Source: a virus. From it: 64,000 nucleotides of DNA. The first letter of the stretch is position 1. The number at the start of each line of letters is the position of its first letter. The stretch is from positions 1-64,000 of the IMG/VR virus record IMGVR_UViG_3300010885_046411. One strand, 5' to 3'. The notes below the pieces were generated by a model. It was not told where the DNA came from and ran no database searches. It saw only the letters and a program-made list of their open reading frames with translations. This document shows positions 1 through 64,000 of the stretch, piece by piece. The position numbers and the translations under genes are program-made.

Positions 1-584
1 AGCGTATCCGTCTCTTTATCTACAACGATATTGCCATAGGTCTGTATCACCCACATACGAAATGCTGTCCACGTCTTAAACTGCCTAAGCAATACGATAG
101 CATCAAAGTCTGCTGGCACACGCTTGCTCTCTAGCATCTGCCCATGCAAGTGCGTTTTAAGCCAGTCTAATAACTTCTCATCTTGCATCAAGTGTATGGC
201 AGAGGATATGGCAGGGCAATACACAAACTCATGCTTAAAATGCCTATTACGGGCATCCCACACAAACCCAAATGGCCTGCCCACCTTCGTATGTGTTACA
301 AAGAAAGGCTCAAAGCCATGCCTAAATGATGGCACAATCAGCAGCGACCCGATGGATATGTTAGAGAGTCCGCAGCCTATCTTGAGCATTATCTTATCCT
401 CGGCATCTACTATGTCAGCACGCCTATGCAAGACATCGGCAAGTTCATCTAAGTCCTTGGCTAGTTGCTCAGGGGGGTAGTTGGGGTCTAAGCATAGTTT
501 GCTTAGGTCTGGCGTTGAGTATTGGCCCCAGCGTTGCTCTATAAACGCACTGGCTCTATTAATATCTGTCCTCCTTCTGGCCAT
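1..584 (-). CDS. hypothetical protein (runs off window edge)
   Basis: Manually read frame from ATG 584 (MARRRTDINRASAFIEQRWGQYSTPDLSKL...) stays open to position 1 and overlaps the end of the upstream gene. Not in the ORF track. Confidence 0.7.
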   Translation of the reverse strand, partial: MARRRTDINRASAFIEQRWGQYSTPDLSKLCLDPNYPPEQLAKDLDELADVLHRRADIVDAEDKIMLKIGCGLSNISIGSLLIVPSFRHGFEPFFVTHTKVGRPFGFVWDARNRHFKHEFVYCPAISSAIHLMQDEKLLDWLKTHLHGQMLESKRVPADFDAIVLLRQFKTWTAFRMWVIQTYGNIVVDKETDT

Positions 585-1138
585 TGTAGTCTGTAGTCCC
601 ATTCAGGGCTATTGTTAAAGAATGTTAGCATAGTCTCTTTCTCATCTTCTATAAGCATGGGGAAAGGCATTAGCATCATGTCGGGGCCACTAGCCCCCTC
701 GTCTTTAGCTTCTTTGTAGAGGGATGCCCTTTGCATAATGTCTTTACGGGCCGAAGCCCCAAAGTGTGATTCAAAGAGTTTAAGGTATGCCGTAGCCCTC
801 TTATATTGGATAGAGGGCTGGAGGGTAGTGTCTGTAGCATCGGCCCCATATAGCATTTTGCTGTGCCACTCGGCTAGTCTATTGTACCCTTGCTTGGCAT
901 CGGAGCAGTGCATGTGGCAGAACATCGCCTTTTCGCCATCGCTTAGGCTATCCCAATTTTCAGGCATCTGCCCCGATGCGGCGGCTTTAAGACGTATGTT
1001 CAGGCGGTAGGAAGATAAAACAATACGCGCAGATTCTATGGCGATGGGTATGCGCCATTCGTTTCTGGTCAGGTCTAGCCCTATGTACTTGGACTGCTGC
1101 CCCGTTATTTCAGGGAATAAGGAAAAGCTCTGCGCCAT
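539..1138 (-). CDS. hypothetical protein
   Basis: 199-aa ORF in the leftward operon; TACCTTTA promoter-like element at 1146-1153. Confidence 0.7.
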   Translation of the reverse strand: MAQSFSLFPEITGQQSKYIGLDLTRNEWRIPIAIESARIVLSSYRLNIRLKAAASGQMPENWDSLSDGEKAMFCHMHCSDAKQGYNRLAEWHSKMLYGADATDTTLQPSIQYKRATAYLKLFESHFGASARKDIMQRASLYKEAKDEGASGPDMMLMPFPMLIEDEKETMLTFFNNSPEWDYRLQWPEGGQILIEPVRL

Positions 1139-1246
1139 TGTGCCCTAAAGGTACAAAATTGTTTGTCAGATATCTACACTTTTTTTGCTTTAATTGTCGG
1201 TTGCTTCTATAAAGTTCATGGTGGTGGGGGTTAAGATTGTGAAGGA

Positions 1247-1735
1247 TTAAGCTGAAAGGTTTGATTGTCTCCGCATATTTGCGGTTTGCTCTAGCAGTGC
1301 TAGAAACTGTGGGCTATCGCACTCGGCGATATGATTGTTCTTGCTGGTCGGTATGGCTCGTAATACTATCCACCCCATAGAGGCGGCTGTATTATACTTC
1401 TCACAGTCGGACAGAAAGTGTGCCCCTCGTGTGTGTGCGCCGCCAGAGAAAATGCCGCCCTCAATTTCAACGGCTATCATTAACTCTTGGCAGTATATAT
1501 CCATCCGCCACTTACGCTTTGGATGGAAAGCAAGTTCAACGCCCCACTCAGCCCCCGTAATCTTATTGTATATAGGGATTAGATAGTCGTACTTAGACGC
1601 AACTGCCTTGGGGTCTGGCTTGACCTTGGCTGGCTTCTTAGATACAGCAGCAGCAACTACACGGGCCTTTGCTTTAGGCTCTATGATGCGCCCTGCAATG
1701 GCAGGGTCGTCTGCGCTGAATCGTTTGCCTGCCAT
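1247..1735 (-). CDS. PD-(D/E)XK endonuclease, DUF559/Vsr-like
   Basis: Motif FHPKRKWRMDIY...IAVEIEGG...HTRG...DCEKYN.A...GW.VLR. Confidence 0.8.
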   Translation of the reverse strand: MAGKRFSADDPAIAGRIIEPKAKARVVAAAVSKKPAKVKPDPKAVASKYDYLIPIYNKITGAEWGVELAFHPKRKWRMDIYCQELMIAVEIEGGIFSGGAHTRGAHFLSDCEKYNTAASMGWIVLRAIPTSKNNHIAECDSPQFLALLEQTANMRRQSNLSA

Positions 1736-1744
1736 GTTAGTTGC

Positions 1745-2110
1745 CTAAAGGGTAATGATGTCCACAATCATTTCTGTCCATCGCTCTAAATCTTCGCGTG
1801 TCTTGATATGCTCAACCATATACTCTTGCAGGGTCATAAAGTTGCGTTGCAGTTGAGGGTTGCCAAAGGAGAACCTAGCTATATCGCCTTGGTTGCCCAT
1901 AGCCTCCCAGAAGTCGCTATTTGCCTCTCGTGGCATCTTGCGCTCTGCTAAGGTTATTAGGCTGTTGCAGGCGTTACGTGCTGGTGCTAACGCCATAGCA
2001 ACCTCTCTGTCTAACTTCTCGCCCTTTAGTGCATCTATATAGATAACTACCTGCCCAGCGTGCATGATAGCCATGTGCATCAAGTTTGTGCGCGTCTCTT
2101 GGTCTAACAT
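1745..2110 (-). CDS. hypothetical protein
   Basis: 121-aa ORF abutting both neighbours. Confidence 0.7.
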   Translation of the reverse strand: MLDQETRTNLMHMAIMHAGQVVIYIDALKGEKLDREVAMALAPARNACNSLITLAERKMPREANSDFWEAMGNQGDIARFSFGNPQLQRNFMTLQEYMVEHIKTREDLERWTEMIVDIITL

Positions 2111-2845
2111 CTACTTTTTAGTGGACTTGTATCCTACGTTTTTCATCCAAGGCTCAGGGCAATGTTCAGAGATACCAGCATCCACAAATGCTTGCGCCAA
2201 GATGCCTTGCGTTTCTTTGCTGATGCTGTAATTTGCCGCCTTGCCGATAACATCAGCATAGCCAGACTTACCATCCTTAATGAAGTCAATCATGTGCGTG
2301 AGGGCAGGCTCGTTAAGCCAAGGCTTTTCGGGCGCACTGCTGCTAGATGCTGGCTTAGGAGGGGCGGGGTTGTAGTTGGTTGAGTTGGCAACGGGCTTGC
2401 TGTCGGCCTCCACATCGTCTGCAAATGGTATGCAGAATGTTTGCCCAAGCATATACTTATAGCACGTAGATAATGCCTTTCCAGTGGCCTTATCGCCGCT
2501 ATCGTTGGCCTCGCCAACTAAGATAGCCGTATCTATGAAAGAGCCATCTAATGTGCATAGCAGCGTATATTTCACTGTTATGCGGCAGAAGTTCATGGTT
2601 GTGCGGTTAGAACCTATCTCAAAGGTCTGGTAGTCCTTCTCAATAACGGTAGGGATAACAAGTATCTTGGCTTCCTTTAACTTGTCGTGGAAGTCATTGA
2701 TAACATCGTCTATGCGACGATATTTGTACTTGACTGCGCCATTAGGCGAATCGGCCTTAGCAATCGGCTCCACAAGGCCCATAAGGACTTGTAGTTGCGC
2801 ATAAATGGCAGGAGTTGCGGTGTCTTGTTCTGGTTTAGTTGCCAT
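2111..2845 (-). CDS. ERF-family single-strand annealing protein
   Basis: YKYRRIDDV and GEANDSGDKATGKALSTCYKYML..FCIP signature; adjacent to an exonuclease. Confidence 0.85.
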   Translation of the reverse strand: MATKPEQDTATPAIYAQLQVLMGLVEPIAKADSPNGAVKYKYRRIDDVINDFHDKLKEAKILVIPTVIEKDYQTFEIGSNRTTMNFCRITVKYTLLCTLDGSFIDTAILVGEANDSGDKATGKALSTCYKYMLGQTFCIPFADDVEADSKPVANSTNYNPAPPKPASSSSAPEKPWLNEPALTHMIDFIKDGKSGYADVIGKAANYSISKETQGILAQAFVDAGISEHCPEPWMKNVGYKSTKK

Positions 2846-2920
2846 GTTGGGGGCTTGTTAATTGGTTCTGTAAAGGTACGAAATGGGTCTTGAAAAACTG
2901 AAATCTTGCGTAAGGTTTTG

Positions 2921-3664
2921 TTAAAAAGGCAAAGGATGTTTTACATCTAAGTCTTTGTTGTCCTCTTGCTGCCGTGCAAACCTGTCAGCCCACTTATCTA
3001 TCTGTGGGTAGGCCTCTTGTAGTGCCTGCTCATATAAAGCAAGGTCTGGCATATCCTCTGCATCTAAGTCTAAAAAAACCCAGTGCATAAACAAATCGGC
3101 TTCAATTAGGTTGGGGTCATTGGTGTACCACACAAACAAGCCATACTTAGCCCCCATCATGCGGCAGTGAAAGCATAGTTGATGAGCATATACGGCATCG
3201 TATTCTAATAGACTAGGCCAATCTTCTACGGCAAAGCTATCTAAGAAACGGTCTATGCTAGTAGGGCATTTAATTTCTACACCTACAATTCCATCTTCAT
3301 CATAAGTTTCAAACCATCCATCAGGGCTGTCAAGCATCTTGCCCTTAATGATACACCTATGCTCATAGATAGGCTGCCCCATAGCCTCGCTGGCTGCCGC
3401 CCGTGCAAATGGCTCCATGTCGGTTCCATGCTGCATAGCCTGCTGCGCCCACCTTGTATCGTATCTAGGCACTGGCTTCCCCGTTACCTGCTTATAGGCT
3501 ATATCCCGACACCGTTTATCTCGTGCATCGGTAAACAACTCGCCTATAACGCTGCCCGTTATATCGGCGGCGTTTCTGGCAGCATACCATTCTTCGGTAT
3601 GCTGTGCGGGGCCAAGTATTGTACCCTCTAAGTGCGGGAACCCGTCTGTGTAAATGATGCTCAT
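2921..3664 (-). CDS. YqaJ/lambda-exonuclease family recombinase
   Basis: QHTEEWYAAR, ITGS, AMQHGTDMEP, SPDG, EIKCP, Y..Q motifs. Confidence 0.88.
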   Translation of the reverse strand: MSIIYTDGFPHLEGTILGPAQHTEEWYAARNAADITGSVIGELFTDARDKRCRDIAYKQVTGKPVPRYDTRWAQQAMQHGTDMEPFARAAASEAMGQPIYEHRCIIKGKMLDSPDGWFETYDEDGIVGVEIKCPTSIDRFLDSFAVEDWPSLLEYDAVYAHQLCFHCRMMGAKYGLFVWYTNDPNLIEADLFMHWVFLDLDAEDMPDLALYEQALQEAYPQIDKWADRFARQQEDNKDLDVKHPLPF

Positions 3665-3666
3665 GT

Positions 3667-4179
3667 CTAAAATGCGTTAAGAACTTTTTGAATATGATGC
3701 GCTTGGCACAAGGATTTTATTGCCTCTCCATCAACTTTTAAATAACGCACCTTGTCTTCGGGGAATTGATATTTACACCCGCCTGCCCCAATGTTTATCC
3801 AATAACGCCCTGTCCCTTGCTCTGCAAAGAACCCAACACTACCCTTCTCTTGCTTCCATTCTAGCGGCTTAATCGCCGCACGGATTTGGTCTAGGGTTGG
3901 CGTTTCTATGTTAATAAGATGTTGGGCAATAGGCTTACCTGCTGGTGTAAGATAGTCTTGAGACGATAATTTCAAGCCATGCTCTGCCAAAGCCTCGCGA
4001 ATTTCTCTTATCGTTTTTCGCCCTATATTTCTAAACCTCAACAAGTCGGCTTCTGAAAGATGTGCTACTTCGCTTGCCTTACCTTCCCATCCAAAAAAAC
4101 TTACAAGAGGGGTTCTAGCACGAGTGCTTAACCCTAAGTGTTTAATAAGCACAGTCTCAGGCTTAGATACATTCTCCAT
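3667..4179 (-). CDS. RNA polymerase alpha-CTD-like domain protein
   Basis: LGLSTRA...SEADLLRFRNIGRKTIREIREALAEHGLKL matches the RpoA C-terminal domain pattern. Confidence 0.75.
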   Translation of the reverse strand: MENVSKPETVLIKHLGLSTRARTPLVSFFGWEGKASEVAHLSEADLLRFRNIGRKTIREIREALAEHGLKLSSQDYLTPAGKPIAQHLINIETPTLDQIRAAIKPLEWKQEKGSVGFFAEQGTGRYWINIGAGGCKYQFPEDKVRYLKVDGEAIKSLCQAHHIQKVLNAF

Positions 4180-4181
4180 GT

Positions 4182-4412
4182 CTATACAGGCAGTTTAAGT
4201 GAGTAAAAAGGCTCCAGTGTCAGCCCATTGCGCACCCCGCTAAGGGATAGCACTCTGTTTTCTTGGGCATAGGTAAGCACGACCACATCGTCCATCTCGG
4301 CACATAGCCGTGTCTGGAGGATTAGCAGGCTTTCTTTCGTGTAAGCCTTTGTGAGCTTAAACTTTTTTGCCAACCCAATTAGGTAGGCATCTAGGGGCGA
4401 TGATGCAATCAT
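4182..4412 (-). CDS. hypothetical protein
   Basis: Probable start ATG 4412 (MIASSPLDAY), coupled by ATGA to the upstream small ORF. Confidence 0.6.
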   Translation of the reverse strand: MIASSPLDAYLIGLAKKFKLTKAYTKESLLILQTRLCAEMDDVVVLTYAQENRVLSLSGVRNGLTLEPFYSLKLPV

Positions 4413-4516
4413 AGTGAGATAAAAACAAGTAAAGTGGCTACGGAACCTATCACGGCCCCTGCAAACAGGCAACCCATGATAAGGCGAAAAATCTCTAAGG
4501 GGGTGTAGGGGGTCAT
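4409..4516 (-). CDS. 35-aa single-pass membrane peptide
   Basis: MTPYTPLEIFRLIMGCLFAGAVIGSVATLLVFISL; fills the operon gap exactly. Confidence 0.55.
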   Translation of the reverse strand: MTPYTPLEIFRLIMGCLFAGAVIGSVATLLVFISL

Positions 4517-4519
4517 TGG

Positions 4520-4852
4520 TTAGAGAGTCGGTGGCGGGGTTGCGTAACGCCAATAGCGATTGCCAGAATAGAAGTGCGTAAAATCTGTAGGGTCTGTGAA
4601 CATCACAAAACACCTATTTGAAAAATCGTCTCCGTCTATGACTTCAACAAGACAAAACGAATCTGGCATTGTGCCGCCCTTGCTAATCTTCACCCAAGGA
4701 TTCTTTTCAGGTTCGGGGGCATAAAGGCGGTCTAAGGCTTCGTCAAGTGCCTGCCACTCCGAATCGCTATTCCACGCCCTAGATGCAACGTATTCCACAG
4801 ATACAATAAGCGACATCAATTCTTCCTTTGTCGGTCTCGGTTGCTTGTCCAT
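4520..4852 (-). CDS. hypothetical protein
   Basis: Probable start ATG 4852 (MDKQPRPTKEE); NPWVKIS..MP motif common in phage proteins. Confidence 0.6.
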   Translation of the reverse strand: MDKQPRPTKEELMSLIVSVEYVASRAWNSDSEWQALDEALDRLYAPEPEKNPWVKISKGGTMPDSFCLVEVIDGDDFSNRCFVMFTDPTDFTHFYSGNRYWRYATPPPTL

Positions 4853-4853
4853 A

Positions 4854-5003
4854 TTAGTAAATGCGTTCGTCGGGGTTTTGGGATAGGTAGTCTTCCTCGG
4901 CCTGCTGCTGTTCAAGCCAGCAGCCCCACATATAGTCCTCATCCACATGGTCTGGGGCAGCAGGGGTATCGGAGGATTCAAAAGCTAATTCTTGTGCGCT
5001 CAT
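4854..5003 (-). CDS. 49-aa acidic peptide
   Basis: MSAQELAFESSDTPAAPDHVDEDYMWGCWLEQQQAEEDYLSQNPDERIY; first ORF after the promoter at 5029. Confidence 0.55.
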   Translation of the reverse strand: MSAQELAFESSDTPAAPDHVDEDYMWGCWLEQQQAEEDYLSQNPDERIY

Positions 5004-5028
5004 GGTTTGATTGGCTAATTGTACACCA

Positions 5029-5036
5029 CAAAAGTA
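5029..5036 (-). promoter_or_regulatory. Bacteroidota -7 promoter element TACTTTTG
   Basis: Exact TAnnTTTG upstream of the leftward recombination operon. Confidence 0.65.
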
Positions 5037-5257
5037 CCTAGCCCATACAGCCCAAATACTTGCTTTTTACAGAAAATCTTACATGGGCATCCCTTAGCCG
5101 CTTCTTTATCTTTGATGCCCCATTTGCCCATAACAGATACGACCTTAACCGTATATGCCTTACGCCGCCCACAAAAGCCATCACTTTAATACACCCACAG
5201 CCTTACATTATGCTTTTTTACTTTAGGCCATGCTTGTCTCAAGGCACCTCCCTATCC

Positions 5258-5265
5258 TACCTTTG
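5258..5265 (+). promoter_or_regulatory. -7 element TACCTTTG
   Basis: 6 nt upstream of the primase ATG at 5272. Confidence 0.6.
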
Positions 5266-5271
5266 ACATCT

Positions 5272-7275
5272 ATGGCCCTTTTTAATTCCTTTGAAGAGGC
5301 TGGCATTGATGCCACAAGTTTCAAAAAACAAGCACCTCACCATATCATTTGCCCTAAGTGCGGGGCCGACCGCAAGAAAGCCAAAGAGCCATCCCTACGT
5401 GTATGGCCCAAAGAGGGGCTATTTAAGTGCTATAACTGCGAATTTAGGGGCAAGATTAAAGACCCCAACTTTAATATAGTCTATCAGAAGCCCCACAAAA
5501 GCTATAAAAAGCCACACATACCCGAAACGCCGCCACCGCTTACCCCCGCCGCATCTACATGGTTAGCCTCTCGTGCTATATCAGAAGATACCGCCTATGC
5601 GTATGGCCTATACTCTACTGAAAGGTACTTTCCTTACCCCAAAGAATACGTTGCCTCTGATGGCACTACAAAAACCCGCGATAAGGGGCTATCCTCATGT
5701 ATAGCCTTCCCATACATGACCCCCGACTATGAGTGTCTATTTATTCAGTATCGGGATGCCATCAAGCGGTTTGTGGTTGAGGCCGATTGCCAACTAATAC
5801 CTTTTGGGATGCACATAGCCGCCCACTATGGCGGCTTAAAGGATAAGAACGACCGCCCGAACTCTGCCCTTATATGGACAGAGGGGCAACTAGATTGTAT
5901 GAGCCTCTATGAGGCTGGCTGTGGCAACGTAGTCTCTGTGCCGAATGGTTCGCAGCAGTCCCCTCAACTAGAATGGCTAGACGATGTACAGGACTTTGTA
6001 GGGCTATTTACAACGCATATCCTATGCCTTGACGATGATAGTGCAGGGCTGCCCCTAAAGAAGGAACTGATGCGCCGCCTCGGTGCCTCACGCTGCAAGG
6101 TTGTTCACTACCCCAAAGATGCTAAGGGGCAACACCAACTAGCCAAAGATGGCAGGCCCATGAAAGATGCCAATGCCGTACTCACTACGCTAGGGGCACA
6201 AGGGCTGAAAGACTTGATTGAAAAGGCCGACTTTGAGCCTATGGTTTCCTTTTACTCTAAGGAGTACCTGCTAGAGAAAATGATGCAGGTAGGCGATAGG
6301 GGTATAGATGGCGGGGCTACATTGGGCTGGCCTGAATTTGATGAGTATCTACGGTTTTCTTTTGAAAGGGTTACGGCCATTTCTGGCACCCCCAACGCTG
6401 GCAAGTCAGATTTTGTAGACCAAATTGCTATAATCTTAAACCGTAAGCATGGCTGGAAGGGTAGTTTTCATAGCCCTGAGAAAGACTACATCTTGCAACT
6501 AGGCACCCTTGCCGCCAAGCTAAATTCTAAGCCTTATTTCAACTTTGCGCATGTGCCAGGGGATAGACACTCGGTAGCCTATACGAAAGAAGAACAAGTG
6601 AAGGCGATAGATTACCTGACTGATAACTTTTATTTTTTCAATCCTACATCGGCGCAGCTAACCTACCAGCAAGTGATAGAGGACTGGCGCAGTTTGGTAC
6701 AGCGATATGGCATACGCTTTGCAGTGCTAGACCCGTACAACTACTTGCGCATGGATGAAAAAGACGAGGCTATGTTCATTAAGAAGATGCTGATTGCTTT
6801 CAAGGATGCGGCAAGGGAGTTGCAGATACACGTATTTATTGTGGCCCACCCCACTAAGGCAGGTAAGATAGACCCGAAGGGGGGCTTATATAGCATTGCT
6901 GGCTCGGCCCACTGGGCGAACTCGGTAGATAACTTTATATGGCTGTATAGGCACATAGGGGAAGGCAGAGGGCAGGGGTATGGGGATAATACAGAGGTGT
7001 TTGTCCACAAGCTACGGAATCAGCAATTTGAGGGTAGGCTTACGGGGGAAGATGGCATAATGCTGTCGTACAAAATGAATACTGGTGAGTTTGATGTAGC
7101 CAGCAACCGCCCTGCGATTGCGGCCCCGCCGCCGCCCAAGACTATGTACACCCCCAAGAATACCTATGGTAGGAATACGGGCGTAGTGTATGACCAAGAG
7201 CAAACCATAAAAGCATTTTATGCGGAGGTGCCACAGTTGGCGGCATCTTTAGATGCGGAGGGGTTGCCGTTTTAG
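5272..7275 (+). CDS. bifunctional Toprim primase / SF4 helicase (T7 gp4/Twinkle-like)
   Basis: Zn ribbon CPKC..CYNC; Toprim TEGQLD, SVPNG, DDDSAG, KDAN; Walker A GTPNAGKS; Walker B VLDPYN; VAHPTK. Confidence 0.93.
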   Translation: MALFNSFEEAGIDATSFKKQAPHHIICPKCGADRKKAKEPSLRVWPKEGLFKCYNCEFRGKIKDPNFNIVYQKPHKSYKKPHIPETPPPLTPAASTWLASRAISEDTAYAYGLYSTERYFPYPKEYVASDGTTKTRDKGLSSCIAFPYMTPDYECLFIQYRDAIKRFVVEADCQLIPFGMHIAAHYGGLKDKNDRPNSALIWTEGQLDCMSLYEAGCGNVVSVPNGSQQSPQLEWLDDVQDFVGLFTTHILCLDDDSAGLPLKKELMRRLGASRCKVVHYPKDAKGQHQLAKDGRPMKDANAVLTTLGAQGLKDLIEKADFEPMVSFYSKEYLLEKMMQVGDRGIDGGATLGWPEFDEYLRFSFERVTAISGTPNAGKSDFVDQIAIILNRKHGWKGSFHSPEKDYILQLGTLAAKLNSKPYFNFAHVPGDRHSVAYTKEEQVKAIDYLTDNFYFFNPTSAQLTYQQVIEDWRSLVQRYGIRFAVLDPYNYLRMDEKDEAMFIKKMLIAFKDAARELQIHVFIVAHPTKAGKIDPKGGLYSIAGSAHWANSVDNFIWLYRHIGEGRGQGYGDNTEVFVHKLRNQQFEGRLTGEDGIMLSYKMNTGEFDVASNRPAIAAPPPPKTMYTPKNTYGRNTGVVYDQEQTIKAFYAEVPQLAASLDAEGLPF

Positions 7276-7282
7276 AGGGTAC

Positions 7283-7310
7283 AAAAAGAGGGCTAGAAGC
7301 CCTCATTTTT
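7283..7310. terminator. bidirectional intrinsic terminator
   Basis: AAAAA-GAGGGCT-aga-AGCCCTC-ATTTTT between convergent genes. Confidence 0.75.
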
Positions 7311-7347
7311 GTAAAAATAATTAACACCTTTTAACGCAAAATTCACA

Positions 7348-7632
7348 CTATTTCTTTAAAGCCTCTAGGGCTTGGAATACTTGGTCTTTGGTTGCGCTGC
7401 CCTGAAAGAGCGTGTCGGTCAGGGCTACACAGCCTTGTTCTTTGAGCCACTTGCGTAACTTCATAAGACGTTGCAAGGATAGGGCCATGATGGAAGGGTA
7501 GGATAGGCCAGACTTGGCACAACGGCGTATAGATGAAGGGGTGGGGTTGCTCACCCTTATCATATATTCGGTGCTGTCTGCCTTCGGCTTGTAATGCTCA
7601 ATGCACTTAACTAGCGGGTCTTTGGGTGTCAT
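7348..7632 (-). CDS. hypothetical early protein
   Basis: Part of the leftward small-gene array. Confidence 0.65.
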   Translation of the reverse strand: MTPKDPLVKCIEHYKPKADSTEYMIRVSNPTPSSIRRCAKSGLSYPSIMALSLQRLMKLRKWLKEQGCVALTDTLFQGSATKDQVFQALEALKK

Positions 7633-7647
7633 GTTACGTGGTGGGGG

Positions 7648-7917
7648 TTAAAAGGGCTGAATTAAAAGGGTATTGGTACGCTTGTCAAAGAAGCCAACTT
7701 GGCTGTTGTAAAATGTCAGCAACTCCCGTGCAATCACGGTTAAGTGGCTGATAGGTAATTTGCCCGTCTCGTTTAGAGGTACGGGTATAGTGCCCTTTGG
7801 CAACGTCTGTGTGTAGCTTTGGCACTCGGTATGTGTGATGCGTAAAAGCATGGTTAGGCGGGTGGGGTTAAAGCGAACGGTTGTAATTTCGGTAATGCTC
7901 ATTTTGTTTGGCTGCAT
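7648..7917 (-). CDS. hypothetical early protein
   Basis: Array member. Confidence 0.6.
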   Translation of the reverse strand: MQPNKMSITEITTVRFNPTRLTMLLRITHTECQSYTQTLPKGTIPVPLNETGKLPISHLTVIARELLTFYNSQVGFFDKRTNTLLIQPF

Positions 7918-7996
7918 TGTAGGCTCTTAGCATAATAGCCAATAGCAGTGGTGAAAAGACTAGGGCCGTTGCCCAAAAGAGAAAGGTGTACATAGG

Positions 7997-8533
7997 CTAT
8001 GGGTGGGTGGCTTTAAAATGCTCCCAATCTTCGGCCTCACGCTCGGCCTTGTCTTTGGCATCTGAGTTTGCGGATTCAAGAAAGGCAAGCACATCCGTTT
8101 CCATGTCTGCCCAGCTTATATCCTTGCCCATTGCCGCCGTTAGTTGGGTGGCTATGGCATCGGCAATATAGTCTCCCAAATCGCCAGCCTCGTTAAGGGC
8201 TTCAAATTCGGGGGCTGCGCCGCCGCAAAGGTCTTCCAAAAGTTCTTCAGCCCCGTCATAAAAAGCAAGCACAAGGCTCTCGTATTCAATGTGCCTGTGG
8301 GTTGGCACGTCTAGTATGCTCTCAATCACAGATGAACTATGACCGCCGCCAGCAAGCGAATAAGTATCTACGGCCTCTATGCGAGCATAGTCGTTAAAGG
8401 CAGTTGTGTACCATTGGCCTTCCTTGCCTTTGATAATGAGTTTAAATTTGATGCCGTTTGTTGTGCGAACGGTTTGGCCTGAGCGCAGTTGCTCTTGGGT
8501 GGGGTAAATGGTTGGGGGTATTTGCGCGTTCAT
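7997..8533 (-). CDS. hypothetical protein with acidic C-terminus
   Basis: 178 aa; D/E-rich second half. Confidence 0.7.
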   Translation of the reverse strand: MNAQIPPTIYPTQEQLRSGQTVRTTNGIKFKLIIKGKEGQWYTTAFNDYARIEAVDTYSLAGGGHSSSVIESILDVPTHRHIEYESLVLAFYDGAEELLEDLCGGAAPEFEALNEAGDLGDYIADAIATQLTAAMGKDISWADMETDVLAFLESANSDAKDKAEREAEDWEHFKATHP

Positions 8534-8557
8534 GGGGTGGGGTGTTAAGTGGATGAA

Positions 8558-8938
8558 TTAAGAAAGAATGGCTACGGCCTGCATAAGCGGTGCGCCAGAC
8601 CATTTGCCTAGCCTCACTGCCTTCCCTAGTGGGGCTAATGCTTCACTGGCTACGGCCTCGGTTACAATTCTACGCTCTACTAGAGAGCGCACAAACCGTA
8701 ATTCTAGGTGTCTAGCGGCTGCGCTGTTAAACGCATTGCCGTTAAAGGCAGTTGTATATACCTTACACTTGGCTGCGGCCTGTATGGCCTTTGCTAGGGT
8801 AGAGGTGCTAGGGTCTTGTTCGCATCGTTCGGATGCCTTGCGCCATTCTTGCATGGCGGGTTCGTATGCACATGCCTGCACGGCCTCTGTGTAGAGCGTG
8901 TCTAGGATTGCTTCGGCTTGGTCTGCTTGGATGGTCAT
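8558..8938 (-). CDS. hypothetical early protein
   Basis: Array member. Confidence 0.65.
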   Translation of the reverse strand: MTIQADQAEAILDTLYTEAVQACAYEPAMQEWRKASERCEQDPSTSTLAKAIQAAAKCKVYTTAFNGNAFNSAAARHLELRFVRSLVERRIVTEAVASEALAPLGKAVRLGKWSGAPLMQAVAILS

Positions 8939-8941
8939 AGC

Positions 8942-9145
8942 TTAGTCTTCTGAAATATCGTCTGGGTGCGTTACGTTGTAACCTTCTTGCTCTAAGAAAT
9001 CAACGGCAAGAGAGCGCATATCGAAGTATGCCTGCCTTTCTGGGGGCGATAATTCATTTGGGCTTTTATCCCCCAAACTATCTACACAGTCTCGGAAGTC
9101 TGCAAGGGTGTTTTGCCAACGGCAATAAGACATATTGTGTGCCAT
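8942..9145 (-). CDS. small phage protein
   Basis: NMSYCRWQNTLADFRDC N-terminus resembles a widespread phage small-protein family. Confidence 0.7.
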   Translation of the reverse strand: MAHNMSYCRWQNTLADFRDCVDSLGDKSPNELSPPERQAYFDMRSLAVDFLEQEGYNVTHPDDISED

Positions 9146-9146
9146 A

Positions 9147-9284
9147 TTATCTGTGGGTTGCGCCCCGATACACGGGGCAAGTGGGTGAATAAAGGGGTTG
9201 AAAGGCGGTGCAGCTTGCTAGGGCAACGGCGGCGGCTAGGATGGCCGCGTACATGGTGAGGCGGTATATTGTGCGCGGTTGCAT
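9147..9284 (-). CDS. 45-aa lipoprotein
   Basis: MQPRTIYRLTMYAAILAAAVALAS-C-TAFQPLYSPTCPVYRGATHR; lipobox LASC; fills the gap exactly. Confidence 0.65.
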   Translation of the reverse strand: MQPRTIYRLTMYAAILAAAVALASCTAFQPLYSPTCPVYRGATHR

Positions 9285-9286
9285 TG

Positions 9287-9499
9287 CTAGTTGCGCTTTT
9301 GTTGAATGTTGCTCATGCTTGAAATACTTGGGTTGTATCGGTGATACTTACCAATAGGACTTTGAACTAATGCCCGACCAAAACAAACATCTAGCAATGT
9401 GCCATAATAGTTTGTAAGTTGGCCCGATACGGTTTGGTGCCATTCAATCTCTTTGCCGATAAGGCTTTCTAAAAGCTCAATTTTGTCTAGCGTACTCAT
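9287..9499 (-). CDS. hypothetical early protein
   Basis: Array member with ATGA coupling. Confidence 0.6.
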   Translation of the reverse strand: MSTLDKIELLESLIGKEIEWHQTVSGQLTNYYGTLLDVCFGRALVQSPIGKYHRYNPSISSMSNIQQKRN

Positions 9500-9717
9500 C
9501 TGGTTTGGAGTTTGAAATTGGGTGCAGGGTTAAGGTGCATAAGTTTTGTGGTGCTGCCCTCTGGCTCTATCCAAACCTCCAGCGATAGGTCTCTGGCTAT
9601 CTTGTATGCCTCGGCGGTTGCTTGCTTGAAGTCTCCGTAGGGCTTAGACTTGAAGCCTTGATTTGTGGGTATTACAATCGAGTACATAATATTTAGGCGA
9701 ATACGCCCATTTTGCAA
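9496..9717 (-). CDS. hypothetical early protein
   Basis: Array member; start uncertain. Confidence 0.55.
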   Translation of the reverse strand: MQNGRIRLNIMYSIVIPTNQGFKSKPYGDFKQATAEAYKIARDLSLEVWIEPEGSTTKLMHLNPAPNFKLQTR

Positions 9718-10112
9718 AGGGTTAGAATACGGGCAAGGCCAGTGTCGGTAATGTCGTCAGTCGCTACGTCTCTGTGTGAGCCATCCTCCCAAAACCCTGC
9801 CCACACTTTATTCATTTCAGGGTGGTATTTGACATTGCAACACGAAACAGCCCTTCCATCTTTTAGGGTGATTAGAAAGTCGTCTAGCCCCATCTGCTTC
9901 ATGCTAAACAGGTCGGGGTAAGCAAGGGCATACGATTGCTCCAACCCCAATGCAGCCCCAACACTAAGGAATTTAATAGGGCCGCGCTGGTTTGGGCTTT
10001 TGTATAGCATAGACCTTAGCTCTAAGTAGTCCCTACCCCGTTGGTGTAGCGTTTCTAGCCATGTGCTAGTTAGGTGCGCGTATTCTGGTGATAGTTGCTG
10101 TTTGTTTTCCAT
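9693..10112 (-). CDS. hypothetical early protein
   Basis: Array member. Confidence 0.65.
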   Translation of the reverse strand: MENKQQLSPEYAHLTSTWLETLHQRGRDYLELRSMLYKSPNQRGPIKFLSVGAALGLEQSYALAYPDLFSMKQMGLDDFLITLKDGRAVSCCNVKYHPEMNKVWAGFWEDGSHRDVATDDITDTGLARILTLCKMGVFA

Positions 10113-10113
10113 G

Positions 10114-10683
10114 TTAAAAAATGAATGTGTCGGTGGGTGGGTATGAGCCGTTACTTTCTGCCAAGCCCCAAGTGCATAGGTAGTCCCAAAGGGCTACATT
10201 TTTGCAGTCGTCGGGCAAGTCGTCAAAAGATATTTTTTTACCTTGCTTGGGGTATTGAGATGTGCTTATCTCCCCGTGTTGGCAAAAACCATGTGGAGCA
10301 AATGGTGTCGCCGACATAGCCACATACTCTGTGGTGTTACGTTCACGGCCTGCATAGCGGCCTGTGAACCATACAGTATAGAGGTCTATGGTTTGGCCGC
10401 CGTTATCTCGTATATCCATGTATCTTGGCTCACGGGTGCCCTCTTTTAGCAAAGACCTTACAGCCTTTTCAAAGGTCTTGCGCTGGTATCGGTGCCAAAT
10501 GGTTCCGTATGAAACATATACATGGGCCTTGGTATAGGCAATGCTGCCATACGTGCCAAATAGTGTATTTGCCCACCACTTAGAGCCTTCTGGCAAGGGG
10601 CCTGCCCATATTACTGCTTGCCCGTATGCGCTCACGCGCATAGCCAAGGGCGGGTATTTCTCTAAGTCTTTTAGTGTTTCCAT
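10114..10683 (-). CDS. phage protein
   Basis: DNGGQT.D.YTV...MS..PF.PHGFCQHG...GKKI.F.DLP motif seen in phage early proteins. Confidence 0.7.
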   Translation of the reverse strand: METLKDLEKYPPLAMRVSAYGQAVIWAGPLPEGSKWWANTLFGTYGSIAYTKAHVYVSYGTIWHRYQRKTFEKAVRSLLKEGTREPRYMDIRDNGGQTIDLYTVWFTGRYAGRERNTTEYVAMSATPFAPHGFCQHGEISTSQYPKQGKKISFDDLPDDCKNVALWDYLCTWGLAESNGSYPPTDTFIF

Positions 10684-10742
10684 GCGTTAAGGGGTGGTGT
10701 TAAAAGGTAAAAAGCGGTTGCCTGTACACCGCAAGGTAGGGG

Positions 10743-11033
10743 TTATTTTTTAGGGAAAGCAACTTGGGAAAAAAGTTTATCAATATCTTCTTGACACATA
10801 TAGCGGTTGCCATCTTCTTCCATCAAGGTAGCATAGGTTAGCCTGCCCCAAGTAGAGCAGTTGGCATAAGCAATTTTTTTGCCTAGCTTTTTCATAACCG
10901 CCGCTTTGATGTTTGGCGTAGACATGGCACGACAAACTTCTTTGCCGTTTTTGTCATAAAAGAAAACAGTTGCGCCCCAGATAGAACCAAGTGAGGCTAA
11001 TTTGTTAGAAGATGAGCTGCGAAGCGTTTTCAT
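10743..11033 (-). CDS. hypothetical early protein
   Basis: Follows the promoter at 11056. Confidence 0.65.
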   Translation of the reverse strand: MKTLRSSSSNKLASLGSIWGATVFFYDKNGKEVCRAMSTPNIKAAVMKKLGKKIAYANCSTWGRLTYATLMEEDGNRYMCQEDIDKLFSQVAFPKK

Positions 11034-11055
11034 GTTGTTGTCCCGTTTGGTAGTA

Positions 11056-11063
11056 CAAAGGTA
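11056..11063 (-). promoter_or_regulatory. -7 element TACCTTTG
   Basis: Exact consensus in an intergenic gap; inverted repeat GCGTAA-N4-TTACGC at 11095-11110 upstream. Confidence 0.65.
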
Positions 11064-11130
11064 TAGGGCCGTATGGCGGCGTTGATTGAAATATGCGTAA
11101 TTACTTACGCGGATATTACATGGTGGGTTA

Positions 11131-11367
11131 TTAAAAAGCTAGTAATACGGCTGTCTGCACGGCTGGGTACTGGTGGCCTCGGTAATCGGCTGCCCATGCC
11201 TGCAACTCCTCTAGGCTGTCAAATACTTGGTAACTATGTAGGTCTCTTAGGTCTGCATCTGTTTGCGCTATCCTAGACTGATAGGCAAAGGGTGCGGACT
11301 TGTGGGGTATCTCGCATACCCATTGGCCGCGTTTAACGGCTAGGTCGGTGGTATTGTCTGTGTTCAT
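11131..11367 (-). CDS. hypothetical early protein
   Basis: Array member. Confidence 0.6.
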   Translation of the reverse strand: MNTDNTTDLAVKRGQWVCEIPHKSAPFAYQSRIAQTDADLRDLHSYQVFDSLEELQAWAADYRGHQYPAVQTAVLLAF

Positions 11368-11379
11368 GGTTACGGGGTG

Positions 11380-11601
11380 TTAGGTGGTTCGCTTTGCGTG
11401 TCTGAAAAGCATAGAGGAAATTTTGCCCACAATCCCCCCTCTGGTTGATAGGTCTGAGAAAATTTGCGTTGCTATGGGCTTGCCTACGCCACTTACTAAG
11501 TCTTTGTAAACGGTGTAGGGCTTATCGGTGTTATCCGATATAATGTTTGCCATCTGGTCTAATAGGGCCGCTTTTCTATCGGCTTGCGTATGTGTTTGCA
11601 T
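11380..11601 (-). CDS. hypothetical early protein
   Basis: Array member. Confidence 0.6.
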   Translation of the reverse strand: MQTHTQADRKAALLDQMANIISDNTDKPYTVYKDLVSGVGKPIATQIFSDLSTRGGIVGKISSMLFRHAKRTT

Positions 11602-11615
11602 GGTGGTAGGGTGGG

Positions 11616-11918
11616 TTAAACGTGGGCTAGTTGGTTGGCTACGGTTGCGGCACGTAGGGCTGCCTGCTTACCTGTCTGTAAGCCACTCCAGCCATTAACA
11701 GGCGGGTTGTAAAGGGCATGTATATGCCCATTCCCTTGCAACCCCCATGCGTTAAGGCTCTGCCCCTCGGCTAGTAATTTGGCTGCATGGGTGCGAAAGG
11801 CGGCAATATCTGCATAGCCGTACTGTGCTAAATTACCGTTATGGTTGCGCATGAATTTTTGGTAAAAATTTGCATCTTCATGCAAGCCGTTTACGGTTTG
11901 GTTGTGGCAAGTTGTCAT
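11616..11918 (-). CDS. hypothetical early protein
   Basis: Likely ATG 11918; the ORF-track GTG start lies inside the RNA repeat. Confidence 0.65.
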   Translation of the reverse strand: MTTCHNQTVNGLHEDANFYQKFMRNHNGNLAQYGYADIAAFRTHAAKLLAEGQSLNAWGLQGNGHIHALYNPPVNGWSGLQTGKQAALRAATVANQLAHV

Positions 11919-11926
11919 TTTTAAAG

Positions 11927-12002
11927 GTGTTAAAATAGAGCGGTATTGCTCTGAGCGCACATCTAGCAGCGAACTAGGTAAGCCCTACGGCTTGTGTGCG
12001 CT
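11927..12002 (-). ncRNA. structured leader RNA, copy 1 (three-way junction with T-loop plus hairpin)
   Basis: 66/76 nt identical to 13562-13637; every stem difference is compensatory. Confidence 0.7.
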
Positions 12003-12011
12003 TGGGTTAGT

Positions 12012-12197
12012 CTATTTGTAGTATTGCCTATCTGAGCCATCTGGCATAATTAGTAGAACTTTATAACCTTTATTGGCTAATTGTTTAGCCCTATCTTTTG
12101 CGTCCTTTTCATTTGTGAAGCTATGTTCATAGCTATCTGAAAATACACTTTTTGTGAATTTCACAGTGAATTTCACAGTGAATTTTTGAGTGTTCAT
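12012..12197 (-). CDS. hypothetical early protein
   Basis: Contains a 12-bp tandem repeat encoding KFTV-KFTV-KFT. Confidence 0.6.
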   Translation of the reverse strand: MNTQKFTVKFTVKFTKSVFSDSYEHSFTNEKDAKDRAKQLANKGYKVLLIMPDGSDRQYYK

Positions 12198-12221
12198 GCT
12201 TGGTAGGGGTTGGGCTGGGGT

Positions 12222-12839
12222 TTAGATTTGTTCGCCGTTCTCTGTAAATTCGTACTCGTTGGCTTCTAAAGACTCAGATACGGCCTCGTCGCTTGTAAGG
12301 TCTTCGTATGCGGCTTTTAGGTCTTTATACAGTTGCTTGCAAAGGGTGCGATATTCTTGGGTTGCCTCATCTGCTATCTTATCGCAAATGGCATACAAAT
12401 ACGCTTCTAGGTTTGGCCAGTGCCCGTATGGCATGCCGTCTTTCAGGTCTTCAAAAACATCTCCAGCGTCTATATAGCGCGTTCTTTCGTGGCAGTATTG
12501 ATTAAACCATAGGTTTTTGGCTATGCCTACCTTGTTTCTTGCGTATGCTTCGCATATCTTAGCAAAGCGGGTGCCTTTATAGTTGTCTTCAACCCATTTT
12601 TTTAGGTCAAAAGTGCCCTCAAAGCACGCCCCGTCCCCTTGCGAATTGAAGCCAGAAAAAAGAATATCTGAGGGCTCAAAATAGCCGTATTCTTTGAGCG
12701 TTTCTCTGAACCCTTCATATACTGAGTCCCACCATTCGCCGTATTCTACGTTAAAATAGCGGTGCTGCTCAATAGCTTTTTGTTTTGCCTCTTCTGAAAG
12801 CTCGGCAAACATATAGGCGGTTGTTTCAATAGTTCTCAT
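12222..12839 (-). CDS. acidic phage early protein
   Basis: MRTIETTAY.FAELSEEAKQKAIE...FSGF.SQGDGA.F...EANEYEFTENG; a family often found in mobile-element leading regions. Confidence 0.75.
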   Translation of the reverse strand: MRTIETTAYMFAELSEEAKQKAIEQHRYFNVEYGEWWDSVYEGFRETLKEYGYFEPSDILFSGFNSQGDGACFEGTFDLKKWVEDNYKGTRFAKICEAYARNKVGIAKNLWFNQYCHERTRYIDAGDVFEDLKDGMPYGHWPNLEAYLYAICDKIADEATQEYRTLCKQLYKDLKAAYEDLTSDEAVSESLEANEYEFTENGEQI

Positions 12840-12840
12840 C

Positions 12841-12948
12841 TTATCGGGTTGCCACTTGCGCGGCGGGTTTGGTGGTGAAAAGGTGGCGGTTTGAATGTAT
12901 AGCCCACACTAGGCAGGCTATTAGTAAAAGGGTGGATAGGGTGCGCAT
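12841..12948 (-). CDS. 35-aa membrane/secreted peptide
   Basis: MRTLSTLLLIACLVWAIHSNRHLFTTKPAAQVATR; fills the gap exactly. Confidence 0.5.
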   Translation of the reverse strand: MRTLSTLLLIACLVWAIHSNRHLFTTKPAAQVATR

Positions 12949-12952
12949 GGGT

Positions 12953-13267
12953 TTAGGCGAGTATTAAGGCCGTTTCCTCTTTGCTTATACGCGCTGCATG
13001 GTATAGGGCTGTGCCTATGTCGGTGTAGGCTTGGAACTCACCTTCGGTATCAATAGCCCCGCTATGCAGAGACCTGCGCAGGCTGTATTTGCGTGTATGG
13101 CCTTCGCCAAATGTGCATTTTTCAGAAGACACAAACAGCGTTGAGCCTTCTGAGCCTGCAAATGTTTTTTCACTGAAACGCGAGGCAAAAAAGCGCAGCG
13201 CACCTTTGTCAAAAAAGTGGTGCCCGATTAGCTTGTTAGCCCATTTAATCTCTTGTAATGTTCTCAT
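12953..13267 (-). CDS. phage protein (DUF7447-like)
   Basis: GHHFFDKGALRFF.SR...FVSSE...R.Y..R motif. Confidence 0.65.
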   Translation of the reverse strand: MRTLQEIKWANKLIGHHFFDKGALRFFASRFSEKTFAGSEGSTLFVSSEKCTFGEGHTRKYSLRRSLHSGAIDTEGEFQAYTDIGTALYHAARISKEETALILA

Positions 13268-13331
13268 AACATAGGCCCGTATTTTCGCACGGGCGGGCGG
13301 GTAAGGGTAAGGGGTGAAAAGGTGTAAAGTG

Positions 13332-13553
13332 TTAGGCGGTTAGACGGTTGTTTATTAACCTGTGGCAAGCTCTGGCCATATCCCATGGCGTTTGGTAGTC
13401 TGGGTTAGGGTGAATGTATCCGACATCTTGTAACCTTAGAAACAGGTTGCGCGATTGAGATAGCATTTTGATTGCACTTGCGTTATTCTTGCTGCGGGTG
13501 TAAGAGCCTGCAAAAAGACTAACCGCCTTACTGTACATTCGGTCGTTATTCAT
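13332..13553 (-). CDS. hypothetical early protein
   Basis: Likely ATG 13553, downstream of RNA repeat copy 2. Confidence 0.6.
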   Translation of the reverse strand: MNNDRMYSKAVSLFAGSYTRSKNNASAIKMLSQSRNLFLRLQDVGYIHPNPDYQTPWDMARACHRLINNRLTA

Positions 13554-13561
13554 TGGTAAAA

Positions 13562-13637
13562 GTGTTAAAATAGAGCGGCATTGCTCTGAGCGCACATACG
13601 GTAACGAACCGTGTAAGCCCTATGGCTTGTGTGCGCT
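13562..13637 (-). ncRNA. structured leader RNA, copy 2
   Basis: Second copy of 11927-12002; contains the T-arm-like hairpin ACGG-TTCGTTA-CCGT. Confidence 0.7.
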
Positions 13638-13647
13638 GGGTGGGCTG

Positions 13648-14169
13648 TTAGTAGTTTACATAGTTTTGTATGGTTTCATAGGCCCATTCGGGGTACATGG
13701 TATGCCAGTCAGCACCTTGTAAATAGTCTAAATAGCTATACTTGATTATGCCTGAACGTATAATTTGCAGCCGTTCGCGCCTATCCATTTGCGCCCATGC
13801 TTCGTGCATCTCTTCAATTTCACGTTCAAAATAGTCATCTTCATCCAAACTTGGATAGTCTTCTATTTCTGACAAGATGGCTTCACATTCTGCCAACTTT
13901 GGGCTATCTTCACGTATTAGGATAGCATCTACATGCCCGCACGCCCAATGGCCAAAACAGGCTGTAAATTCTGTATCTGTTTCCGTCGTAGTTATACCTA
14001 AACGGTCTAAAATTGTTTCGTAGTTACTGTTTAGCAGTATGCCGCTATCACCGGTTCTGCTATACATTACAAAGCAATTATCATATTGCTCTCCCATGTA
14101 GCTATCGGGATGTTTCCATCTCTTAGCTTCAAGCAAGGGGTATTGTGTAGGTGTTTCAATCGTTGTCAT
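13648..14169 (-). CDS. acidic phage protein
   Basis: SNY...FGHWACGHVD...L..I.DYP.LDEDDY.E.E motif. Confidence 0.7.
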   Translation of the reverse strand: MTTIETPTQYPLLEAKRWKHPDSYMGEQYDNCFVMYSRTGDSGILLNSNYETILDRLGITTTETDTEFTACFGHWACGHVDAILIREDSPKLAECEAILSEIEDYPSLDEDDYFEREIEEMHEAWAQMDRRERLQIIRSGIIKYSYLDYLQGADWHTMYPEWAYETIQNYVNY

Positions 14170-14194
14170 GTTCGTGTTGGTGTTGGGTTGAGGG

Positions 14195-14401
14195 TTAGAC
14201 GGTTACGGGTTCGTTCCAAATACATTTGGCATCTTCTGCAAGTACATAGGCGCGGAACTTAGAACGGGCCTCTCTTAGACCACAATAGGCGTATGCCTGT
14301 TTGTACTCTACACATTTGTAGGTAGTGCGACAAATGATACAAGATAAGCCACCAAAAGTCCTTACCTTTTCTGTGCTTATGTCAAACTGTGCTTTTGTCA
14401 T
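14195..14401 (-). CDS. hypothetical early protein
   Basis: Likely ATG 14401. Confidence 0.55.
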   Translation of the reverse strand: MTKAQFDISTEKVRTFGGLSCIICRTTYKCVEYKQAYAYCGLREARSKFRAYVLAEDAKCIWNEPVTV

Positions 14402-14423
14402 GTTGGTTAGATGGTTAGAGGGT

Positions 14424-14612
14424 TTATTGATTAACGTGACGCGTTTTAATTGTTTGCACATTGTACCCAGCACAGGCCAGCCGTTCTACAACAGCAGCGA
14501 CGGCTAGTACCTTAGACGTAGCTTGTATGTGTTCTATACAAAACCAAACACCCCATTTGCCCCAAGCGTCAGAGTAGCCAGCGTGCGTAACAGCGAACCA
14601 AAAATTTTTCAT
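14424..14612 (-). CDS. hypothetical early protein
   Basis: Likely ATG 14612; first gene after the promoter at 14661. Confidence 0.55.
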   Translation of the reverse strand: MKNFWFAVTHAGYSDAWGKWGVWFCIEHIQATSKVLAVAAVVERLACAGYNVQTIKTRHVNQ

Positions 14613-14660
14613 GTTGAAGATGATAATAGGGTAGCACCATTGCCACCCTGTTTGATACTT

Positions 14661-14668
14661 CAAATATA
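14661..14668 (-). promoter_or_regulatory. -7 element TATATTTG driving the early array
   Basis: Exact consensus with TTTG about 16 nt upstream; palindrome TTACGCGTAA at 14711-14720. Confidence 0.65.
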
Positions 14669-15204
14669 GAACGCCCGTTTTACGCAAATACTTAAATAAC
14701 AGCGAAAAACTTACGCGTAACTTACATAGGTTAATTTATTTATAGATACAACGAAACTCTATTACATACACCCAAACCGTTGTATATCATGCCTACCTAA
14801 ACATGTACAGAATAACGTACATACATTCTACTAACAAACTGCCACCACAGCCCAACACATACCACTGCCAAATAGGCACTATGCCATAAATCAAACTGAA
14901 CGGCCCCAACTCTTACAAGGCACCCAGACCGCATAGGTAGCCCTTAGATGCGGATATATGTATGGGGTAAGTATCTCCATAGGCTAGCCGATACGGGTAA
15001 CATATACGATAGTAGGAGATAGTTAGCAGATAGACTAGTTATGGGAGTCCTACTCTTTCGCCTCTCTCTCCCCCTTTCCCTCACCCCTCTCTATCCTATT
15101 TAACATAACGAAGCCCGTTTCCTTGAAACGTACGTACCATAGCCCTACCTAAATCCGTACAGCCAAACGTAGGAGCCTTCATTATGTTAAGTACACCCAT
15201 AGAA

Positions 15205-15283
15205 TGTATCTATTTAGATACAACCATCGTCGGACTGTATCTATTTGGATACATGCACCCCGACTCTTGGATACATGCACCCC
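15205..15283. repeat. palindromic, iteron-like repeats
   Basis: TGTATCTA-TT-TAGATACA (15205), TGTATCTATTTGGATACATGCACCCC (15236), TTGGATACATGCACCCC (15267). Confidence 0.7.
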
Positions 15284-16029
15284 GCCCCTTTGCTCTTAAG
15301 GGCAAGGGATACGCGGTAAGCGTAAGCCCTGCACCCGTTGCCCCGCCTATTACACCCCGACCCCACCCCCTCACACCCTTTCCGTCGGGGGATTGCTCGG
15401 CAGGCGGGGGTGTATATATGTTACTCCGCCCATTCTGACTATGCGCTACGGTAAACCCTCCTGCCACTCTGAGTTTGCTGCTACGAATAACATTCTGTCT
15501 GCACGTATGCTTTACGCTGCTATATGTACTGCTTTCGTTTCATATTGACGGGTATTTGCTACGGCTCCGTATTTGTTAGCCTCGGTGGGAAACAAGCTGC
15601 ATTCTGTAGGAATGTACGCGTACTTTGTAGCAGGGTGGTTAAGCCGTGTAGGTTTTAGACCGCTTCGGTTGTTATACGGCTACGCGCTTGTAGCGCTTGC
15701 CTACAACCTAGCTTAGTAGTGTTTTTTTTGTGATTAGCGCGCGGTGGTAGCGCCCTGCGCGTACACAAGCGTGCGTGCTGGTAGTTTGTATGTTTTGGCG
15801 CGTATTGTAGCGTAGCGTACAATTAAGCGCCGTATTCGGTGTGTCTGTGGTAATATACCGCTGCTAGGTTATAGGTATCGGCGGGTTTGGCTCCGCGCTG
15901 TTGGCGCTTGCCTCACCGCCTATTGTATATAGGGAAAGGTATGCGCTATTGGGGAGCGTATGCGGGTAGAGAGAGGATATGGCTAGGATATAGTTATATT
16001 CCCCCCCTGTTAAAATACTTAAATATTTT

Positions 16030-16242
16030 AATCTATGCTAATCATACTGTATGGTTTAGTATGACCGTGCATGGGTAGTAATGTGGGGGAACCGAAGTAT
16101 GAAGGTAAAGGATTTGAACCTTGTTTCATTACTGTATAACACTGGGCGCATTGACCTGAACCAAGCCACGTGTTATGTAGGCAAGTGTAGTAGTATCTGG
16201 GATGCACTATAAGATGGCATACGGAGTATTCCGTCCACTACT
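16030..16242 (-). ncRNA. candidate structured ncRNA
   Basis: Own TATCTTTG promoter, no ORF, multiple stems, AAGG-TTCAAAT-CCTT T-loop. Confidence 0.5.
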
Positions 16243-16246
16243 GCAA

Positions 16247-16254
16247 CAAAGATA
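16247..16254 (-). promoter_or_regulatory. -7 element TATCTTTG
   Basis: Exact consensus pointing into an ORF-free region. Confidence 0.6.
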
Positions 16255-16333
16255 ATACATACCTAAGGTTATTTCCAAATCTGCGTACATCTTTTTTTTT
16301 CCAAATTAGTTGTTGCGATAATAAAAAGTGTTG

Positions 16334-16375
16334 TACCTTTGTCAAGTGCTACAAGGCTCTCCCTTCGAATCATAA
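16334..16375 (+). promoter_or_regulatory. promoter TACCTTTG plus tnpB-derived 9-codon leader
   Basis: 30/36 nt identical to the 5' end of the mini-tnpB (26564-26529, minus strand). Confidence 0.6.
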
Positions 16376-16378
16376 ATT

Positions 16379-16636
16379 ATGGAAACCAACACCTTCAAAG
16401 AGTCTGCTCTAATGCAGATGCTAACAACGGCATGTAATGAGGCTGTGTTGTCTTTTCACAACGCAGTAGCCGTTAGCCCTAAATTATATGATTGGGTAAG
16501 GTCAATGCAGCCCACTAACACAGACCCAGAAAGGGTCGGCTTTATGGGTGTTCATGTAATTCTTGCAGAAAGCCTGCCCGAATATTCTTGCATACCATGT
16601 CTTCTAAGTAAAGACTTAGACGCTATCCCCTCATAG
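16379..16636 (+). CDS. hypothetical protein
   Basis: First gene of the rightward operon. Confidence 0.65.
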   Translation: METNTFKESALMQMLTTACNEAVLSFHNAVAVSPKLYDWVRSMQPTNTDPERVGFMGVHVILAESLPEYSCIPCLLSKDLDAIPS

Positions 16637-16638
16637 CC

Positions 16639-16851
16639 ATGCACAATAAAACAACAGCAGAACGCCTAGAGGCTATTGCCACCAGTGCTATGCAAGGCAT
16701 ATTGGCAAGTGATTCTATTTACGCACAGCATGTAATGCGAGAGGGTGGTGATTGCCGCAAAAAAGAGATAGTATCTGCTAGTTTTACGCTAGCCAAAATG
16801 CTGCTTGAAAAAATAGACAACGACACAGCCGACCCAAACAACCAGCAATAA
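16639..16851 (+). CDS. small phage protein
   Basis: RLE.IA..AMQGILA...A..LL motif. Confidence 0.7.
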   Translation: MHNKTTAERLEAIATSAMQGILASDSIYAQHVMREGGDCRKKEIVSASFTLAKMLLEKIDNDTADPNNQQ

Positions 16852-16856
16852 CGCCT

Positions 16857-17204
16857 ATGTTTACTGCCAAAGAAATCCAAGACGACCTAAGCGGCTTTCT
16901 GTCGCTAAATAATGCCGTACAATCTATTGTAACGCTGCTAGAGTATCAAGTAGCCGATGCTCTTAATAGCATATTTGGCATAGCAGAGATAGAGATTGCT
17001 AACATAGCCGACGACTATGGTCTTGCTACTGTAGATGCAGATGGCTACCGTATATGTACGCCAGAACTACAAACCGCCATAGAAAAAGAACTTGATGAGG
17101 CTGGCTATTGGTATGAGTTTAATCTTATTTCCATAAGCAGCATAGATGTGCTTGAGCCATCGCACCAGCGTTTAACCATCTCCACCCTTGACAAGCCCGA
17201 ATAG
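16857..17204 (+). CDS. hypothetical acidic protein
   Basis: Operon member. Confidence 0.65.
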   Translation: MFTAKEIQDDLSGFLSLNNAVQSIVTLLEYQVADALNSIFGIAEIEIANIADDYGLATVDADGYRICTPELQTAIEKELDEAGYWYEFNLISISSIDVLEPSHQRLTISTLDKPE

Positions 17205-17206
17205 CA

Positions 17207-17464
17207 ATGAACAAGCCTTTAACAGCAAAAGAATTAGAGGTTTTGTCGTTGAACAACCTAAAAATTGTTCAGCAAGCACACTCTGATGGGTTATATTTGC
17301 TTATCCCTGTTGATATAGAAAAACCGTCTGTATCTTTTGGGATTAGGCTTAAACAGTTCTCTAGCCCACAAGAGGCGTATGATACGGTTTTAGAAGGGCT
17401 AAAAGAAAACAAGACACAGATTCCATTTACAGAAGAGATAGAGTCTGTGTTCCACGCAAAATAA
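17207..17464 (+). CDS. hypothetical protein
   Basis: Operon member. Confidence 0.6.
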   Translation: MNKPLTAKELEVLSLNNLKIVQQAHSDGLYLLIPVDIEKPSVSFGIRLKQFSSPQEAYDTVLEGLKENKTQIPFTEEIESVFHAK

Positions 17465-17501
17465 ACTCTTACAGAAGACCAACTGTTCCCACCCAATAGC
17501 C

Positions 17502-17720
17502 ATGCCAGTTTACAAGCGTAGAGGTAAAACATGGGTGCCCATATACAACAAGCGTGAACGCGCTATTGTTGAGGGCTACCATGCCCCGCTTGAAAAGTGC
17601 TATGCCCCACCGCGCCAACGTAACCTAACCCCCATAACCACCGAGCAGAAACAACAACTGCTTAAAAATGGGGCTAAATGTGTTTCCATGTCCACGACCA
17701 CCCATAAACAGCAATTATGA
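17502..17720 (+). CDS. hypothetical basic protein
   Basis: ATGA-coupled to the next gene. Confidence 0.55.
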   Translation: MPVYKRRGKTWVPIYNKRERAIVEGYHAPLEKCYAPPRQRNLTPITTEQKQQLLKNGAKCVSMSTTTHKQQL

Positions 17721-17923
17721 TTCCCGTACCCAACGAACAACTCATAAGCCTTAGAGTGTGGGCCTATGACAAAGCCACCGAACAAAACGTTGATAGGCCA
17801 GAGAAACGTGCCAACGATATTATTGATTGGCTGCTGTCTAACCCCGAAGGCACCAGGTCTCTTACACCTGTATTAGAGAGCGGTGGCCCCGCTTTAGAAG
17901 AAGACCTTGTGCCAGTCCAATGA
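17717..17923 (+). CDS. hypothetical protein
   Basis: ATGA coupling on both sides. Confidence 0.6.
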   Translation: MIPVPNEQLISLRVWAYDKATEQNVDRPEKRANDIIDWLLSNPEGTRSLTPVLESGGPALEEDLVPVQ

Positions 17924-18102
17924 AGAAAAAACTGCTTCATAAGTTAAACATGGACTTTGCCCGTGTAGGCATACGGATTCTTCCGCATCCTCACGGGCAC
18001 CTAGTCCTCCACAACAATAAGCCCATTGGGCCAGCGCAGACAACTAAAGACAAAGCACGTGCCCAAGCCATCATCTTCTTAGAAAAACAAGCCATAGCCT
18101 AA
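17920..18102 (+). CDS. hypothetical protein
   Basis: Operon member. Confidence 0.55.
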   Translation: MKKKLLHKLNMDFARVGIRILPHPHGHLVLHNNKPIGPAQTTKDKARAQAIIFLEKQAIA

Positions 18103-18124
18103 GCATGGTTGCTATCTTTATGGC

Positions 18125-18310
18125 ATGGTTGCTACCGCTAAAAACGTGCGCAAGTATTTTCCCAATACGTTTGTGTTTCATGGCACCCACGCCCAAAATC
18201 TTGAAAAGATAGCCATCCTAATGCACGTAGGGCTGTATAGGGGGTACTTTGTATTTGAATACGAGCAAGAAGTACGCATTGGCGGCTTCTTGACATCTTG
18301 CGCCAACTAG
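18125..18310 (+). CDS. hypothetical protein
   Basis: TATCTTTA-N4-ATG; 12-bp direct repeat GCATGGTTGCTA at 18103 and 18123. Confidence 0.55.
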   Translation: MVATAKNVRKYFPNTFVFHGTHAQNLEKIAILMHVGLYRGYFVFEYEQEVRIGGFLTSCAN

Positions 18311-18313
18311 CCT

Positions 18314-18781
18314 ATGAAATCAGTTTTTGTTTTTTGTCGGGAGGCCGACATGGGGCACATGGCCCTATATGAAACGGAGATGGCCGAAATACTGCCAGCC
18401 AAGGCCAAGCTGACCTACGGCAGCCACCTAATAGAAATACATAGCATACACATTGATGGGATAGATAAAACCGTAACCTACTTATGTGTCTCCGCCGACA
18501 ACCATAGGGTAACCGATACCAGAGACTTTCTAATAGCTATTGGCTGGAAGAAAGCAGATAAACGGCCTCCTGCCATAGATGAGCAAGCGGTAAACAACCT
18601 CAAACGCAAGTTCTATGCCACCACAGCCGATGGGTTATTGCTGCGTAAGCAGCAGCATAGCAAGGCAAGCATAGATGCGCTAGCCGACGAGTATGGCGTT
18701 AGCCACACTCACATGCGCAAAGCCATAGATAACGCCCATAATAATCTTAGGATGTATATAGAAAACCGTGTCAAGCCATAG
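18314..18781 (+). CDS. protein with C-terminal HTH
   Basis: SIDALADEYGVSHTHMRKAI helix-turn-helix pattern. Confidence 0.6.
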   Translation: MKSVFVFCREADMGHMALYETEMAEILPAKAKLTYGSHLIEIHSIHIDGIDKTVTYLCVSADNHRVTDTRDFLIAIGWKKADKRPPAIDEQAVNNLKRKFYATTADGLLLRKQQHSKASIDALADEYGVSHTHMRKAIDNAHNNLRMYIENRVKP

Positions 18782-18829
18782 CTTTACATGCCGCCTATAA
18801 AAGTCAAGCAATAGGATTACCTTTGTGGT

Positions 18830-19078
18830 ATGATTGATAGATACCTACACCCTAGCACCGTACAAATACAGCCCATAGACACACCTATAAAGCCGAGCTT
18901 TATAGCGCAGGCCAAGTGGCAAGAAAACCCCGATGCGCAATCTTGCACAATAGTAAAAACGCCCGACCACCTAAAGTCTCTGGAGGGCAAGCAAGCACTT
19001 GTTTTCCGTATGTATCAGACGGTCTGTGAAGATGGCACGGCCATTGTGGATGAGCGCAATATTATTTGCGTAGAGTAG
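18830..19078 (+). CDS. GroES-like co-chaperonin (divergent)
   Basis: 82 aa; LHP..V.I.P...TIV...IVDERNIICV resembles the GroES pattern; TACCTTTG-N4-ATG. Confidence 0.45.
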   Translation: MIDRYLHPSTVQIQPIDTPIKPSFIAQAKWQENPDAQSCTIVKTPDHLKSLEGKQALVFRMYQTVCEDGTAIVDERNIICVE

Positions 19079-19215
19079 GGGCGTTTGGAGCGTTATACTT
19101 AGGTAATGTTGCTATATATACACCATTAAAGGTATTTACGCCTATAATGTATTTAATTTACGACACAAATATAATATACCCCAAATAGATTGCGCAAATA
19201 ATCGAACGAAATTTG

Positions 19216-20037
19216 TTATGATTGATGATGTTCATGCTTGTGATGCTTGTGCCTCCACCAAAACAGCCAATCAATAAAACTCTGTTTTCTTTTAATTGAT
19301 TCTCCTAATTCGTAATTTTGTGGGCCAAACGGAGGTGTGCCTCGCCCTTTCCAATTTTGCCCCTTCTCGTGCTTTTTGCTTGTGATGTGTATGCAAACAA
19401 TATCTGGCAAAAGCTCTTTTTTGTGTCTAGGCCAACGATGCTGGTGGATTACATCAGTTCGGTTGTACCCCTCCATTTCCACAGGATAGTCATAGATGCC
19501 TGATTCTTTTGGACACCACATTTGGAAAAATCCGATGTTCCACCAACCATCGCCTTTGTATTGAACCATTCTGTCGCCCACAGGGAATAAAGACATATCA
19601 ACATATACCCATTCTTTGTAAAGCAATCTGTATTCTTTGTGCAAGAACGCATACCATTCTTCCCAAGAATCGCACATAAACCTATCTATCCCATATAACT
19701 TAGTCTTATCAAGATTAGGAGACAATGTTTTTATTAGGCTTTTTGTAACAGCAGGCAAATAGATGTCGGCATCCAACTGAACAACCCACCCATCAAGGGC
19801 CAAAGCCTTTAAGCCTTCATTTATGCCAGCAGCCTTATTTGCCACTGTTTCTCCATTAGCGTAAAACGCATTGGTCTGAACGCATTTTACATTGTGAATT
19901 TCGCAAACTCTTTTGGTGTCTTTGTCTTGGGTGTCCGTAACAACGACTAACCTATCAAACTGCGTTTTTGTGTAGGGGAGTGTATGGCTTAAAATGTCTG
20001 CAAAATCTATACAGACAATGACTGCTTCCAGTTTCAT
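19216..20037 (-). CDS. glycosyltransferase, GT-A/GT2-like (moron)
   Basis: VIVC.DF.D.L..TL, NK...INEGL, WVVQLDADIYLP (DxD), GFFQ.W; AT-rich; own promoter at 20073-20080. Confidence 0.8.
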   Translation of the reverse strand: MKLEAVIVCIDFADILSHTLPYTKTQFDRLVVVTDTQDKDTKRVCEIHNVKCVQTNAFYANGETVANKAAGINEGLKALALDGWVVQLDADIYLPAVTKSLIKTLSPNLDKTKLYGIDRFMCDSWEEWYAFLHKEYRLLYKEWVYVDMSLFPVGDRMVQYKGDGWWNIGFFQMWCPKESGIYDYPVEMEGYNRTDVIHQHRWPRHKKELLPDIVCIHITSKKHEKGQNWKGRGTPPFGPQNYELGESIKRKQSFIDWLFWWRHKHHKHEHHQS

Positions 20038-20149
20038 AAAAAAGGAGTGTTATGCGATTGATTGCCGCACAACAAAGATATGAAATAACCAGTATCCCCT
20101 TTTTGCCAAGAGCAAAACAACCCTATCCTCATAGCCTTATTTTGTAGTT

Positions 20150-22312
20150 ATGAGAATTATATACAACCCCTCTAAAAAAGAATTGTTGCCAGGGGATGAA
20201 GGCCAACGGTGGATAGAGAACAACCGCATATACGAGTGGATACGTGGCTACCTATCTGTATCGCCACCCATACCATCCAATAGCGATATAATCAACTACG
20301 ACAAGCCCCTAAACGAGCGCAAATGGCGGGTGCCCACGCAGCCAGCCTACATGGATGCGCCCCAATACAACTCCGATGGGGCCGTAGCCCTTTCTAGCCA
20401 GCAAAAAGAATACATGACCAAAGAATACAACCGCATAGAAAACGGGATATTCATATACATATACGACACCATCACCTACATAACAGGGGAACACTATTAC
20501 GAACTGTCCTACTTCCCTATGGATGTGGGGCTGAAAGAATACCGCGACCGAGACCGCCGCTTTTGGTCGGTCTGGCGCATGGCTAAACTAGACCCCTTTT
20601 GTTTAGGGGTGATAAAATGTAAGCCCCGCCGTGAAGGAGCTACCTATCAAGCCCTGTCTCTAGTATATCGGGAAATATCTTTGCACAAGTCCACCGTAGG
20701 CGGCTTGCAAGGTAATACCGAGCGTACTGCCAAGCGGAACTTTGGGCGCATAAATAGAAGCCACCGTAAGATGCCTTGGTGGCTGCGCCCATCTTCTAAC
20801 TCTGAGCAGGGCCGTTCTCCTGGCAAAGAGTTAATTTTCCCGCATTTAGAAAGCAAGGTTGTCTATGCCCCCTCAACAGCCCACGCACTTGATGGCGAGA
20901 AGCTGCGCATCTGGTATTTTGATGAGGCAGGTAAGTTAGGGTCTCCAGGGAATATCAACGAAGTTATAGAGGTTGTATCAGAGACCATGATGCTTGGCCC
21001 CGCCCGTCAGGGCATGGGGGCCATATTCACTACGGTAGATGAAGTAGGCGGTAGCCTACAGAACTTCCGCATCCTATGGAATGAGGCCGAACCATTCTAT
21101 AAAGAAGACGATGTAAAAAATACGCACTTCCCATCGGCAAATAGGTTTATACGGATATTCATGCCTACATGGGATGGGCAAGAGGGCTTTATCGGGCCGT
21201 ATGGCGAATCCATTATTATCGAGCCTACAGCCATCCAGAAAGAGTATTTGCTAGAAAGATTTAAAAAGCAATCTAGCATATACGAGAGGGGCTGGGGGGC
21301 TAAGAAATATCGGGATGCCCACATAGCCTCCTTCAAAGGCAATGCCTCTAAGATAGCGGCATATATGCGCAAGTACCCCTCTAGTGAAAGCGAAATCTTT
21401 GGGCTTGCCAATGGTAAAAGTGAGTTTAACTTGGCGGTGTTGCAGCAGGTTCTTGCCAAGTTAGACTACCATAAAGATTTGGCTAGGCGGGGGCACTTTG
21501 CTTGGAAGAATGAAACCAAAACAGAAATCAAATGGGTGGACGACCCAGAGGGTAGATTTTGGGTATCTTGGCTGCCAGAGGACTTAAACGCACAAGCCAA
21601 GAAATTTGGCAACGTGCAGACAACCTTTTCAACGTCTGTAATACGGTGGGCACCCTCTACGCCCGTATATGGGTTCTTGGGGGCCGACCCCTTTAAAAAA
21701 TCGCAGTCAAGAACGACAGGCTCCCGTGGTGGGCTTATAGGGGTTATGCCCTACCAGCCTACTAGTGAATTGTTGGCGGGGCAGAAGATACCATCAGGGC
21801 CATGTTGGTTCTTGTATTATGACCACCGCCCTAGTTCCTTGCAAGAATACTTTGAAGACTGCATTATGGCCTGCCATGTGTACGGGTTTAAGATAAACCC
21901 CGAAGCAAACTTGACGGGTATGCAAGATTATTTTAATGAAAGGGGTTACCAAGACTACTATTATACTGCTTATGAATTAACAGGCAAATACTCTGTAGAA
22001 AACGCTGCCGAGGCTGGCACCAGCAACACAACGGGCAAGGTTATACAAGGTAAGATAGGGCTTATAGATAGGTTTATTGATGGCAATGACCCTATCCTAT
22101 GCCCGTTGCCGTATGACATTATAGAGGAAATCTGGCGCATACCCTTCCCGCCGTTTGTAGAAAGCCTTATGTCGTTTACATTTGAGGAAAGAACACACTT
22201 TGATGATGTGATGGCGGCGGGGCAGGCACTAGAGGCTATGGTAGCCATAGGCCCATCCCGCAAAAAAAATGAATTAGACTATCGGGGCTTGATGCAAATA
22301 CTTACCAATTAG
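20150..22312 (+). CDS. terL: terminase large subunit (crAss-like)
   Basis: YITGEHYY, KPRREGAT Walker A-like motif, YFDEAGK Walker B, LGADPF nuclease motif, HFDDVMA. Confidence 0.9.
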   Translation: MRIIYNPSKKELLPGDEGQRWIENNRIYEWIRGYLSVSPPIPSNSDIINYDKPLNERKWRVPTQPAYMDAPQYNSDGAVALSSQQKEYMTKEYNRIENGIFIYIYDTITYITGEHYYELSYFPMDVGLKEYRDRDRRFWSVWRMAKLDPFCLGVIKCKPRREGATYQALSLVYREISLHKSTVGGLQGNTERTAKRNFGRINRSHRKMPWWLRPSSNSEQGRSPGKELIFPHLESKVVYAPSTAHALDGEKLRIWYFDEAGKLGSPGNINEVIEVVSETMMLGPARQGMGAIFTTVDEVGGSLQNFRILWNEAEPFYKEDDVKNTHFPSANRFIRIFMPTWDGQEGFIGPYGESIIIEPTAIQKEYLLERFKKQSSIYERGWGAKKYRDAHIASFKGNASKIAAYMRKYPSSESEIFGLANGKSEFNLAVLQQVLAKLDYHKDLARRGHFAWKNETKTEIKWVDDPEGRFWVSWLPEDLNAQAKKFGNVQTTFSTSVIRWAPSTPVYGFLGADPFKKSQSRTTGSRGGLIGVMPYQPTSELLAGQKIPSGPCWFLYYDHRPSSLQEYFEDCIMACHVYGFKINPEANLTGMQDYFNERGYQDYYYTAYELTGKYSVENAAEAGTSNTTGKVIQGKIGLIDRFIDGNDPILCPLPYDIIEEIWRIPFPPFVESLMSFTFEERTHFDDVMAAGQALEAMVAIGPSRKKNELDYRGLMQILTN

Positions 22313-22325
22313 TTATATTTGTGCC

Positions 22326-22664
22326 ATGATAAAATTTGTATCGTTCTGGTGGGATATATGTGTAACACTATATCTGCTGGCCCACATACTAGGGCCGACT
22401 GCTATCCCTTGGAATACCGAGGTTGTTTTGTGTATGCAAGTTTTGAGCATGACCATAGACCTAGTTATCATGGATAGGCGTGCTACTAAAGACGAGAGGG
22501 CTATTGCCAGCGATGAGGCGCGGCTAGACCAGATAGAATCCCGCTTAGAGAACCACTCGGAACGGTTAGCCGATGCCGAAATAAAACTTGTGTATCTTGA
22601 CAACGAAGATTTATTGACGGACGAAGATGATGAGGCCGAAGATGAGCCTCAAATAGAATCATAG
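22326..22664 (+). CDS. membrane protein with coiled coil and acidic tail
   Basis: Two hydrophobic segments; TATATTTG-N4-ATG. Confidence 0.65.
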   Translation: MIKFVSFWWDICVTLYLLAHILGPTAIPWNTEVVLCMQVLSMTIDLVIMDRRATKDERAIASDEARLDQIESRLENHSERLADAEIKLVYLDNEDLLTDEDDEAEDEPQIES

Positions 22665-22717
22665 GACATAGTTAATTGTTTTGCATAGTTTTTCATGGTT
22701 TAGATAGTTTTGTACAT

Positions 22718-22740
22718 AGGGCGGCAGTAGCCGCCTTTTG
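22718..22740 (+). terminator. intrinsic terminator
   Basis: GGCGGC-agta-GCCGCC-TTTT. Confidence 0.7.
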
Positions 22741-22786
22741 TATGTATATACCCGCGAACCCTCTGTAAATGCGCCATATTTGCCGT

Positions 22787-23059
22787 ATGCGCTTATTTAC
22801 TATTCTCAGAACTACCTTAACAAACCTTGATGGGCAGTGGTCAGGCAAGCGCATGACCGCCTTCTCGTTTTCGGCATGGGCGCAGTTGGTTATAGCCATC
22901 TTCTGCTACAAACTATACAAAGACAATGTGTTTGCGTGGGAGCATTTCTCCGAGGTTTTATGGACTTTGGTCGCTTTTATCTCTTCTTTATTTGGATTAA
23001 CGGGCTTTGATAGATACCTTAGCAACAAAAATCAGCAGCCGCCGCCTAGCCAACCCTAA
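22787..23059 (+). CDS. holin-like two-TM protein
   Basis: DGQWSGKR followed by two transmembrane segments. Confidence 0.55.
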   Translation: MRLFTILRTTLTNLDGQWSGKRMTAFSFSAWAQLVIAIFCYKLYKDNVFAWEHFSEVLWTLVAFISSLFGLTGFDRYLSNKNQQPPPSQP

Positions 23060-23610
23060 TGGATGTCCCTTTTCAAAAATATGAAGCCTACCTCGCGGGT
23101 AATCAAATCCCCCAAGAGGCGATGTTCTTGGCTAACGTACCAGCAGCACAAGCCCATGACCCCAACAAATGGGCCAAAGAGCAAATAGCCCTATTGCGTA
23201 AGGAGATAGACCATGCGGTACACGCACGGCTACGGGCCGTGCTTACCCATGCGTTCAATATAAAGAACGCGATACAAACAAACAACCCATACGCTACCAG
23301 CAAGCACACCATTGAGGTGTATTCAGGCATGTATTTTATGGTGTTCCGTAGTGGGGGGCATACGATGGTGGGGGGCAAGGTGGTAGATACGCCCGCCGAG
23401 TATGTTACCTTAAAGCCAGCCCTCATAGACCACAACTTTACGGCGGCGGGGTTTGAGGGGCATAATATCCGCATCAAAAGGGGCGGGGTGCATACATTAG
23501 ATGCCCCTACAATTAAAGATGCGGCGGCAAAGATTGTGGCTGAAATAAAGGGGCTATCTTTACCGAAGGCCAAGAAGGCAGAAAAAAGTGCTTCTTACGG
23601 TCTATTCTAG
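23059..23610 (+). CDS. hypothetical protein
   Basis: TAATG-coupled. Confidence 0.7.
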   Translation: MDVPFQKYEAYLAGNQIPQEAMFLANVPAAQAHDPNKWAKEQIALLRKEIDHAVHARLRAVLTHAFNIKNAIQTNNPYATSKHTIEVYSGMYFMVFRSGGHTMVGGKVVDTPAEYVTLKPALIDHNFTAAGFEGHNIRIKRGGVHTLDAPTIKDAAAKIVAEIKGLSLPKAKKAEKSASYGLF

Positions 23611-23612
23611 CA

Positions 23613-24272
23613 ATGGACAAGTCAAAATTTCAGGAGTGCATAGACCATTTATTAACGCTGCCAATAGGTGAGGCGGCGGGGCCGCAGATATGCGCCTATA
23701 TGCCTTTTGTGTATAGCCTAGAATCTCCCATCAAAAATGAACGGGATTTAAGCAAGCGCAAAAAAGAAGCTCTTAAACGGGCCAACATCACCGACCCAGA
23801 CCTACAAAATAGCCTTATAGAGTTAAGCCAAGAAGAATATGTCTCTTTGGCTCTAGCGGCCTTTATATTCTCTAGCACCCGCAAGTGGCAGTTGTATGTA
23901 GCCAAGCAGGAGTTGTTTCAGCAGTGTATGCGTGCCGCCATAACGCCCGTAGCCGCCGAGGACAAAGACCGTGATAAGACGTGGACAACTAAGTATGCCA
24001 ACATACAGAAAGCCACTGCCCTATCAGCCGAACTAGAGGCCATAGAAGATGAGGACTTTGCCGCCGAAAGAAAGATTATTGAGAAGGCCGCCAAAGAAGC
24101 CCTTACAACCATAGCCGCAGGTGGGCTAGAGGCTTTCTTGAAAGAGACTGAGAAAAGTGCCATAACTAGCGAAGAAAAACTTACGCACGGCGAGAGGCGT
24201 ACCGCCGCCGCCGCCCGACCTCAGCCTAAGAAAAAGAAGCTAAAAGATAGCGAGTTTGAAACTAACGACTAA
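23613..24272 (+). CDS. hypothetical helical protein (possible small terminase-like)
   Basis: VYSLESPI...KRK..A; lies near terL. Confidence 0.55.
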   Translation: MDKSKFQECIDHLLTLPIGEAAGPQICAYMPFVYSLESPIKNERDLSKRKKEALKRANITDPDLQNSLIELSQEEYVSLALAAFIFSSTRKWQLYVAKQELFQQCMRAAITPVAAEDKDRDKTWTTKYANIQKATALSAELEAIEDEDFAAERKIIEKAAKEALTTIAAGGLEAFLKETEKSAITSEEKLTHGERRTAAAARPQPKKKKLKDSEFETND

Positions 24273-24300
24273 GCCAAGGGGAACTTCGTACATTTAGTGT

Positions 24301-24972
24301 ATGGATGTAATTTCCTTAGTTGCTGACATATACGGGCAGGTAGGGCGTACTGAGCAGAGTTTTGATGCCAATGATATTACAATGGCAATCAGAAATGCTC
24401 AGTCGCAACTACTCAATGACCTTGTATATGGGGTTAGGAGCAGACAAAAGGGCGCAATGCAGCCCCCTGAAATGCGGGACGGGGCCTTTACGTCTAAACT
24501 GTTAGCTCCCTTCTACGTGCCATTTGGCCCCATTCCCGCTTCTGGAACAGGCAACTTCACCATCGTGGGCGATGATGTTACCCGCCTAGATTACTTGATG
24601 GCTACCTATGCCTCTGGTAAAACATCCCTATGCGACACCATAAACCTAACGCAAAAGGGGTATAGAGATACTTCCTCTACCCTGTTAGTTGGCCCCACAG
24701 AGGCATATCCATCCTTGTGTATCATGGGGAACAATCAGTGGCAGGTATCGCCAGCCCCTACGCAAGTGCAGGGTATCTACATTAAAGGCTATACCGACGT
24801 GGTGTTTACCTTTGATGATACCAAGCCCTATAAGCTATCCCCTAGCATAGACACCCTATTGTGGACAGAGGAGGCTAGACCTTTCTTACTATCTACTGCT
24901 TGCAAAACACTAGGTATATCTGTACGTGATTTCCCACTGGCTGCTGCCGTAGCCCAAGCCGCACTAACCTAA
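24301..24972 (+). CDS. tail ring/tubular protein (crAss-like)
   Basis: One of three adjacent 200-230 aa proteins; N-terminal helices (I.MAI.NAQ) and a beta-rich core. Confidence 0.6.
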   Translation: MDVISLVADIYGQVGRTEQSFDANDITMAIRNAQSQLLNDLVYGVRSRQKGAMQPPEMRDGAFTSKLLAPFYVPFGPIPASGTGNFTIVGDDVTRLDYLMATYASGKTSLCDTINLTQKGYRDTSSTLLVGPTEAYPSLCIMGNNQWQVSPAPTQVQGIYIKGYTDVVFTFDDTKPYKLSPSIDTLLWTEEARPFLLSTACKTLGISVRDFPLAAAVAQAALT

Positions 24973-24973
24973 G

Positions 24974-25582
24974 ATGGAAGATGCCCGTTTAGACATATTG
25001 GCAGAGCAAGCCCATAGGCTGCTGGAGGGGGGCGATATACCCGCCGACACACGCTATTCCCGCAGGGAGTTGCGCCTATACATACAGCAGTGCATAGCGA
25101 AGTTAGCCCTAGACAGGGCCAACCAAGCCGCCCAAGTAAATAGAGCCGATGGCATGAAGCAAACGCTTGAGTCGCCAGCCTCTATGCTCGTTACCCTTGG
25201 CCCTATTAAGGTAGCCACAGATGTAACGGGTAGTTATGTAGTATTGCCTGAGCAAACAATATGGCTTCCTGCTGGCCGCAACTTAGATGCCGCCTATGCC
25301 GTTCGGGCGGGGGCGCAAGTGCGCGACTGCATGGTCGTCAAGCCACAAGATGCTGCCTCTTTACGGCGCATTAAAAATCAGTTTGCGGCCCCGTTTGTAT
25401 GGCAAGAATCGGGTCGGGTGTATGTAGATGGCTGCGGCCCCCTGCCTACGGCCTTGTCGGTACGCATACCCGTAGCGCAAGCAACGGATGAGGGCATAGA
25501 GGTAGAGGCTCTGTCTATGTGCCTACAAGCCTTTGCCAAGAAAAACAATATAGACTTCACCCCTGACCAAACACCTGAATAA
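24974..25582 (+). CDS. tail ring protein
   Basis: GGDIPADTRYSRREL pattern typical of crAss-like ring proteins. Confidence 0.6.
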   Translation: MEDARLDILAEQAHRLLEGGDIPADTRYSRRELRLYIQQCIAKLALDRANQAAQVNRADGMKQTLESPASMLVTLGPIKVATDVTGSYVVLPEQTIWLPAGRNLDAAYAVRAGAQVRDCMVVKPQDAASLRRIKNQFAAPFVWQESGRVYVDGCGPLPTALSVRIPVAQATDEGIEVEALSMCLQAFAKKNNIDFTPDQTPE

Positions 25583-25584
25583 TC

Positions 25585-26283
25585 ATGGTAGGCAAACGGC
25601 TCACGGACATCGTAAACGAAATCCAAATACAAGAAGGGGCAGCACAGCAGAAAGAGGTTAAGATGCTCTTGGATGGGTATGACTTTGTGCGCCGTATGGC
25701 CCTAGATGCTGCGGGGGTGGTTAAGCAGGTGCAGTTTGATATGCCCCTAAGTCGGCAGAAGCAGTTGCCAGAGGACTTTGTAGATTGGGTAGATGTGAAT
25801 GTATGTATCGCTGGCGGTGGATGGGAAAGCGTAGGCACTAAAACACCTACCCGCATAGGAGCCATTGTCCCCGCTAGTACCACAGCCGATGGTGTTAGCC
25901 CACTTACCATAGAGCAGGCCGTTATCAATACAGGCTACCCCAATGATAATGGCTGGTCTAACAAAGTGCTTGAGAGGCCACAGGCCGACAAGCATAAGAA
26001 TTTCTTTGTAATAGACAACGGCCTTATACGGTTTGCGCCAGAGATACCCGACTGCACCATACGCATCTTGTATTTGTCGCTATGCCATACGAATGAGCAA
26101 GAGACTATTTTGCACCCGTATTTTATACAGGCGTGTAAGGCGTATATCACCTATCGGCTAGACCCTACGCAGGCAAGGCAGTATGAGTACGAGAATGAGT
26201 GGTCTAAGGCGGTAGTTAGGCAGCAAGCGTTTAAGTTGCAAGACTTGCTAGACGTATTTTATACCTACACACCAAGACGGTAG
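25585..26283 (+). CDS. tail tubular protein (P22 gp4-like ring)
   Basis: LPEDFVDWV, I.ILYLS, IHPYF..A..AYI.Y motifs. Confidence 0.7.
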   Translation: MVGKRLTDIVNEIQIQEGAAQQKEVKMLLDGYDFVRRMALDAAGVVKQVQFDMPLSRQKQLPEDFVDWVDVNVCIAGGGWESVGTKTPTRIGAIVPASTTADGVSPLTIEQAVINTGYPNDNGWSNKVLERPQADKHKNFFVIDNGLIRFAPEIPDCTIRILYLSLCHTNEQETILHPYFIQACKAYITYRLDPTQARQYEYENEWSKAVVRQQAFKLQDLLDVFYTYTPRR

Positions 26284-26470
26284 TGTAGCGTAGGGAATGA
26301 TATACATCTCTAACCCATTGCTAGGATATAAGATGATTTACTATCTTGACATTTCACTGGCCTTCTACCCTTGGCTTTCACCAAAGATGTTTGAAGCACC
26401 TCCACGTCTGTAACGGGGCGTTTCCCACACCCCGATAAGGCCATAGCCTTAATGTTAATCGCCGCATTTA
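26280..26470 (-). ncRNA. omega-RNA (reRNA)-like scaffold plus putative guide
   Basis: GACGT-GGAG...GTGAA-ATGTC core; ATCTTTGGT-GAAA-GCCAAGGGT stem; terminal hairpin ending in TCAT. Confidence 0.6.
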
Positions 26471-26618
26471 TATTAGCCGCCCTCATTTCCAGAAGGAATT
26501 GCTCCCGTTGTTTAACGGTGGGGTTCAGTTTGAAGAGATAGCCTTGTAGCACCTGACAAAGATGCGAAACGTGGGTTAGATTTATATATTGCTCCCATCT
26601 TATATTTACTAAATGATA
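26296..26618 (-). mobile_element. miniature non-autonomous tnpB element (IS200/IS605- or IS607-derived)
   Basis: Flanked by direct repeat AATGATA (26296-26302 and 26612-26618); contains fused TnpB N- and C-termini and an omega-RNA-like scaffold. Confidence 0.7.
26310..26552 (-). pseudogene. tnpB: internally deleted tnpB (80 aa)
   Basis: MLQGYLFKLNPTVKQREQFL (OrfB N-terminus pattern) joined to NINAAINIKAMALSG (TnpB C-terminal NAAxNI); CATCTTTG-N4-GTG promoter. Confidence 0.7.
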
Positions 26619-27059
26619 AACGTAATCAAAGTCTCTCCCGAACATAATGACCTGCTGGCACATGACTGGCAGGAGGATGTTAGAGGCTTGTTTTATCGGC
26701 AGATATCCATGCCCAAGGGCAAGCCCAAGGAGGAATGGCTACATTGTGTGCTGGCATGGCGGCTCTTTAATGAGGACTTGTATAATAACCAGCGCAAGAA
26801 GATAGACCATATCAACGGCGATACAAGAGACTACACCAACGAGAATATATGCGTAGTCATAAAGACAAAATCTAAGACCCGCCGAGGGCATCTTATCCCC
26901 GTGCAGGGAGCGTTGATTGAGGGGAAAGGGCCGACTAGCTGTTGGGCTAAGTTATTATGCGATGATGGCTGGCGCACATTTACGGCAGAGACCGTAGTAG
27001 AGGCTAAGAAGAAACGGCAGTCGTATATGGATAAATTTGGGTACACTTTTGAAAAATAG
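26613..27059 (+). CDS. HNH endonuclease-like protein (degenerate)
   Basis: IDHINGDTRDYTNENI; the usual DN asparagine is replaced by Tyr; AP2-like C-terminus. Confidence 0.7.
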   Translation: MINVIKVSPEHNDLLAHDWQEDVRGLFYRQISMPKGKPKEEWLHCVLAWRLFNEDLYNNQRKKIDHINGDTRDYTNENICVVIKTKSKTRRGHLIPVQGALIEGKGPTSCWAKLLCDDGWRTFTAETVVEAKKKRQSYMDKFGYTFEK

Positions 27060-27114
27060 CAAAGAAAATTCTTTGTTATTGGGTTGGGGGAGTTAATTTT
27101 GTGGCATACAAATA

Positions 27115-28149
27115 ATGCCAATGCAAGAATCATATATCAACAAAATAATCAATGCCGATTGCATTGAAGGCATGAAAGCAATGCCAGACAACTCGGTGGA
27201 TTGCTGTATTACTAGCCCTCCTTACTTTGGCTTGAGAGACTATTTGGTAGATGGGCAAATAGGCTTAGAGCCTACACTGCCAGAGTATATACAAAACTTG
27301 GTTGCCGTTTTCAGAGAAGTGAAGCGTGTGTTAAAGTCAGAGGGCACACTTTGGCTTAACATGGGTGATAGCTATGCTGGCTCAGGCAAGGGGCGTAATA
27401 TTGATGGCACGGCACATGAGGCATCCTTGCTATCAAAGCAAGGGTCTAATGCTGGTACGGTTACTGGTAATATACAAGGCGGCTATACTCCCGAAGGGCT
27501 AAAACCAAAAGACCTTATGGGGGTGCCTTGGCGGCTTGCTTTTGCCCTACAAGACGATGGGTATTACTTACGTCAAGACATAATTTGGCACAAAACAAAC
27601 CCTATGCCAGAATCGGTAACTGACCGATGCACAAAATCTCACGAGTACATCTTCCTCTTGTCTAAGTCTAGCAGGTATTATTTTGACCATGAAGCCATAA
27701 AAGAGCCACTTGCTAATGCAAGCATTGGCAGAGCAGGCCGCAAACAAAATCTTATTGACCGTGAGGGGGTTGGTACTCTTGGTAAGCAAATTCTAAGTGG
27801 TGTAAATCAAGATAACGGGTATGCTGGCTTGGCTCAAGCCAGAAATGGCAAGACGGGATATGATTTAGAATATGGGATGCGTAGTAAGCGCAGCGTTTGG
27901 AGCGTATCTGTAAATTCTTTTTCAGGCGCTCACTTTGCCACGTTTCCAGAAGAATTGATTATCCCATGTGTGAAAGCGGGATGCCCTAAAGGGGGGCTTA
28001 TATTAGACCCATTCATGGGGGCTGGCACTACTGCCCTTGTGGCGGAATCACACGGTAGAAATTATGTAGGCTTTGAGTTAAACCCCGACTACATAAAAAT
28101 TGCCCAAAAGCGCATAGATGCGGCGTTTGGCATGTGGGCAAACAAGTAA
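27115..28149 (+). CDS. beta-class DNA methyltransferase (N4-C/N6-A)
   Basis: TSPPYF, IIWHK.NPMPES, HFATFP, LDPFMGAGTT. Confidence 0.93.
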   Translation: MPMQESYINKIINADCIEGMKAMPDNSVDCCITSPPYFGLRDYLVDGQIGLEPTLPEYIQNLVAVFREVKRVLKSEGTLWLNMGDSYAGSGKGRNIDGTAHEASLLSKQGSNAGTVTGNIQGGYTPEGLKPKDLMGVPWRLAFALQDDGYYLRQDIIWHKTNPMPESVTDRCTKSHEYIFLLSKSSRYYFDHEAIKEPLANASIGRAGRKQNLIDREGVGTLGKQILSGVNQDNGYAGLAQARNGKTGYDLEYGMRSKRSVWSVSVNSFSGAHFATFPEELIIPCVKAGCPKGGLILDPFMGAGTTALVAESHGRNYVGFELNPDYIKIAQKRIDAAFGMWANK

Positions 28150-28150
28150 T

Positions 28151-29497
28151 ATGCGTAACCGCAATACACAGTATTACGCCGTACAATCGTACACCAAGCG
28201 GTGTGGACGCAGCCCTTTCAAGCGGTTTGCGGATAGTGCCGCCATGCGCCATGCCGCCGAGGAAGCCAAACTACTAGCCGAGAAGATACGAGACCTGCCC
28301 ACCGATATGCCCCGTGCTATCATGTGGGACTTTGTAATGGATAGCCCCTTTTATCGGCTTATAGAGAAACGGCATAACCCTATGCCCTTCGGCATAGATT
28401 ATAGGGGATGCTCTGACGAGGGATTGTCTAGCCTGCTCTGGACAACACAAATGCAACATCAGCCCTCACAGAAATTACGTTGTGGGGAGTTATTTGGCTA
28501 CCAGCAAATGTTCATTGAGCAGTCTATGCTATACAAGCATAGGCCCGTAATGAGTGCCTTCTATGACCCCACCGTAAAGGCGGCTAAGATGCTCAATAGC
28601 TACTATGCCACCCTAAAGACGGAACGGCTGCCCTTCTTTTTGAAGATAGACAAACTCACCGAACTATATGGACAGGCCGCATGGGTGCATGAGGTTGTAT
28701 GGCGGCTATTACCCAACAGCAACTCTAAACATAGGGCTGCCGTAAGGTATCGGCTTAGGCACTTTATACGTTGGGGCTTCCCATTTGTAGATGGGGGGCT
28801 AGAGAATATCTTAGACGACATCCTTAACAATGGCATACACCCCCCAGAGTTCTATGCCAAGCAATACCGTAAACTAAACCCCGCCGCAGGCTACCAGAGA
28901 AAAACGCCCCGCCGTGAGCTTATGCAGACCTTGGATATGCGGCTAGATTCTCGCAAGAGCTTGGCGGCAAGTGTTTCCATAGTCAAGATGAGCAGGCGGG
29001 GGCACAACCTTGGCAGGCTGGCGTTAGAGTTCCCGATGTATTCGGTGGCAGAGATACGCAAGCTAACCAAGTTCCCACCCAATGATGTGCTTAATAAGAT
29101 ACGCAAGGATAGGTTTAACTTCCGCAAGAAGATAGTAGAGCCAGGCCGCAGGCTGGCAAAGGTTATGCCTACCCTTGTAAACACGGGGGAGATAGTGCCT
29201 ACGGTCAAACTGAATTTCCTTAGCCTAACCCCTTTCAGGATAAGCCGTGTATTTGGGGAGGAGTTGGTAAGGTATAGCACCGAGAACAACGATGGCCGCA
29301 CGCCAAGGTATTACAAGTATCTGTGCAGCCTTATGAAGGTGAAGATATTTTCACCGTTTAGAGATATACAGCCTGCCGAGGAGTACATCAAAAAGCAGAG
29401 GGGCTATAAGGGAACGCTTATCTTAACGGGCAAATACAAGAACATAGGCACGGGCAAAAAGGCAATACCTAGCCTAAATAGGCCAAAAGGCCGTTAA
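28151..29497 (+). CDS. hypothetical highly basic protein
   Basis: About 448 aa, R/K-rich; no recognised motif. Confidence 0.7.
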   Translation: MRNRNTQYYAVQSYTKRCGRSPFKRFADSAAMRHAAEEAKLLAEKIRDLPTDMPRAIMWDFVMDSPFYRLIEKRHNPMPFGIDYRGCSDEGLSSLLWTTQMQHQPSQKLRCGELFGYQQMFIEQSMLYKHRPVMSAFYDPTVKAAKMLNSYYATLKTERLPFFLKIDKLTELYGQAAWVHEVVWRLLPNSNSKHRAAVRYRLRHFIRWGFPFVDGGLENILDDILNNGIHPPEFYAKQYRKLNPAAGYQRKTPRRELMQTLDMRLDSRKSLAASVSIVKMSRRGHNLGRLALEFPMYSVAEIRKLTKFPPNDVLNKIRKDRFNFRKKIVEPGRRLAKVMPTLVNTGEIVPTVKLNFLSLTPFRISRVFGEELVRYSTENNDGRTPRYYKYLCSLMKVKIFSPFRDIQPAEEYIKKQRGYKGTLILTGKYKNIGTGKKAIPSLNRPKGR

Positions 29498-29552
29498 AGG
29501 ATAGGTATGCTGGCGTTGGTAGTATCTTTGTGTATAAGCATATTTACCTACG

Positions 29553-31529
29553 ATGGATAGCGGAACTTACGTGCCTTTGGGGCGAGATGGTACGGGTGAG
29601 GCAACGGTTATAGATACCACGCCTTTGATTAAGCTTGCGCTGCAACGCCAGAATAGTGCTGACAGGTATAAGGCTGCCCAAGCAAAGGCGCAAGGGGATG
29701 CGGATAAGCAGTTGCTAGACCAAGCCAAAACCCTATCGCAGGGGAATCATGGTATAATGGCAACGCTTTCTAACCCGCACCAAGATAGAATTGTCAATGA
29801 AGTGCAACAAGGGCTTGCTAAAGGTACAATCAATGGCAAGGGGATAGCAAGCGCACAAATGACTTTGGCTGGTGTGCAAAGCAGAGATGATGCAGCTAAT
29901 GAATTGTATAAGGGCTATGTCGATGCTATTCAAAAAAATGGTGGTAATGCTGACGCTTTCACAAATAGATTTTTGCAATCTCAAATAGACCATCATAGGC
30001 AAGGCAACGCAAGGCAAGATTTTGATGAGACAACTATGATGCACGATGCGTTCAGAAATTCCTTAACAGAATCCGATGCAACTAACGCTTATCTATCTCA
30101 TAGGGCAGGAGGCGGGGATAAGCCTGGTCTTACAGCATTTAGCTACACGCCACAAAATTCTAAGGTTGGCCCTTACGGCTCTGTTAAAGAATCAAGTTTG
30201 TCATTGTTTCTCCCTCGTTTAGTTAAAGATAAAGATGGTCGCGTAATTGATTACTATAAAAGAACTTCTAACGGGCGGCAAAGGTACGATATAGACCCCC
30301 AAAGGGTTTTAGATTACGAAAGGTCTAACCCTGATTATGCGGCGGCAATGATAACGCCTAACCTCGAAGCGTCAAGAAAAGAATTAGAAACGGAACACCC
30401 TGGTGTTACGCCTACCGACCTTGAGATAAAGACAAATGCTTTTGAACTTGCTTTGCACCATAAGGGGGTTGAGCTAGGGGCTGGTAGTGTAAAAGACGGT
30501 TACCACTACAATCCTACCCCGCCCAATGGCTCTGGAAAAACAGCCGCCCAGAAAAACTCTCAAATCATTCTTACCCCAACAAAGGTAAATGATAAGTCTA
30601 TTGCGCAAGGCTCTACCTCTGATAGGCGTGTTTTCCCAAGCGGAGGTGCTTACGTGCCTAGAACAGCAGGCGGCAAAGATTTAACGGTAGGACAAATAAA
30701 CTCTACGGTATATGCAGTTAAGGGGGCTACAACGGTTCCGATAGATGTTAGAAATGCTACCAAATTTGTAGTAGGGCCAATTCGCCCTATGTATGTTGCT
30801 GACCCTGAATCTGGCCCTGTTCCCGAAAAGCCCAATCCTAATTATGTAAAAGATATTAGTGATGCATATAATAAAGCTAAAACTGCTCGTGCAGAATATA
30901 ATAAGCATAAAGACCCTGAACTAAAAAAAGTGTTAGAATATGCGCAAGAAAAATACTTGCAGGTAAAAGAATCAAAATATGTTCCATATAATGCAGGGGA
31001 GCCTATACTTGCGCAACCCAAGAGTTTTTATGGTAGGATTAACCCTGCAACTGGTGCGCCCTATGGGATGCGTAGAGCATTGGTAGTTTCGTTAAGTCCT
31101 TCTATTAACTCTGTTGCAGAATTTACATCAGAATCCCAAGGGCAAAACGATATGGGTGATTTTAATAATACAACTACGTCAGAAAGGCCGATAAAATCTT
31201 TTGGGACTGTATATGCGCCACTAGACCAAGTTCCAGAAGTTGAAGGACTGTTTACGCCAGAGCAGAAGCAAAAGTTGATGGCTGACATGGATAAGCACCT
31301 TGCTAACGGAGGCCACGCCACCATGCTTAGGAATTACAATATTGGGAATGGAACCCCCGCACGGCAAGCTGCAACCGCCCCTGCTAAAGTCGAACCTGTC
31401 AAAGCGCATCCAGAACCTAAGCCAGCAGCACGCACGGCGGCACCTGCCCCCGCACAGCCACAGCCAACACAAGCCCTCCCTGCTAAGGCAAAGGCTATTA
31501 GCGACAAGTTAAAAAACTACAACCCGTAA
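29553..31529 (+). CDS. putative virion cargo/ejection protein
   Basis: 658 aa directly upstream of the giant gene; Pro/Ala-rich tail. Confidence 0.55.
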   Translation: MDSGTYVPLGRDGTGEATVIDTTPLIKLALQRQNSADRYKAAQAKAQGDADKQLLDQAKTLSQGNHGIMATLSNPHQDRIVNEVQQGLAKGTINGKGIASAQMTLAGVQSRDDAANELYKGYVDAIQKNGGNADAFTNRFLQSQIDHHRQGNARQDFDETTMMHDAFRNSLTESDATNAYLSHRAGGGDKPGLTAFSYTPQNSKVGPYGSVKESSLSLFLPRLVKDKDGRVIDYYKRTSNGRQRYDIDPQRVLDYERSNPDYAAAMITPNLEASRKELETEHPGVTPTDLEIKTNAFELALHHKGVELGAGSVKDGYHYNPTPPNGSGKTAAQKNSQIILTPTKVNDKSIAQGSTSDRRVFPSGGAYVPRTAGGKDLTVGQINSTVYAVKGATTVPIDVRNATKFVVGPIRPMYVADPESGPVPEKPNPNYVKDISDAYNKAKTARAEYNKHKDPELKKVLEYAQEKYLQVKESKYVPYNAGEPILAQPKSFYGRINPATGAPYGMRRALVVSLSPSINSVAEFTSESQGQNDMGDFNNTTTSERPIKSFGTVYAPLDQVPEVEGLFTPEQKQKLMADMDKHLANGGHATMLRNYNIGNGTPARQAATAPAKVEPVKAHPEPKPAARTAAPAPAQPQPTQALPAKAKAISDKLKNYNP

Positions 31530-34500
31530 ATGAACGAACCACAAGTACCGAATGATGGGCAGCCTACCGCCCCTTCTTTGCAGCCCGTATATGAATACTT
31601 GGCTCGTGATAAGGGGTTTAAGGATATTGTGCCCACCTATCAGGATTTTGTAGAGGCAAAAGACACAGAGGGTATGCTTTTGCATATATCTAAAGTGTAT
31701 GATAAAGACAAAACCTTTGCGACTATGCTTGACAAGGGAGTAGATGCTAAAACCGTGGCTGCCGAGCGGCAGCGTGCAGAGGCAGATAATCGCATACAAC
31801 AAAGGGAGTCGCAGGTTATTTCTCGTGCTAAAGATATAGCCCAAGAATTGTCGGCTACCGTGCGCCCTAAAAAATCAGGAGACGTAGATTACGCAGGCAA
31901 GGCCACATTAGGGCAATTATATGATTACTTTTCTGGTGCTGGTGGCGATTTTCAAAAGAATTTTCCGACAGAAAAAGATTTGCACCAAATTACAAAAACA
32001 CCCGAATTTCGTAAAACGCTTAAAGATGCTTATACGAAAGACCCCAACTTCAAACAACTAATTGATACGGGTACATACCCTGACCAAAGGCCAAGCAAAC
32101 GGCCTCAAAACGAGATGCAGCAGATGATATTTGATGTATCTCAGCAGCAGCAAGACCCTAACGAGACTAAGGTATCAGCAGGCTACAACCCCATAAAAAT
32201 TAAAGCCTTTGGGAAACAGTTTGAAGCACCGCGTATGCTATCAAACTTGGTTGCGTCTGCGGCTATCAATTTAACTAGGGGCGTAATTGGCGGCATATCT
32301 ACGTTTGTCGGTGCTGCTGGGCAGGGGATGAAGGCGTTTAGAGATATGGGGAACGCTGCAACGGGGCAAGGCGAAGAAGGCGTTGAGGCAGGATATTTAG
32401 AGCGCAAGGCCCAAGAAGTATTTGAAGGGGGTGCTAAACTAGCCAATTATGGCAGCGAGAAAGGGCAACAAGCCTTTGCGAATAGTGGTGTACCCCTAGA
32501 ATCTGGCGGCGTAGTAACCGACCCCAGTGCGGGGGCAGGCACAATAGCCAAGTCGGCGGCGGGATATGTGGCAGGGCAATTAACAAATTCACTGCCTTAC
32601 ATAGTCCCCTATCTGGCTGGCCCCGCCGCAGGGTTTGCGACAAATGTCGTGCAGATGTCTGGCGATAATACGCAAAACGCCTACGACAAACTAAAGAACA
32701 AGATAACGCAAGAAAACGGCGGCATACCCGCAACGGATGAGCAGGTATTAGAAAGTAAGCAACTAAACCCTATCATCTCTGTTATTGCCGCCGTGCCAGA
32801 GGCCGCTATTGAGCGATATTTTGGCGAGGGCTTCTTGGTAAAGAACTTAACAGAGGCGGTTGCCGCCAAGAAACTAAAGCAACTTGTCGCTGAAAAGGGG
32901 CAGGCAGGGCTTAAAGAGTTTGCACAAAAATACCTAAACAAGAATTTCGCCAAGGAATTTGCTGTTAATTTGGCAAAAGACGTTGCTGGCGAAGAAGTAC
33001 AATCAGGTATAGAGGCTACGCAAGGCAGCTATCAGGCTGGCACCCCACAAACCGATGCAGGCGGCGGGGCAGACCGAAAAGTATATACAGAGACGTTGGC
33101 GGCGGCGGGTGCGCTAGGCGTAGGGCTTGCTGCGGCACCTGCTATAATCAACTCCGTTAAAAGCAAAGGCCCAGCCCCCATAACCGAGCAAACCGCCGCC
33201 TCAATGGCTGGCGCATACACCATGCCCAATGCCCCCAAGGCAAGCCCACAGAAAGGGGCTGGCGTGGTTGATGCTATCAACGGCATACTTATAGATGCCG
33301 AGCCTAGCAAGTCTCGTAGTGCGGCAATGAAGGCCGTTCTGGAGGATGCTATGGAGCATGACGATGTGCCCATAACAACGCAAGACTTGGCGGGGCTATC
33401 TACAACGACAGAGGCAGGTACAGATATAGTATCTAGGCTGCGCCCCGATGAGGAAGGTAATCTAACCCTTGTGCAAGATGGGGAGGAGTTGCGGCCTCTA
33501 ACCAAAGAAGAAAGCGATGAGGCCAGCACCTTTGCTACGGCGAATTTATTGATAGGCGTTCATGCAGGCAGCCTAACCAAGGCTCATGCCAGAGTATTGA
33601 CGGACATCCTAGATGGGGCTGCGATAGCGCAAGCCAAGCAGTCTGCCGTTAATGACGATGGCTCACCCAAGAACCCGTTAGCCCTAGCGGCTGATAATGC
33701 CCTTACAGCCCTAAAAGGTATAGCCGACAAGAATGTCTTAGATACCGAAAGCGGCAAGGTAAAAGAGGGCGAAGTGCCCCAAGAGTTGCAATGGCAACGT
33801 GAGGCACTAGATAATATAGGTTCTATGCAGGCGGGGGATGTGTTTCGTGCTATGGATGCCGACATGGTATTTAATGGCATAGATGCCGATGGCAATGTAT
33901 CTATCACAGATAATAACGGGGCCACATTGACGCTTGCGCCAGAGCAAGTGGCGGGACTTATGACGGCCCAACGTGCCACTGATGCGGATGTGGCCGCACA
34001 GAAAGAGGCCGTATCGGCCTATGGCAATATACCCGCAAGCAGCCCTGCGTATGAGCCATTACGGGCAATGAAAGACTTCACGAAGTCTATGCGTGCTGCG
34101 TTCCCCAACTTGCAGGTTATTGCCGACAAGGGCGAGATGGATGCTGTAATCAACAAGAAAGGTATAGCCCTAAAAGATGGCGATACAGTCTATGGGTTTG
34201 TGCATAATGGCAAGGTGTACTTAGACCCCGACAAGGTTACAAAAGACACCCCTGCCCATGAGATACTAGGGCACGTACACAATAAACTGATGAAAGAGCA
34301 GATGCCTGACCTATATACTAAACTTACGGGTTTAGTTGGGCAGACACCGCTATATCAAGAGGTTGCTGATGATGAGTTCTATAAGGCACGTATAGCCGAT
34401 GGCTCTATGACCGCCGATGATATTGCCGAGGAGGCGTTGGCGCAGTTTATAGCCAAGCACTACGGCAACCAACAATCCCCGTATGTGGGCACACGTTGGT

Positions 34501-37500
34501 ATGAGAAATTGGCGGAGATAATCGGCAAGGCATGGCGTAAACTGTTCGGCAAAACGAAGCAGTTGGCAGACCTATCCCCTGCCGATATACAAACCCTAAC
34601 GCTAGAATCTTTTGGGGATTTGTTGAACCAAGAGGTTAAGCGTGGGCAGTCTAGCATAGCCCAAAAAGGCGGTAAGGCAACGAACGCTACTGACATATCT
34701 TTGAACCTTGCCAGCGGAGTAGTACCGCAAGCAACAAACACTCAAGCAAATGAGAATTTACCCCAGACCAGCAACCAAGAACCAGCCAATGCTGGACTTC
34801 GGCAATCGCAAACAGAAGCATCAACTCAGCGAGCAGGAGTTGAACAGTCTCCACAAAATGCTTACCGACGAGAAGAAGCAAGGGAAGCCCTCAAACAACT
34901 AAGTAAAGACGGCGTTCTAGTAAGCTCGGCTAAAACTGGCAGCACGGGCAAGCCTATGACAGAGGCAGAAATAGATGGGCAAATGGCCCTTCTTGATGCT
35001 ATGTCTAATGTATGGAGCAAGACGACAGGTAAAAACAACTTCTACGAGACGTTTATTTCAGACATCAAACGGGGCGACATAGCCTACGTTAAAAGTCTGG
35101 GCGGGGTTTTGTTCCAAGATGAAAGCGACCCTAAGCGGCCCACTTCTACCGTTTCCTTAGCCATATTCAAAGAACAGCAGTTTGAGAAGATGGTGGGGCA
35201 GAACGTATCTCCCCAATCTATAAAGGACTTTATTAAAGGCCGTGGCAAGCAAATTGAGAGAGATATAATCAACGAAGTCCTTGACTACGACAAGTATCAA
35301 GGCCAGAAACGTATATCTTTCAACGAGTTCAAGGCTGACGTAGAAATCCAAGTTATGAAACTTGAGAAGATACGCACGCAGTCTTATGCAACTTATGGCC
35401 GAGAAAACCTTGGCTCATCAAGAGATTATGGCGACGCAGAAACGGTCATTTTCAACTCGCCAATAAATCACGGCGAAAAAGGGCACTTTAGCGGGGACTT
35501 TGACACTTCTGGCTTATCTGATAAAGAGTGGGAGGTAAGACAAATCCCTGGCACAGACACCTATGCGGCTGTTGATAAAGCCATGCCTGCGGGTGCCACA
35601 CAGGCTGAAATCCAACAATATGTAGGTACGGCTGGAACCGAGGCAGATGTAAAGAGGTGGGTTGAGCGAAGAAATGCAGCACTAGGGACACCTATAAACG
35701 AAGGTTTGTTTGGCCATATTAGGTCTTGGTTTAACAAGGCCACGGGCGTATTTCACTTAGCAGAGGCCCAAAGCGACTACTTCCAAAAAAACAAAGCATC
35801 AGAACTGCTTGCTGCTAGTGTGCCGCAGGATGAAGTAGATGAGTACATGAATAGGGAGGTTTGGAAGCCTTTTCACCAAAAATATGCCCAAGAAATCAAA
35901 GAAAACACTCAAATCAAAAGTGCATTTAAAGACAATGCTTGGGAGTTCTATGACAAGAATGGAACTATTGTAAATAGAAAACCGCTAAACCGTAAGCCAT
36001 TTATTGGCTATGAAGAGGGGGAACACGAGGAAGCCAATGGATTGTCTATTGCATTATCTCGCTTGGCCAGAACCGAAGTGAGCGTACTAGAACGCACACG
36101 GAATACTGGTATGGTTTTCACTGTTAATGTAGAGCCTGGCAATATAGAGCGAAGACAATTTGAGTTCAAAACAAGAGAAGAAGCAGAATCCTTTTCACTT
36201 GAATATGGACGTTATATCTCGGAAACCAAAGAGTATTCTGATGATTTGTATGATAGATACAAAAAAGAAAAGATTGCCCTTGAGATAAAGGAGCAAGAGT
36301 ATATTAACAAACGGGTTGAGGAGTTAAAAACTCAGAAGCCCCCACTGGTTCTAAAGCAATTCGTTGCTTCTCAGAAGGTACATGAACTGCGCCTATTCAG
36401 AGAGGCCATTAAACACGCCGCCGAGGAGGGGGCTACAACTCTGCGTTTCCCATCTCCCTACACCATAGCGGTTATAGAGGGGTATGTGAGTGGGGGCGGT
36501 AACGGCGCACCATATACCATTGAACAAGGTGATTCTGACCGATTGTATGCGGGGGATGTTATTGACTATGGCGGCACCCGAATGACCGTAGTAGATTCAG
36601 ACCGCTACAGCATAACTGTTGCGCCATCAGATGAGGTATATAACTATGATGTTTATGAGTATATATATAGCGAGGCCACGAAGCGTATTTATCAAATAGA
36701 ATATGAGGGGAAAAACCATTTTGCCGACATAGAAAACATAACCGCCGAAGATATCGCCTCTTATGAGCCTGACGAATGGATGGGAAATGTTGCTAAGGAC
36801 TTGCTCCAAGAGGCCATTGATAATGCCAAAGATGGCGAAACCGTGGCATGGCGTGATATTGAAAGTGAATTAGAAAGAATGGTAAGAGACAGTTACTCAG
36901 ACGAATCATTAGAAGATTTGTTTTTTGGGTATCAAGCCATCTATGCATACGGTAACGACTATGTATATGTAGTTAAAGGACGCGGCAGCGTGGAAACACT
37001 CCAACAGCCAGATGAGTACGAGGCGGTATCTAACGCAGATAATTATGAAGAAAACCTGTCCTCTGAACAAAAAACAGTTGTAAGCAAATACAAAGAAATG
37101 GGCGAGGCGATTGTGAAGATGCGCCCAGATGCGAGCATTGTAACCGACGACAACGGTTTTGATTGGCTAGAAACCAAAATAACACCAGCAGATATCAGTA
37201 ACCCTGTTATTGCCTTCCAGCAAGAGGGGGCTAAGATTAAAGGGGCTGTTGATTTTGTTAGTGATAACAAAGCCACCATACACCTATTTGATGGAGCTGA
37301 TGTATCTACGCTGGCCCACGAAATAGGTGGACACATAGGGCGTAGGATGCTAGAAAAGATGGCTGAAACATCGCCTAAGTTTGCCAAAGACTACGAAACT
37401 GCCAAGAAATGGGCGGGTGCTAAAGACGGGGTATGGACTACAGCCGCCGAAGAAAAGTTTGCTCGTGGATTTGAGAAGTACCTACTGGAAGGCAAAGCCC

Positions 37501-40500
37501 CAAATGATGCGCTTAAAAACGTATTTAAGATGTTTGCCAAGTGGCTTACAAATATCTACCAGCACATTAAAGGCAGCAGCATAGACATAGAACTAACGCC
37601 AGAGATACGTCAGGTGTTTGACAACTTGCTTGCTGACCAATCCTCAACTACCGAATCTGCCCAACCTCTCACTACCCCCCAAAAGCCGAAACAAGAAGGC
37701 CCAATATTTGCAGACTTAGCAACTTTTGTTAAAACGCTATCCGAGGCAGACGCAAAAGAGTATGCACGATATGAAGACATAGCGTACAGGCTGGCTGCTA
37801 TGCAAGGCAGAGAGCAGGGCTATAAACCGTATGAGGTATCTAAGGCAGAGCGACAAGAGTACGCAGCCTTAGAACAAAAGTTTGACACTATGTTTGCTAA
37901 TTTTGCAGCAGAGGTTTATAAAGAGGATGAAGAATCGGCAAAAGAAATAGACATTGCGGCGAAAAAATTAAACGGTATAATTAAAAATCTTAAATACCCA
38001 GAATCTATTAAGGAAATAATAAGAAAAAGATTTGGATTAAATAGCAATGGCAACTATGTTTCTTCTATACCATTTGATACACTTGTAAAGTACAACGAGT
38101 TTTCCAGAACAACAAAATTTATAAAAGATATTTTTGCTGAATTACTAAGAGAAAAATATGGAGAATTTTCTAAACAGTATTCACATGAACTAGATAAAAT
38201 GTATAATCAAGTTAATTATTATATGCAAAGATTGCTGGATTCTGAGGGAGATGGTAGTGCACTGGTTGATGAAATACCTGAAGTTTCAAAAATTGCTAAT
38301 ATAGAAATCCATATACAAGATTTGTTTAATGAATTAGATAAGTCGGCTTTGAATGTTGCTTCGGCAGAAGAAAAATCTGAACCCAAGGGCAAAAAAGAGA
38401 GCGGAATAAAAGAAAAAAATTACCAACTTCAGCATCGTATAACCAAAGATGAGACTTCATCTACTTTAGATGACCTTACTCAAGGGTCTTCACCTTCTGA
38501 TATCTACACGAACATTGGACAATATGCAAACCTTTCTGAGAAATCATATCAAGAGTCCGTTAAAGCCGTAAAAGCGGCCAAAGGCAATCCCGATGCTATT
38601 GTTACCATATACCGTAGCGTACCCAAAGGTGTATCTGCTATAAATGCTGGAGACTGGGTTTCGTTGTCAAAAACCTATGCTACCGAACATGGGTATCACG
38701 AAACAGACCAAAGCCAAGATATGCCTGTTATATCAATGCAGGTAAAAGCTAAAGATGTTGTTTGGGATGGCAATGACCTTAATGAGTTTGCTTACTTCCC
38801 AAATGACATAAGGTTTTCTGCAACAACTGAAACCACAGCCGAAGAAAGCGGGGAATCCGAAAAGCCTAGCGGCCCCTTCAAAGACAGCCCCGCTATGTCC
38901 AAGGCCCAAGACGATAAAAAAGAAGCCGAGACAGCCCTTGCCGAAGCACAGAAGCGTGGGCAAAAGTCTCTTATAGACAAGGCAAAAGAGGAACTAGCCA
39001 AGGCCCAACTGGCCTACGATACCGAGTTTGGGAAGTATGTAGAGGCTAAAACGCCTGAACTATACATTAACTTAACCCGCCTATTTGAGGAGGCTACCAA
39101 CCGCAAACGCACCAAAGAGCAACTAGAGCGTGGCGAGGCAAACAAGTTCTTCGTTAAGGCTCTATTCTCAAAGCGGCCCGAAATCTCGGACATGAAGAAA
39201 TTTGGGCTGCTAAATAAGCAATTAGCAGACCTAGATGCCCTATCTGAACATGCCATACAGACACGCACCAACTACGTCCGTGATTTGGTGGATGGGCTAA
39301 CGGCCCCGCAGATACACCACATGGTACGCTATATTATACTTAGCGACGTAGTGGGGGCATACGATGAGAAATATAGGGGTGCCGATGGGTTGCGTGAGAA
39401 ACTATTGCCCTTGGCTCTGTCGGAGGCGCAGGCCCGTGAGCAGTTTGCCACGTATAAGGCATGGCTAGATGATAGCCCTATTGTTAAAGAGCGTGTAGAG
39501 TGGCGCAGGCAATACCTCAAGAACCTATACAATGAAGCTGTAAAATACGGCCTAGCCACGTCTTTTATCACAGACATAAAAGATGAAAATGAGCAATACT
39601 ATGAGTGGTTCCACCGTAGTATTATGAAGTATGAAGATGGCGAGGGCGGCAAGGCTGGCAGAAAATATACCGAATCCTTAAATGCCACCCTAAAGCATAA
39701 TGCCTTTAGGGAACGTGCTGGCTCGGATGCCGACTACGATATACGCCTTGGTACGATAGATGGCAATGTGGTGGCAGCCCTAACGTATGCGGTAGAACGC
39801 CGTAAGATAGCCATAGAAATGATGGCCCCGTATGTCCAAAAGACTATGGATGTTAAGGAGGCACTAGAGAACTTCAAAAAAACTAGCTCGGCTTTCTTGA
39901 ACTTGACGCTGCTGATAAATCATATTACTGCCAAAATAGCTGACATCAATAAAATAGGCAGCCAAAATAGCGCAAAGCAGTCTTTAATACGGGCCAAGCA
40001 AGTAGAACTTGTGAGGGATAACCCAGAGCATATTGCCCTATTAAAAGAAATGGCAACCCTGCGCAAGCAGTCTAAAGCCTACCAAGATGCTCTATCTCAA
40101 TACGATAAAGCCCTAGCGCAAGCCCCGCTTGTAGAAAAGCGCAAGGCTGTATCGGAGGCAAAGAGGAAACTAACATCTCTTAAAAAGGCTGGAAATAAAT
40201 ACCAGTCCGAAAAACCCAAGTCTGGCATTGCAGTATATAGCAAGGAGGATGGCTCAAGGAAAGCCTATACCCCCCAATATGTTTTCGCTAAGATAGCCTA
40301 CGAAGAAGCAGAAAATGAGTACGCTACAGCCCTTGGCAACTTCGGCCCTGCCAACGAGGCTGCCGTAGCCAAGGCTAAAGCATTGTCGGAGATTGAGGGC
40401 TACCAAGCCCTGATGAATAAAGATAAAGAGGTTGTAGATGCCATAAAGGCAAGCGATGAGTTTACGACCTTAACCAAGCGAGCCGAAGACCTTAAAAAGC

Positions 40501-43199
40501 AGCAGACCCGCAAACTAGAAAATGCTAGAGATGCCTATGTGCGGGAGATGCAACGCCTTACCGACGACTACATGAGGGTTAATGCCCCCGAAGGCTATAC
40601 CCTTGTGGATGCAGGCAAGAACCCCGTCTATTCCCTAGAAAAGACCGACCCCTACGAGATAGACTCGCCCTTTGCGCAGATGGGGCTAGACCAGATAGCC
40701 GTGCCCGTAATTCGGGAGTTCACCATCAAAGATGGCGATGCAGTCTATCTACCCAATGAGGTGAAGGCTTTATTTGACCGCATGAATAGAGTTGCCTCCG
40801 AGAAGCCAAGTAAGGCGATGGAGCAATTTTACAAAGGCGTTAAATTCATTCGTAGGGCTTCGGCATGGAACTTACTCTTTAACCCTACCCGATTCTACAA
40901 CTTCCTATCTCAAAACATCATAGAGAACTCATCCCGTGCGATGGCTACAAACCTATGGGGTAACAATGTCTTTGCGATGGCTAGGGATGTGGGCAAGGAG
41001 GCCATTGCCTTTGCGAAGTTTATACGCACACATGAAGACCCTACGGGCAGGTATGCCAAGGCCCGTAAGGCGGGGGCTATAAATACAGACTTCGGGGCTA
41101 AGGTAATCGGCAATGCCCCATCTAATACCGAGGTTGAGATGCTAGATAGCAGCCGAGACCCGTATCTGGTATTCACATTTGGGGGCAAGGTATTTAACTT
41201 GCCACACGTAGAGCCGCTATCTATTAAGATACCCTTTAAGAAATCGCCTATCCAAATTTCGCAGGGGTCTAGGACAGATAAATACATTGGCAAGAACACC
41301 GTCTTATTGGGGGTTGCCAAATACCTATGGCAGAAAGCAGGCGCACCGTTGTATGGGGCTACTGTAGCCATAAACTCATCTGTAGAGAACGGCTACCGCA
41401 TGGCTACGATTGCCAAGTTAGAGGCTAAGGAGGGCGATATAAATAAGCCTCTTACGCAATACTATTCTTCTAATGCCAAGCAGATAAACTCCATCTTTGA
41501 TGAGACCGTTAAGCGGGTGAAAGCCAGCGACGAGTTTTATAAGACCCCAAAGGCAGGCGAAAAGCCGCCATACCCCGTAGATGCCAAGACAGGTAAATAC
41601 CTTACCGATGGCGGGCGGGCGTTGCTACGCCGTGCTAGGGAGCAACAGATAGGGGCTATTGCTGCCGACATATACGGCAACTACTTAGAGACCCCCTACT
41701 TCATAGACCAAGGCGAGAAAATGGGGTTATTGATGTTTTCCCGCTACCAAGCCGTGAACGTCAAGACTACCATAAATGCCTTCCGAAACAACTTTATCAT
41801 GCCTCGGCAACTGATGCCAGATGGAACCACCAATACCGCCTTCCCCGTAACGGCAGGTAAGTTGGCGGCTAAGTTTGGATGGCGCACTACGGGCAGGTTC
41901 TTGCATGTCTTTATGTGGTATCAGGCCGCACAGTTATTAACGGCTGCGATACGGTACTGGCAGACAAAGGATGATGATGAGATGAAGAAAGCGTATGAAA
42001 CGCTAGACAAAACCAACAAAAACCCGTTTGTAATTACCTCATTTGATAGGGCTACGCGCAAGGTAAAAAGCTACCAAGTACCCAATGCCGTTGGTGATTT
42101 AATGCGCTTGACACCCGTGTCCGACTTTATATACTCTAGGTATCAAGACTATCTCTACTTCCGAGGGGATAAAGGCGAAACTATTACCGATATGATGGAG
42201 GAGAGCATGAAAAATACGGCTGATGCATGGTATGGTATTGTATCGCCGACATTAAAGCAGATAAACTCTGTGCTTATAAATGCGATGGTGCAAGATAACC
42301 AAGATAGAAGTATGTCTCTGTTCCACTCTAAATATATGCCCCCTGCCAAGCAAGGCATAGAAGGGGTTGGCCGTGCGGCGGCATCTGTACTAGCGGCCAC
42401 ACAAGAGTACGATATGTTTGCGCGGCTTTTTAAAAAATCCTTTGATGCCAACTATGTGCCTAGCCCCTACGAGGAGGATAAGGCCAGAGAATCGCCGCTC
42501 GTTTCCTACACAACCCTAAACGCCGCAGACCTTGACAAAAAACAAATGCAGATGGCATACGCGGTAGCATCTGCCTCTATAGGCAAGTATGGCAAAGCAG
42601 GGGAGCGTACCGAGTACGACGACCTGAAAGAGAAGGAGAAAGAAATATCTAAGGCGTGTGCCTATGCCCTCATAAACGAAGATGTGGCTCTATTTTCTAG
42701 GACATACCCCCTCTTATTTGAGGCGGCGGGTACTGAAAAGAAAGCCGACAGAGCCATTCAATACGGCCTTAGCCTATATGACCCCTTCTCCATATACGAT
42801 TCTAAGGATAAGGAGCTAAAACATAAGCGGTATGCCATGATGTTTGGGGCCGCTATGGGCTTCACCTTGGGGCTACGTGATGCCATTGAGCCGTATAACC
42901 TAGACGAAGCCTATGCCGAGGAGGTAAAAATTATAGAGCATAATGCTGTATATGCCGTAGATGAGGCCGCAAAGAAGAAAAAACTAGATGCTAAGTATTC
43001 AGTAGCCTACGACCTCAAAGAGAAAGATAGGCGTATTTTGGCGCAGGGGTATCTTGGATATTTGAACCAGAAACGCCAGAACTACTACAGCCTCCTGAAA
43101 AACAACGAAGGGCAGAAGTTCTCGGACAAACTTGCCGATAGCGACGACCTTTACACTAGAGTGAGCAAATACTACAAGCAAACGCACCCCAACGAATAG
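31530..43199 (+). CDS. giant polyvalent/ejection protein (3889 aa)
   Basis: Two zincin-like motifs (AHEILGH...EEALA; AHEIGGH...EEKFA), an EAQSD module, a VTIYRSVP..GDWVSLS ART-like module and coiled coils. Confidence 0.8.
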   Translation: MNEPQVPNDGQPTAPSLQPVYEYLARDKGFKDIVPTYQDFVEAKDTEGMLLHISKVYDKDKTFATMLDKGVDAKTVAAERQRAEADNRIQQRESQVISRAKDIAQELSATVRPKKSGDVDYAGKATLGQLYDYFSGAGGDFQKNFPTEKDLHQITKTPEFRKTLKDAYTKDPNFKQLIDTGTYPDQRPSKRPQNEMQQMIFDVSQQQQDPNETKVSAGYNPIKIKAFGKQFEAPRMLSNLVASAAINLTRGVIGGISTFVGAAGQGMKAFRDMGNAATGQGEEGVEAGYLERKAQEVFEGGAKLANYGSEKGQQAFANSGVPLESGGVVTDPSAGAGTIAKSAAGYVAGQLTNSLPYIVPYLAGPAAGFATNVVQMSGDNTQNAYDKLKNKITQENGGIPATDEQVLESKQLNPIISVIAAVPEAAIERYFGEGFLVKNLTEAVAAKKLKQLVAEKGQAGLKEFAQKYLNKNFAKEFAVNLAKDVAGEEVQSGIEATQGSYQAGTPQTDAGGGADRKVYTETLAAAGALGVGLAAAPAIINSVKSKGPAPITEQTAASMAGAYTMPNAPKASPQKGAGVVDAINGILIDAEPSKSRSAAMKAVLEDAMEHDDVPITTQDLAGLSTTTEAGTDIVSRLRPDEEGNLTLVQDGEELRPLTKEESDEASTFATANLLIGVHAGSLTKAHARVLTDILDGAAIAQAKQSAVNDDGSPKNPLALAADNALTALKGIADKNVLDTESGKVKEGEVPQELQWQREALDNIGSMQAGDVFRAMDADMVFNGIDADGNVSITDNNGATLTLAPEQVAGLMTAQRATDADVAAQKEAVSAYGNIPASSPAYEPLRAMKDFTKSMRAAFPNLQVIADKGEMDAVINKKGIALKDGDTVYGFVHNGKVYLDPDKVTKDTPAHEILGHVHNKLMKEQMPDLYTKLTGLVGQTPLYQEVADDEFYKARIADGSMTADDIAEEALAQFIAKHYGNQQSPYVGTRWYEKLAEIIGKAWRKLFGKTKQLADLSPADIQTLTLESFGDLLNQEVKRGQSSIAQKGGKATNATDISLNLASGVVPQATNTQANENLPQTSNQEPANAGLRQSQTEASTQRAGVEQSPQNAYRREEAREALKQLSKDGVLVSSAKTGSTGKPMTEAEIDGQMALLDAMSNVWSKTTGKNNFYETFISDIKRGDIAYVKSLGGVLFQDESDPKRPTSTVSLAIFKEQQFEKMVGQNVSPQSIKDFIKGRGKQIERDIINEVLDYDKYQGQKRISFNEFKADVEIQVMKLEKIRTQSYATYGRENLGSSRDYGDAETVIFNSPINHGEKGHFSGDFDTSGLSDKEWEVRQIPGTDTYAAVDKAMPAGATQAEIQQYVGTAGTEADVKRWVERRNAALGTPINEGLFGHIRSWFNKATGVFHLAEAQSDYFQKNKASELLAASVPQDEVDEYMNREVWKPFHQKYAQEIKENTQIKSAFKDNAWEFYDKNGTIVNRKPLNRKPFIGYEEGEHEEANGLSIALSRLARTEVSVLERTRNTGMVFTVNVEPGNIERRQFEFKTREEAESFSLEYGRYISETKEYSDDLYDRYKKEKIALEIKEQEYINKRVEELKTQKPPLVLKQFVASQKVHELRLFREAIKHAAEEGATTLRFPSPYTIAVIEGYVSGGGNGAPYTIEQGDSDRLYAGDVIDYGGTRMTVVDSDRYSITVAPSDEVYNYDVYEYIYSEATKRIYQIEYEGKNHFADIENITAEDIASYEPDEWMGNVAKDLLQEAIDNAKDGETVAWRDIESELERMVRDSYSDESLEDLFFGYQAIYAYGNDYVYVVKGRGSVETLQQPDEYEAVSNADNYEENLSSEQKTVVSKYKEMGEAIVKMRPDASIVTDDNGFDWLETKITPADISNPVIAFQQEGAKIKGAVDFVSDNKATIHLFDGADVSTLAHEIGGHIGRRMLEKMAETSPKFAKDYETAKKWAGAKDGVWTTAAEEKFARGFEKYLLEGKAPNDALKNVFKMFAKWLTNIYQHIKGSSIDIELTPEIRQVFDNLLADQSSTTESAQPLTTPQKPKQEGPIFADLATFVKTLSEADAKEYARYEDIAYRLAAMQGREQGYKPYEVSKAERQEYAALEQKFDTMFANFAAEVYKEDEESAKEIDIAAKKLNGIIKNLKYPESIKEIIRKRFGLNSNGNYVSSIPFDTLVKYNEFSRTTKFIKDIFAELLREKYGEFSKQYSHELDKMYNQVNYYMQRLLDSEGDGSALVDEIPEVSKIANIEIHIQDLFNELDKSALNVASAEEKSEPKGKKESGIKEKNYQLQHRITKDETSSTLDDLTQGSSPSDIYTNIGQYANLSEKSYQESVKAVKAAKGNPDAIVTIYRSVPKGVSAINAGDWVSLSKTYATEHGYHETDQSQDMPVISMQVKAKDVVWDGNDLNEFAYFPNDIRFSATTETTAEESGESEKPSGPFKDSPAMSKAQDDKKEAETALAEAQKRGQKSLIDKAKEELAKAQLAYDTEFGKYVEAKTPELYINLTRLFEEATNRKRTKEQLERGEANKFFVKALFSKRPEISDMKKFGLLNKQLADLDALSEHAIQTRTNYVRDLVDGLTAPQIHHMVRYIILSDVVGAYDEKYRGADGLREKLLPLALSEAQAREQFATYKAWLDDSPIVKERVEWRRQYLKNLYNEAVKYGLATSFITDIKDENEQYYEWFHRSIMKYEDGEGGKAGRKYTESLNATLKHNAFRERAGSDADYDIRLGTIDGNVVAALTYAVERRKIAIEMMAPYVQKTMDVKEALENFKKTSSAFLNLTLLINHITAKIADINKIGSQNSAKQSLIRAKQVELVRDNPEHIALLKEMATLRKQSKAYQDALSQYDKALAQAPLVEKRKAVSEAKRKLTSLKKAGNKYQSEKPKSGIAVYSKEDGSRKAYTPQYVFAKIAYEEAENEYATALGNFGPANEAAVAKAKALSEIEGYQALMNKDKEVVDAIKASDEFTTLTKRAEDLKKQQTRKLENARDAYVREMQRLTDDYMRVNAPEGYTLVDAGKNPVYSLEKTDPYEIDSPFAQMGLDQIAVPVIREFTIKDGDAVYLPNEVKALFDRMNRVASEKPSKAMEQFYKGVKFIRRASAWNLLFNPTRFYNFLSQNIIENSSRAMATNLWGNNVFAMARDVGKEAIAFAKFIRTHEDPTGRYAKARKAGAINTDFGAKVIGNAPSNTEVEMLDSSRDPYLVFTFGGKVFNLPHVEPLSIKIPFKKSPIQISQGSRTDKYIGKNTVLLGVAKYLWQKAGAPLYGATVAINSSVENGYRMATIAKLEAKEGDINKPLTQYYSSNAKQINSIFDETVKRVKASDEFYKTPKAGEKPPYPVDAKTGKYLTDGGRALLRRAREQQIGAIAADIYGNYLETPYFIDQGEKMGLLMFSRYQAVNVKTTINAFRNNFIMPRQLMPDGTTNTAFPVTAGKLAAKFGWRTTGRFLHVFMWYQAAQLLTAAIRYWQTKDDDEMKKAYETLDKTNKNPFVITSFDRATRKVKSYQVPNAVGDLMRLTPVSDFIYSRYQDYLYFRGDKGETITDMMEESMKNTADAWYGIVSPTLKQINSVLINAMVQDNQDRSMSLFHSKYMPPAKQGIEGVGRAAASVLAATQEYDMFARLFKKSFDANYVPSPYEEDKARESPLVSYTTLNAADLDKKQMQMAYAVASASIGKYGKAGERTEYDDLKEKEKEISKACAYALINEDVALFSRTYPLLFEAAGTEKKADRAIQYGLSLYDPFSIYDSKDKELKHKRYAMMFGAAMGFTLGLRDAIEPYNLDEAYAEEVKIIEHNAVYAVDEAAKKKKLDAKYSVAYDLKEKDRRILAQGYLGYLNQKRQNYYSLLKNNEGQKFSDKLADSDDLYTRVSKYYKQTHPNE

Positions 43200-43200
43200 C

Positions 43201-46200
43201 ATGGCCAGCAGAAACCAGTCCACCCCCGAACAGGCATTTGAGATAAACTCGGACATCTTCGCCCGTAGCTTAACGCTGCGGGATGCCTCTGGCACACGCC
43301 AATTCTTTCAGTCGGAAGGGCAAGGGGGCATACTCACTGCCCACTTTGGCACTAAGGAAGTTATCCTTACAGGGGATGTGCCCCAGCCTAATGAGACCTT
43401 TGTGTTTGGGGTATATGGTGTGCTATCTGATGGTACAGAGATATACACAATGGCTATCAAGGGTAACGTGCCCCGCCTAGTTACTATCTCTGACGCGGGG
43501 GTATGCAAAACGGTCATGCAAGAGACTTTCTTGCCTTGGCAAGATACCTCCCAAGAGTTCTGGCAGGTGCGGTGGCATAGTGGCTACTTTATAGCCACGC
43601 ATCCCGACAGTGAAGCTATACGCATAAACGTAGAATACTGGCTCAACAACCCCCGCCGACCACAAGAGTTTGCAGACATAACGCTTGCTAAATTTGGGCC
43701 TGCCTACCCGCCCATAATCACTTACCCACAAGACTTTTCATATAATGCCAACCAGAAACTACCTAAGATACCAAGGTACGGGGTGTACTTTGCTTGGCAG
43801 TATGAGTATGAGACGGGCGAGGTGTCCTCTAGGGGGGCACAGTCAGACCCTATATTTTTGGGCTTTCATGGGTTTGTGTGTCAGGCTGATATAGACAGCC
43901 GCGACAAGGCTCGTATATTCAACTCAGGGGCTATGACGCGCCGAGATGTTGTAGCAGTAAGGCTTCTGTACAAGCAGGGCATAGCGGGTGTTTGGCGCAT
44001 TGCGTATAGGGTAACCATAGATGATGCGGCTACGGCGTTGCCATCGTTTGTTCGGGATATTGAATACGATGCCTTGTTTGGCATATCCCCTACCGATGAT
44101 ACAATAGACCCTTCTGGCAACGTGCCTATACAGCCAGCCGCTTTAGAGATGGTTAAAAACTCTATGGTGGCACTGAACTATATTGCAGACTACCCCCTGC
44201 CTAATGTAACGGGGAAGGTAGAACGATTGGCCGACCCAGAGGGTAATGGGCCAGGGATTGTAGATGCAACGGATGTTATTAACCTTTATGAGAATAATGC
44301 GTATATACCTACCTCCATTAATAATGAGTATAACACTTTTACAACAAAGGTGCATAGGCCAGGGGCCACATATAAATGCGGCGTAATTTTATCTGATGAG
44401 TTTGGGCGCAGGACGACTACGCTTGCAGATACAACCTTTATCCCGCCAGAATACACCATACAAAACAGTTTTGTAGAGCCTTATGTACAAAACGCTGCAC
44501 CCTATATAACCAAGGGTGGTTTTGTAGATTATGTAGATGGCAGTTGGAGAAACATACCTGCGGAGCAAGGGCTATACCCAAACCCTTATAAATTTTCGGG
44601 GTATGATTCTAGCCAGTGTTTTATTACACAAGCGACGTTCCCAAAGTTTAAGGGCACATTTGTATTTGACAAAATACCTTCATGGGCAAAACAAGTTAGG
44701 CTTGTTCAGACACAAGCACTAGGGCGCAATAGGTTTATACAGACACCTGCCACCATGCTGTTTCGCTATAAAACAGGCGATGGCACGGAGTTTATGTCTG
44801 TTGGCTTTGCGCGGGGTGGGGTTAATACCTTTATTGGCCTAACCTTTGTTATACCTATTGAGGCGGGCTATCAGGCTAGTGTTGGGCAAAAATTATATTT
44901 GCGTGCAGCCTCTCAGGCTACGCAAGACTCAACAGAAACATTACGGGCTGCATTATGTGAAAAGATATTTAATGATGCCCCATCTTATGACGTTACCTCT
45001 GTAACGGGCACGCAAGTAACGTGCGCCCTTACCGATGCCGAGGCTGCTTACTTGGGGGGGTGCGGCATTAGAACAAAAATAGAGCCTGCCGATTATGGAA
45101 ACTTCCAGTGGATACGGGTGCTTGTAGAAATTGAAGATGCCGTAACAAATACCACTACATCTAACGTAGATGCCTCAAATGTATATTACGAAACGGGGGA
45201 TGTGTTGGATGTGGTAGATGGGCAACTGTCTTACACCTTTGATTTGAAGGGTGATTATTATGCTTACGGCACACCTTTTGCTTGGACGGGCGGCGGAAGC
45301 ACGGCTAATTCTGATAGAAATAAGGGCACAATATCTGCGGCGGCACAAGTCGTTCAACTAGATTCAGACCCTACGGATGCTGGCACATCTTCATCATCGG
45401 TAACGATAGGGAAATATGATTGCTTTGGACTATTGTTATCTGAATCGCCCTTATCCAATACGCCTACTACGCATGACTTACTTGCAGGGTTTGTGTCCAC
45501 AGTGTTTGATAAGCAGATTAAGACAGCACGCGCCTATCAAAGGTTTATCGCCTCTGGCACGTATATCTATGGCACGCAAACAAACTATATGAACTACTTT
45601 GACGTAAGCACTACGTCAGAAGTACCGTTAGAGCATGAGGGTATTACGTGCGCCTATGTAGCTGAAACGGGCAGCGAACTTCAAAGCAGGTTGCTTATTG
45701 TCAGCAGTCGCGGGGTATGCTCCGTGTATCTTGGCCCTATATCTGTCAAGAATGGGCAGAATGGGATAGAGGTAAATGGCAGCAGTTTCTTTTCCCAAAT
45801 TAACCCCTTGGCGGGGCGGGGCGGCTGCCAGTTGCCGCACCTATCATGCACCGATAAAGAGGGCCATGTATGGTTCTTTGATAACATTGTTAAAGAGTTA
45901 TGGCAGGCTGATACCTCTGGCTTAAACCCGATAGGGCTTAGTCGCGGGTGTCGCAACTACCTAAACGCTAAGTTCCCCGATGGAGCCGATGGTGTTATGG
46001 TATTCTCCCCCCACTTTCGGGAGGTGTGGCTATTCTCTACTAGGGGGGCATTGCTTCTGTCTCGGCGGGATGAGCCACGCTTCTGCTCTTTTACAGTGCC
46101 CGACTACAGCAATGGAGGCGAGAGTTTTAAAGGTGTCGCGGCTTTTAATGCACCGTTTACGGGCTTTGTGGCGCAAGGCAATCGGCTGTTTAAGATAGAC

Positions 46201-46536
46201 CAGACGGGCGATGAAACGTTGCTAGGGCAGCCGTATGTTAAGTCGTGTGAGTATGAGGGCCGCACCCCGTTCCTAGATACCAAGATGGCTATGCCCATAA
46301 AAGCATCTGCGGTAGGATGGGACTTTACGGCGGCAACATTGCTAGATACCCCTCTTGGGGATGTGGCTGCCAATGTCTCTACCGACAAGCAAACGGGCAA
46401 ATCCTCTGTTATCCTTAAAACACTAGATGGCAAAGATGCTAGAGACTACTACGGCCTACGTGTTAGGCTGGAGAGCAAAAAGGCAGGTAGCCGTCTGTTT
46501 TCTATTATCTTACATCAGGTAGTTAATCAATCCTAA
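43201..46536 (+). CDS. tail muzzle/stabilization protein (P22 gp10-like)
   Basis: 1111 aa, beta-rich; FAWQYEYETGEVS and TYKCGVILSDEFGR motifs of crAss-like muzzle proteins. Confidence 0.75.
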   Translation: MASRNQSTPEQAFEINSDIFARSLTLRDASGTRQFFQSEGQGGILTAHFGTKEVILTGDVPQPNETFVFGVYGVLSDGTEIYTMAIKGNVPRLVTISDAGVCKTVMQETFLPWQDTSQEFWQVRWHSGYFIATHPDSEAIRINVEYWLNNPRRPQEFADITLAKFGPAYPPIITYPQDFSYNANQKLPKIPRYGVYFAWQYEYETGEVSSRGAQSDPIFLGFHGFVCQADIDSRDKARIFNSGAMTRRDVVAVRLLYKQGIAGVWRIAYRVTIDDAATALPSFVRDIEYDALFGISPTDDTIDPSGNVPIQPAALEMVKNSMVALNYIADYPLPNVTGKVERLADPEGNGPGIVDATDVINLYENNAYIPTSINNEYNTFTTKVHRPGATYKCGVILSDEFGRRTTTLADTTFIPPEYTIQNSFVEPYVQNAAPYITKGGFVDYVDGSWRNIPAEQGLYPNPYKFSGYDSSQCFITQATFPKFKGTFVFDKIPSWAKQVRLVQTQALGRNRFIQTPATMLFRYKTGDGTEFMSVGFARGGVNTFIGLTFVIPIEAGYQASVGQKLYLRAASQATQDSTETLRAALCEKIFNDAPSYDVTSVTGTQVTCALTDAEAAYLGGCGIRTKIEPADYGNFQWIRVLVEIEDAVTNTTTSNVDASNVYYETGDVLDVVDGQLSYTFDLKGDYYAYGTPFAWTGGGSTANSDRNKGTISAAAQVVQLDSDPTDAGTSSSSVTIGKYDCFGLLLSESPLSNTPTTHDLLAGFVSTVFDKQIKTARAYQRFIASGTYIYGTQTNYMNYFDVSTTSEVPLEHEGITCAYVAETGSELQSRLLIVSSRGVCSVYLGPISVKNGQNGIEVNGSSFFSQINPLAGRGGCQLPHLSCTDKEGHVWFFDNIVKELWQADTSGLNPIGLSRGCRNYLNAKFPDGADGVMVFSPHFREVWLFSTRGALLLSRRDEPRFCSFTVPDYSNGGESFKGVAAFNAPFTGFVAQGNRLFKIDQTGDETLLGQPYVKSCEYEGRTPFLDTKMAMPIKASAVGWDFTAATLLDTPLGDVAANVSTDKQTGKSSVILKTLDGKDARDYYGLRVRLESKKAGSRLFSIILHQVVNQS

Positions 46537-46540
46537 AGCA

Positions 46541-47281
46541 ATGAACCCTCCTTCAAGAAGCGGCCAAGGTTACCCAAGCGATTTTGGGCGATGGGCCGAT
46601 GATAATTTTGCTAATTATGGCAGAAATATGATTGGGCCACGAGTAGATGAGGTGGATGGGCAGCCCTATGACATGGGCTACGCTGTTGCTCCTGCGCAAA
46701 AAACTGCGGCTCCTGCTGCCGCGCCAGCAGCCGCATCTGGTGGCGGTGGCGGTGGTGGCCCTATGGGGGCTATAGTCGGCCTTGGGCAGGTCGCGTTTGG
46801 CATACACCAATTACACCTAGCCAACAAGATACGCAGGCGTGGGCCGCAAGACCTGACTCCGCAAGCCGTGAGGGATGTGTATGCCGAGCGTGCCGCAGCG
46901 CAAGTAAGCAATAAGGCACCTGGCCAAGCCGAAGCGGAGAATAGGCTTGCAAGCACATTGGGCCGCAGCGTGGGAGCATTGGCGCGTGGGGCTACCTCTG
47001 GCGCACAGTTGCTATCTATGGCAAATAATCAGGCAAACAATGCCTACAACCAACAAGCCAATATAAATACTGCCGCATCGCAATTCCGTCAGAATATGAC
47101 GCAGCAGAAACAACTTGCCCAAGCGCAACTAGGCCAATACCAAGACCTATCACGTAGGACATGGGCAAACGAAGTTGGGGCTTTACGTGGCGGCGGCTGG
47201 AAAAACATCTTCGGCGGCGCAACTACTACGGCGGCCTCTGCGGATGGTGCCATAAAAGATGTGGCAAAGTTGATAATGTAA
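46541..47281 (+). CDS. putative ejection/pilot protein
   Basis: Gly/Ala/Gln-rich with a hydrophobic Gly-rich segment; follows the muzzle gene. Confidence 0.6.
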   Translation: MNPPSRSGQGYPSDFGRWADDNFANYGRNMIGPRVDEVDGQPYDMGYAVAPAQKTAAPAAAPAAASGGGGGGGPMGAIVGLGQVAFGIHQLHLANKIRRRGPQDLTPQAVRDVYAERAAAQVSNKAPGQAEAENRLASTLGRSVGALARGATSGAQLLSMANNQANNAYNQQANINTAASQFRQNMTQQKQLAQAQLGQYQDLSRRTWANEVGALRGGGWKNIFGGATTTAASADGAIKDVAKLIM

Positions 47282-47309
47282 AACCATTGCAAGGTGTACC
47301 TTTGCAGGG

Positions 47310-48134
47310 ATGAGTGTAACGTACATACATAGCGGCGACATGGGCGATATTATATACGCCCTCGCCGCCATAAAAGAAAAGCATCTTAATCAAAGTGGCA
47401 AGCCCGTCTTGGTGCTTAATTATTTGAACGCTTATAAGATAGAGCCGAAGCCCCGCTTTTCAGAGAATGAGTTTAATGTGCTTGTGCCCCTGCTACACTA
47501 TGCCGCAAGCGATTACTGCAAGATAAGTTTTGAGCCGTTTGACCCGCAGAAGAAGTATTACAAGCCCACTATTTTAGATAGGTTTCGCATAGGCAACGAC
47601 CTTTCCAACGTATCTATTTTAGAGAACCATAGAAAGATTATGGGGCTAACGGGGGAGCCAACCGTGCAAACATGGCTACGGGGGCGGGATGAAAAGAAAA
47701 CGGCGTTTGGATTTGGGCAGACAGCGCGGTATGGTAATGATGGGGTGCGTATAGGTATGGTAGATACAGCCCTAGCCATAGCAAAAGAGAAGGGCTATGC
47801 GTGTCTATTCTTTGGTACAGAACGTGAATATCGGCTTGCCTATCGCAAGCAAGATATGGAGTTTGTCTATACCAAAGACCTGATGGAAGCGGCACGGGAA
47901 CTAGGCCATGTGGAGGCGTTCTTTGGGAATCAGTCGGTACTAGCGGCGATGTGCATGGGGCTAGGGATAAAAACGTTTTTAGAGGTGTGCCTACGGTGCC
48001 CAAACTGTTCTCTTACACACTTGCCACACTTAACCCCGCTAACCAAGATGGCAGATTGTGAGGTGATGATACAAAATAAATTATTAAATGTTCAGAATAC
48101 CTTACATGATATTTGTGAGACCAACTTGGTTTAG
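47310..48134 (+). CDS. GT9/heptosyltransferase-like glycosyltransferase
   Basis: HSGDMGDIIYAL...DL.EAA..L....FFGNQS...A...LG. Confidence 0.7.
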   Translation: MSVTYIHSGDMGDIIYALAAIKEKHLNQSGKPVLVLNYLNAYKIEPKPRFSENEFNVLVPLLHYAASDYCKISFEPFDPQKKYYKPTILDRFRIGNDLSNVSILENHRKIMGLTGEPTVQTWLRGRDEKKTAFGFGQTARYGNDGVRIGMVDTALAIAKEKGYACLFFGTEREYRLAYRKQDMEFVYTKDLMEAARELGHVEAFFGNQSVLAAMCMGLGIKTFLEVCLRCPNCSLTHLPHLTPLTKMADCEVMIQNKLLNVQNTLHDICETNLV

Positions 48135-48165
48135 TTCATCTTTGTAGCAACCAATTCAAACAACC

Positions 48166-48693
48166 GTGAACTTATACGAAATCACCCAAGAGTACAGCCA
48201 GATAGCCGAAACCTTAGAGGCGGCAGAAGGCGAGATAACCCCCGAAATTGCTGCCCTTTTAGAGATAAACGAGGCCAACAAGGAGAAGAAAATATCTGCC
48301 TACATCCACATTTGGTCAGACGTGCAGATGAAGTTAGAGGCTATTGACAAAGAGAACAAGCGTCTAGCCGACATCAAGAAACGCCTCAACAAGCAGGCCG
48401 AGCAACTAGAGACGGGCTTGCTACTTGCCACACAAACCTTTGGTGCGCCCAATAAGTCTGGCAACAAAGTGTATGACTTCACTACGACAAATGGCGTACC
48501 CGTGAAGTTTATGGAGCGCAGGTCGGAGAGTGTGGTTATCACTACCGAGGACTTGGGTACGCTGCCAGAGCAGTACGTGAAAACAAAGACCGAGCAGTCC
48601 GTAGATAAGGCTGCCATCAAAGAAGCCATCAAATCAGGCGAGACCATTGACGGAGCCTACATAGCCACCAACATTTCCCTTTCTATCAAGTAG
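48166..48693 (+). CDS. siphovirus Gp157-family protein
   Basis: MNLYEIT...VDKAAIKEAIKSGE.IDGA. Confidence 0.88.
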   Translation: MNLYEITQEYSQIAETLEAAEGEITPEIAALLEINEANKEKKISAYIHIWSDVQMKLEAIDKENKRLADIKKRLNKQAEQLETGLLLATQTFGAPNKSGNKVYDFTTTNGVPVKFMERRSESVVITTEDLGTLPEQYVKTKTEQSVDKAAIKEAIKSGETIDGAYIATNISLSIK

Positions 48694-48694
48694 T

Positions 48695-49690
48695 ATGGCT
48701 GACAAAAAGCAGATAAAAATAGTCTATTACTCCCCTACGGGGGCGGGTTCTGCCCAATCTTTCTACCGAGGCATCCCACAGCTATCCCTGTTTGGCAGGG
48801 TAACTATTATAGAAGGCGATAGACCCTCTTGGGAGCATTTCTGCGGCGAAGATGTCTTGTACATCCAGTCGCCCACAGACTCCCTTAGCTTGGCCTATAT
48901 AGACTATGCCCAACACTTCGGATTGAAGGTATGGCTAGACATAGACGACAACCATTGGGTAGGCAGGCATGATGCCTCTAGCCGTTTGCTGGAGGTTATG
49001 CCCACCTTCAAGGATAACGCCACCAAGGCCATAGAAATGCTGCGCCCGAATATAGATGCGCTTACCGTATCTAACAAAAACATCTTGCCATACCTAAACA
49101 TTGGCAAGGTGCGCCATGAGGTTGTAGATGCGTGGCTGCCACAGCAAGTATTATCCTCTTTGGGGGCGGGTACATTGCCCAAGGAACCAAAGTCTATACT
49201 TGTGCGTGGCCATGTATCTGACAGCGAGAAAGCAGCCCTTATAGAGGTCTATAAGATGTTTGACAATGTTACATGGATATTTGTCGGGTGTGAGCCAGCC
49301 CCTTCGGGCTTTGGCTTCGCCTCTGACCATTCACGGGGCGTAACAGTCTATTCACGGGCATGGGAGCCTGACCTTATGGACTACTTCAAAATCCTTAGAG
49401 AAGACAGTGGGCATGTGTGCTTGAAACTACTTGCCGACACGCCCTTCAATCAGTGTCGCTCTAATACCCACATGCTAGAATCCGCCCTTTTCGGGCGGGT
49501 ATCTGTTGGGCCTAACTATTCCCGTTCACAAACCGAGTATCGGTTTGATAATGGGCAAATCATCCCCACGTCTCTGTTTAATGCCATATCCAATGGACTA
49601 GAGAGTGTTCCATTACACCATGACCTTATAAGCATGTTCCGCCTAGACCAGCAATCCAAGTTCTCCACAATCGTTTCTTACCTTTCTTAG
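48695..49690 (+). CDS. GT-B fold glycosyltransferase-like protein
   Basis: SFYRG..., KVWLDIDDNHW, TVSN, L.DTPFN.C.SN...LE. Confidence 0.7.
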   Translation: MADKKQIKIVYYSPTGAGSAQSFYRGIPQLSLFGRVTIIEGDRPSWEHFCGEDVLYIQSPTDSLSLAYIDYAQHFGLKVWLDIDDNHWVGRHDASSRLLEVMPTFKDNATKAIEMLRPNIDALTVSNKNILPYLNIGKVRHEVVDAWLPQQVLSSLGAGTLPKEPKSILVRGHVSDSEKAALIEVYKMFDNVTWIFVGCEPAPSGFGFASDHSRGVTVYSRAWEPDLMDYFKILREDSGHVCLKLLADTPFNQCRSNTHMLESALFGRVSVGPNYSRSQTEYRFDNGQIIPTSLFNAISNGLESVPLHHDLISMFRLDQQSKFSTIVSYLS

Positions 49691-49698
49691 CCCCAACT

Positions 49699-50901
49699 AT
49701 GTTTACAATCTCCGCAGCCAAACTTGCCAAGGCATTATCAACGGCAAAGCGTTTTGTACCCTCTAACGCCATCCTCCCCATCCTAGAGAATTTTCGGCTT
49801 ACTGCCGATGCAAAGTCTAGCAAGTTGCAGATACGTGCCGCCGACATGGGGGCCAGCCTATACCTATATGTGCCCTGCGCCGTTGGGGCTGATATGGATG
49901 TGTGCATCCCTGCCAATAGGCTATCTGGTCTTATAGACTTGCTTGCCAAAGAGAACACCAACCAAAACATAGTCATAAAAGCCGATGGCCCATTTGGGGT
50001 GCATGTATTGTATGACCGCAATGGCAAGACAGCCATTGCAGGCCAAGACCCAAAAGACTGGCCCACACAAAACCAAGAGAACCCTATCTCCTCGCTCACC
50101 GTAGAGGCAGAGCTTTTTGCAAATACACTAAGCAATGCCCTTGTTTTCTGCGACCCACATAATCAACTTAGGCCGTTCTTTGAGTGCGTTACCCTATTCT
50201 CTGATGGCGATGATTTCTTTGTTGCCTCGGCAACCTCTGCCACCCTATACAGAGATAAGTTCCAAGGTATAGAGGGTATGGAAGGTGTGTTCCGCACGTA
50301 TGTACCCGACTATTGTGTTAAGCGTATGCTTGACGTATTGCGCTTGGGGCAAGAGGGGGATTTTTATAAGTTGTTCCTATATAGCAATGGCATATCCCTA
50401 GTGCGCTTTGACAAAGATGGCAATACACTTGCCAGTGTGGCTGCCCGTATCAACACAGAGACCATTGGCGAAGATGATAAGCCATTCTATGCGCCACACA
50501 TTTCTGCTGGAAGGACAGAGGCATTTACATTCTCCCTGCCAGAGACTTCGTTTATTGTGCAGCGTTGCAATATGATGTCTCCCAACTACGGGGTAGAGGC
50601 CGATGCCAACATAACCCATATAGCTCCCAAGGGCAAAAAGGTTACTCTATATGCTAGTGATTCGGCCTCCAATAACTCTATCTATGAGGAGATGGAAGGG
50701 GGGCAGGCATTGCATAAGTTTGCCGAGGTAAGTCTATCGGGGGCATTGCTTACCAAGTCGTTGTCTGTATTTGACAATGTGCCATTGACGGCTAGCCTAG
50801 TAGATTTTGGGCCTAACAGACCGCCTATGATTTCCATAGCCCCCGAAAGCGGGTTCCCGTCTATATACATTGCGCAAGTAATGCCACCCCCTGCGGCGTA
50901 G
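49699..50901 (+). CDS. dnaN: DNA polymerase III beta sliding clamp
   Basis: SNAILPILENF, I.AAD, RPFFECV, C-terminal VMP; 400 aa. Confidence 0.8.
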   Translation: MFTISAAKLAKALSTAKRFVPSNAILPILENFRLTADAKSSKLQIRAADMGASLYLYVPCAVGADMDVCIPANRLSGLIDLLAKENTNQNIVIKADGPFGVHVLYDRNGKTAIAGQDPKDWPTQNQENPISSLTVEAELFANTLSNALVFCDPHNQLRPFFECVTLFSDGDDFFVASATSATLYRDKFQGIEGMEGVFRTYVPDYCVKRMLDVLRLGQEGDFYKLFLYSNGISLVRFDKDGNTLASVAARINTETIGEDDKPFYAPHISAGRTEAFTFSLPETSFIVQRCNMMSPNYGVEADANITHIAPKGKKVTLYASDSASNNSIYEEMEGGQALHKFAEVSLSGALLTKSLSVFDNVPLTASLVDFGPNRPPMISIAPESGFPSIYIAQVMPPPAA

Positions 50902-50904
50902 TCA

Positions 50905-51195
50905 ATGACCCCCAGAGAGCAACTACTTAGCCGCCCCGCCTACCATGAGCAGGACTGGCAACTTCTTTTGTATGATGCTGCTAGTAAATTCATGGAGCAG
51001 GAGGGGCTATCTGCCGAAGAACTACGCTAGAGGCTTGGCTTATCAAAACGAGCTATGCGTATGTTGCTCAATGGGGAATCTGACCTCAAGATGTCTAAGA
51101 TGATTGAAATAATCTTAGCGATGGGCAAATTCCCGATACTCAAACTTATTCCCAAAGACGTTAAACTTTTTGACAACCATGACCTACAACCCTAA
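50905..51195 (+). pseudogene. XRE-family HTH regulator with in-frame TAG
   Basis: MTPREQLLSRPAY...EQEGLSAEELR*RLGLSKRAMRMLLNGESDLKMSKMIEIILAMGKFP; TAG at 51028-51030. Confidence 0.75.
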
Positions 51196-51562
51196 ACACT
51201 ACCCCTCCCTCGCCACATGCAAAGCCTTGAAAGATGCTGGTATTGGCGTGGATGAGAACGGCAAGATATTGACGAAGGCTTGTTGGGCTGGAGATAAAAT
51301 TTGGGATTCAGGGCTTGTAAAAAACAACCGTGTTAGCTTTAACGTAAATACATTAGATGGGTTTGAAAGCTACCCATGCCCCGACTTGCACGAGATAGTT
51401 GTAATGACAGAAGACGGTAAAACGTCTATATTCTTGCCAGCTTCCAAGTCAATAATAGACTTAGACTTGATGGCTGGGGCAATAGCATTTACGGTTCGAA
51501 ACGGTCTTGATACCGCCGCTATATTCAACTCCCGCCTAATCGCCCACAACACAATACCATAA
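51179..51562 (+). CDS. hypothetical protein
   Basis: SLATCKALKDAG...YPCPDLHEI phage motif. Confidence 0.7.
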   Translation: MTYNPKHYPSLATCKALKDAGIGVDENGKILTKACWAGDKIWDSGLVKNNRVSFNVNTLDGFESYPCPDLHEIVVMTEDGKTSIFLPASKSIIDLDLMAGAIAFTVRNGLDTAAIFNSRLIAHNTIP

Positions 51563-51565
51563 AAG

Positions 51566-51592
51566 AAAAGGAGGGCATAACCCTCCTTTTTT
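51566..51592. terminator. bidirectional intrinsic terminator
   Basis: AAAAGGAGGG-cataa-CCCTCCTTTTTT. Confidence 0.85.
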
Positions 51593-51617
51593 CATAAGCC
51601 AATATGTGTGTGTGGCA

Positions 51618-51899
51618 CTACGATACAGTAGTAACGCCTGTGCCGCCTAAAGCGGTGCCTATGCCCGTAAGCAAGTTGGCAACAGTGTTTTCAATCTCTA
51701 CACGCTGAGAGCGGGTGCCACCAGGAGGGGCATAATAGAAGAACGCACCAGGCAGTGCAGTAGAAGCACCAGGCCGTGTGCCAACACCTTTGTCAAGCAA
51801 GATGTTCTCGGCAATGTAGTAGCCAAAGGCGGTAGGGGCACCAGCAACGGTCTTGTACTGATAGCCTGTTTTAGATACTTTAACTTTAATTCCAGCCAT
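51618..51899 (-). CDS. small putative virion protein
   Basis: Gly/Ala/Thr-rich; own promoter TACTTTTG at 51925-51932. Confidence 0.6.
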   Translation of the reverse strand: MAGIKVKVSKTGYQYKTVAGAPTAFGYYIAENILLDKGVGTRPGASTALPGAFFYYAPPGGTRSQRVEIENTVANLLTGIGTALGGTGVTTVS

Positions 51900-51990
51900 G
51901 TGATTTTTGGGTTAGGGTTCAAGACAAAAGTACCTTAGCCCCGAAGCCTACACCCATATTTGTGTGCTAGATATTTAAGCAACAAATATT

Positions 51991-52731
51991 TTACTTGCGC
52001 ACTATGTCTGAATATCCATGCACACCCTCTAGCACCCCATCCTGATAAAATGATGGCACCGCTACTAGGTTATCATATCCACCGAACAGAGGCACCTTAT
52101 ATGACCACCGTAAGCCTCTCTGCTGTTTGCGGGGTAATACAATGCAATCGCCCTTGCGCATAGCCAGCCCCTTTACAGGCTGCCCCTCAAACACTACCTT
52201 ACCCACCCCCGTAAGGGGGAACGCTTGCGCATGTATGCCCGATGGTCGTTTTGTCCAATAGGTATTAGGCACTAGCCCCTCTGATACATTATCCTCTGTA
52301 AAAACAGGCTCTAATAGATTCCAGCCGCCATACACGTTAAACTGCCCATCGCGCACGTACCCATAAATCTGTGTGTGCGCCATAAGGAACAACTCCTCGT
52401 ACCCTGGGATGCGCTTATCACTGCGGGAACCAGTAAACATGAAATAGACTGTATCGCCTGCACGTAGTTCAGGCATGGGCATATCGGATAGATAGATGTC
52501 TTTCTGTTCCCATATAGTGAATACGCTGTCGGGGCTAGTGGACTTAGAGGGGGGCATACAAGGGGGGCATACAACCGTGCCCTTATACTGCTTGTCTTTG
52601 GTGAGGGTGCTACCCTCTACATACAGCCGAAACCCGCTAGGGGTCTCCATGTAGGAGATGTGTTCATTGTCTAGTTTTACGATTACCATTCCTGGCCCCG
52701 CTAGTTTACCCTCAAAATATTTGGCATCCAT
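51991..52731 (-). CDS. tandem GroES-like co-chaperonin (crAss-type)
   Basis: TPSGFRL...GTVV...GDTVYF and PSGI...GKVV...KGDCIV repeats. Confidence 0.65.
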   Translation of the reverse strand: MDAKYFEGKLAGPGMVIVKLDNEHISYMETPSGFRLYVEGSTLTKDKQYKGTVVCPPCMPPSKSTSPDSVFTIWEQKDIYLSDMPMPELRAGDTVYFMFTGSRSDKRIPGYEELFLMAHTQIYGYVRDGQFNVYGGWNLLEPVFTEDNVSEGLVPNTYWTKRPSGIHAQAFPLTGVGKVVFEGQPVKGLAMRKGDCIVLPRKQQRGLRWSYKVPLFGGYDNLVAVPSFYQDGVLEGVHGYSDIVRK

Positions 52732-52754
52732 GCCACAAATTTAACGCATCAAAA

Positions 52755-53222
52755 CTATTTCACAAGGGCACGTAGTATAAGCACACCCAAAGCCCCTGCG
52801 CCAGCATAGGCCCACCTATTACGCTTGGCGTTCTTGCGTTCATAGGCTACGTCTTTGGCCCATTCTATCTGCTCTAAGGTGCATACGCTATCGCGCCTAT
52901 CCATTTCCCCTTGCATAAGGGCTATAAGGGTGTCTCTTGCGGCCTCGCCCTTAGCCACATCGTCTAGCAGTGGCTTACTCTTTATGGTAGCGTTATACCG
53001 AGATTGTACCTGCTTATACAAAGCAGGCGTAAAGCATATAAGGCTATCCTTAGTGAGTGTATTGGGCCGTAACGCTATCACTCTTTGCCCATAACTCCTC
53101 TGCGCTAGGCAAGGTGTCAGCAATAGTAACGCCAGCCCAAGGAGCCAAAACAACCTGCAATTTCTTAGAAGATATTGCAGTACGTGCAATAATGGTTTTG
53201 AGGGTGTCTGCTTGTTTCTCAT
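52755..53222 (-). CDS. spanin-like secreted protein with C-terminal TM
   Basis: Signal peptide ending CLA-Q, coiled coil, C-terminal TM; overlaps the upstream gene. Confidence 0.55.
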   Translation of the reverse strand: MRNKQTPSKPLLHVLQYLLRNCRLFWLLGLALLLLTPCLAQRSYGQRVIALRPNTLTKDSLICFTPALYKQVQSRYNATIKSKPLLDDVAKGEAARDTLIALMQGEMDRRDSVCTLEQIEWAKDVAYERKNAKRNRWAYAGAGALGVLILRALVK

Positions 53223-53400
53223 ATACTTTCTTGGCTTGCGTAGATTGAGCCTCTAATCTACGCACACTTTGCGGCGTAGGAGCAATGGTATCTTCTTTAC
53301 TTGCTTTATCAAAGATAGATGCAGCTATCCATACAACTAAAGCAAGTAGTGGGATTAGCGACAATACCCATGCGCGTGTGTTAGGGCTGAACTGGCTCAT
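53050..53400 (-). CDS. i-spanin-like protein
   Basis: N-terminal TM followed by a coiled coil; lies in the lysis cassette. Confidence 0.55.
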   Translation of the reverse strand: MSQFSPNTRAWVLSLIPLLALVVWIAASIFDKASKEDTIAPTPQSVRRLEAQSTQAKKVYEKQADTLKTIIARTAISSKKLQVVLAPWAGVTIADTLPSAEELWAKSDSVTAQYTH

Positions 53401-53623
53401 GGTCGTCATTGTTTTTCTTTTTGGCCGCGCCAAAGATTTTCATTAGGTTCAAGATGGCTATGGAGCCAAGAACCAAAACCGTAAGCCACCCTGCTAAATC
53501 CTTTGGGAAAAAGTTAGTAGGTATGCCATTGATGATTGCTCCTAGCATAACGCTTATCGTAGATGCCATATTAAGAATTGGCAATGGAATATCAAAGTCG
53601 GTGTTGTGTGAGGATGCGTTCAT
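53381..53623 (-). CDS. holin-like protein
   Basis: Two hydrophobic segments and a basic tail; follows the DUF5675 gene. Confidence 0.55.
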   Translation of the reverse strand: MNASSHNTDFDIPLPILNMASTISVMLGAIINGIPTNFFPKDLAGWLTVLVLGSIAILNLMKIFGAAKKKNNDDHEPVQP

Positions 53624-53624
53624 C

Positions 53625-54041
53625 TTAGTTCGTGTCGGTTACTTTAATGGTGATAGGCTCCTTGGCTTTGTAAGCCACTTCTAACTTAGCCATTAAGGCT
53701 TCTTCGGCAACACGAGAGTTTAATATAGCAGATTGGTCGGGGGCTACATCCATACCCACTAAAACACACCCATGCGTGTCCTTATCGGTGTTGCCCCGAT
53801 GTATTCTGATAGCGTCAAAGTTAGGCACATTCTCTAAAAGAGGAAGCAACCTACCAAAACGCTTAGACATTGTAAGCACCACATTATATGTGCCAGAGGG
53901 GATACACGTCCTCCCAAAAACCTTAGAACCATCCCAACGTCTTTTATCCTCTAGGGTATGGCAGAAGAACACGCCATCAATAAGCAACCTGCCTAAAACC
54001 CTATCTTCGTGGTAATCGGTTCGTAAAACTTCCAGCTTCAT
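53625..54041 (-). CDS. DUF5675-family putative endolysin
   Basis: FCHTLED...TCIPSGTY...IRIHRGNT..DTHGCVLVG. Confidence 0.85.
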   Translation of the reverse strand: MKLEVLRTDYHEDRVLGRLLIDGVFFCHTLEDKRRWDGSKVFGRTCIPSGTYNVVLTMSKRFGRLLPLLENVPNFDAIRIHRGNTDKDTHGCVLVGMDVAPDQSAILNSRVAEEALMAKLEVAYKAKEPITIKVTDTN

Positions 54042-54142
54042 AGCACCTAACTTAAACAATTTTGATAGTACAAAGATGGTGTGTACGTGCAAGGTGCTAC
54101 ACCTTAAACAAACCCGATACCTTTATTGAGTAAAATACCATT

Positions 54143-56605
54143 ATGGCCCAATTCCCGAAAGATACCGAGCCAGAAAAAGGGTTCAAATGGCACATGGATG
54201 TTGCCAAGACCCTAGAGCAAATTTGGATGCGTACTTACCCTATGGCAGGGGGGCGTTCGCGTGTGTTAGACCTAGCTAAATATGCTACGGGCTACATGGC
54301 CCTAACACCTACGGGAAACAATACGCTCTTAGCCTCTGGCGTAACACCTGGCACGGGCAGCGCATTTGATGGCGAGGTCGTACCAAAGGCACACATAGGA
54401 GCCAATAGGCTAGAGCAAGACGATATGCTATCGGTTATCCCTATGTTGCTTGGTACGGTAATGGGGGTATTGTCTAAGCAAGAACTACGCCCCTTGCTGG
54501 TGCCCATAGATGCAGCCAGCAATGATGTGCGCAGGGATTACGAGGCTATCATACGCACCTATAAGGCGTTTGCTGAATCGGGTATGCAGTTTACAGACCT
54601 GCTCAAACAGATAGGTCTTACGCCCGACCAAGTGCCCGATGATGATGATGAACTCCGTATGCTCTTGCAGACAAGGCCCGTGTTTAAGCAGGCCATGAAT
54701 GGGGAGTTGTTCTTGGAGCAAGTCTTTGCCGAAAACAACTTAGAAGTTGTTGCACGGCAGTATCAGTTATACCTAGCCACACTAGGATGGGGTGCTGTTA
54801 AGTGTTCCTACATAAATGGGGAACACGTCTTAGAGCGTTGCCCTATGGAGGACTTCATCTTTGACCTGCGCTACCTGCAAGATGGCAATGCTAGGTATTA
54901 TGGTGTAGTGCGCTACTTAAAGGTAGGCGAGATTATAGAACGTGCCAAAGAATCTAACGGCGGAAGAGGGCTAACAGACGACCAGATAAAAGAACTCAAT
55001 GCCAAGAGGGGTAGCGGCTGGTGGTATCAGAATCAAGCGCAGCAGTTAGGGGATTTTACGGGAGATGTGAATGATTCCGTGCCCGTGCTTGACTTTGAGT
55101 ATTACAGCCTATTAACCATTATTGAGCGTACCAAATTGGGGCAAGATGGCTTCCCAAGAACGTATATAGAATCTAATAGGAAGCCGACCTCGCCAGAAGT
55201 GTTGGCGGCTAGTGAGCGTATCATATCCGAGCAAGTCTATACCGCTAATGCGTGGTATGGGGGCCAGTATGTGATAGGCACAAACATCATGTATAACTGG
55301 GGCTTAGTGGAAGGGCAGGGTAGAGACCCGCTTGCCAAAGACCCCAGAGACATGAAGATTGTAAAGCCTTGGAAGGCCATGTCCTCCTTCTACTTTGATG
55401 CCCCCGATGCTTTTGCGGGGGCTAAGAAGTCTATGGTGGAGCAGATGGTTCCCGTTGCTAGGCAGATACAGCGCACATGGAAAAACCTGTCTGCCCTTAT
55501 GCAGCGTTATACGCCCTATAAGGAGGAGATAGACATGGGGTTAATGGCCGAAATAAGCTCTTCCTTTGGGGGCGGTAAAGCAATTAGTCCCCAAGAAGTT
55601 ATACGCATCTATAAGACCGAGCATATTCTGTTAAAGAATACGGTTGCCACGAAGATGCACCCCAATGCAAGTGGCCGTGCTATTGAGCTTGTGCCTACAC
55701 CCGATGCGCAGCAGTTACAGTTCTTGGTAGGGCAGCTAAATAGCGACATAGCCCTATTGCGCTCTATAACGGGCGTTACGGGCATTTCGTCTGGGCAGAT
55801 ACAGAGTGCCGAGATAACCAACTCCACGCAAATGCTGGCCCTGCAAGGCACCGACAACGTGCTTGAGGGTATTGCCTCATCTTCCCGTAGGATGGTAGAG
55901 TATTTCTCTAAGTTGATAGTATGCCGTGAGCAATACTTACGCAGGGAACGTGAGGGGGTAAGTGGTACGCAGCCCTATAAGTTGGATGAGAGTTTCCATG
56001 ATACTATCATGGGCGTAAAGGTTGTTGTTAAGCCTACGGTTTTAGAAAAGCAGAGGTTTGAGCAAGCGGCGGCGGCGGCATTAGCACGTCAGGCTATTAC
56101 CCAAGCCGACTATTTCTTTGTGCTTAACATAGACAACATCCATCAGGCCGAGGAAATACTTGCGGTACGTGAGGCTAAGAGGACACGGGCGGCACAAGAG
56201 GCGGCGGCGCAGAACCAGCAAATGACGATACAAGGGCAGCAAGAATCTGCTATGGCTACGCACCAGATGAAGATGGAGCAGATTAAGGCTGAGATAGATG
56301 GCAAGATTATGCTCCAGCGTATTGAGAACGATGGCTTGCTGGCTGTGGAGGCATTGCGTGCGCAGGCGGCTCAAAATAATAACATGATAACCCCTATGCT
56401 TACAGAGGCCGTTAAGGCCGTGCTTAATGGGGGCGATAAGCCTAACGCTAAGAAGGGGGAGGAGATACTAAAGTCTATCCTCAATAATGCACAAGGGCCG
56501 CAACAGCAGCCCATGCAACAACAACAAGAGCCTGCTGCCGTTGAGCAGGCCGAGCCTATGCAGGAGCCGATGGCTCAGGAGCAGGCTGAGGTGCCTGTGG
56601 CGTAG
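54143..56605 (+). CDS. portal protein (crAss-like)
   Basis: 820 aa; YYGVV, WYGG.YVIGT..MYNWG, SMVEQM.P, LRSITG; Gln-rich coiled-coil tail; upstream of scaffold and capsid genes. Confidence 0.85.
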   Translation: MAQFPKDTEPEKGFKWHMDVAKTLEQIWMRTYPMAGGRSRVLDLAKYATGYMALTPTGNNTLLASGVTPGTGSAFDGEVVPKAHIGANRLEQDDMLSVIPMLLGTVMGVLSKQELRPLLVPIDAASNDVRRDYEAIIRTYKAFAESGMQFTDLLKQIGLTPDQVPDDDDELRMLLQTRPVFKQAMNGELFLEQVFAENNLEVVARQYQLYLATLGWGAVKCSYINGEHVLERCPMEDFIFDLRYLQDGNARYYGVVRYLKVGEIIERAKESNGGRGLTDDQIKELNAKRGSGWWYQNQAQQLGDFTGDVNDSVPVLDFEYYSLLTIIERTKLGQDGFPRTYIESNRKPTSPEVLAASERIISEQVYTANAWYGGQYVIGTNIMYNWGLVEGQGRDPLAKDPRDMKIVKPWKAMSSFYFDAPDAFAGAKKSMVEQMVPVARQIQRTWKNLSALMQRYTPYKEEIDMGLMAEISSSFGGGKAISPQEVIRIYKTEHILLKNTVATKMHPNASGRAIELVPTPDAQQLQFLVGQLNSDIALLRSITGVTGISSGQIQSAEITNSTQMLALQGTDNVLEGIASSSRRMVEYFSKLIVCREQYLRREREGVSGTQPYKLDESFHDTIMGVKVVVKPTVLEKQRFEQAAAAALARQAITQADYFFVLNIDNIHQAEEILAVREAKRTRAAQEAAAQNQQMTIQGQQESAMATHQMKMEQIKAEIDGKIMLQRIENDGLLAVEALRAQAAQNNNMITPMLTEAVKAVLNGGDKPNAKKGEEILKSILNNAQGPQQQPMQQQQEPAAVEQAEPMQEPMAQEQAEVPVA

Positions 56606-56735
56606 GAGGCGATGCTTTTGTTAGTTCTTTGGCGTAAAAAGAACGAGGCCCAAGTGTATCCCACAAAACTTGATGTAAGAAAAAATCACCTTTCAACTTT
56701 TTTTATCTTTACCCTTGTAATAACCCCATCCCCTT

Positions 56736-57884
56736 ATGGAAGAGCCAAGATTTGTCGTTACAGCAGTAACCCCTAATGGAGAAAGCACCGTTATTGAAGG
56801 GCAAGAGTACCTTCAAAACCCTACTTTCAATGCTGGCGGCAACCCCAACCAACAAGAACCCGACCCAGCCCAAACAGCCACCGAGCCTGTAGCCCCTACG
56901 GCCCCGCATGAGCCTACCGCCGAGCAAATAAATGCCGCCATACAAGCAAAGTATGGCTATGCCTCTATGGAGGCTATACAAGCCCGTATTGACTATGCCG
57001 AGCGTGTCAATGCCCCCTACGCCCAAGAAGTCCTTAAAGCCTTTGAGGACAACCCCGACAGCATCCAAGAACTAGCGTTCTTGAAATCGGGCAAGTATAA
57101 GACTATGGCCGAGGCCGACCCCGCCGCCCTCCTTAAACTTGGCATACAGCGTGAGTATAAGGATGCGCCACCCGTGTACATTGAACGCGAGTTCCGCAAT
57201 AGATTTGGGACACCGCCCCCTAAGCCTGCCGAACTAGACGAGTTCTCTACGGAAGATGAACGCGCCGAATTTGCCGCAGCGCAGCGCACCTATGAAGATG
57301 AAATATCTGCCTACAACTACGCCCTACGTGTAGCCTCTGGTAAGGTAGTATCTACTCTTGATGAGGAGGCCAAACGGTTTAGTTGGGAGCGTGAGCAGCC
57401 AGCCCCGACAGCCGCCCCCGCTGTATTGCTTGCCCAAGCACGGGAGGCATTGACGAAAGAGTTTAAGTTGGAGATTCCTGCGGGACGGATATTTGAGGGT
57501 AGCCCTGACTTCTCATATACTTTTGAGGAGTTGCCAGAGCAATTAAGGCAGGAGCTAGAGATTGCAAAGGCCGACCCCGCCACCCATTTCATTAACACTG
57601 TATATGGGGGCGATTTGTCAAACCAGCCCGACACGGCTGCGTATGTAAGACTGTTCGCCGCATCACGCATGTTAGAGGATGTTGTTAAAAAAGTTGGCAC
57701 AGAGCGGTTTGCTCAAGGTCAAAAAAACAGCAGCCAACATATTGCGCAAAACCTAGCGGGTGTCCAACCTACGCTGCCAAGCCAAGGTAGCCCTAATAAC
57801 AATGCAGGTGGTAACGGTGGGTACACCGAAACTGCTGTGCGTACAGGGCCACAACGCAAAGACATCTGGGGCCGACCTATTTAG
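56736..57884 (+). CDS. scaffold-like protein
   Basis: Acidic and Pro-rich; lies between portal and major capsid genes. Confidence 0.6.
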   Translation: MEEPRFVVTAVTPNGESTVIEGQEYLQNPTFNAGGNPNQQEPDPAQTATEPVAPTAPHEPTAEQINAAIQAKYGYASMEAIQARIDYAERVNAPYAQEVLKAFEDNPDSIQELAFLKSGKYKTMAEADPAALLKLGIQREYKDAPPVYIEREFRNRFGTPPPKPAELDEFSTEDERAEFAAAQRTYEDEISAYNYALRVASGKVVSTLDEEAKRFSWEREQPAPTAAPAVLLAQAREALTKEFKLEIPAGRIFEGSPDFSYTFEELPEQLRQELEIAKADPATHFINTVYGGDLSNQPDTAAYVRLFAASRMLEDVVKKVGTERFAQGQKNSSQHIAQNLAGVQPTLPSQGSPNNNAGGNGGYTETAVRTGPQRKDIWGRPI

Positions 57885-57936
57885 GTCTGGCCCATTTCTC
57901 CAACCACAAAAACCCCAATCCCCCGACTAAAACCCA

Positions 57937-59322
57937 ATGAACCAGATTGCTAACAACCCGCAAGGGAACGTAGGCGGTTTTGACCCAGCGTTAGTGAACG
58001 GTGACTATCTTTTGAAGTACGCCGACCTAAAAAAACAGGGTGTAGCCAACTACAACGACGTAGGTTTCTACGACGAAATTGAGCAGATATATGGCGGCTC
58101 ATACGAAGCCTCCCGCTCCGATGCCATCTTCCACTATGAGATGGGGTCTGTATCTACAGGCGCAACCGTATTGTCTGTATCAGGTACGGCTGCCGAAGTA
58201 ACCATCACCCTTGACCCTGCCTCGGTTATTGGCCGTGCGGGTGTTGTAGGCGCAACAGCATACTACAAATCTACTTTAGTAGTAGGCCAGCGTGTGCGTG
58301 TAGCCAACGGTGCTGTGCAAGCCATTGTTAAAACCTCTGACGCATCTTCTACGTCGGCTTCGGGCCACACTGTAGTGTTGCGGCGTGATGATAGCTCCAC
58401 CTTTGATATGACTACCATTGCCGTTGGCGATGCTATCATACCTCTGGATAACGTGCAGGCCAAAGGTGGCGGCATGGTTGATGGCACCACACAGTTGTAC
58501 AGCCTATTCCAAGCCCAACTGCAAATCTTCCGTAATGGTATCTCTGCCATGACGGGCACAGATGAGGCAGGTATTGTTTACAACGTATCTGATGGGCAAG
58601 GCAACTTTAGCCAGTACAACAAGGCTACGGCGATTGCGGCCATCCTTCACAAGTTGGACATCGCCTACGCTGCCATGTACTCAGAAGGTGGCAGCTACAC
58701 CTTGGCTGATGGCGTACACACTGCCTTCAAAGGTATGTACAAGTTGGCCCAAGACTTCGGCAACACACAAAACATCCCTAAAGGTGGGTTTGTGCTTGAG
58801 GACTTGTATGCCCTAACGCAGTACCAAGTTACCGAACAAGGCGGCGATACTTTACTGTTGCGTTCTACCCTAAACCTGTCAAATGACATTGACTTGTCTA
58901 TGGGAGACCGCTTCAAAAACGGTGCGGTTGTGTACAACCAAAAGCTCCTTGACTTTGGCTTCTCAGGCTTTGACTTGGGCGGTGTGCGTGTGATGAAAAA
59001 ATACGCCAGCGAATCTATGCACAAGTTCCGTGGTACGCTCGGCCTAGCCGATAAGTACAACTACTCTGGCATAGTATTCCCGATGTCAGAAGGTCATGGT
59101 GTAGGCACAGGCAAAGGTATTGTTACCACTGGCACGTTGCCTACTATGACATGGCGTTATCTGACTGGCTCTGCCCCTGGTAACCAAACTCGCCGCTACC
59201 GTATGGTCTATAAAAATATAGACAACAACGGTGGCCTTGATACCACGCAGATGAACATTCTCTCTGAGCAGGCTTTGCAGGTAACCTCGCCAAGCAAGTT
59301 GCAACTTATCCTAGGCTCTTAG
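57937..59322 (+). CDS. major capsid protein (crAss-like)
   Basis: 461 aa; DFGFSGF.LGG, ILSEQALQV; canonical position; strong terminator downstream. Confidence 0.85.
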   Translation: MNQIANNPQGNVGGFDPALVNGDYLLKYADLKKQGVANYNDVGFYDEIEQIYGGSYEASRSDAIFHYEMGSVSTGATVLSVSGTAAEVTITLDPASVIGRAGVVGATAYYKSTLVVGQRVRVANGAVQAIVKTSDASSTSASGHTVVLRRDDSSTFDMTTIAVGDAIIPLDNVQAKGGGMVDGTTQLYSLFQAQLQIFRNGISAMTGTDEAGIVYNVSDGQGNFSQYNKATAIAAILHKLDIAYAAMYSEGGSYTLADGVHTAFKGMYKLAQDFGNTQNIPKGGFVLEDLYALTQYQVTEQGGDTLLLRSTLNLSNDIDLSMGDRFKNGAVVYNQKLLDFGFSGFDLGGVRVMKKYASESMHKFRGTLGLADKYNYSGIVFPMSEGHGVGTGKGIVTTGTLPTMTWRYLTGSAPGNQTRRYRMVYKNIDNNGGLDTTQMNILSEQALQVTSPSKLQLILGS

Positions 59323-59357
59323 TCTGGATAGGTTCACTCAATAAGGGAAGCAATTTT

Positions 59358-59395
59358 GCCCTGCCTTGCCAACGCAAGGTGGGGCTTTTGCTTTT
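59358..59395 (+). terminator. intrinsic terminator after the capsid gene
   Basis: GCCCTGCCTTGC-caac-GCAAGGTGGGGC-TTTT. Confidence 0.8.
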
Positions 59396-60011
59396 AGAAT
59401 ATCTGTATTTGCGACTGGTGTTTAATAAGCCGTTTAACGGCTTTCTCTAAGTATTCCTCATCTTGCTCAATAACCGTTAGCTTAAATCCCATATCGTGGC
59501 AGGCTATTGCTATGCTAAGAGAGCCGCCGTGCGTGTCCAAAATAGTATCACCTTCTTTGGCGTAGTTTTTTAGAAGCCACTTGTATAGGGCAACGGGTTT
59601 TTGAGTAGGGTGAATTTTGCCCTGCTCCGTTAAGACTGAATACCTAAATATTTTAGCTGGCTTCTGGATAGAACACCACGCAAGTTCTGCCATCGCTAGG
59701 CTAAAATCTTCTGGCTGTTTCTTATCCCAAATGATATAGTTTTGAGTTGGCGGCAATGGGAAATAATTACCACCCCACACTATTTGGCTTAATGTTTTAG
59801 CAAAAAATGCGCCAAAATACTTTTCATCTGGTATCGCATTGTCCCAGCCCTTTTTTTTGTGCATCTGCCGCACTGAGTTATTAGCAATGCCAATGCCATA
59901 CGGCGGGTCGCAAATAGCAAGGTCATACTCTTTATCCTTTGCTTGGGCCAGCAAGTCCATACAATCACCGTGATAGACGGTTATCCCTTGGTGTTCATAG
60001 TATAATTTCAC
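59394..60011 (-). CDS. beta-class N6-adenine DNA methyltransferase (moron)
   Basis: DPPYG, WGGNYF, IHPTQKP, LDTHGGS. Confidence 0.92.
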   Translation of the reverse strand: MKLYYEHQGITVYHGDCMDLLAQAKDKEYDLAICDPPYGIGIANNSVRQMHKKKGWDNAIPDEKYFGAFFAKTLSQIVWGGNYFPLPPTQNYIIWDKKQPEDFSLAMAELAWCSIQKPAKIFRYSVLTEQGKIHPTQKPVALYKWLLKNYAKEGDTILDTHGGSLSIAIACHDMGFKLTVIEQDEEYLEKAVKRLIKHQSQIQIF

Positions 60012-60089
60012 GCAACAAATATAAACGGCCTGCCCAAAAAACGGCCTTAAAACTTATTTTATATTTGGGTACACAAAAAATCACAACGT

Positions 60090-61112
60090 ATGCGAAAGAG
60101 AATTGTGCCCGTAGGCGCAGGTGTTACAGAAACCTTTAACGAAATCCCTGCGGCCCTAGATAAACTGCTTGCCGAGGCCATGAACATATACAAGGTCAAA
60201 GGCCAATTTGCCAAGGTAGCTATCATACGCTCCCCACAAAAGACCATTGAGAATGTACGTGTAGGTGGCCCCGAATTGCTAGACGGTGGCGTACACCCTA
60301 TGAGCCTACCCGCTAACCCTACCCGCATCTGGGGCACTCGCCATGTCCACAACCGCTTTGATAGAGACTGGTATGACCCAGAAAAAGAAGAATACTACCC
60401 TCTCAAGATGGGCTTTTTTGTGGACAACCCCAAGGCAGACAAGAAATTTGCGCCTATTGAAATACGTGGCGGCGTGCGTAGGCTAGACACACGGGTATTG
60501 CCCGACCGTGAACTGCTAGAGTACCTACTTGTATGCCCCTATGTAGAGGGCAACATTATCTCCGACAGGGAGCCTATCGGCGGCTGGCAAGCATCTATTG
60601 ACAAGCCAGAGAAAAGCGCACGGGAGAAAACAGAAGACGGGCGCGTTATCACTCTTGCCAAGTCGGCGGTGTACTCATTCAGCAGCACTACCCCCGAAAA
60701 GAACCACATCCCCGCCTACAAAGAACTGCTATACAAAATTGGCTACCCAAGCATTGTAAAACAGAACTCCGCTATGGCTACCGAAGATGAGGCTGCCATC
60801 TATATGCAGAACATCTTGGAGATGTGCGACGATGCCAAATTAGCCGCACGTATTAAGGCTGTGATAGACGGCACCGACCAACGGGCCACGAAACGCATAG
60901 CCATTTTTGAGGCTATTGACGACAACCGCATCTATTGGGATGCCAATGAGTGCGCCGTTAAGTTAGACCGCAACAGCGAGGCATACAAACGCTTCTACCG
61001 CCCCATAGAAGAATCTATTGACTTGTTCGTAGATTGGGTAGAGACCGACCCTGTAGGTGAGCAGTTCTTCCGCGACCACATAAAGCCCAAGAAGGCAGCA
61101 GCGACTAAGTAA
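60090..61112 (+). CDS. capsid-module protein (crAss gp74-like position)
   Basis: 340 aa downstream of the capsid gene. Confidence 0.55.
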   Translation: MRKRIVPVGAGVTETFNEIPAALDKLLAEAMNIYKVKGQFAKVAIIRSPQKTIENVRVGGPELLDGGVHPMSLPANPTRIWGTRHVHNRFDRDWYDPEKEEYYPLKMGFFVDNPKADKKFAPIEIRGGVRRLDTRVLPDRELLEYLLVCPYVEGNIISDREPIGGWQASIDKPEKSAREKTEDGRVITLAKSAVYSFSSTTPEKNHIPAYKELLYKIGYPSIVKQNSAMATEDEAAIYMQNILEMCDDAKLAARIKAVIDGTDQRATKRIAIFEAIDDNRIYWDANECAVKLDRNSEAYKRFYRPIEESIDLFVDWVETDPVGEQFFRDHIKPKKAAATK

Positions 61113-61321
61113 TGGCTACCATACAAGACATGCGTGATTTACACGCCGAGCGTATAGCCCGATTCTTGCGTGATAATGCAGGGCTTATGAAGCGTGTGCC
61201 CGACTTCTTTAAGAAAGAGATGGAGGTTATGGATGCCTATGACAAGGACATCCAAGAGGGGCTTACCGATGCGGCGGCTGAAAAGCTAACGTGGCTACAA
61301 GAGAATATGCGGCCCGTATAA
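61112..61321 (+). CDS. hypothetical protein
   Basis: TAATG-coupled. Confidence 0.65.
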   Translation: MATIQDMRDLHAERIARFLRDNAGLMKRVPDFFKKEMEVMDAYDKDIQEGLTDAAAEKLTWLQENMRPV

Positions 61322-61388
61322 ACGGCAACCATATTCTCCATTTTAAATAGACCCCATTGTAATCACAGTGGGGTCTTACTTTTGTAGT

Positions 61389-62213
61389 GTGATACAAAAA
61401 CTACGACACGTATATCGGTTAGGAGATAAGACACTGCCGTCTTATTTATACGCCCTTCAAGCATGGTCAGTGCTGGAGGCCAGAGACCTATACCCCGACC
61501 TACCCTTTGAGTTTTGGGGGGATAAGAGTATGATAGATATGGTCGTAAAAACGAAGCTATCTTGCCTCTATACCTCTATACATCTATTGCCCGACAAAGA
61601 CCATATAGATACGGGCTTATTCTGGGCAATGGATAAGATGCGCCTATGTGGCCCCAATATCTTAATGATAGATACGGATGCCGTGCTTCATACGCAAATA
61701 GATGATACGCGCTTAGTGGTTGCTCACCTAGAGGATAACCCTTATATGCCGATAGAGCATTACACGCCCAATAATTACAAGTGGCCTGAATGGTATAACC
61801 ATAACTCCACACAAATGTTTAACACGTCTTTGCTTTACTTCCCGCACGGTAACATTTTTAAGGAATGGCTATCTAGTGCGTTAGCGTATGCTAGCTCGGT
61901 AACATTTGATATTGACAACGCATACCACTTCGTACCTATAAAATATGATTGGGAGTTGATTTGCTTGATTGAGCAGAAGTTTTTATATGACTTGGTATCT
62001 TCTACTGATTCGCTTGTGCAATATGCCAAGCATATTTCCATGCCAGAAGGGCAAAAGCCGTACTCGCATTTGGGCTTTAAGAAAACGCTATTAGCGCAAG
62101 AGGGCAAAGATGCCGAAGATAAGTATTGCCAAGAGAAGATACTAGCCAATGTCTTTAACCTTCGGCATCAATACTTTGGCAGGGTAATGGACATAGAGAA
62201 ACGGGCAAGGTAG
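61389..62213 (+). CDS. GT-A fold protein (DUF6734-like)
   Basis: FWAMDK, ILMIDTDAVL (DxD), FNTSLL, IEQ.FL; TACTTTTG-N4-GTG start. Confidence 0.6.
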   Translation: MIQKLRHVYRLGDKTLPSYLYALQAWSVLEARDLYPDLPFEFWGDKSMIDMVVKTKLSCLYTSIHLLPDKDHIDTGLFWAMDKMRLCGPNILMIDTDAVLHTQIDDTRLVVAHLEDNPYMPIEHYTPNNYKWPEWYNHNSTQMFNTSLLYFPHGNIFKEWLSSALAYASSVTFDIDNAYHFVPIKYDWELICLIEQKFLYDLVSSTDSLVQYAKHISMPEGQKPYSHLGFKKTLLAQEGKDAEDKYCQEKILANVFNLRHQYFGRVMDIEKRAR

Positions 62214-62279
62214 TACGCTGATATATAAGGGGCTTGGGGGATGTATTACTTTTGTGCATAACCAAACCCCGTATTTAAA

Positions 62280-63041
62280 GTGCCTATCCCAACTACAACC
62301 GACACGTTCTCCAATATCAAGTTTTACCGTGATAATACGACCAACCGTGCTATCGCTGTATCTGCTTCTGGTAGTGGCACCCCAATCAACGAGTTGGGGC
62401 AGCTTGCCACATTAGCGGGAACCCTAGCCTCTAGCGGCACGACCGTTACGGGCACATCCACCACATTCACCTCGCAGGTTGCCGTAGGGGATATCCTCTA
62501 TACGGGGGCTGGCCCCACTTTCCTTGGTATTGTTGCTGCGATAGCCAGCAATACATCTCTTACGCTAGAGGCTGCCCCTGCGGTAGCCGTTTCTGGTGCA
62601 ACAGGCTACGGCCAAACAGGCTTTAGGCTGGCGGTGAATGAGAAGGTGCTAGTGCGTATTCCTGCTGTAACCGTATCTGGCACGCAGGTGAGCGTAGCAA
62701 CACCATACCATGCTCGCACACCTATCAGTGGCAATTCGGGCAACCTAGCCAATCCTGCCTACTATGCCTGCTTCCAAGAATCAACCGTAGGTTCCCCCAA
62801 CTCACCCATCTCGCCTACGAGCATTAACCTTACCCTCAACAGGCTTAACAGCTATGCTAATGATGGCACTTACATCACGGCCCTGCCATCGTTTACGTGG
62901 CTAGCGTTATCGCCGCTTGGAGGTGTAGGATTTATCTCGGCCAAAACCATTTACGACTTCTTCACCAATGAGACGCTTCCAAACTATCAGATAACTGTTG
63001 GCGTAACCCCTTATTCTGACACGCTCTTAGGCTATTTGTAG
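62280..63041 (+). CDS. Ser/Thr-rich virion fibre/decoration protein
   Basis: GTTVTGTSTTFTSQVAVGD..I.SNTSLTL motif of tail-fibre domains. Confidence 0.65.
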   Translation: MPIPTTTDTFSNIKFYRDNTTNRAIAVSASGSGTPINELGQLATLAGTLASSGTTVTGTSTTFTSQVAVGDILYTGAGPTFLGIVAAIASNTSLTLEAAPAVAVSGATGYGQTGFRLAVNEKVLVRIPAVTVSGTQVSVATPYHARTPISGNSGNLANPAYYACFQESTVGSPNSPISPTSINLTLNRLNSYANDGTYITALPSFTWLALSPLGGVGFISAKTIYDFFTNETLPNYQITVGVTPYSDTLLGYL

Positions 63042-63044
63042 AAC

Positions 63045-63905
63045 ATGGCTAAAGTACGGGTTATATCCGCAGGGATAGCACGAGTACGTGTTATCCCTCT
63101 TGAACGCAATTTAAGGGTTATCTCGGCGGGGTATGCACAAGTGCGTGTAATACCCCTAGAGAGGAAGGTGCGTTTGATTTCTAGCGGATATGCCCAAGTG
63201 CGCCTTATCCCGTTAGAGCGTAAGGTACGGATTATAACGGCTGGCACCGCCAATGTGCGGGTGATTACCTATAGCCGCACCGAGCTAAACCTACGCCTAT
63301 CGGCTACGGCCATGATGTCCTCGGACTGCTCCACCATGACCCTAACGGATTCTACGGGGGTATATCCTACAGACCCAAGCGGCTACAACCCAGAGACCGC
63401 AGCCTATGACCCTCTACGCCCAAAGCGGTCTGAATTAAACTTGTATTGGGCCTATAGAAGTTACACGCTAGATGAGGTTACGGGGGCTGTAGATATAACT
63501 ACCTACAACCCAACCTCGCAAACGCCTACTTTAATACCTTGGCAGTTGTCGGCCTCGCTGCCAGCCCAAGGGGTCTATCAAGCCTACCTAATGGGCTTAC
63601 CCCTATCTGCCAACTATGCGTTTTATGTGGGCAATAGCATCCCAGAAACGGCGGCACAAGCCGATGGATGGTTTGTGGTGCCTGTGCCCGTGCTGGCGGG
63701 GTGTGCTGTTATTGCCTGCGTAAATGAGGCACTAGATAGCCAGTCTAACAACGTTCTTGCTGGCGGGTGCGATACGTGCTATGAACAGAAGGGGTTGCTT
63801 ATGCGTGGCCTTGCCTCTGCCCTAGCCGATAACGATATGACTGCTGCGGCAACCTTGTTTGACAGTTTACAAACACTCTGCGGGGAGGCGGATTGCGGAT
63901 GCTAA
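63045..63905 (+). CDS. putative virion protein with N-terminal 19-aa repeats
   Basis: Four repeats, then an LTDSTG.Y...P.GY domain and a Cys-rich C-terminus (CGEADCGC). Confidence 0.7.
   Translation: MAKVRVISAGIARVRVIPLERNLRVISAGYAQVRVIPLERKVRLISSGYAQVRLIPLERKVRIITAGTANVRVITYSRTELNLRLSATAMMSSDCSTMTLTDSTGVYPTDPSGYNPETAAYDPLRPKRSELNLYWAYRSYTLDEVTGAVDITTYNPTSQTPTLIPWQLSASLPAQGVYQAYLMGLPLSANYAFYVGNSIPETAAQADGWFVVPVPVLAGCAVIACVNEALDSQSNNVLAGGCDTCYEQKGLLMRGLASALADNDMTAAATLFDSLQTLCGEADCGC
63051..63278 (+). repeat. 4 x 57-bp coding tandem repeat
   Basis: KVRVISAGIARVRVIPLER / NLRVISAGYAQVRVIPLER / KVRLISSGYAQVRLIPLER / KVRIITAGTANVRVITYSR. Confidence 0.85.
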
Positions 63906-64000
63906 CAGATACCAAAGAAACACTGCTATTACGGGCGGAGACCGTGCTTAAACAATGGGCTTTAGCCATTGCAGAAAGCTATGCCCGTGATAACGCCAAT
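63899..64000 (+). CDS. partial hypothetical protein
   Basis: ATG 63899, open to the window end. Confidence 0.5.
   Translation, partial: MLTDTKETLLLRAETVLKQWALAIAESYARDNAN

Follow-up and report, generated by a model that had tools for sequence, protein, structure and literature searches.

Organisation of the locus

The locus lies on the minus strand of the window, a 64,000-nt stretch of a 72,231-bp virus record. The neighbouring genes are small and mostly orphan, followed by Erf-like, exonuclease and primase-helicase genes, a layout that, judged by sequence, is that of an early/middle arm; the early status of the genes is presumed from their position and content. The phage comes from freshwater, is uncultured and belongs to the Flavobacteriia-phage type. 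Its terminase is 23–25% identical to Flavobacterium and Cellulophaga phage terminases and has no close relative in viral contigs, and the best non-self relative of a neighbouring 205-aa protein is 40% identical.

A repeat search across the window returned one repeat family with two members (11915–12005 and 13550–13640; 91 nt each, 85% identity, spacing 1635), in agreement with the duplication reported in the initial annotation. The 76-nt spans delimited there (11927–12002 and 13562–13637) fall inside these repeats and end, as described, 8 nt short of the ATG codons at 11918 and 13553 (minus strand); the similarity between the copies continues past them to the ATG. On the minus strand, each copy takes up the entire interval between the stop codon of one gene and the start of an unrelated small ORF, up to its ATG (Table 1). 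The two stop-to-start spacers are near-identical, and the unit measures ~95 nt. The pattern GCGCACA-N25–50-TGTGCGC matched twice in the window (0.01 expected from shuffles) and, in the entire 72,231-bp record, only at these two copies. No partial third copy was detected in the genome by blastn-short, the remaining matches being ≤13 nt. We conclude that a duplicated stop-to-start spacer cassette is real in this phage, but is a modest motif.

The direct copies flank a 1.6-kb block with 4–5 small genes. The 73-aa ORF has a coding score of 0.10, whereas the 5th percentile of true frames is 0.18; a recorded variant with 72/73 identical residues (I28V) is present on a 15,630-bp contig, and no other relative was found. 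A GC-rich hairpin (13294–13275) lies 40 nt past this ORF. Candidate host-type −7 boxes were located on the minus strand upstream of the copies at 15164 and 14661 and downstream at 11056. The copies lie between them, which probably places both inside a single transcription unit; within the copies there was neither a −7 box (TAnnTTTG) nor a flagged terminator.

Table 1. Coordinates of the two cassette copies, their predicted helices and the ORFs that follow them
Feature	Position	Strand	Remarks
Cassette copy 1	11919..12011	-	Spacer from TAG 12014-12012 (61-aa ORF) to ATG 11918 (100-aa ORF)
Copy 1 three-way junction	11954..12002	-	Junctions 1, 2, 1 nt
Copy 1 P1	12002-11995 with 11961-11954	-	8 bp
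Copy 1 P2 hairpin	11993-11980	-	5 bp, loop GUAG
Copy 1 P3 hairpin	11977-11963	-	5 bp, loop UCGCU
Copy 1 hairpin P4	11937..11952	-	AGAGC-AAUACC-GCUCU
Copy 1 leader	11919..11936	-	A/U-rich, unpaired, 18 nt, to start codon
100-aa ORF after copy 1	11616..11918	-	No homologue besides itself; exact product recorded as called gene
Cassette copy 2	13554..13647	-	Spacer from TAA 13650-13648 (173-aa ORF) to ATG 13553 (73-aa ORF)
Copy 2 three-way junction	13589..13637	-	Fold
Copy 2 P1	13637-13630 with 13596-13589	-	
Copy 2 P2	13628-13615	-	Loop AUAG
Copy 2 P3	13612-13598	-	ACGGU/ACCGU, loop UCGUU; 3 compensatory pairs versus copy 1
Copy 2 hairpin P4	13572..13587	-	AGAGC-AAUGCC-GCUCU
Copy 2 leader	13554..13571	-	A/U-rich, unpaired, 18 nt
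73-aa ORF after copy 2	13332..13553	-	Unrelated to 100-aa ORF; weak coding score

Strand-specific folding of the spacers

Both the minimum free energy (MFE) and the centroid structures of the minus strand returned helices P1–P4 as first described: P1 (AGCGCACA/UGUGCGCU), P2 (AAGCC/GGCUU), P3 and P4 (AGAGC/GCUCU). P1 (8 bp), P2 (5 bp) and P3 (5 bp) form a three-way junction, followed by the hairpin P4 and an unpaired, A/U-rich leader of 18 nt. The minus-strand folding energies were −29.3 kcal/mol for copy 1 and −29.1 kcal/mol for copy 2 (z = −4.44 and −3.72), and a shuffled sequence as stable as the copy was obtained in 0/200 and 1/200 cases, respectively; plus-strand z-scores were −0.95 and −1.65. 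RNAalifold yielded the same fold, which also persisted within 321-nt contexts for both copies. The raw energy of the cassette (−29 kcal/mol) is not exceptional for the genome, being ~1.2 sd under the mean of 95-nt minus-strand windows taken genome-wide (−21.4 kcal/mol, sd 6.3).

The last 18 nt before the AUG were unpaired in the MFE structures of both copies and in the copy 2 centroid when 95 nt were folded, and the copy 1 centroid added two weak leader pairs. In the 321-nt context this segment remained unpaired in copy 2, and the copy 1 leader paired with upstream coding sequence, so that a permanently open start does not hold strictly.

Several other assignments of the element were considered and rejected. 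A riboswitch-like aptamer is disfavoured by junctions of just 1, 2 and 1 nt and by the lack of an Rfam match, and hammerhead or other small ribozymes by the lack of a conserved core and, again, of an Rfam match. We also considered an N-terminal extension of the ORFs from an in-frame GTG in P1. However, the three differences there would all alter residues, a helix encloses the GTG, and the recorded product of copy 1 starts at the ATG.

Divergence between the copies

The initial annotation counted ten differences between the copies, six of them in three compensatory pairs and four in loops. Ten differences in the 66-nt core and the three compensatory pairs were recovered, but the loops hold only three, the remaining one changing the closing pair of P3 from U-G to U-A. 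All ten keep pairing, and the three compensatory pairs and the wobble change are all in P3. When ten random substitutions were simulated, all 23 pairs stayed intact in 216 of 600,000 trials (~4/10,000), and at least three compensated double changes arose in 213 of 600,000; the two-sequence shuffle control was weak (45/500). P3 could, however, have been exchanged as one block instead of by independent compensated changes, and the simulation therefore overstates the significance. P1, P2 and P4 are identical between the copies, so that the comparative support is for P3 alone, and this identity could be explained by recent duplication or gene conversion as well as by selection.

The compensatory change fits a DNA hairpin equally well, and the evidence for the strand consists of one wobble pair and the z-scores: the U-G pair of copy 1 is allowed in the minus-strand RNA and would be an A-C mismatch on the opposite strand. 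One position in the P2 loop (G/A) and one in the P3 loop (C/U) also vary together from G-C to A-U, which, in two sequences, is at most a hint of a tertiary pair.

Searches for related elements

No Rfam 15 family matched at the gathering threshold anywhere in the 64-kb window. At E ≤ 10, also with 121-nt stretches, the sense strand of neither element was matched, in keeping with the initial annotation, where the family was not recognised; the only match under either copy was a 10.9-bit snoRNA sR14 fragment on the opposite strand. Exact-pattern scans with four parts of the element gave no match in viral, metagenome or genome contigs. Similarly, blastn against 50,697 phage records found no homologue to 2.7 kb of the region, nor to the 95-nt element at E ≤ 1.

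A covariance model, R1, was built from the two copies. Over the window with filters off it recovered only both copies (118 bits), the next match being the reverse strand of copy 2 (18.4 bits). The covariance-model check proposed initially retrieved its own two members, but no homologues for wider covariation. Among 23 loci near distant homologues of the 205-aa gene, the best match was at 754–841 of L003 (17 bits, E = 0.013), without P3; the 23 whole virus records gave 0 matches, as did seven more loci searched with filters off. R1 is biased to sequence, having been built from two near-identical copies, and these blanks therefore leave room for diverged structural relatives. A loose descriptor (three-way junction, hairpin and ATG) was uninformative, with 72 matches in 239 kb versus 45–57 in mono-shuffled sequence.

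Parts of the region were contained in three DNA sequencing runs. They provided no natural variants: contigs with parts of both copies (X2) were identical to the window, and slightly divergent contigs (X3) missed the copies. On this sequence evidence the phage is a singleton, without cassette relatives in any collection searched, and, as no homologue was found, conservation by selection over time is unproven.

A candidate intercistronic leader cassette

The spacer is duplicated, placed exactly from stop to start codon, folded in a strand-specific manner and diverged in P3 with its structure preserved. We tentatively read it as a portable intercistronic leader cassette acting on mRNA, which would combine a stability or processing barrier with an open translation start; our confidence in this preferred reading is somewhat short of even. 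Transcription through the cassette, its cleavage, and its effects on stability and translation are what we infer from the features above. The cassette would sit inside a leftward, presumed early, multi-gene transcript, and the junction and P4 may punctuate this polycistronic mRNA. The barrier could shield the 3' side of the upstream cistron from exonucleases; alternatively, the structure might cap the downstream segment once an endonuclease cuts the adjacent AU-rich single strand. It would also insulate the Shine-Dalgarno-less start region, keeping it open whatever lies upstream, and thereby give two unrelated ORFs the same translation context. The cassette may have spread as a unit, from stop to start codon, by recombination, like regulatory cassettes in other phages.

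The closest analogues of such a cassette are the RNase III sites of T7 and the T4-type PeSL cassettes. T7 RNase III sites are repeated structured elements between the cistrons of one early polycistronic mRNA, as would be the case here; a protective 3' hairpin is left upstream and the 5' context is set for the downstream gene. Each of them, however, is a long, irregular hairpin that spans about two helical turns, whereas the helices of the cassette measure 8, 5, 5 and 5 bp. Recognition of the T7 type by RNase III takes ~20 bp of near-continuous double-stranded RNA, and the longest possible coaxial stack in the cassette (P1 with P2 or P3) is 13–14 bp, which is short for this enzyme.

The PeSL (promoter-early stem-loop) cassettes of T4-type phages are described as ~100-bp elements that extend from stop codon to ATG, lie beside ORFans and mediate shuffling (PMC2839356; PMC4122927). 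The likeness includes a stable stem-loop, a location where small orphan genes are densely packed, and direct repeats that can flank gene blocks, so that recombination between them can shuffle genes (PMC2839356; PMC4122927). A consensus host promoter is the defining feature of a PeSL, whereas the cassette is without a Bacteroidota −7 box; further differences are the presence of only two copies, a three-way junction plus hairpin in place of a single stem-loop, and an unrelated phage lineage and host phylum.

Alternative readings

The spacer would be a true PeSL analogue if it were a composite of terminator or attenuator and promoter, in which the junction, P4 and AUUUUAA damp read-through from upstream and transcription resumes at a degenerate −7-like box (CACCTTTA or CACTTTTA) that lies 3 nt ahead of the ATG, yielding an mRNA with no leader or almost none. 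Agreement with the PeSL description extends to the stop-to-ATG span, the duplication, here in two copies only, and the ORFan neighbours, and AUUUUAA follows P4. The 3' end of the cassette also resembles TACCTTTA-type boxes upstream of other genes in this phage, and a repeated cassette of the distant relative L014 contains TATATTTA, with one mismatch to the consensus. However, TAnnTTTG is in neither copy, so that the consensus host promoter of a PeSL is missing; the best 8-mers common to both copies deviate from the consensus at two positions, its first and its last, with no TTG or TTTG ~20 nt upstream of the −7-like box, and a sigma-70-type scan returned nothing in either copy. P4 has three G-C pairs and, after it, AUUUUAAC, a tail with 4 U in 8; the terminator scan flagged neither copy (tail of 4 T in 8, threshold 5), and P4 is not among the 12 sites at 7000–17000. 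We consider this composite reading unlikely. Action at the level of DNA appears less likely still, whether the inverted repeats serve as hairpins, cruciforms or protein sites (operator, recombination or replication signal) or belong to a miniature inverted-repeat mobile element ending in the P1 arms. P1 does resemble 8-bp terminal inverted repeats around palindromes, DNA hairpins would accommodate the compensatory changes equally, and direct copies around a 1.6-kb block of small genes are expected if recombination between the copies shuffles genes. Yet the similarity does not stop near the P1 arms but continues across P4 and the leader as far as the ATG, and the unit is therefore the whole spacer rather than an element delimited by inverted repeats. 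Neither the genome nor the collections searched yielded a third copy or a fragment. Moreover, the half-sites of a sequence-specific protein site would be conserved, whereas P3 swaps them for a different complementary pair, and the z-scores and the wobble pair favour the transcribed strand.

The initial annotation had likened the 7-nt loops to tRNA T-loops and proposed, among other roles, a tRNA-mimic signal. P1 would then correspond to the acceptor stem and P3 to the T-arm, with P2 replacing the other arms, and cutting by RNase P or RNase Z would punctuate the mRNA or free a small RNA, perhaps a decoy. RNase P cuts some intercistronic regions and phage RNAs. The topology is like that of an acceptor stem on a T-arm, with a P1 of 7–8 bp followed by P3, closed by G-C, with a loop opening UUCG, features shared with tRNAs and tRNA-like RNAs, and in copy 2 GGTTCGTTACC agrees with the familiar tRNA B-box consensus at 9 of 11 positions. 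A T-loop is 7 nt long, and its first base, U, forms the U54-A58 reverse Hoogsteen pair with an A at position 5. The premise is not supported under this rule: position 5 of the 7-nt loops UUCGCUG (copy 1) and UUCGUUA (copy 2) is C or U, not A, and the energy model pairs positions 1 and 7 (U-G or U-A), which shortens the loop to 5 nt. ARAGORN called no gene, either in the window or in the other 8,231 bases of the genome, and no tRNA-clan or tRNA covariance model matched at the gathering score over the window or at E ≤ 10 in the 121-nt stretches that include each copy. An unpaired A, an extra junction base that forms a 1-nt bulge, separates P3 from the P1 3' strand, and the T-stem is therefore not stacked directly on the acceptor stem; there is no D or anticodon arm and no CCA end, P1 being followed by UCAG(AGC), which enters P4. 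This tRNA-like reading is accordingly improbable. We give equally little credence to the junction being a new minimal class of mRNA punctuation that a structure-specific host enzyme reads, one candidate being RNase P or RNase Z, to which the junction would present itself as an armless acceptor/T-arm mimic. The phage would thereby cut its early polycistronic RNA at set positions and might release a stable RNA of ~50 nt, possibly a decoy; the tRNA punctuation of mitochondrial transcripts is an analogue for such cutting. Least probable among the readings considered is a cis-acting antitermination RNA of the HK022 put type, which would modify the transcribing RNA polymerase so that it passes later hairpins of the operon. 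putL and putR were recognised through compensatory differences between two copies, and the cassette is comparable in having two similar structured copies, in a phage early-type operon, with stems backed by differences between the copies; the GC-rich hairpin downstream of the 73-aa ORF could be one that polymerase would have to pass. However, put-type RNAs consist of two adjacent stem-loops, not a three-way junction plus hairpin, and act in cis on RNA polymerase from just downstream of an early promoter, whereas the copies abut start codons, 1.6 kb apart in one unit. By the U-tract rule of the scan, the hairpins further downstream make poor terminators, and neither by sequence nor by model did the element match anything known.

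Implications and distant relatives

To our knowledge, almost nothing is known about the organisation and processing of early transcripts in Bacteroidota phages, and our full-text literature search found no paper on early-gene intergenic repeats or stem-loops in Bacteroidetes. Bacteroidota hosts do without Shine-Dalgarno-led initiation and have unusual promoters. A compact, portable cassette that equips two unrelated orphan genes with one structured leader would serve as a small and testable model, which could show mRNA punctuation and gene-module shuffling outside the T4 and T7 paradigms; if an enzyme does recognise the junction, it would be a new RNA motif. The general importance is limited and unproven because this is a two-copy motif in one uncultured phage without relatives.

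The giant 3889-aa ORF of this phage was considered as a virion RNA polymerase; it matched nothing in Pfam or PDB, and a simple regular-expression search returned no DFDID-like motif. Should it have that identity, a phage-specific promoter reading would be favoured. In line with the leader-cassette reading, some distant relatives show comparable elements: L003 carries different repeated leader cassettes of its own, in 4 and 6–7 copies, and L014 another, in two copies, each with a hairpin and each reaching up to the ATG.

The duplicated unit fills two intercistronic spacers

The virus record, of which the window covers the first 64,000 bases, is 72,231 bp long and has direct terminal repeats. 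The plus strand encodes terminase, portal and a 3889-aa ORF, and minus-strand genes, including Toprim/AAA primase-helicase, Erf-like and exonuclease genes, run from ~15.2 kb down to base 1. The terminase is 23–25% identical to terminases of Flavobacterium, Cellulophaga, Tenacibaculum and Maribacter phages (87 records, all <60%). Start regions are C/A-rich without Shine-Dalgarno motifs, which fits a Bacteroidota host. The 3889-aa ORF (31530-43199) had no Pfam or PDB sequence match, and its only two PHROG matches were local, one with an unknown family and the other with a region carrying a ParB C-terminal domain annotation; no DFDID-like motif turned up when the ORF was scanned with a simple regex.

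A repeat search of 10–16 kb returned one strong direct-repeat family, with two 91-nt copies that are 85% identical and 1635 nt apart. The outer-helix-arm pattern occurred twice in the window (0.01 expected), and the full record likewise has two occurrences. A 35-nt pattern allowing ≤3 mismatches, a covariance-model scan with filters off, and blastn-short detected no further copy, complete or partial. On the minus strand each copy occupies the whole intergenic spacer: copy 1 starts 9 nt past the stop codon (TAG) of a 61-aa ORF and reaches ATG 11918 of a 100-aa ORF, and copy 2 starts 10 nt past the stop codon (TAA) of a 173-aa ORF and reaches ATG 13553 of a 73-aa ORF. The duplicated unit is thus an entire stop-to-start spacer preceding two unrelated ORFs, whose products showed no similarity in direct comparison. 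The 61-aa ORF (12012-12197) carries in its 5' end ~2.5 tandem repeats of a 12-nt unit, GTGAATTTCACA (plus strand, 12153-12190), which also gave a chance miRNA-like Rfam match.

Coordinates of the two copies and predicted elements of the shared fold
Feature	Position or sequence	Description	Strand	Source
Copy 1 repeat	11915-12005		minus	direct-repeat search
Copy 2 repeat	13550-13640		minus	direct-repeat search
P1	AGCGCACA/UGUGCGCU	8 bp	minus	minus-strand fold
P2	AAGCC/GGCUU	4-nt loop; one base between P1 and P2	minus	minus-strand fold
P3		5 bp, 5-nt loop; two bases between P2 and P3	minus	minus-strand fold
P1 3' strand		one base 3' of P3	minus	minus-strand fold
P4	AGAGC/GCUCU	6-nt loop; one base 3' of P1	minus	minus-strand fold
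Leader		18 unpaired A/U-rich bases 3' of P4, then AUG	minus	minus-strand fold

Both copies are predicted to form the same minus-strand RNA fold

The MFE structures of both copies and the centroid of copy 2 gave the same minus-strand fold, a three-way junction (P1–P3) followed by the P4 hairpin; the copy 1 centroid departed from it solely by two extra weak pairs in the leader. RNAalifold returned an identical structure, and the junction and P4 were retained in 321-nt folds of both copies. Folding energies were –29.3 (copy 1) and –29.1 kcal/mol (copy 2). Against 200 dinucleotide shuffles the minus-strand z-scores were –4.44 and –3.72 (0 and 1 shuffles equally stable), compared with only –0.95 and –1.65 for the plus strand. 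Since all 95-nt minus-strand windows average –21.4 kcal/mol (sd 6.3), which puts –29 kcal/mol only ~1.2 sd lower, the case rests on composition-corrected stability and the two-copy comparison rather than on raw energy.

Ten differences separate the copies within the 66-nt structured core. Six form three compensatory P3 pairs (C-G/A-U, U-A/C-G and A-U/G-C), one changes the P3 closing pair from U-G to U-A, and three lie in the P2, P3 and P4 loops; all pairs are kept in both copies. Divergence is therefore confined to structure-neutral changes. When 10 random core substitutions were simulated, all 23 pairs were kept in 216 of 600,000 trials and at least three compensated double changes arose in 213 (65/200,000 for each outcome in a smaller run), figures that treat changes as independent, while the P3 differences might stem from one block replacement. 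P1, P2 and P4 are invariant between copies, so that comparative support concerns one helix, P3, and a shuffle control of the two-row alignment was weak (45/500). The initial annotation had described a duplicated element with compensatory changes before start codons; that observation holds up, and the fold is a tidy one.

Both copies may belong to one transcription unit

The Bacteroidota –7 box has the consensus TAnnTTTG. Exact minus-strand boxes are located at 16247, 15164, 14661, 12806 and 11056 (68 occurrences in total, 53 expected), and hairpins with a T run are present near 11.1 and 10.7 kb. Together these suggest a single unit from ~15.2 to 11.1 kb that would hold both copies. No –7 box lies inside either cassette, the best 8-mer common to both having two mismatches to the consensus, and scans of the cassettes found no sigma-70-type site and flagged no terminator. 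Among 10 neighbouring small proteins, four had PHROG matches, all of unknown function, and only one, of 104 aa (DUF7447), passed the Pfam cut-off. The genes had been called early; they may be so, judging from layout.

Two nearby regions were recorded. The minus-strand gene at 10743-11033 (region 10700-11110) looks like a self-contained unit, with an exact TACCTTTG box upstream at 11056-11063, preceded by a hairpin, and, just past the gene end, a GCGGT...ACCGC hairpin with TTTTT after it. Positions 14900-16400 (mainly minus strand) hold an ORF-poor spacer of ~1.3 kb from which the two gene arms diverge; its repeats at 15202-15288, both tandem and direct, are short.

Candidate roles of the element

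Whole-spacer duplication, the lack of promoter or terminator consensus, a probable polycistronic setting, sense-strand stability and structure-neutral divergence lead us tentatively, at somewhat less than an even chance, to read the element as an RNA-level intercistronic leader cassette. We infer its cleavage, stability and translation steps: the stable block would segment or protect the message, the cassette would keep the A/U-rich, Shine-Dalgarno-less start region free, and it would have been copied as a module through recombination. T7 RNase III sites are intercistronic and the closest functional analogue, but the helices of the present cassette are too short. Compensation would fit a hairpin in DNA just as it would one in RNA; an element acting at the DNA level (hairpin, operator or mobile element) is decidedly unlikely, and sense-strand RNA is hinted at by the lone U-G pair and by z-scores that differ between the strands. 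A PeSL-like attenuator with a weak leaderless promoter is rather unlikely. PeSL cassettes of T4-type phages are the closest described kind, with the same extent, ORFan neighbours and a role in shuffling, but the host promoter that defines them was not found in the present cassette, and the structure differs (PMC2839356; PMC4122927). An antiterminator like put, the HK022 antitermination RNA, is the least probable of the named readings, and the remaining probability falls to something outside them.

A tRNA-like processing signal, as proposed in the initial annotation, is very unlikely; the mimicry failed every available test. ARAGORN found nothing in the window or the remaining 8,231 bases. At gathering scores Rfam 15 matched nothing across the 64 kb, and a 2-kb search at E≤10 left both copies without a match. 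When the 121 nt surrounding each copy were searched, copy 1 again had none, and copy 2 had only a 10.9-bit snoRNA fragment, which lies on the opposite strand. A T-loop requires A at the fifth loop position. The 7-nt readings UUCGCUG and UUCGUUA have C or U there, loop bases 1 and 7 pair, P3 and P1 have an extra A between them, and P4 rather than a CCA end follows P1; the tRNA resemblance is thus limited to G-UUCG, and nothing in the sequence appears to support recognition by RNase P or RNase Z. A far better T-arm look-alike than P3, AAGG-TTCAAAT-CCTT, lies at ~16109-16123 (minus strand), with no ARAGORN or Rfam support beyond two chance-level matches (E 2.5–3.4). A sub-threshold, full-model-length match to the c-di-GMP-I-UAU riboswitch aptamer at 13048-13126 (minus; 27.7 bits, gathering score 65.9; E 0.0029 for a 2-kb search) lies inside the DUF7447 ORF and is probably chance.

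The motif belongs to no Rfam family, and we place it in an already known kind, the regulatory spacers that are repeated in early regions of phages. Its reach is limited to two copies in one uncultured singleton genome, with comparative support for one helix.

Relatives and their repeated cassettes

No close relative of the phage was found in the collections searched, nor did searching viral contigs with the terminase yield one; for a 205-aa gene the best homologue other than itself was 40% identical, and no homologue of the 100-aa ORF, an orphan, was found. The sole relative of the 73-aa ORF is a 72/73-identical variant (I28V; protein P0127) on a 15,630-bp contig, which supports this ORF and its ATG and shows that public data include a second strain of the phage. 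Parts of the region were present in three DNA runs, and contigs over the copies were identical to the window. One run (X3) yielded short contigs with a few differences at 14568-14812 and 15274-15400.

Every direct sequence search for homologues of the element was empty, as were covariance-model searches of relatives' loci and records. Distant relatives (L003, on a 68,404-bp IMG/VR record, and nine further loci) were examined for repeats, and several have repeated cassettes of their own. Homology of those in L003, L014 and L015 to the present element is not demonstrable; as these examples show, portable leader or spacer cassettes do recur in such phages. L003 (750-6470) carries two repeated spacer-cassette families, each ending at a start codon: one of four copies with a palindromic hairpin and C-rich leader, the other of 6–7 copies, in which a CCTA-GAAA-TAGG hairpin precedes the ATG by 9 nt. 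A CTAAATGTGCAA motif lies upstream in both families, which may form a leader or promoter system in this phage. L014 has two 51-nt leader cassettes (4-54 and 1134-1184; 96% identical) that contain a small hairpin and TATATTTA and whose C-rich leader runs up to the ATG. In L015 a 49-nt hairpin is repeated (501-549 and 2180-2228), and its copies differ by pair-preserving changes.

Follow-up and report, generated by a model that had tools for sequence, protein, structure and literature searches.

In the genome of a freshwater phage, the gap of 329 nt that separates a virion structural gene from an HNH-like gene probably holds a deletion relic of tnpB, most likely immobile and devoid of RNA-guided activity. 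Insertion sequences of the IS200/IS605 and IS607 types carry tnpB as the gene for their RNA-guided nuclease. The relic includes an ORF of 80 aa on the minus strand, in which two peptide stretches resemble TnpB more than chance would allow. Judged by sequence comparison, both ends of this ORF are TnpB-derived, the middle is lost and the nuclease is absent. All positions are those of the window, the whole stretch of 64,000 nt that was analysed (positions 1 to 64,000 of the IMG/VR record IMGVR_UViG_3300010885_046411), and the features discussed are collected in Table 1.

Table 1. Coordinates of the features in and around the gap, and of the second copy of its 5′ segment
Feature	Position	Strand	Remarks
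Second copy of the 42-nt segment	16328-16369	+	behind TACCTTTG, 10 nt ahead of the ATG of ORF 16379-16636
Upstream neighbour, candidate virion structural protein of 232 aa	25585-26283	+	phrog_13977, E = 1.1e-4
Putative guide flank, if an omega-RNA ended at 26297	26277-26296	-	putative; unique in the window
Inverted repeat of 25 nt (19/25)	arms 26293-26317 and 26572-26596		score reached by 2 of 300 shuffles; unexplained
AATGATA direct repeat	left 26296-26302, right 26612-26618	+	316 nt apart; chance level
Structured 3′ part, where a tnpB element would encode the omega-RNA scaffold	26297-26450	-	folding
80-aa ORF, probable tnpB relic with an internal deletion	26310-26552, stop included	-	GTG start at 26552, stop codon 26312-26310; TnpB likeness
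Second inverted-repeat pair (10/10)	26326-26335 and 26596-26605		right arms of both pairs together 26572-26605
Residues 25-41 (AANINAAINIKAMALSG), RuvC-III motif and start of the TnpB tail	26430-26480	-	hhalign, own HMM
First 20 codons, TnpB N-terminus-like (HTH_OrfB_IS605 positions 1-20)	26493-26552	-	Pfam, hhalign
42-nt segment, promoter box and first 8 codons	26529-26570	-	recurs at 16328-16369
Promoter-like box CATCTTTG	26557-26564	-	putative; 7 of 8 bases of TAnnTTTG, 4 nt ahead of the GTG
Downstream neighbour, intact 148-aa ORF, weakly HNH_3-like	26613-27059	+	Pfam

Both neighbours of the gap are poorly represented in the databases. The only match of the 232-aa structural protein candidate in 5.8 billion proteins was the protein itself. 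The 148-aa ORF matched the Pfam family HNH_3 with E = 9.4e-4 and 19.2 bits, under the cut-off of 24.8, and no relatives of it were found in IMG/VR or metagenomes. With 43.2% GC, compared with 47.3% for the genome, the gap lies at the 15th percentile, which is uninformative.

The promoter-like box and the GTG-started ORF of 80 aa, both described in an initial annotation of this DNA, are present, and so are its other features, all at the positions given there. The box, CATCTTTG, mismatches the TAnnTTTG consensus at base 1. The ORF starts with (M/V)LQGYLFKLNPTVKQREQFL and contains NINAAINIKAMALSG; its frame reads through the deletion junction without a stop, and its first ATG, at 26486, would give an alternative product of 58 aa. 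The annotation had read the ORF as the N-terminus of TnpB joined in frame to its C-terminus, with the middle gone, and this reading is supported by Pfam, hhalign and HMM ranks. HTH_OrfB_IS605 (PF12323) was the only Pfam family matched, with ORF residues 1-19 lying on profile positions 1-20 (12.3 bits, E = 0.12 for the 80 aa; 16.1 bits, E = 0.0078 for the first 21 aa; cut-off 21), and only the first ~20 of the 47 positions of this profile are present in the ORF. For hhalign, a TnpB profile of 388 columns was made from 13 TnpBs, comprising 12 genome loci and E. coli InsQ. Residues 1-17 were placed on columns 1-17 of it with P = 0.0038, or P = 0.022 when residue 1 was read as V; as a control, one of 600 random 23-aa peptides matched the hhalign P, and none was aligned to the N-terminus of the profile. 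Our own HMM of the TnpB N-terminus scored the ORF at 2.7 bits.

The second TnpB-like stretch, residues 25-41, was placed by hhalign on columns 345-361 of the same profile (P = 2e-4). When 290 six-frame segments, each 60-160 aa long, served as hhalign controls, the ORF segment ranked first (P = 5.4e-4; runner-up 0.0078), and it was also first among 2100 with our own HMM built from 20 TnpB tails (E = 0.014; runner-up 0.99), while our full-length TnpB HMM ranked it second with E = 4.5. The hhalign probabilities for the TnpB likeness were 46% and 8.7%. The motif NAA.NI occurs only once in the 144458 six-frame positions of the phage genome, inside the ORF, and the tails of real TnpBs, DRDVNAAINIKNFA and NNIKKFAL, can be compared with NINAAINIKAMAL of the ORF. 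The catalytic RuvC-III Asp, which is invariant in 13/13 aligned TnpBs, is replaced by Asn. In the profile searches with both peptide halves, suggested with the initial annotation, the two stretches fell at the right profile ends, but all scores were under the curated cut-offs, and the latter circumstance counts against a TnpB relic.

Between the two TnpB-like ends, ~330 of roughly 400 residues are absent. No Cys pairs precede the RuvC-III motif. PF01385 (OrfB_IS605), which comprises RuvC-I and RuvC-II, had no match in the ORF, nor, with a limit of E ≤ 1, anywhere in the record of 72 kb, and PF07282, the zinc ribbon and target-nucleic-acid-binding domain, had none at E ≤ 10. The description of the element as nuclease-less is upheld by the absence of matches to both families from the ORF and from the whole 72-kb record. 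The same two families, sought in the record, revealed no other tnpB in the phage; Y1_Tnp and Resolvase had zero matches there as well, and neither PF12323 nor PF07282, searched as profiles against this record with a limit of E ≤ 10, returned anything.

The search for relatives of the ORF covered protein and nucleotide collections. A phmmer search of 1.84 billion representative proteins gave a single match, the window's own ORF read from an upstream ATG. A search for homologues among longer proteins returned 26 candidates, 0 of them at E ≤ 10; the PDB gave 3 weak matches, none of which was a TnpB, and NCBIfam one irrelevant match. PHROGs, tblastn on phages and plasmids (E ≤ 10) and a BLASTP comparison with E. 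coli InsQ gave nothing, and none of the 166 pattern matches to related loci in genome contigs was confirmed. The ESM Atlas returned clusters named ‘Transposase (Fragment)’ (0.89, 0.88) and a RuvC_1 cluster (0.86), which fall short of 0.9 and serve as leads only. At the DNA level, blastn against phages found no relatives, exact-pattern scans of IMG/VR and metagenomes found no copies of the element, and neighbouring proteins led to no relatives of the phage in IMG/VR or metagenomes. The element DNA gave seven short matches in 401 genomes of one phylum, with per-genome E of 7.8e-4 to 0.0095, which is chance level. Two of these seven hit the motif-coding stretch, but they sit in ORFs without TnpB features and were rejected.

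Some material of the same or related phages was present in other sequencing runs. Four small-share runs yielded only contigs of 151-259 nt, one of which is identical over 26227-26377, and in one run the structural and HNH genes have a relative at 92-97%. No joints were seen in these contigs, which leave 26378-26734 uncovered. The single RNA-library contig of the phage lies at 25709-25863.

The initial annotation proposed an insertion at the HNH start codon, bounded by AATGATA direct repeats. The repeats do exist, but 15 direct-repeat families of at least 7 nt occur within the same 601 nt, so the AATGATA pair is at chance level. DNA folds of 81 nt at both proposed ends and on both strands had z between 0.03 and 0.83, with energies of -3.0 to -4.2 kcal/mol, and contained no subterminal hairpins of the IS200/IS605 type. 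An empty-site allele was absent from the exact-pattern scans of IMG/VR and from the filled/empty-pattern scans of metagenomes, and a full-length parent tnpB from every collection searched. Nor is the HNH start codon disrupted: the ORF at 26613-27059 is intact, and ‘restoring’ its start by deleting 316 bp is therefore trivial.

The 3′ part of the element, where an intact tnpB element would encode its omega-RNA scaffold, is structured. On the minus strand, the 154 nt from 26450 to 26297 folded with a minimum free energy of -50.9 kcal/mol (z -3.53; equalled by none of 200 shuffles), whereas the plus-strand fold of the same nucleotides had z -1.31. The minimum-energy fold contains the stems pointed out in the initial annotation, namely the GACGU/AUGUC closing pairs, a terminal hairpin, and a GAAA-capped stem of 9 bp, three of which are G-U. 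Among the 3′ regions of 20 real tnpB loci, with z from +1.06 to -3.78, such a fold would stand at the strong end, and in the GC-adjusted ranking of the genome it took place 72 of 7208 windows. When all 277 nt of the RNA were folded, the result (z -1.0) was no better than chance. The intact omega-RNA cassette of the initial annotation is therefore putative: the position and the minus-strand fold fit, but genome-wide the fold ranks no higher than the top 1%, and the covariance-model search gave no Rfam match, whether in 25500-27500 with a limit of E ≤ 10 or across the 64 kb at gathering score. Likeness to the 3′ regions of the 20 TnpB loci was not found beyond the 25-30 nt that code for the motif. 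It seems that the 3′ fold may be a former omega-RNA and that the promoter-like box could fire.

These observations are best accommodated by a decaying insertion scar, which is the most likely nature of the relic and corresponds to the third option of the initial annotation, a decaying element. An internal deletion would have taken ~330 codons, with WED/REC, RuvC-I, RuvC-II and the zinc ribbon, and would have left the promoter-like box, the ~20 first codons and the in-frame part from RuvC-III to the stop codon; the last ~150 nt would correspond to the part that doubles as the omega-RNA scaffold in intact elements. Since no TnpB or transposase, no end hairpins and no second full copy were found, the relic most likely neither moves nor has any RNA-guided activity. 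It is probably inert, and probably rides as a passenger in an accessory block with the HNH and DNA methyltransferase genes, where a homing endonuclease could carry it along by co-conversion. Features that count against inertness are the open, in-frame ORF, the retained promoter-like box and the 3′ fold, which no shuffle equalled and which is biased to one strand.

It is rather unlikely that the gap is not TnpB-derived and holds a small gene or RNA of the phage's own, with its own promoter and with TnpB-like stretches that arose by chance. This would be in keeping with TnpB scores below the curated cut-offs, with the many blank searches and with the second copy of the 42-nt segment (81% over its length, E = 2.4e-5). 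What recurs there, in the 5′ leader of a phage operon that is unrelated, is the promoter box with the first 8 codons, and thus a part of the ‘N-terminus’ serves as a non-coding leader elsewhere. The frame of the 16328-16369 copy, however, closes after 9 codons, and its fit to the TnpB consensus is worse (QGSPFE vs QGYLFK), the pattern to be expected of a derived fragment; this copy is the only other trace of the element in the phage. Two independent matches at the correct profile ends, ordered, in one frame and top-ranked or rare in comparison with controls, together with the uniqueness of NAA.NI in the genome, also speak for TnpB ancestry. The same TnpB-like stretches would be left unaccounted for by a cis-regulatory or invertible segment, whose inverted repeats at the ends would flip the promoter, or whose folded plus-strand mRNA would control the HNH and methyltransferase genes. 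We regard this as very unlikely, even though the 19/25 inverted repeat was seldom equalled by shuffles (Table 1), a 10/10 pair adjoins it and a plus-strand fold pairs both ends (z -1.92; equalled by 3 of 100 shuffles). Against it, neither repeat pair is nested with the other, no recombinase of the Resolvase family was found in the record, and the contig from another run spans 26227-26377 in the reference orientation, with no joints seen. A functional mini-protein of 80 (or 58) aa, which might interfere with the host TnpB or take part in nucleic-acid handling, is highly improbable as well. The frame open through the junction, the basic tail and the helix predicted at residues 13-39 would suit such a product, but the AlphaFold2 model has a mean pLDDT of 51, half of the protein is predicted to be disordered and the C-terminal 40 residues are unstructured; the protein searches found no homologues and, to judge from domain order, the retained part would not be a TnpB folding unit.

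A working guide-only cassette, consisting of its own promoter, a 3′ omega-RNA scaffold and a 3′ extension (~TCCCTACGCTACACTA) as guide, is unlikely. The host TnpB, acting in trans, would cut insert-free phage genomes, and repair would spread the insert with its neighbours or the siblings would die. What escaped the deletion is precisely the promoter and the stretch from RuvC-III onward, in which intact elements have their omega-RNA, and the fold of z -3.53, on the minus strand only, is as strong as those of the better-folded tnpB 3′ regions. TnpB is carried by 25 of the 401 sampled genomes of a candidate host phylum. PATEs, minimal non-autonomous derivatives of IS200/IS605 elements without protein genes, ‘often encode’ omega-RNAs that are used by TnpB in trans, according to the preprint by Meers et al. 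(10.1101/2023.03.14.532601); guide-only cassettes of this kind, PATEs with omega-RNAs, have already been described in bacteria. On the other hand, neither Rfam nor the TnpB-locus 3′ regions recognise the scaffold beyond the coding motif, relatives were not found, the genome-wide rank of the fold is only 72/7208, a cognate TnpB is not known, the empty-site allele was absent from the searches, and the boundary, the TAM and the guide are guesses; the putative guide flank takes in the structural gene's stop codon. An active phage-borne guide is possible, its position and a moderate fold signal being all that points to it. That a phage would in this way hijack the host TnpB against insert-free siblings, so that the insert and the HNH and methyltransferase genes spread or rivals are eliminated, is distinctly unlikely.

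As a deletion scar, the relic is one more decayed tnpB among very many in nature, and its value lies mainly in annotation. It accounts for an odd antisense ORF within the structural gene block and shows that tnpB-bearing elements visit phages of a little-sampled freshwater group. If the 3′ RNA were active, a phage guide borrowing a host nuclease would represent a new route to bias inheritance or to fight siblings.

Like the tnpB genes of IS200/IS605 and IS607 elements (PF12323 + PF01385 + PF07282; e.g. insQ of E. coli IS609), the relic has the N-terminal motif G-aromatic-x-aromatic-K/R-L-x-P-T-x-x-Q and, ahead of a short tail, the RuvC-III motif x-x-N-A-A-x-N-I, each at its proper end of the ORF. 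Unlike intact tnpB, it has lost ~330 of ~400 residues, the zinc ribbon and RuvC-I/II, and its invariant Asp is changed to Asn; it is a relic that could not act as a member of the family. Like PATEs, it is small (~316-329 nt), has no nuclease and keeps the tnpB 3′ region, in which an omega-RNA would lie. PATEs have conserved hairpin ends and several copies moved by TnpA, whereas no hairpins, further copies or TnpA were found for the relic, which resides in a phage replicon. The locus also recalls the ‘HEG islands’ of free-standing phage homing endonuclease genes, in whose settings, according to the review PMC13565253, neighbouring DNA is co-converted: the relic adjoins an HNH-like ORF between conserved structural genes. 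It differs from these islands in that the HNH match is under the Pfam cut-off, the relic is not within an endonuclease gene and homing is putative. TldRs, RNA-guided repressors described in a preprint (10.1101/2023.11.30.569447), are domesticated, nuclease-dead TnpB homologues acting as RNA-guided transcription factors; unlike them, the relic retains just two ends of the protein, and like them it is a TnpB derivative without cleavage.

The virus record, of freshwater metagenome origin judging from the run labels, comprises 72,231 bp with direct terminal repeats, the window being its first 64 kb. TAnnTTTG boxes, a promoter type of Bacteroidota, stand directly ahead of many ORF starts (68 observed versus 53 expected), so that a Bacteroidota-type host can be inferred. 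The phage DNA methyltransferase gene says little about the host, since its relatives (42-55% identity) are spread over 506 genome stretches of many phyla. The gap harbouring the relic, an ORF read here as an internally deleted tnpB, sits within the plus-strand block of structural genes. This block includes one ORF of 3889 aa (31530-43199, plus strand). A short palindrome, CAAAGAA..TTCTTTG, lies directly past the HNH-like ORF (27062-27085, plus strand) and is possibly its terminator.

Features at and around the probable tnpB relic
Feature	Position	Strand	Remark
ORF, virion structural protein	25585-26283	+	weak match
Gap, 329 nt	26284-26612		between structural ORF and HNH-like ORF
Focal ORF, 80 aa	26552-26310	-	read as internally deleted tnpB
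Intact 148-aa ORF, HNH_3-like	26613-27059	+	Pfam E 9.4e-4, below cut-off
DNA methyltransferase	27115-28149	+	

All features listed in the initial annotation (box, ORF, both peptide stretches, stems and repeats) are present in the sequence as described. The minus strand carries CATCTTTG, and 4 nt after it comes the GTG codon at 26552 that begins the ORF. Judging from sequence comparison, this ORF is very probably of TnpB ancestry, because two independent profile matches fall at the correct ends, collinear, in one frame and from the first codon.

The only Pfam match to the ORF was HTH_OrfB_IS605, with residues 1-19 on profile positions 1-20 (E 0.12 with the whole ORF; E 0.0078, 16.1 bits against a cut-off of 21, with the first 21 residues). 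The reference TnpBs comprised E. coli IS609 insQ and 30 loci obtained by searching 401 genomes from a single phylum with PF07282, which had a match in 25 of the 401. Twenty loci with an ORF of at least 300 aa and a RuvC-III-like motif near its end were kept, and ten loci without such an ORF (L108-L116, L121) were left out. The tails of these real TnpBs bear out the RuvC-III motif (e.g., DRDVNAAINIKNFA, NNIKKFAL). An HMM of the 20 tails, run with filters off against 2100 six-frame phage segments of at least 20 aa, ranked the focal segment first (E 0.014; runner-up 0.99). With hhalign and an alignment of 13 TnpBs, ORF residues 25-41 were placed on columns 345-361 of 388 (P 2e-4, probability 46%), and the focal segment came first among 290 segments of 60-160 aa (P 5.4e-4; runner-up 0.0078). 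The N-terminal 23 residues were placed on columns 1-17 with P 0.0038, or 0.022 with V as residue 1; one of 600 random 23-mers reached P 0.0038, and none was placed at the N-terminus of the profile. Of 144,458 six-frame positions, a single one, at the relic, has the pattern NAA.NI (Markov mean 0.13).

The proposal of a gutted tnpB is favoured by profile matches at both ends; some HMM and Pfam tests were weak or spoke against it. The full-length TnpB HMM placed the focal segment second (E 4.5), the N-terminal HMM gave it 2.7 bits, and PF12323 and PF07282 had no match at E<=10 in the phage's own record. A phmmer search of 1.84 billion proteins returned only the ORF itself, no TnpB match was found in PDB, NCBIfam or PHROGs, and neither tblastn against phages and plasmids, BLASTP against E. 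coli InsQ nor word-based comparison with longer proteins gave a match. Single-sequence searches are uninformative on the origin of the ORF; profile methods detect TnpB at both its ends. No zinc ribbon or RuvC-I/II remains in the relic, and the catalytic-motif Asp that all 13 aligned TnpBs share is replaced by Asn.

The preprint by Meers et al. (10.1101/2023.03.14.532601) describes tnpB elements as encoding an 'overlapping' guide RNA, the omega-RNA, at the tnpB 3' end. At this position, 154 nt of the minus strand (26450 to 26297) fold with -50.9 kcal/mol (z -3.53; equalled by 0 of 200 shuffles). The plus strand of the same DNA gave z -1.31, the 5' half +0.68 and the entire 277 nt -1.0. Matching windows of the 20 real tnpB loci ranged from z +1.06 to -3.78, two of them at or below -3, and the same calculation gave -3.70 for the focal window. 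By GC-adjusted energy, this window ranks 72 of 7208 across the phage genome, a moderate signal. Rfam revealed no family at E<=10 near the gap and none at the gathering score in the window, and the blastn match to the 3' regions of the 20 loci was limited to the 25-30 nt coding for the motif. Because the fold signal is moderate and both Rfam matches and likeness beyond the coding motif are lacking, the supposedly intact omega-RNA cassette is regarded here as a putative omega-RNA, suggested by its position and strand-specific fold.

Stronger folds than the focal one top the ranking at 59241-59454 (+), 24281-24434 (+), 17858-18111 (-) and 49081-49274 (+). A stretch without long ORFs at about 14200-16100, especially 15098-15331 (-), includes some of the 154-nt windows that fold most strongly in this genome, with a GC-adjusted z of about -3.0 to -3.2.

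The view of the relic as a mobile insert at the HNH start codon, bounded by AATGATA, found no support. The HNH start codon is uninterrupted. The two AATGATA copies lie 316 nt apart, and the 601 nt holding them contain 15 direct-repeat families of at least 7 nt, so this repeat is meaningless as a boundary. Hairpins of IS200/IS605 ends are absent from both proposed ends, and the phage record contains no Y1 transposase, serine recombinase or other tnpB. Searches of IMG/VR, metagenomes and GTDB genomes gave neither an empty-site allele nor a parent element or additional copy, and no relative of the phage was retrieved for synteny comparison. Among contigs of other runs, the filled right-hand junction was seen in a second study, with coverage excluding 26378-26734. 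Short contigs from a shale gas metagenome run are 92-97% identical to the structural and HNH-like genes (25810-26194, 26735-26993), with differences mostly at spacings of multiples of 3, which indicates a diverged sibling phage. Both gap ends (26293-26335, 26572-26605) share two pairs of inverted repeats, 19/25 (score reached in 2 of 300 shuffles) and 10/10; the pairs are not nested, and one arm spans the proposed boundary.

A 42-nt repeat of the promoter box and first eight codons of the relic (81%, E 2.4e-5) was found at 16328-16369 on the plus strand, where a canonical TACCTTTG box precedes it and the ATG of a plus-strand small-gene operon (16379 onward) follows 10 nt later. It fits the TnpB consensus more poorly than the relic, and its frame ends after nine codons. 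It resembles a fragment derived from the 5' end of that tnpB, copying in either direction being compatible. The phage may have taken over such a 5' piece of tnpB as a promoter and leader, or the relic may have obtained its promoter from here.

Most likely, a tnpB-bearing insertion sequence landed in an accessory-gene island, and a subsequent internal deletion would have spared the promoter, 20 codons and the 3' end; the remaining piece would now be in decay. A review (PMC13565253) describes how free-standing homing endonuclease genes of phages carry adjoining DNA along by co-conversion, which could maintain the relic as a passenger in the phage population. It is improbable that the RNA is still produced and uses TnpB of the host to cleave siblings lacking the insert. 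In bacteria, nuclease-less guide-bearing derivatives, the PATEs (minimal non-autonomous IS200/IS605 derivatives without protein genes), often have omega-RNAs acted on in trans, as stated in the Meers et al. preprint (10.1101/2023.03.14.532601). No report of such a tnpB relic in a phage was found in a small literature sample. This guide-bearing, nuclease-less kind has already been described in bacteria; the present relic, from a phage, would be a further case of it.
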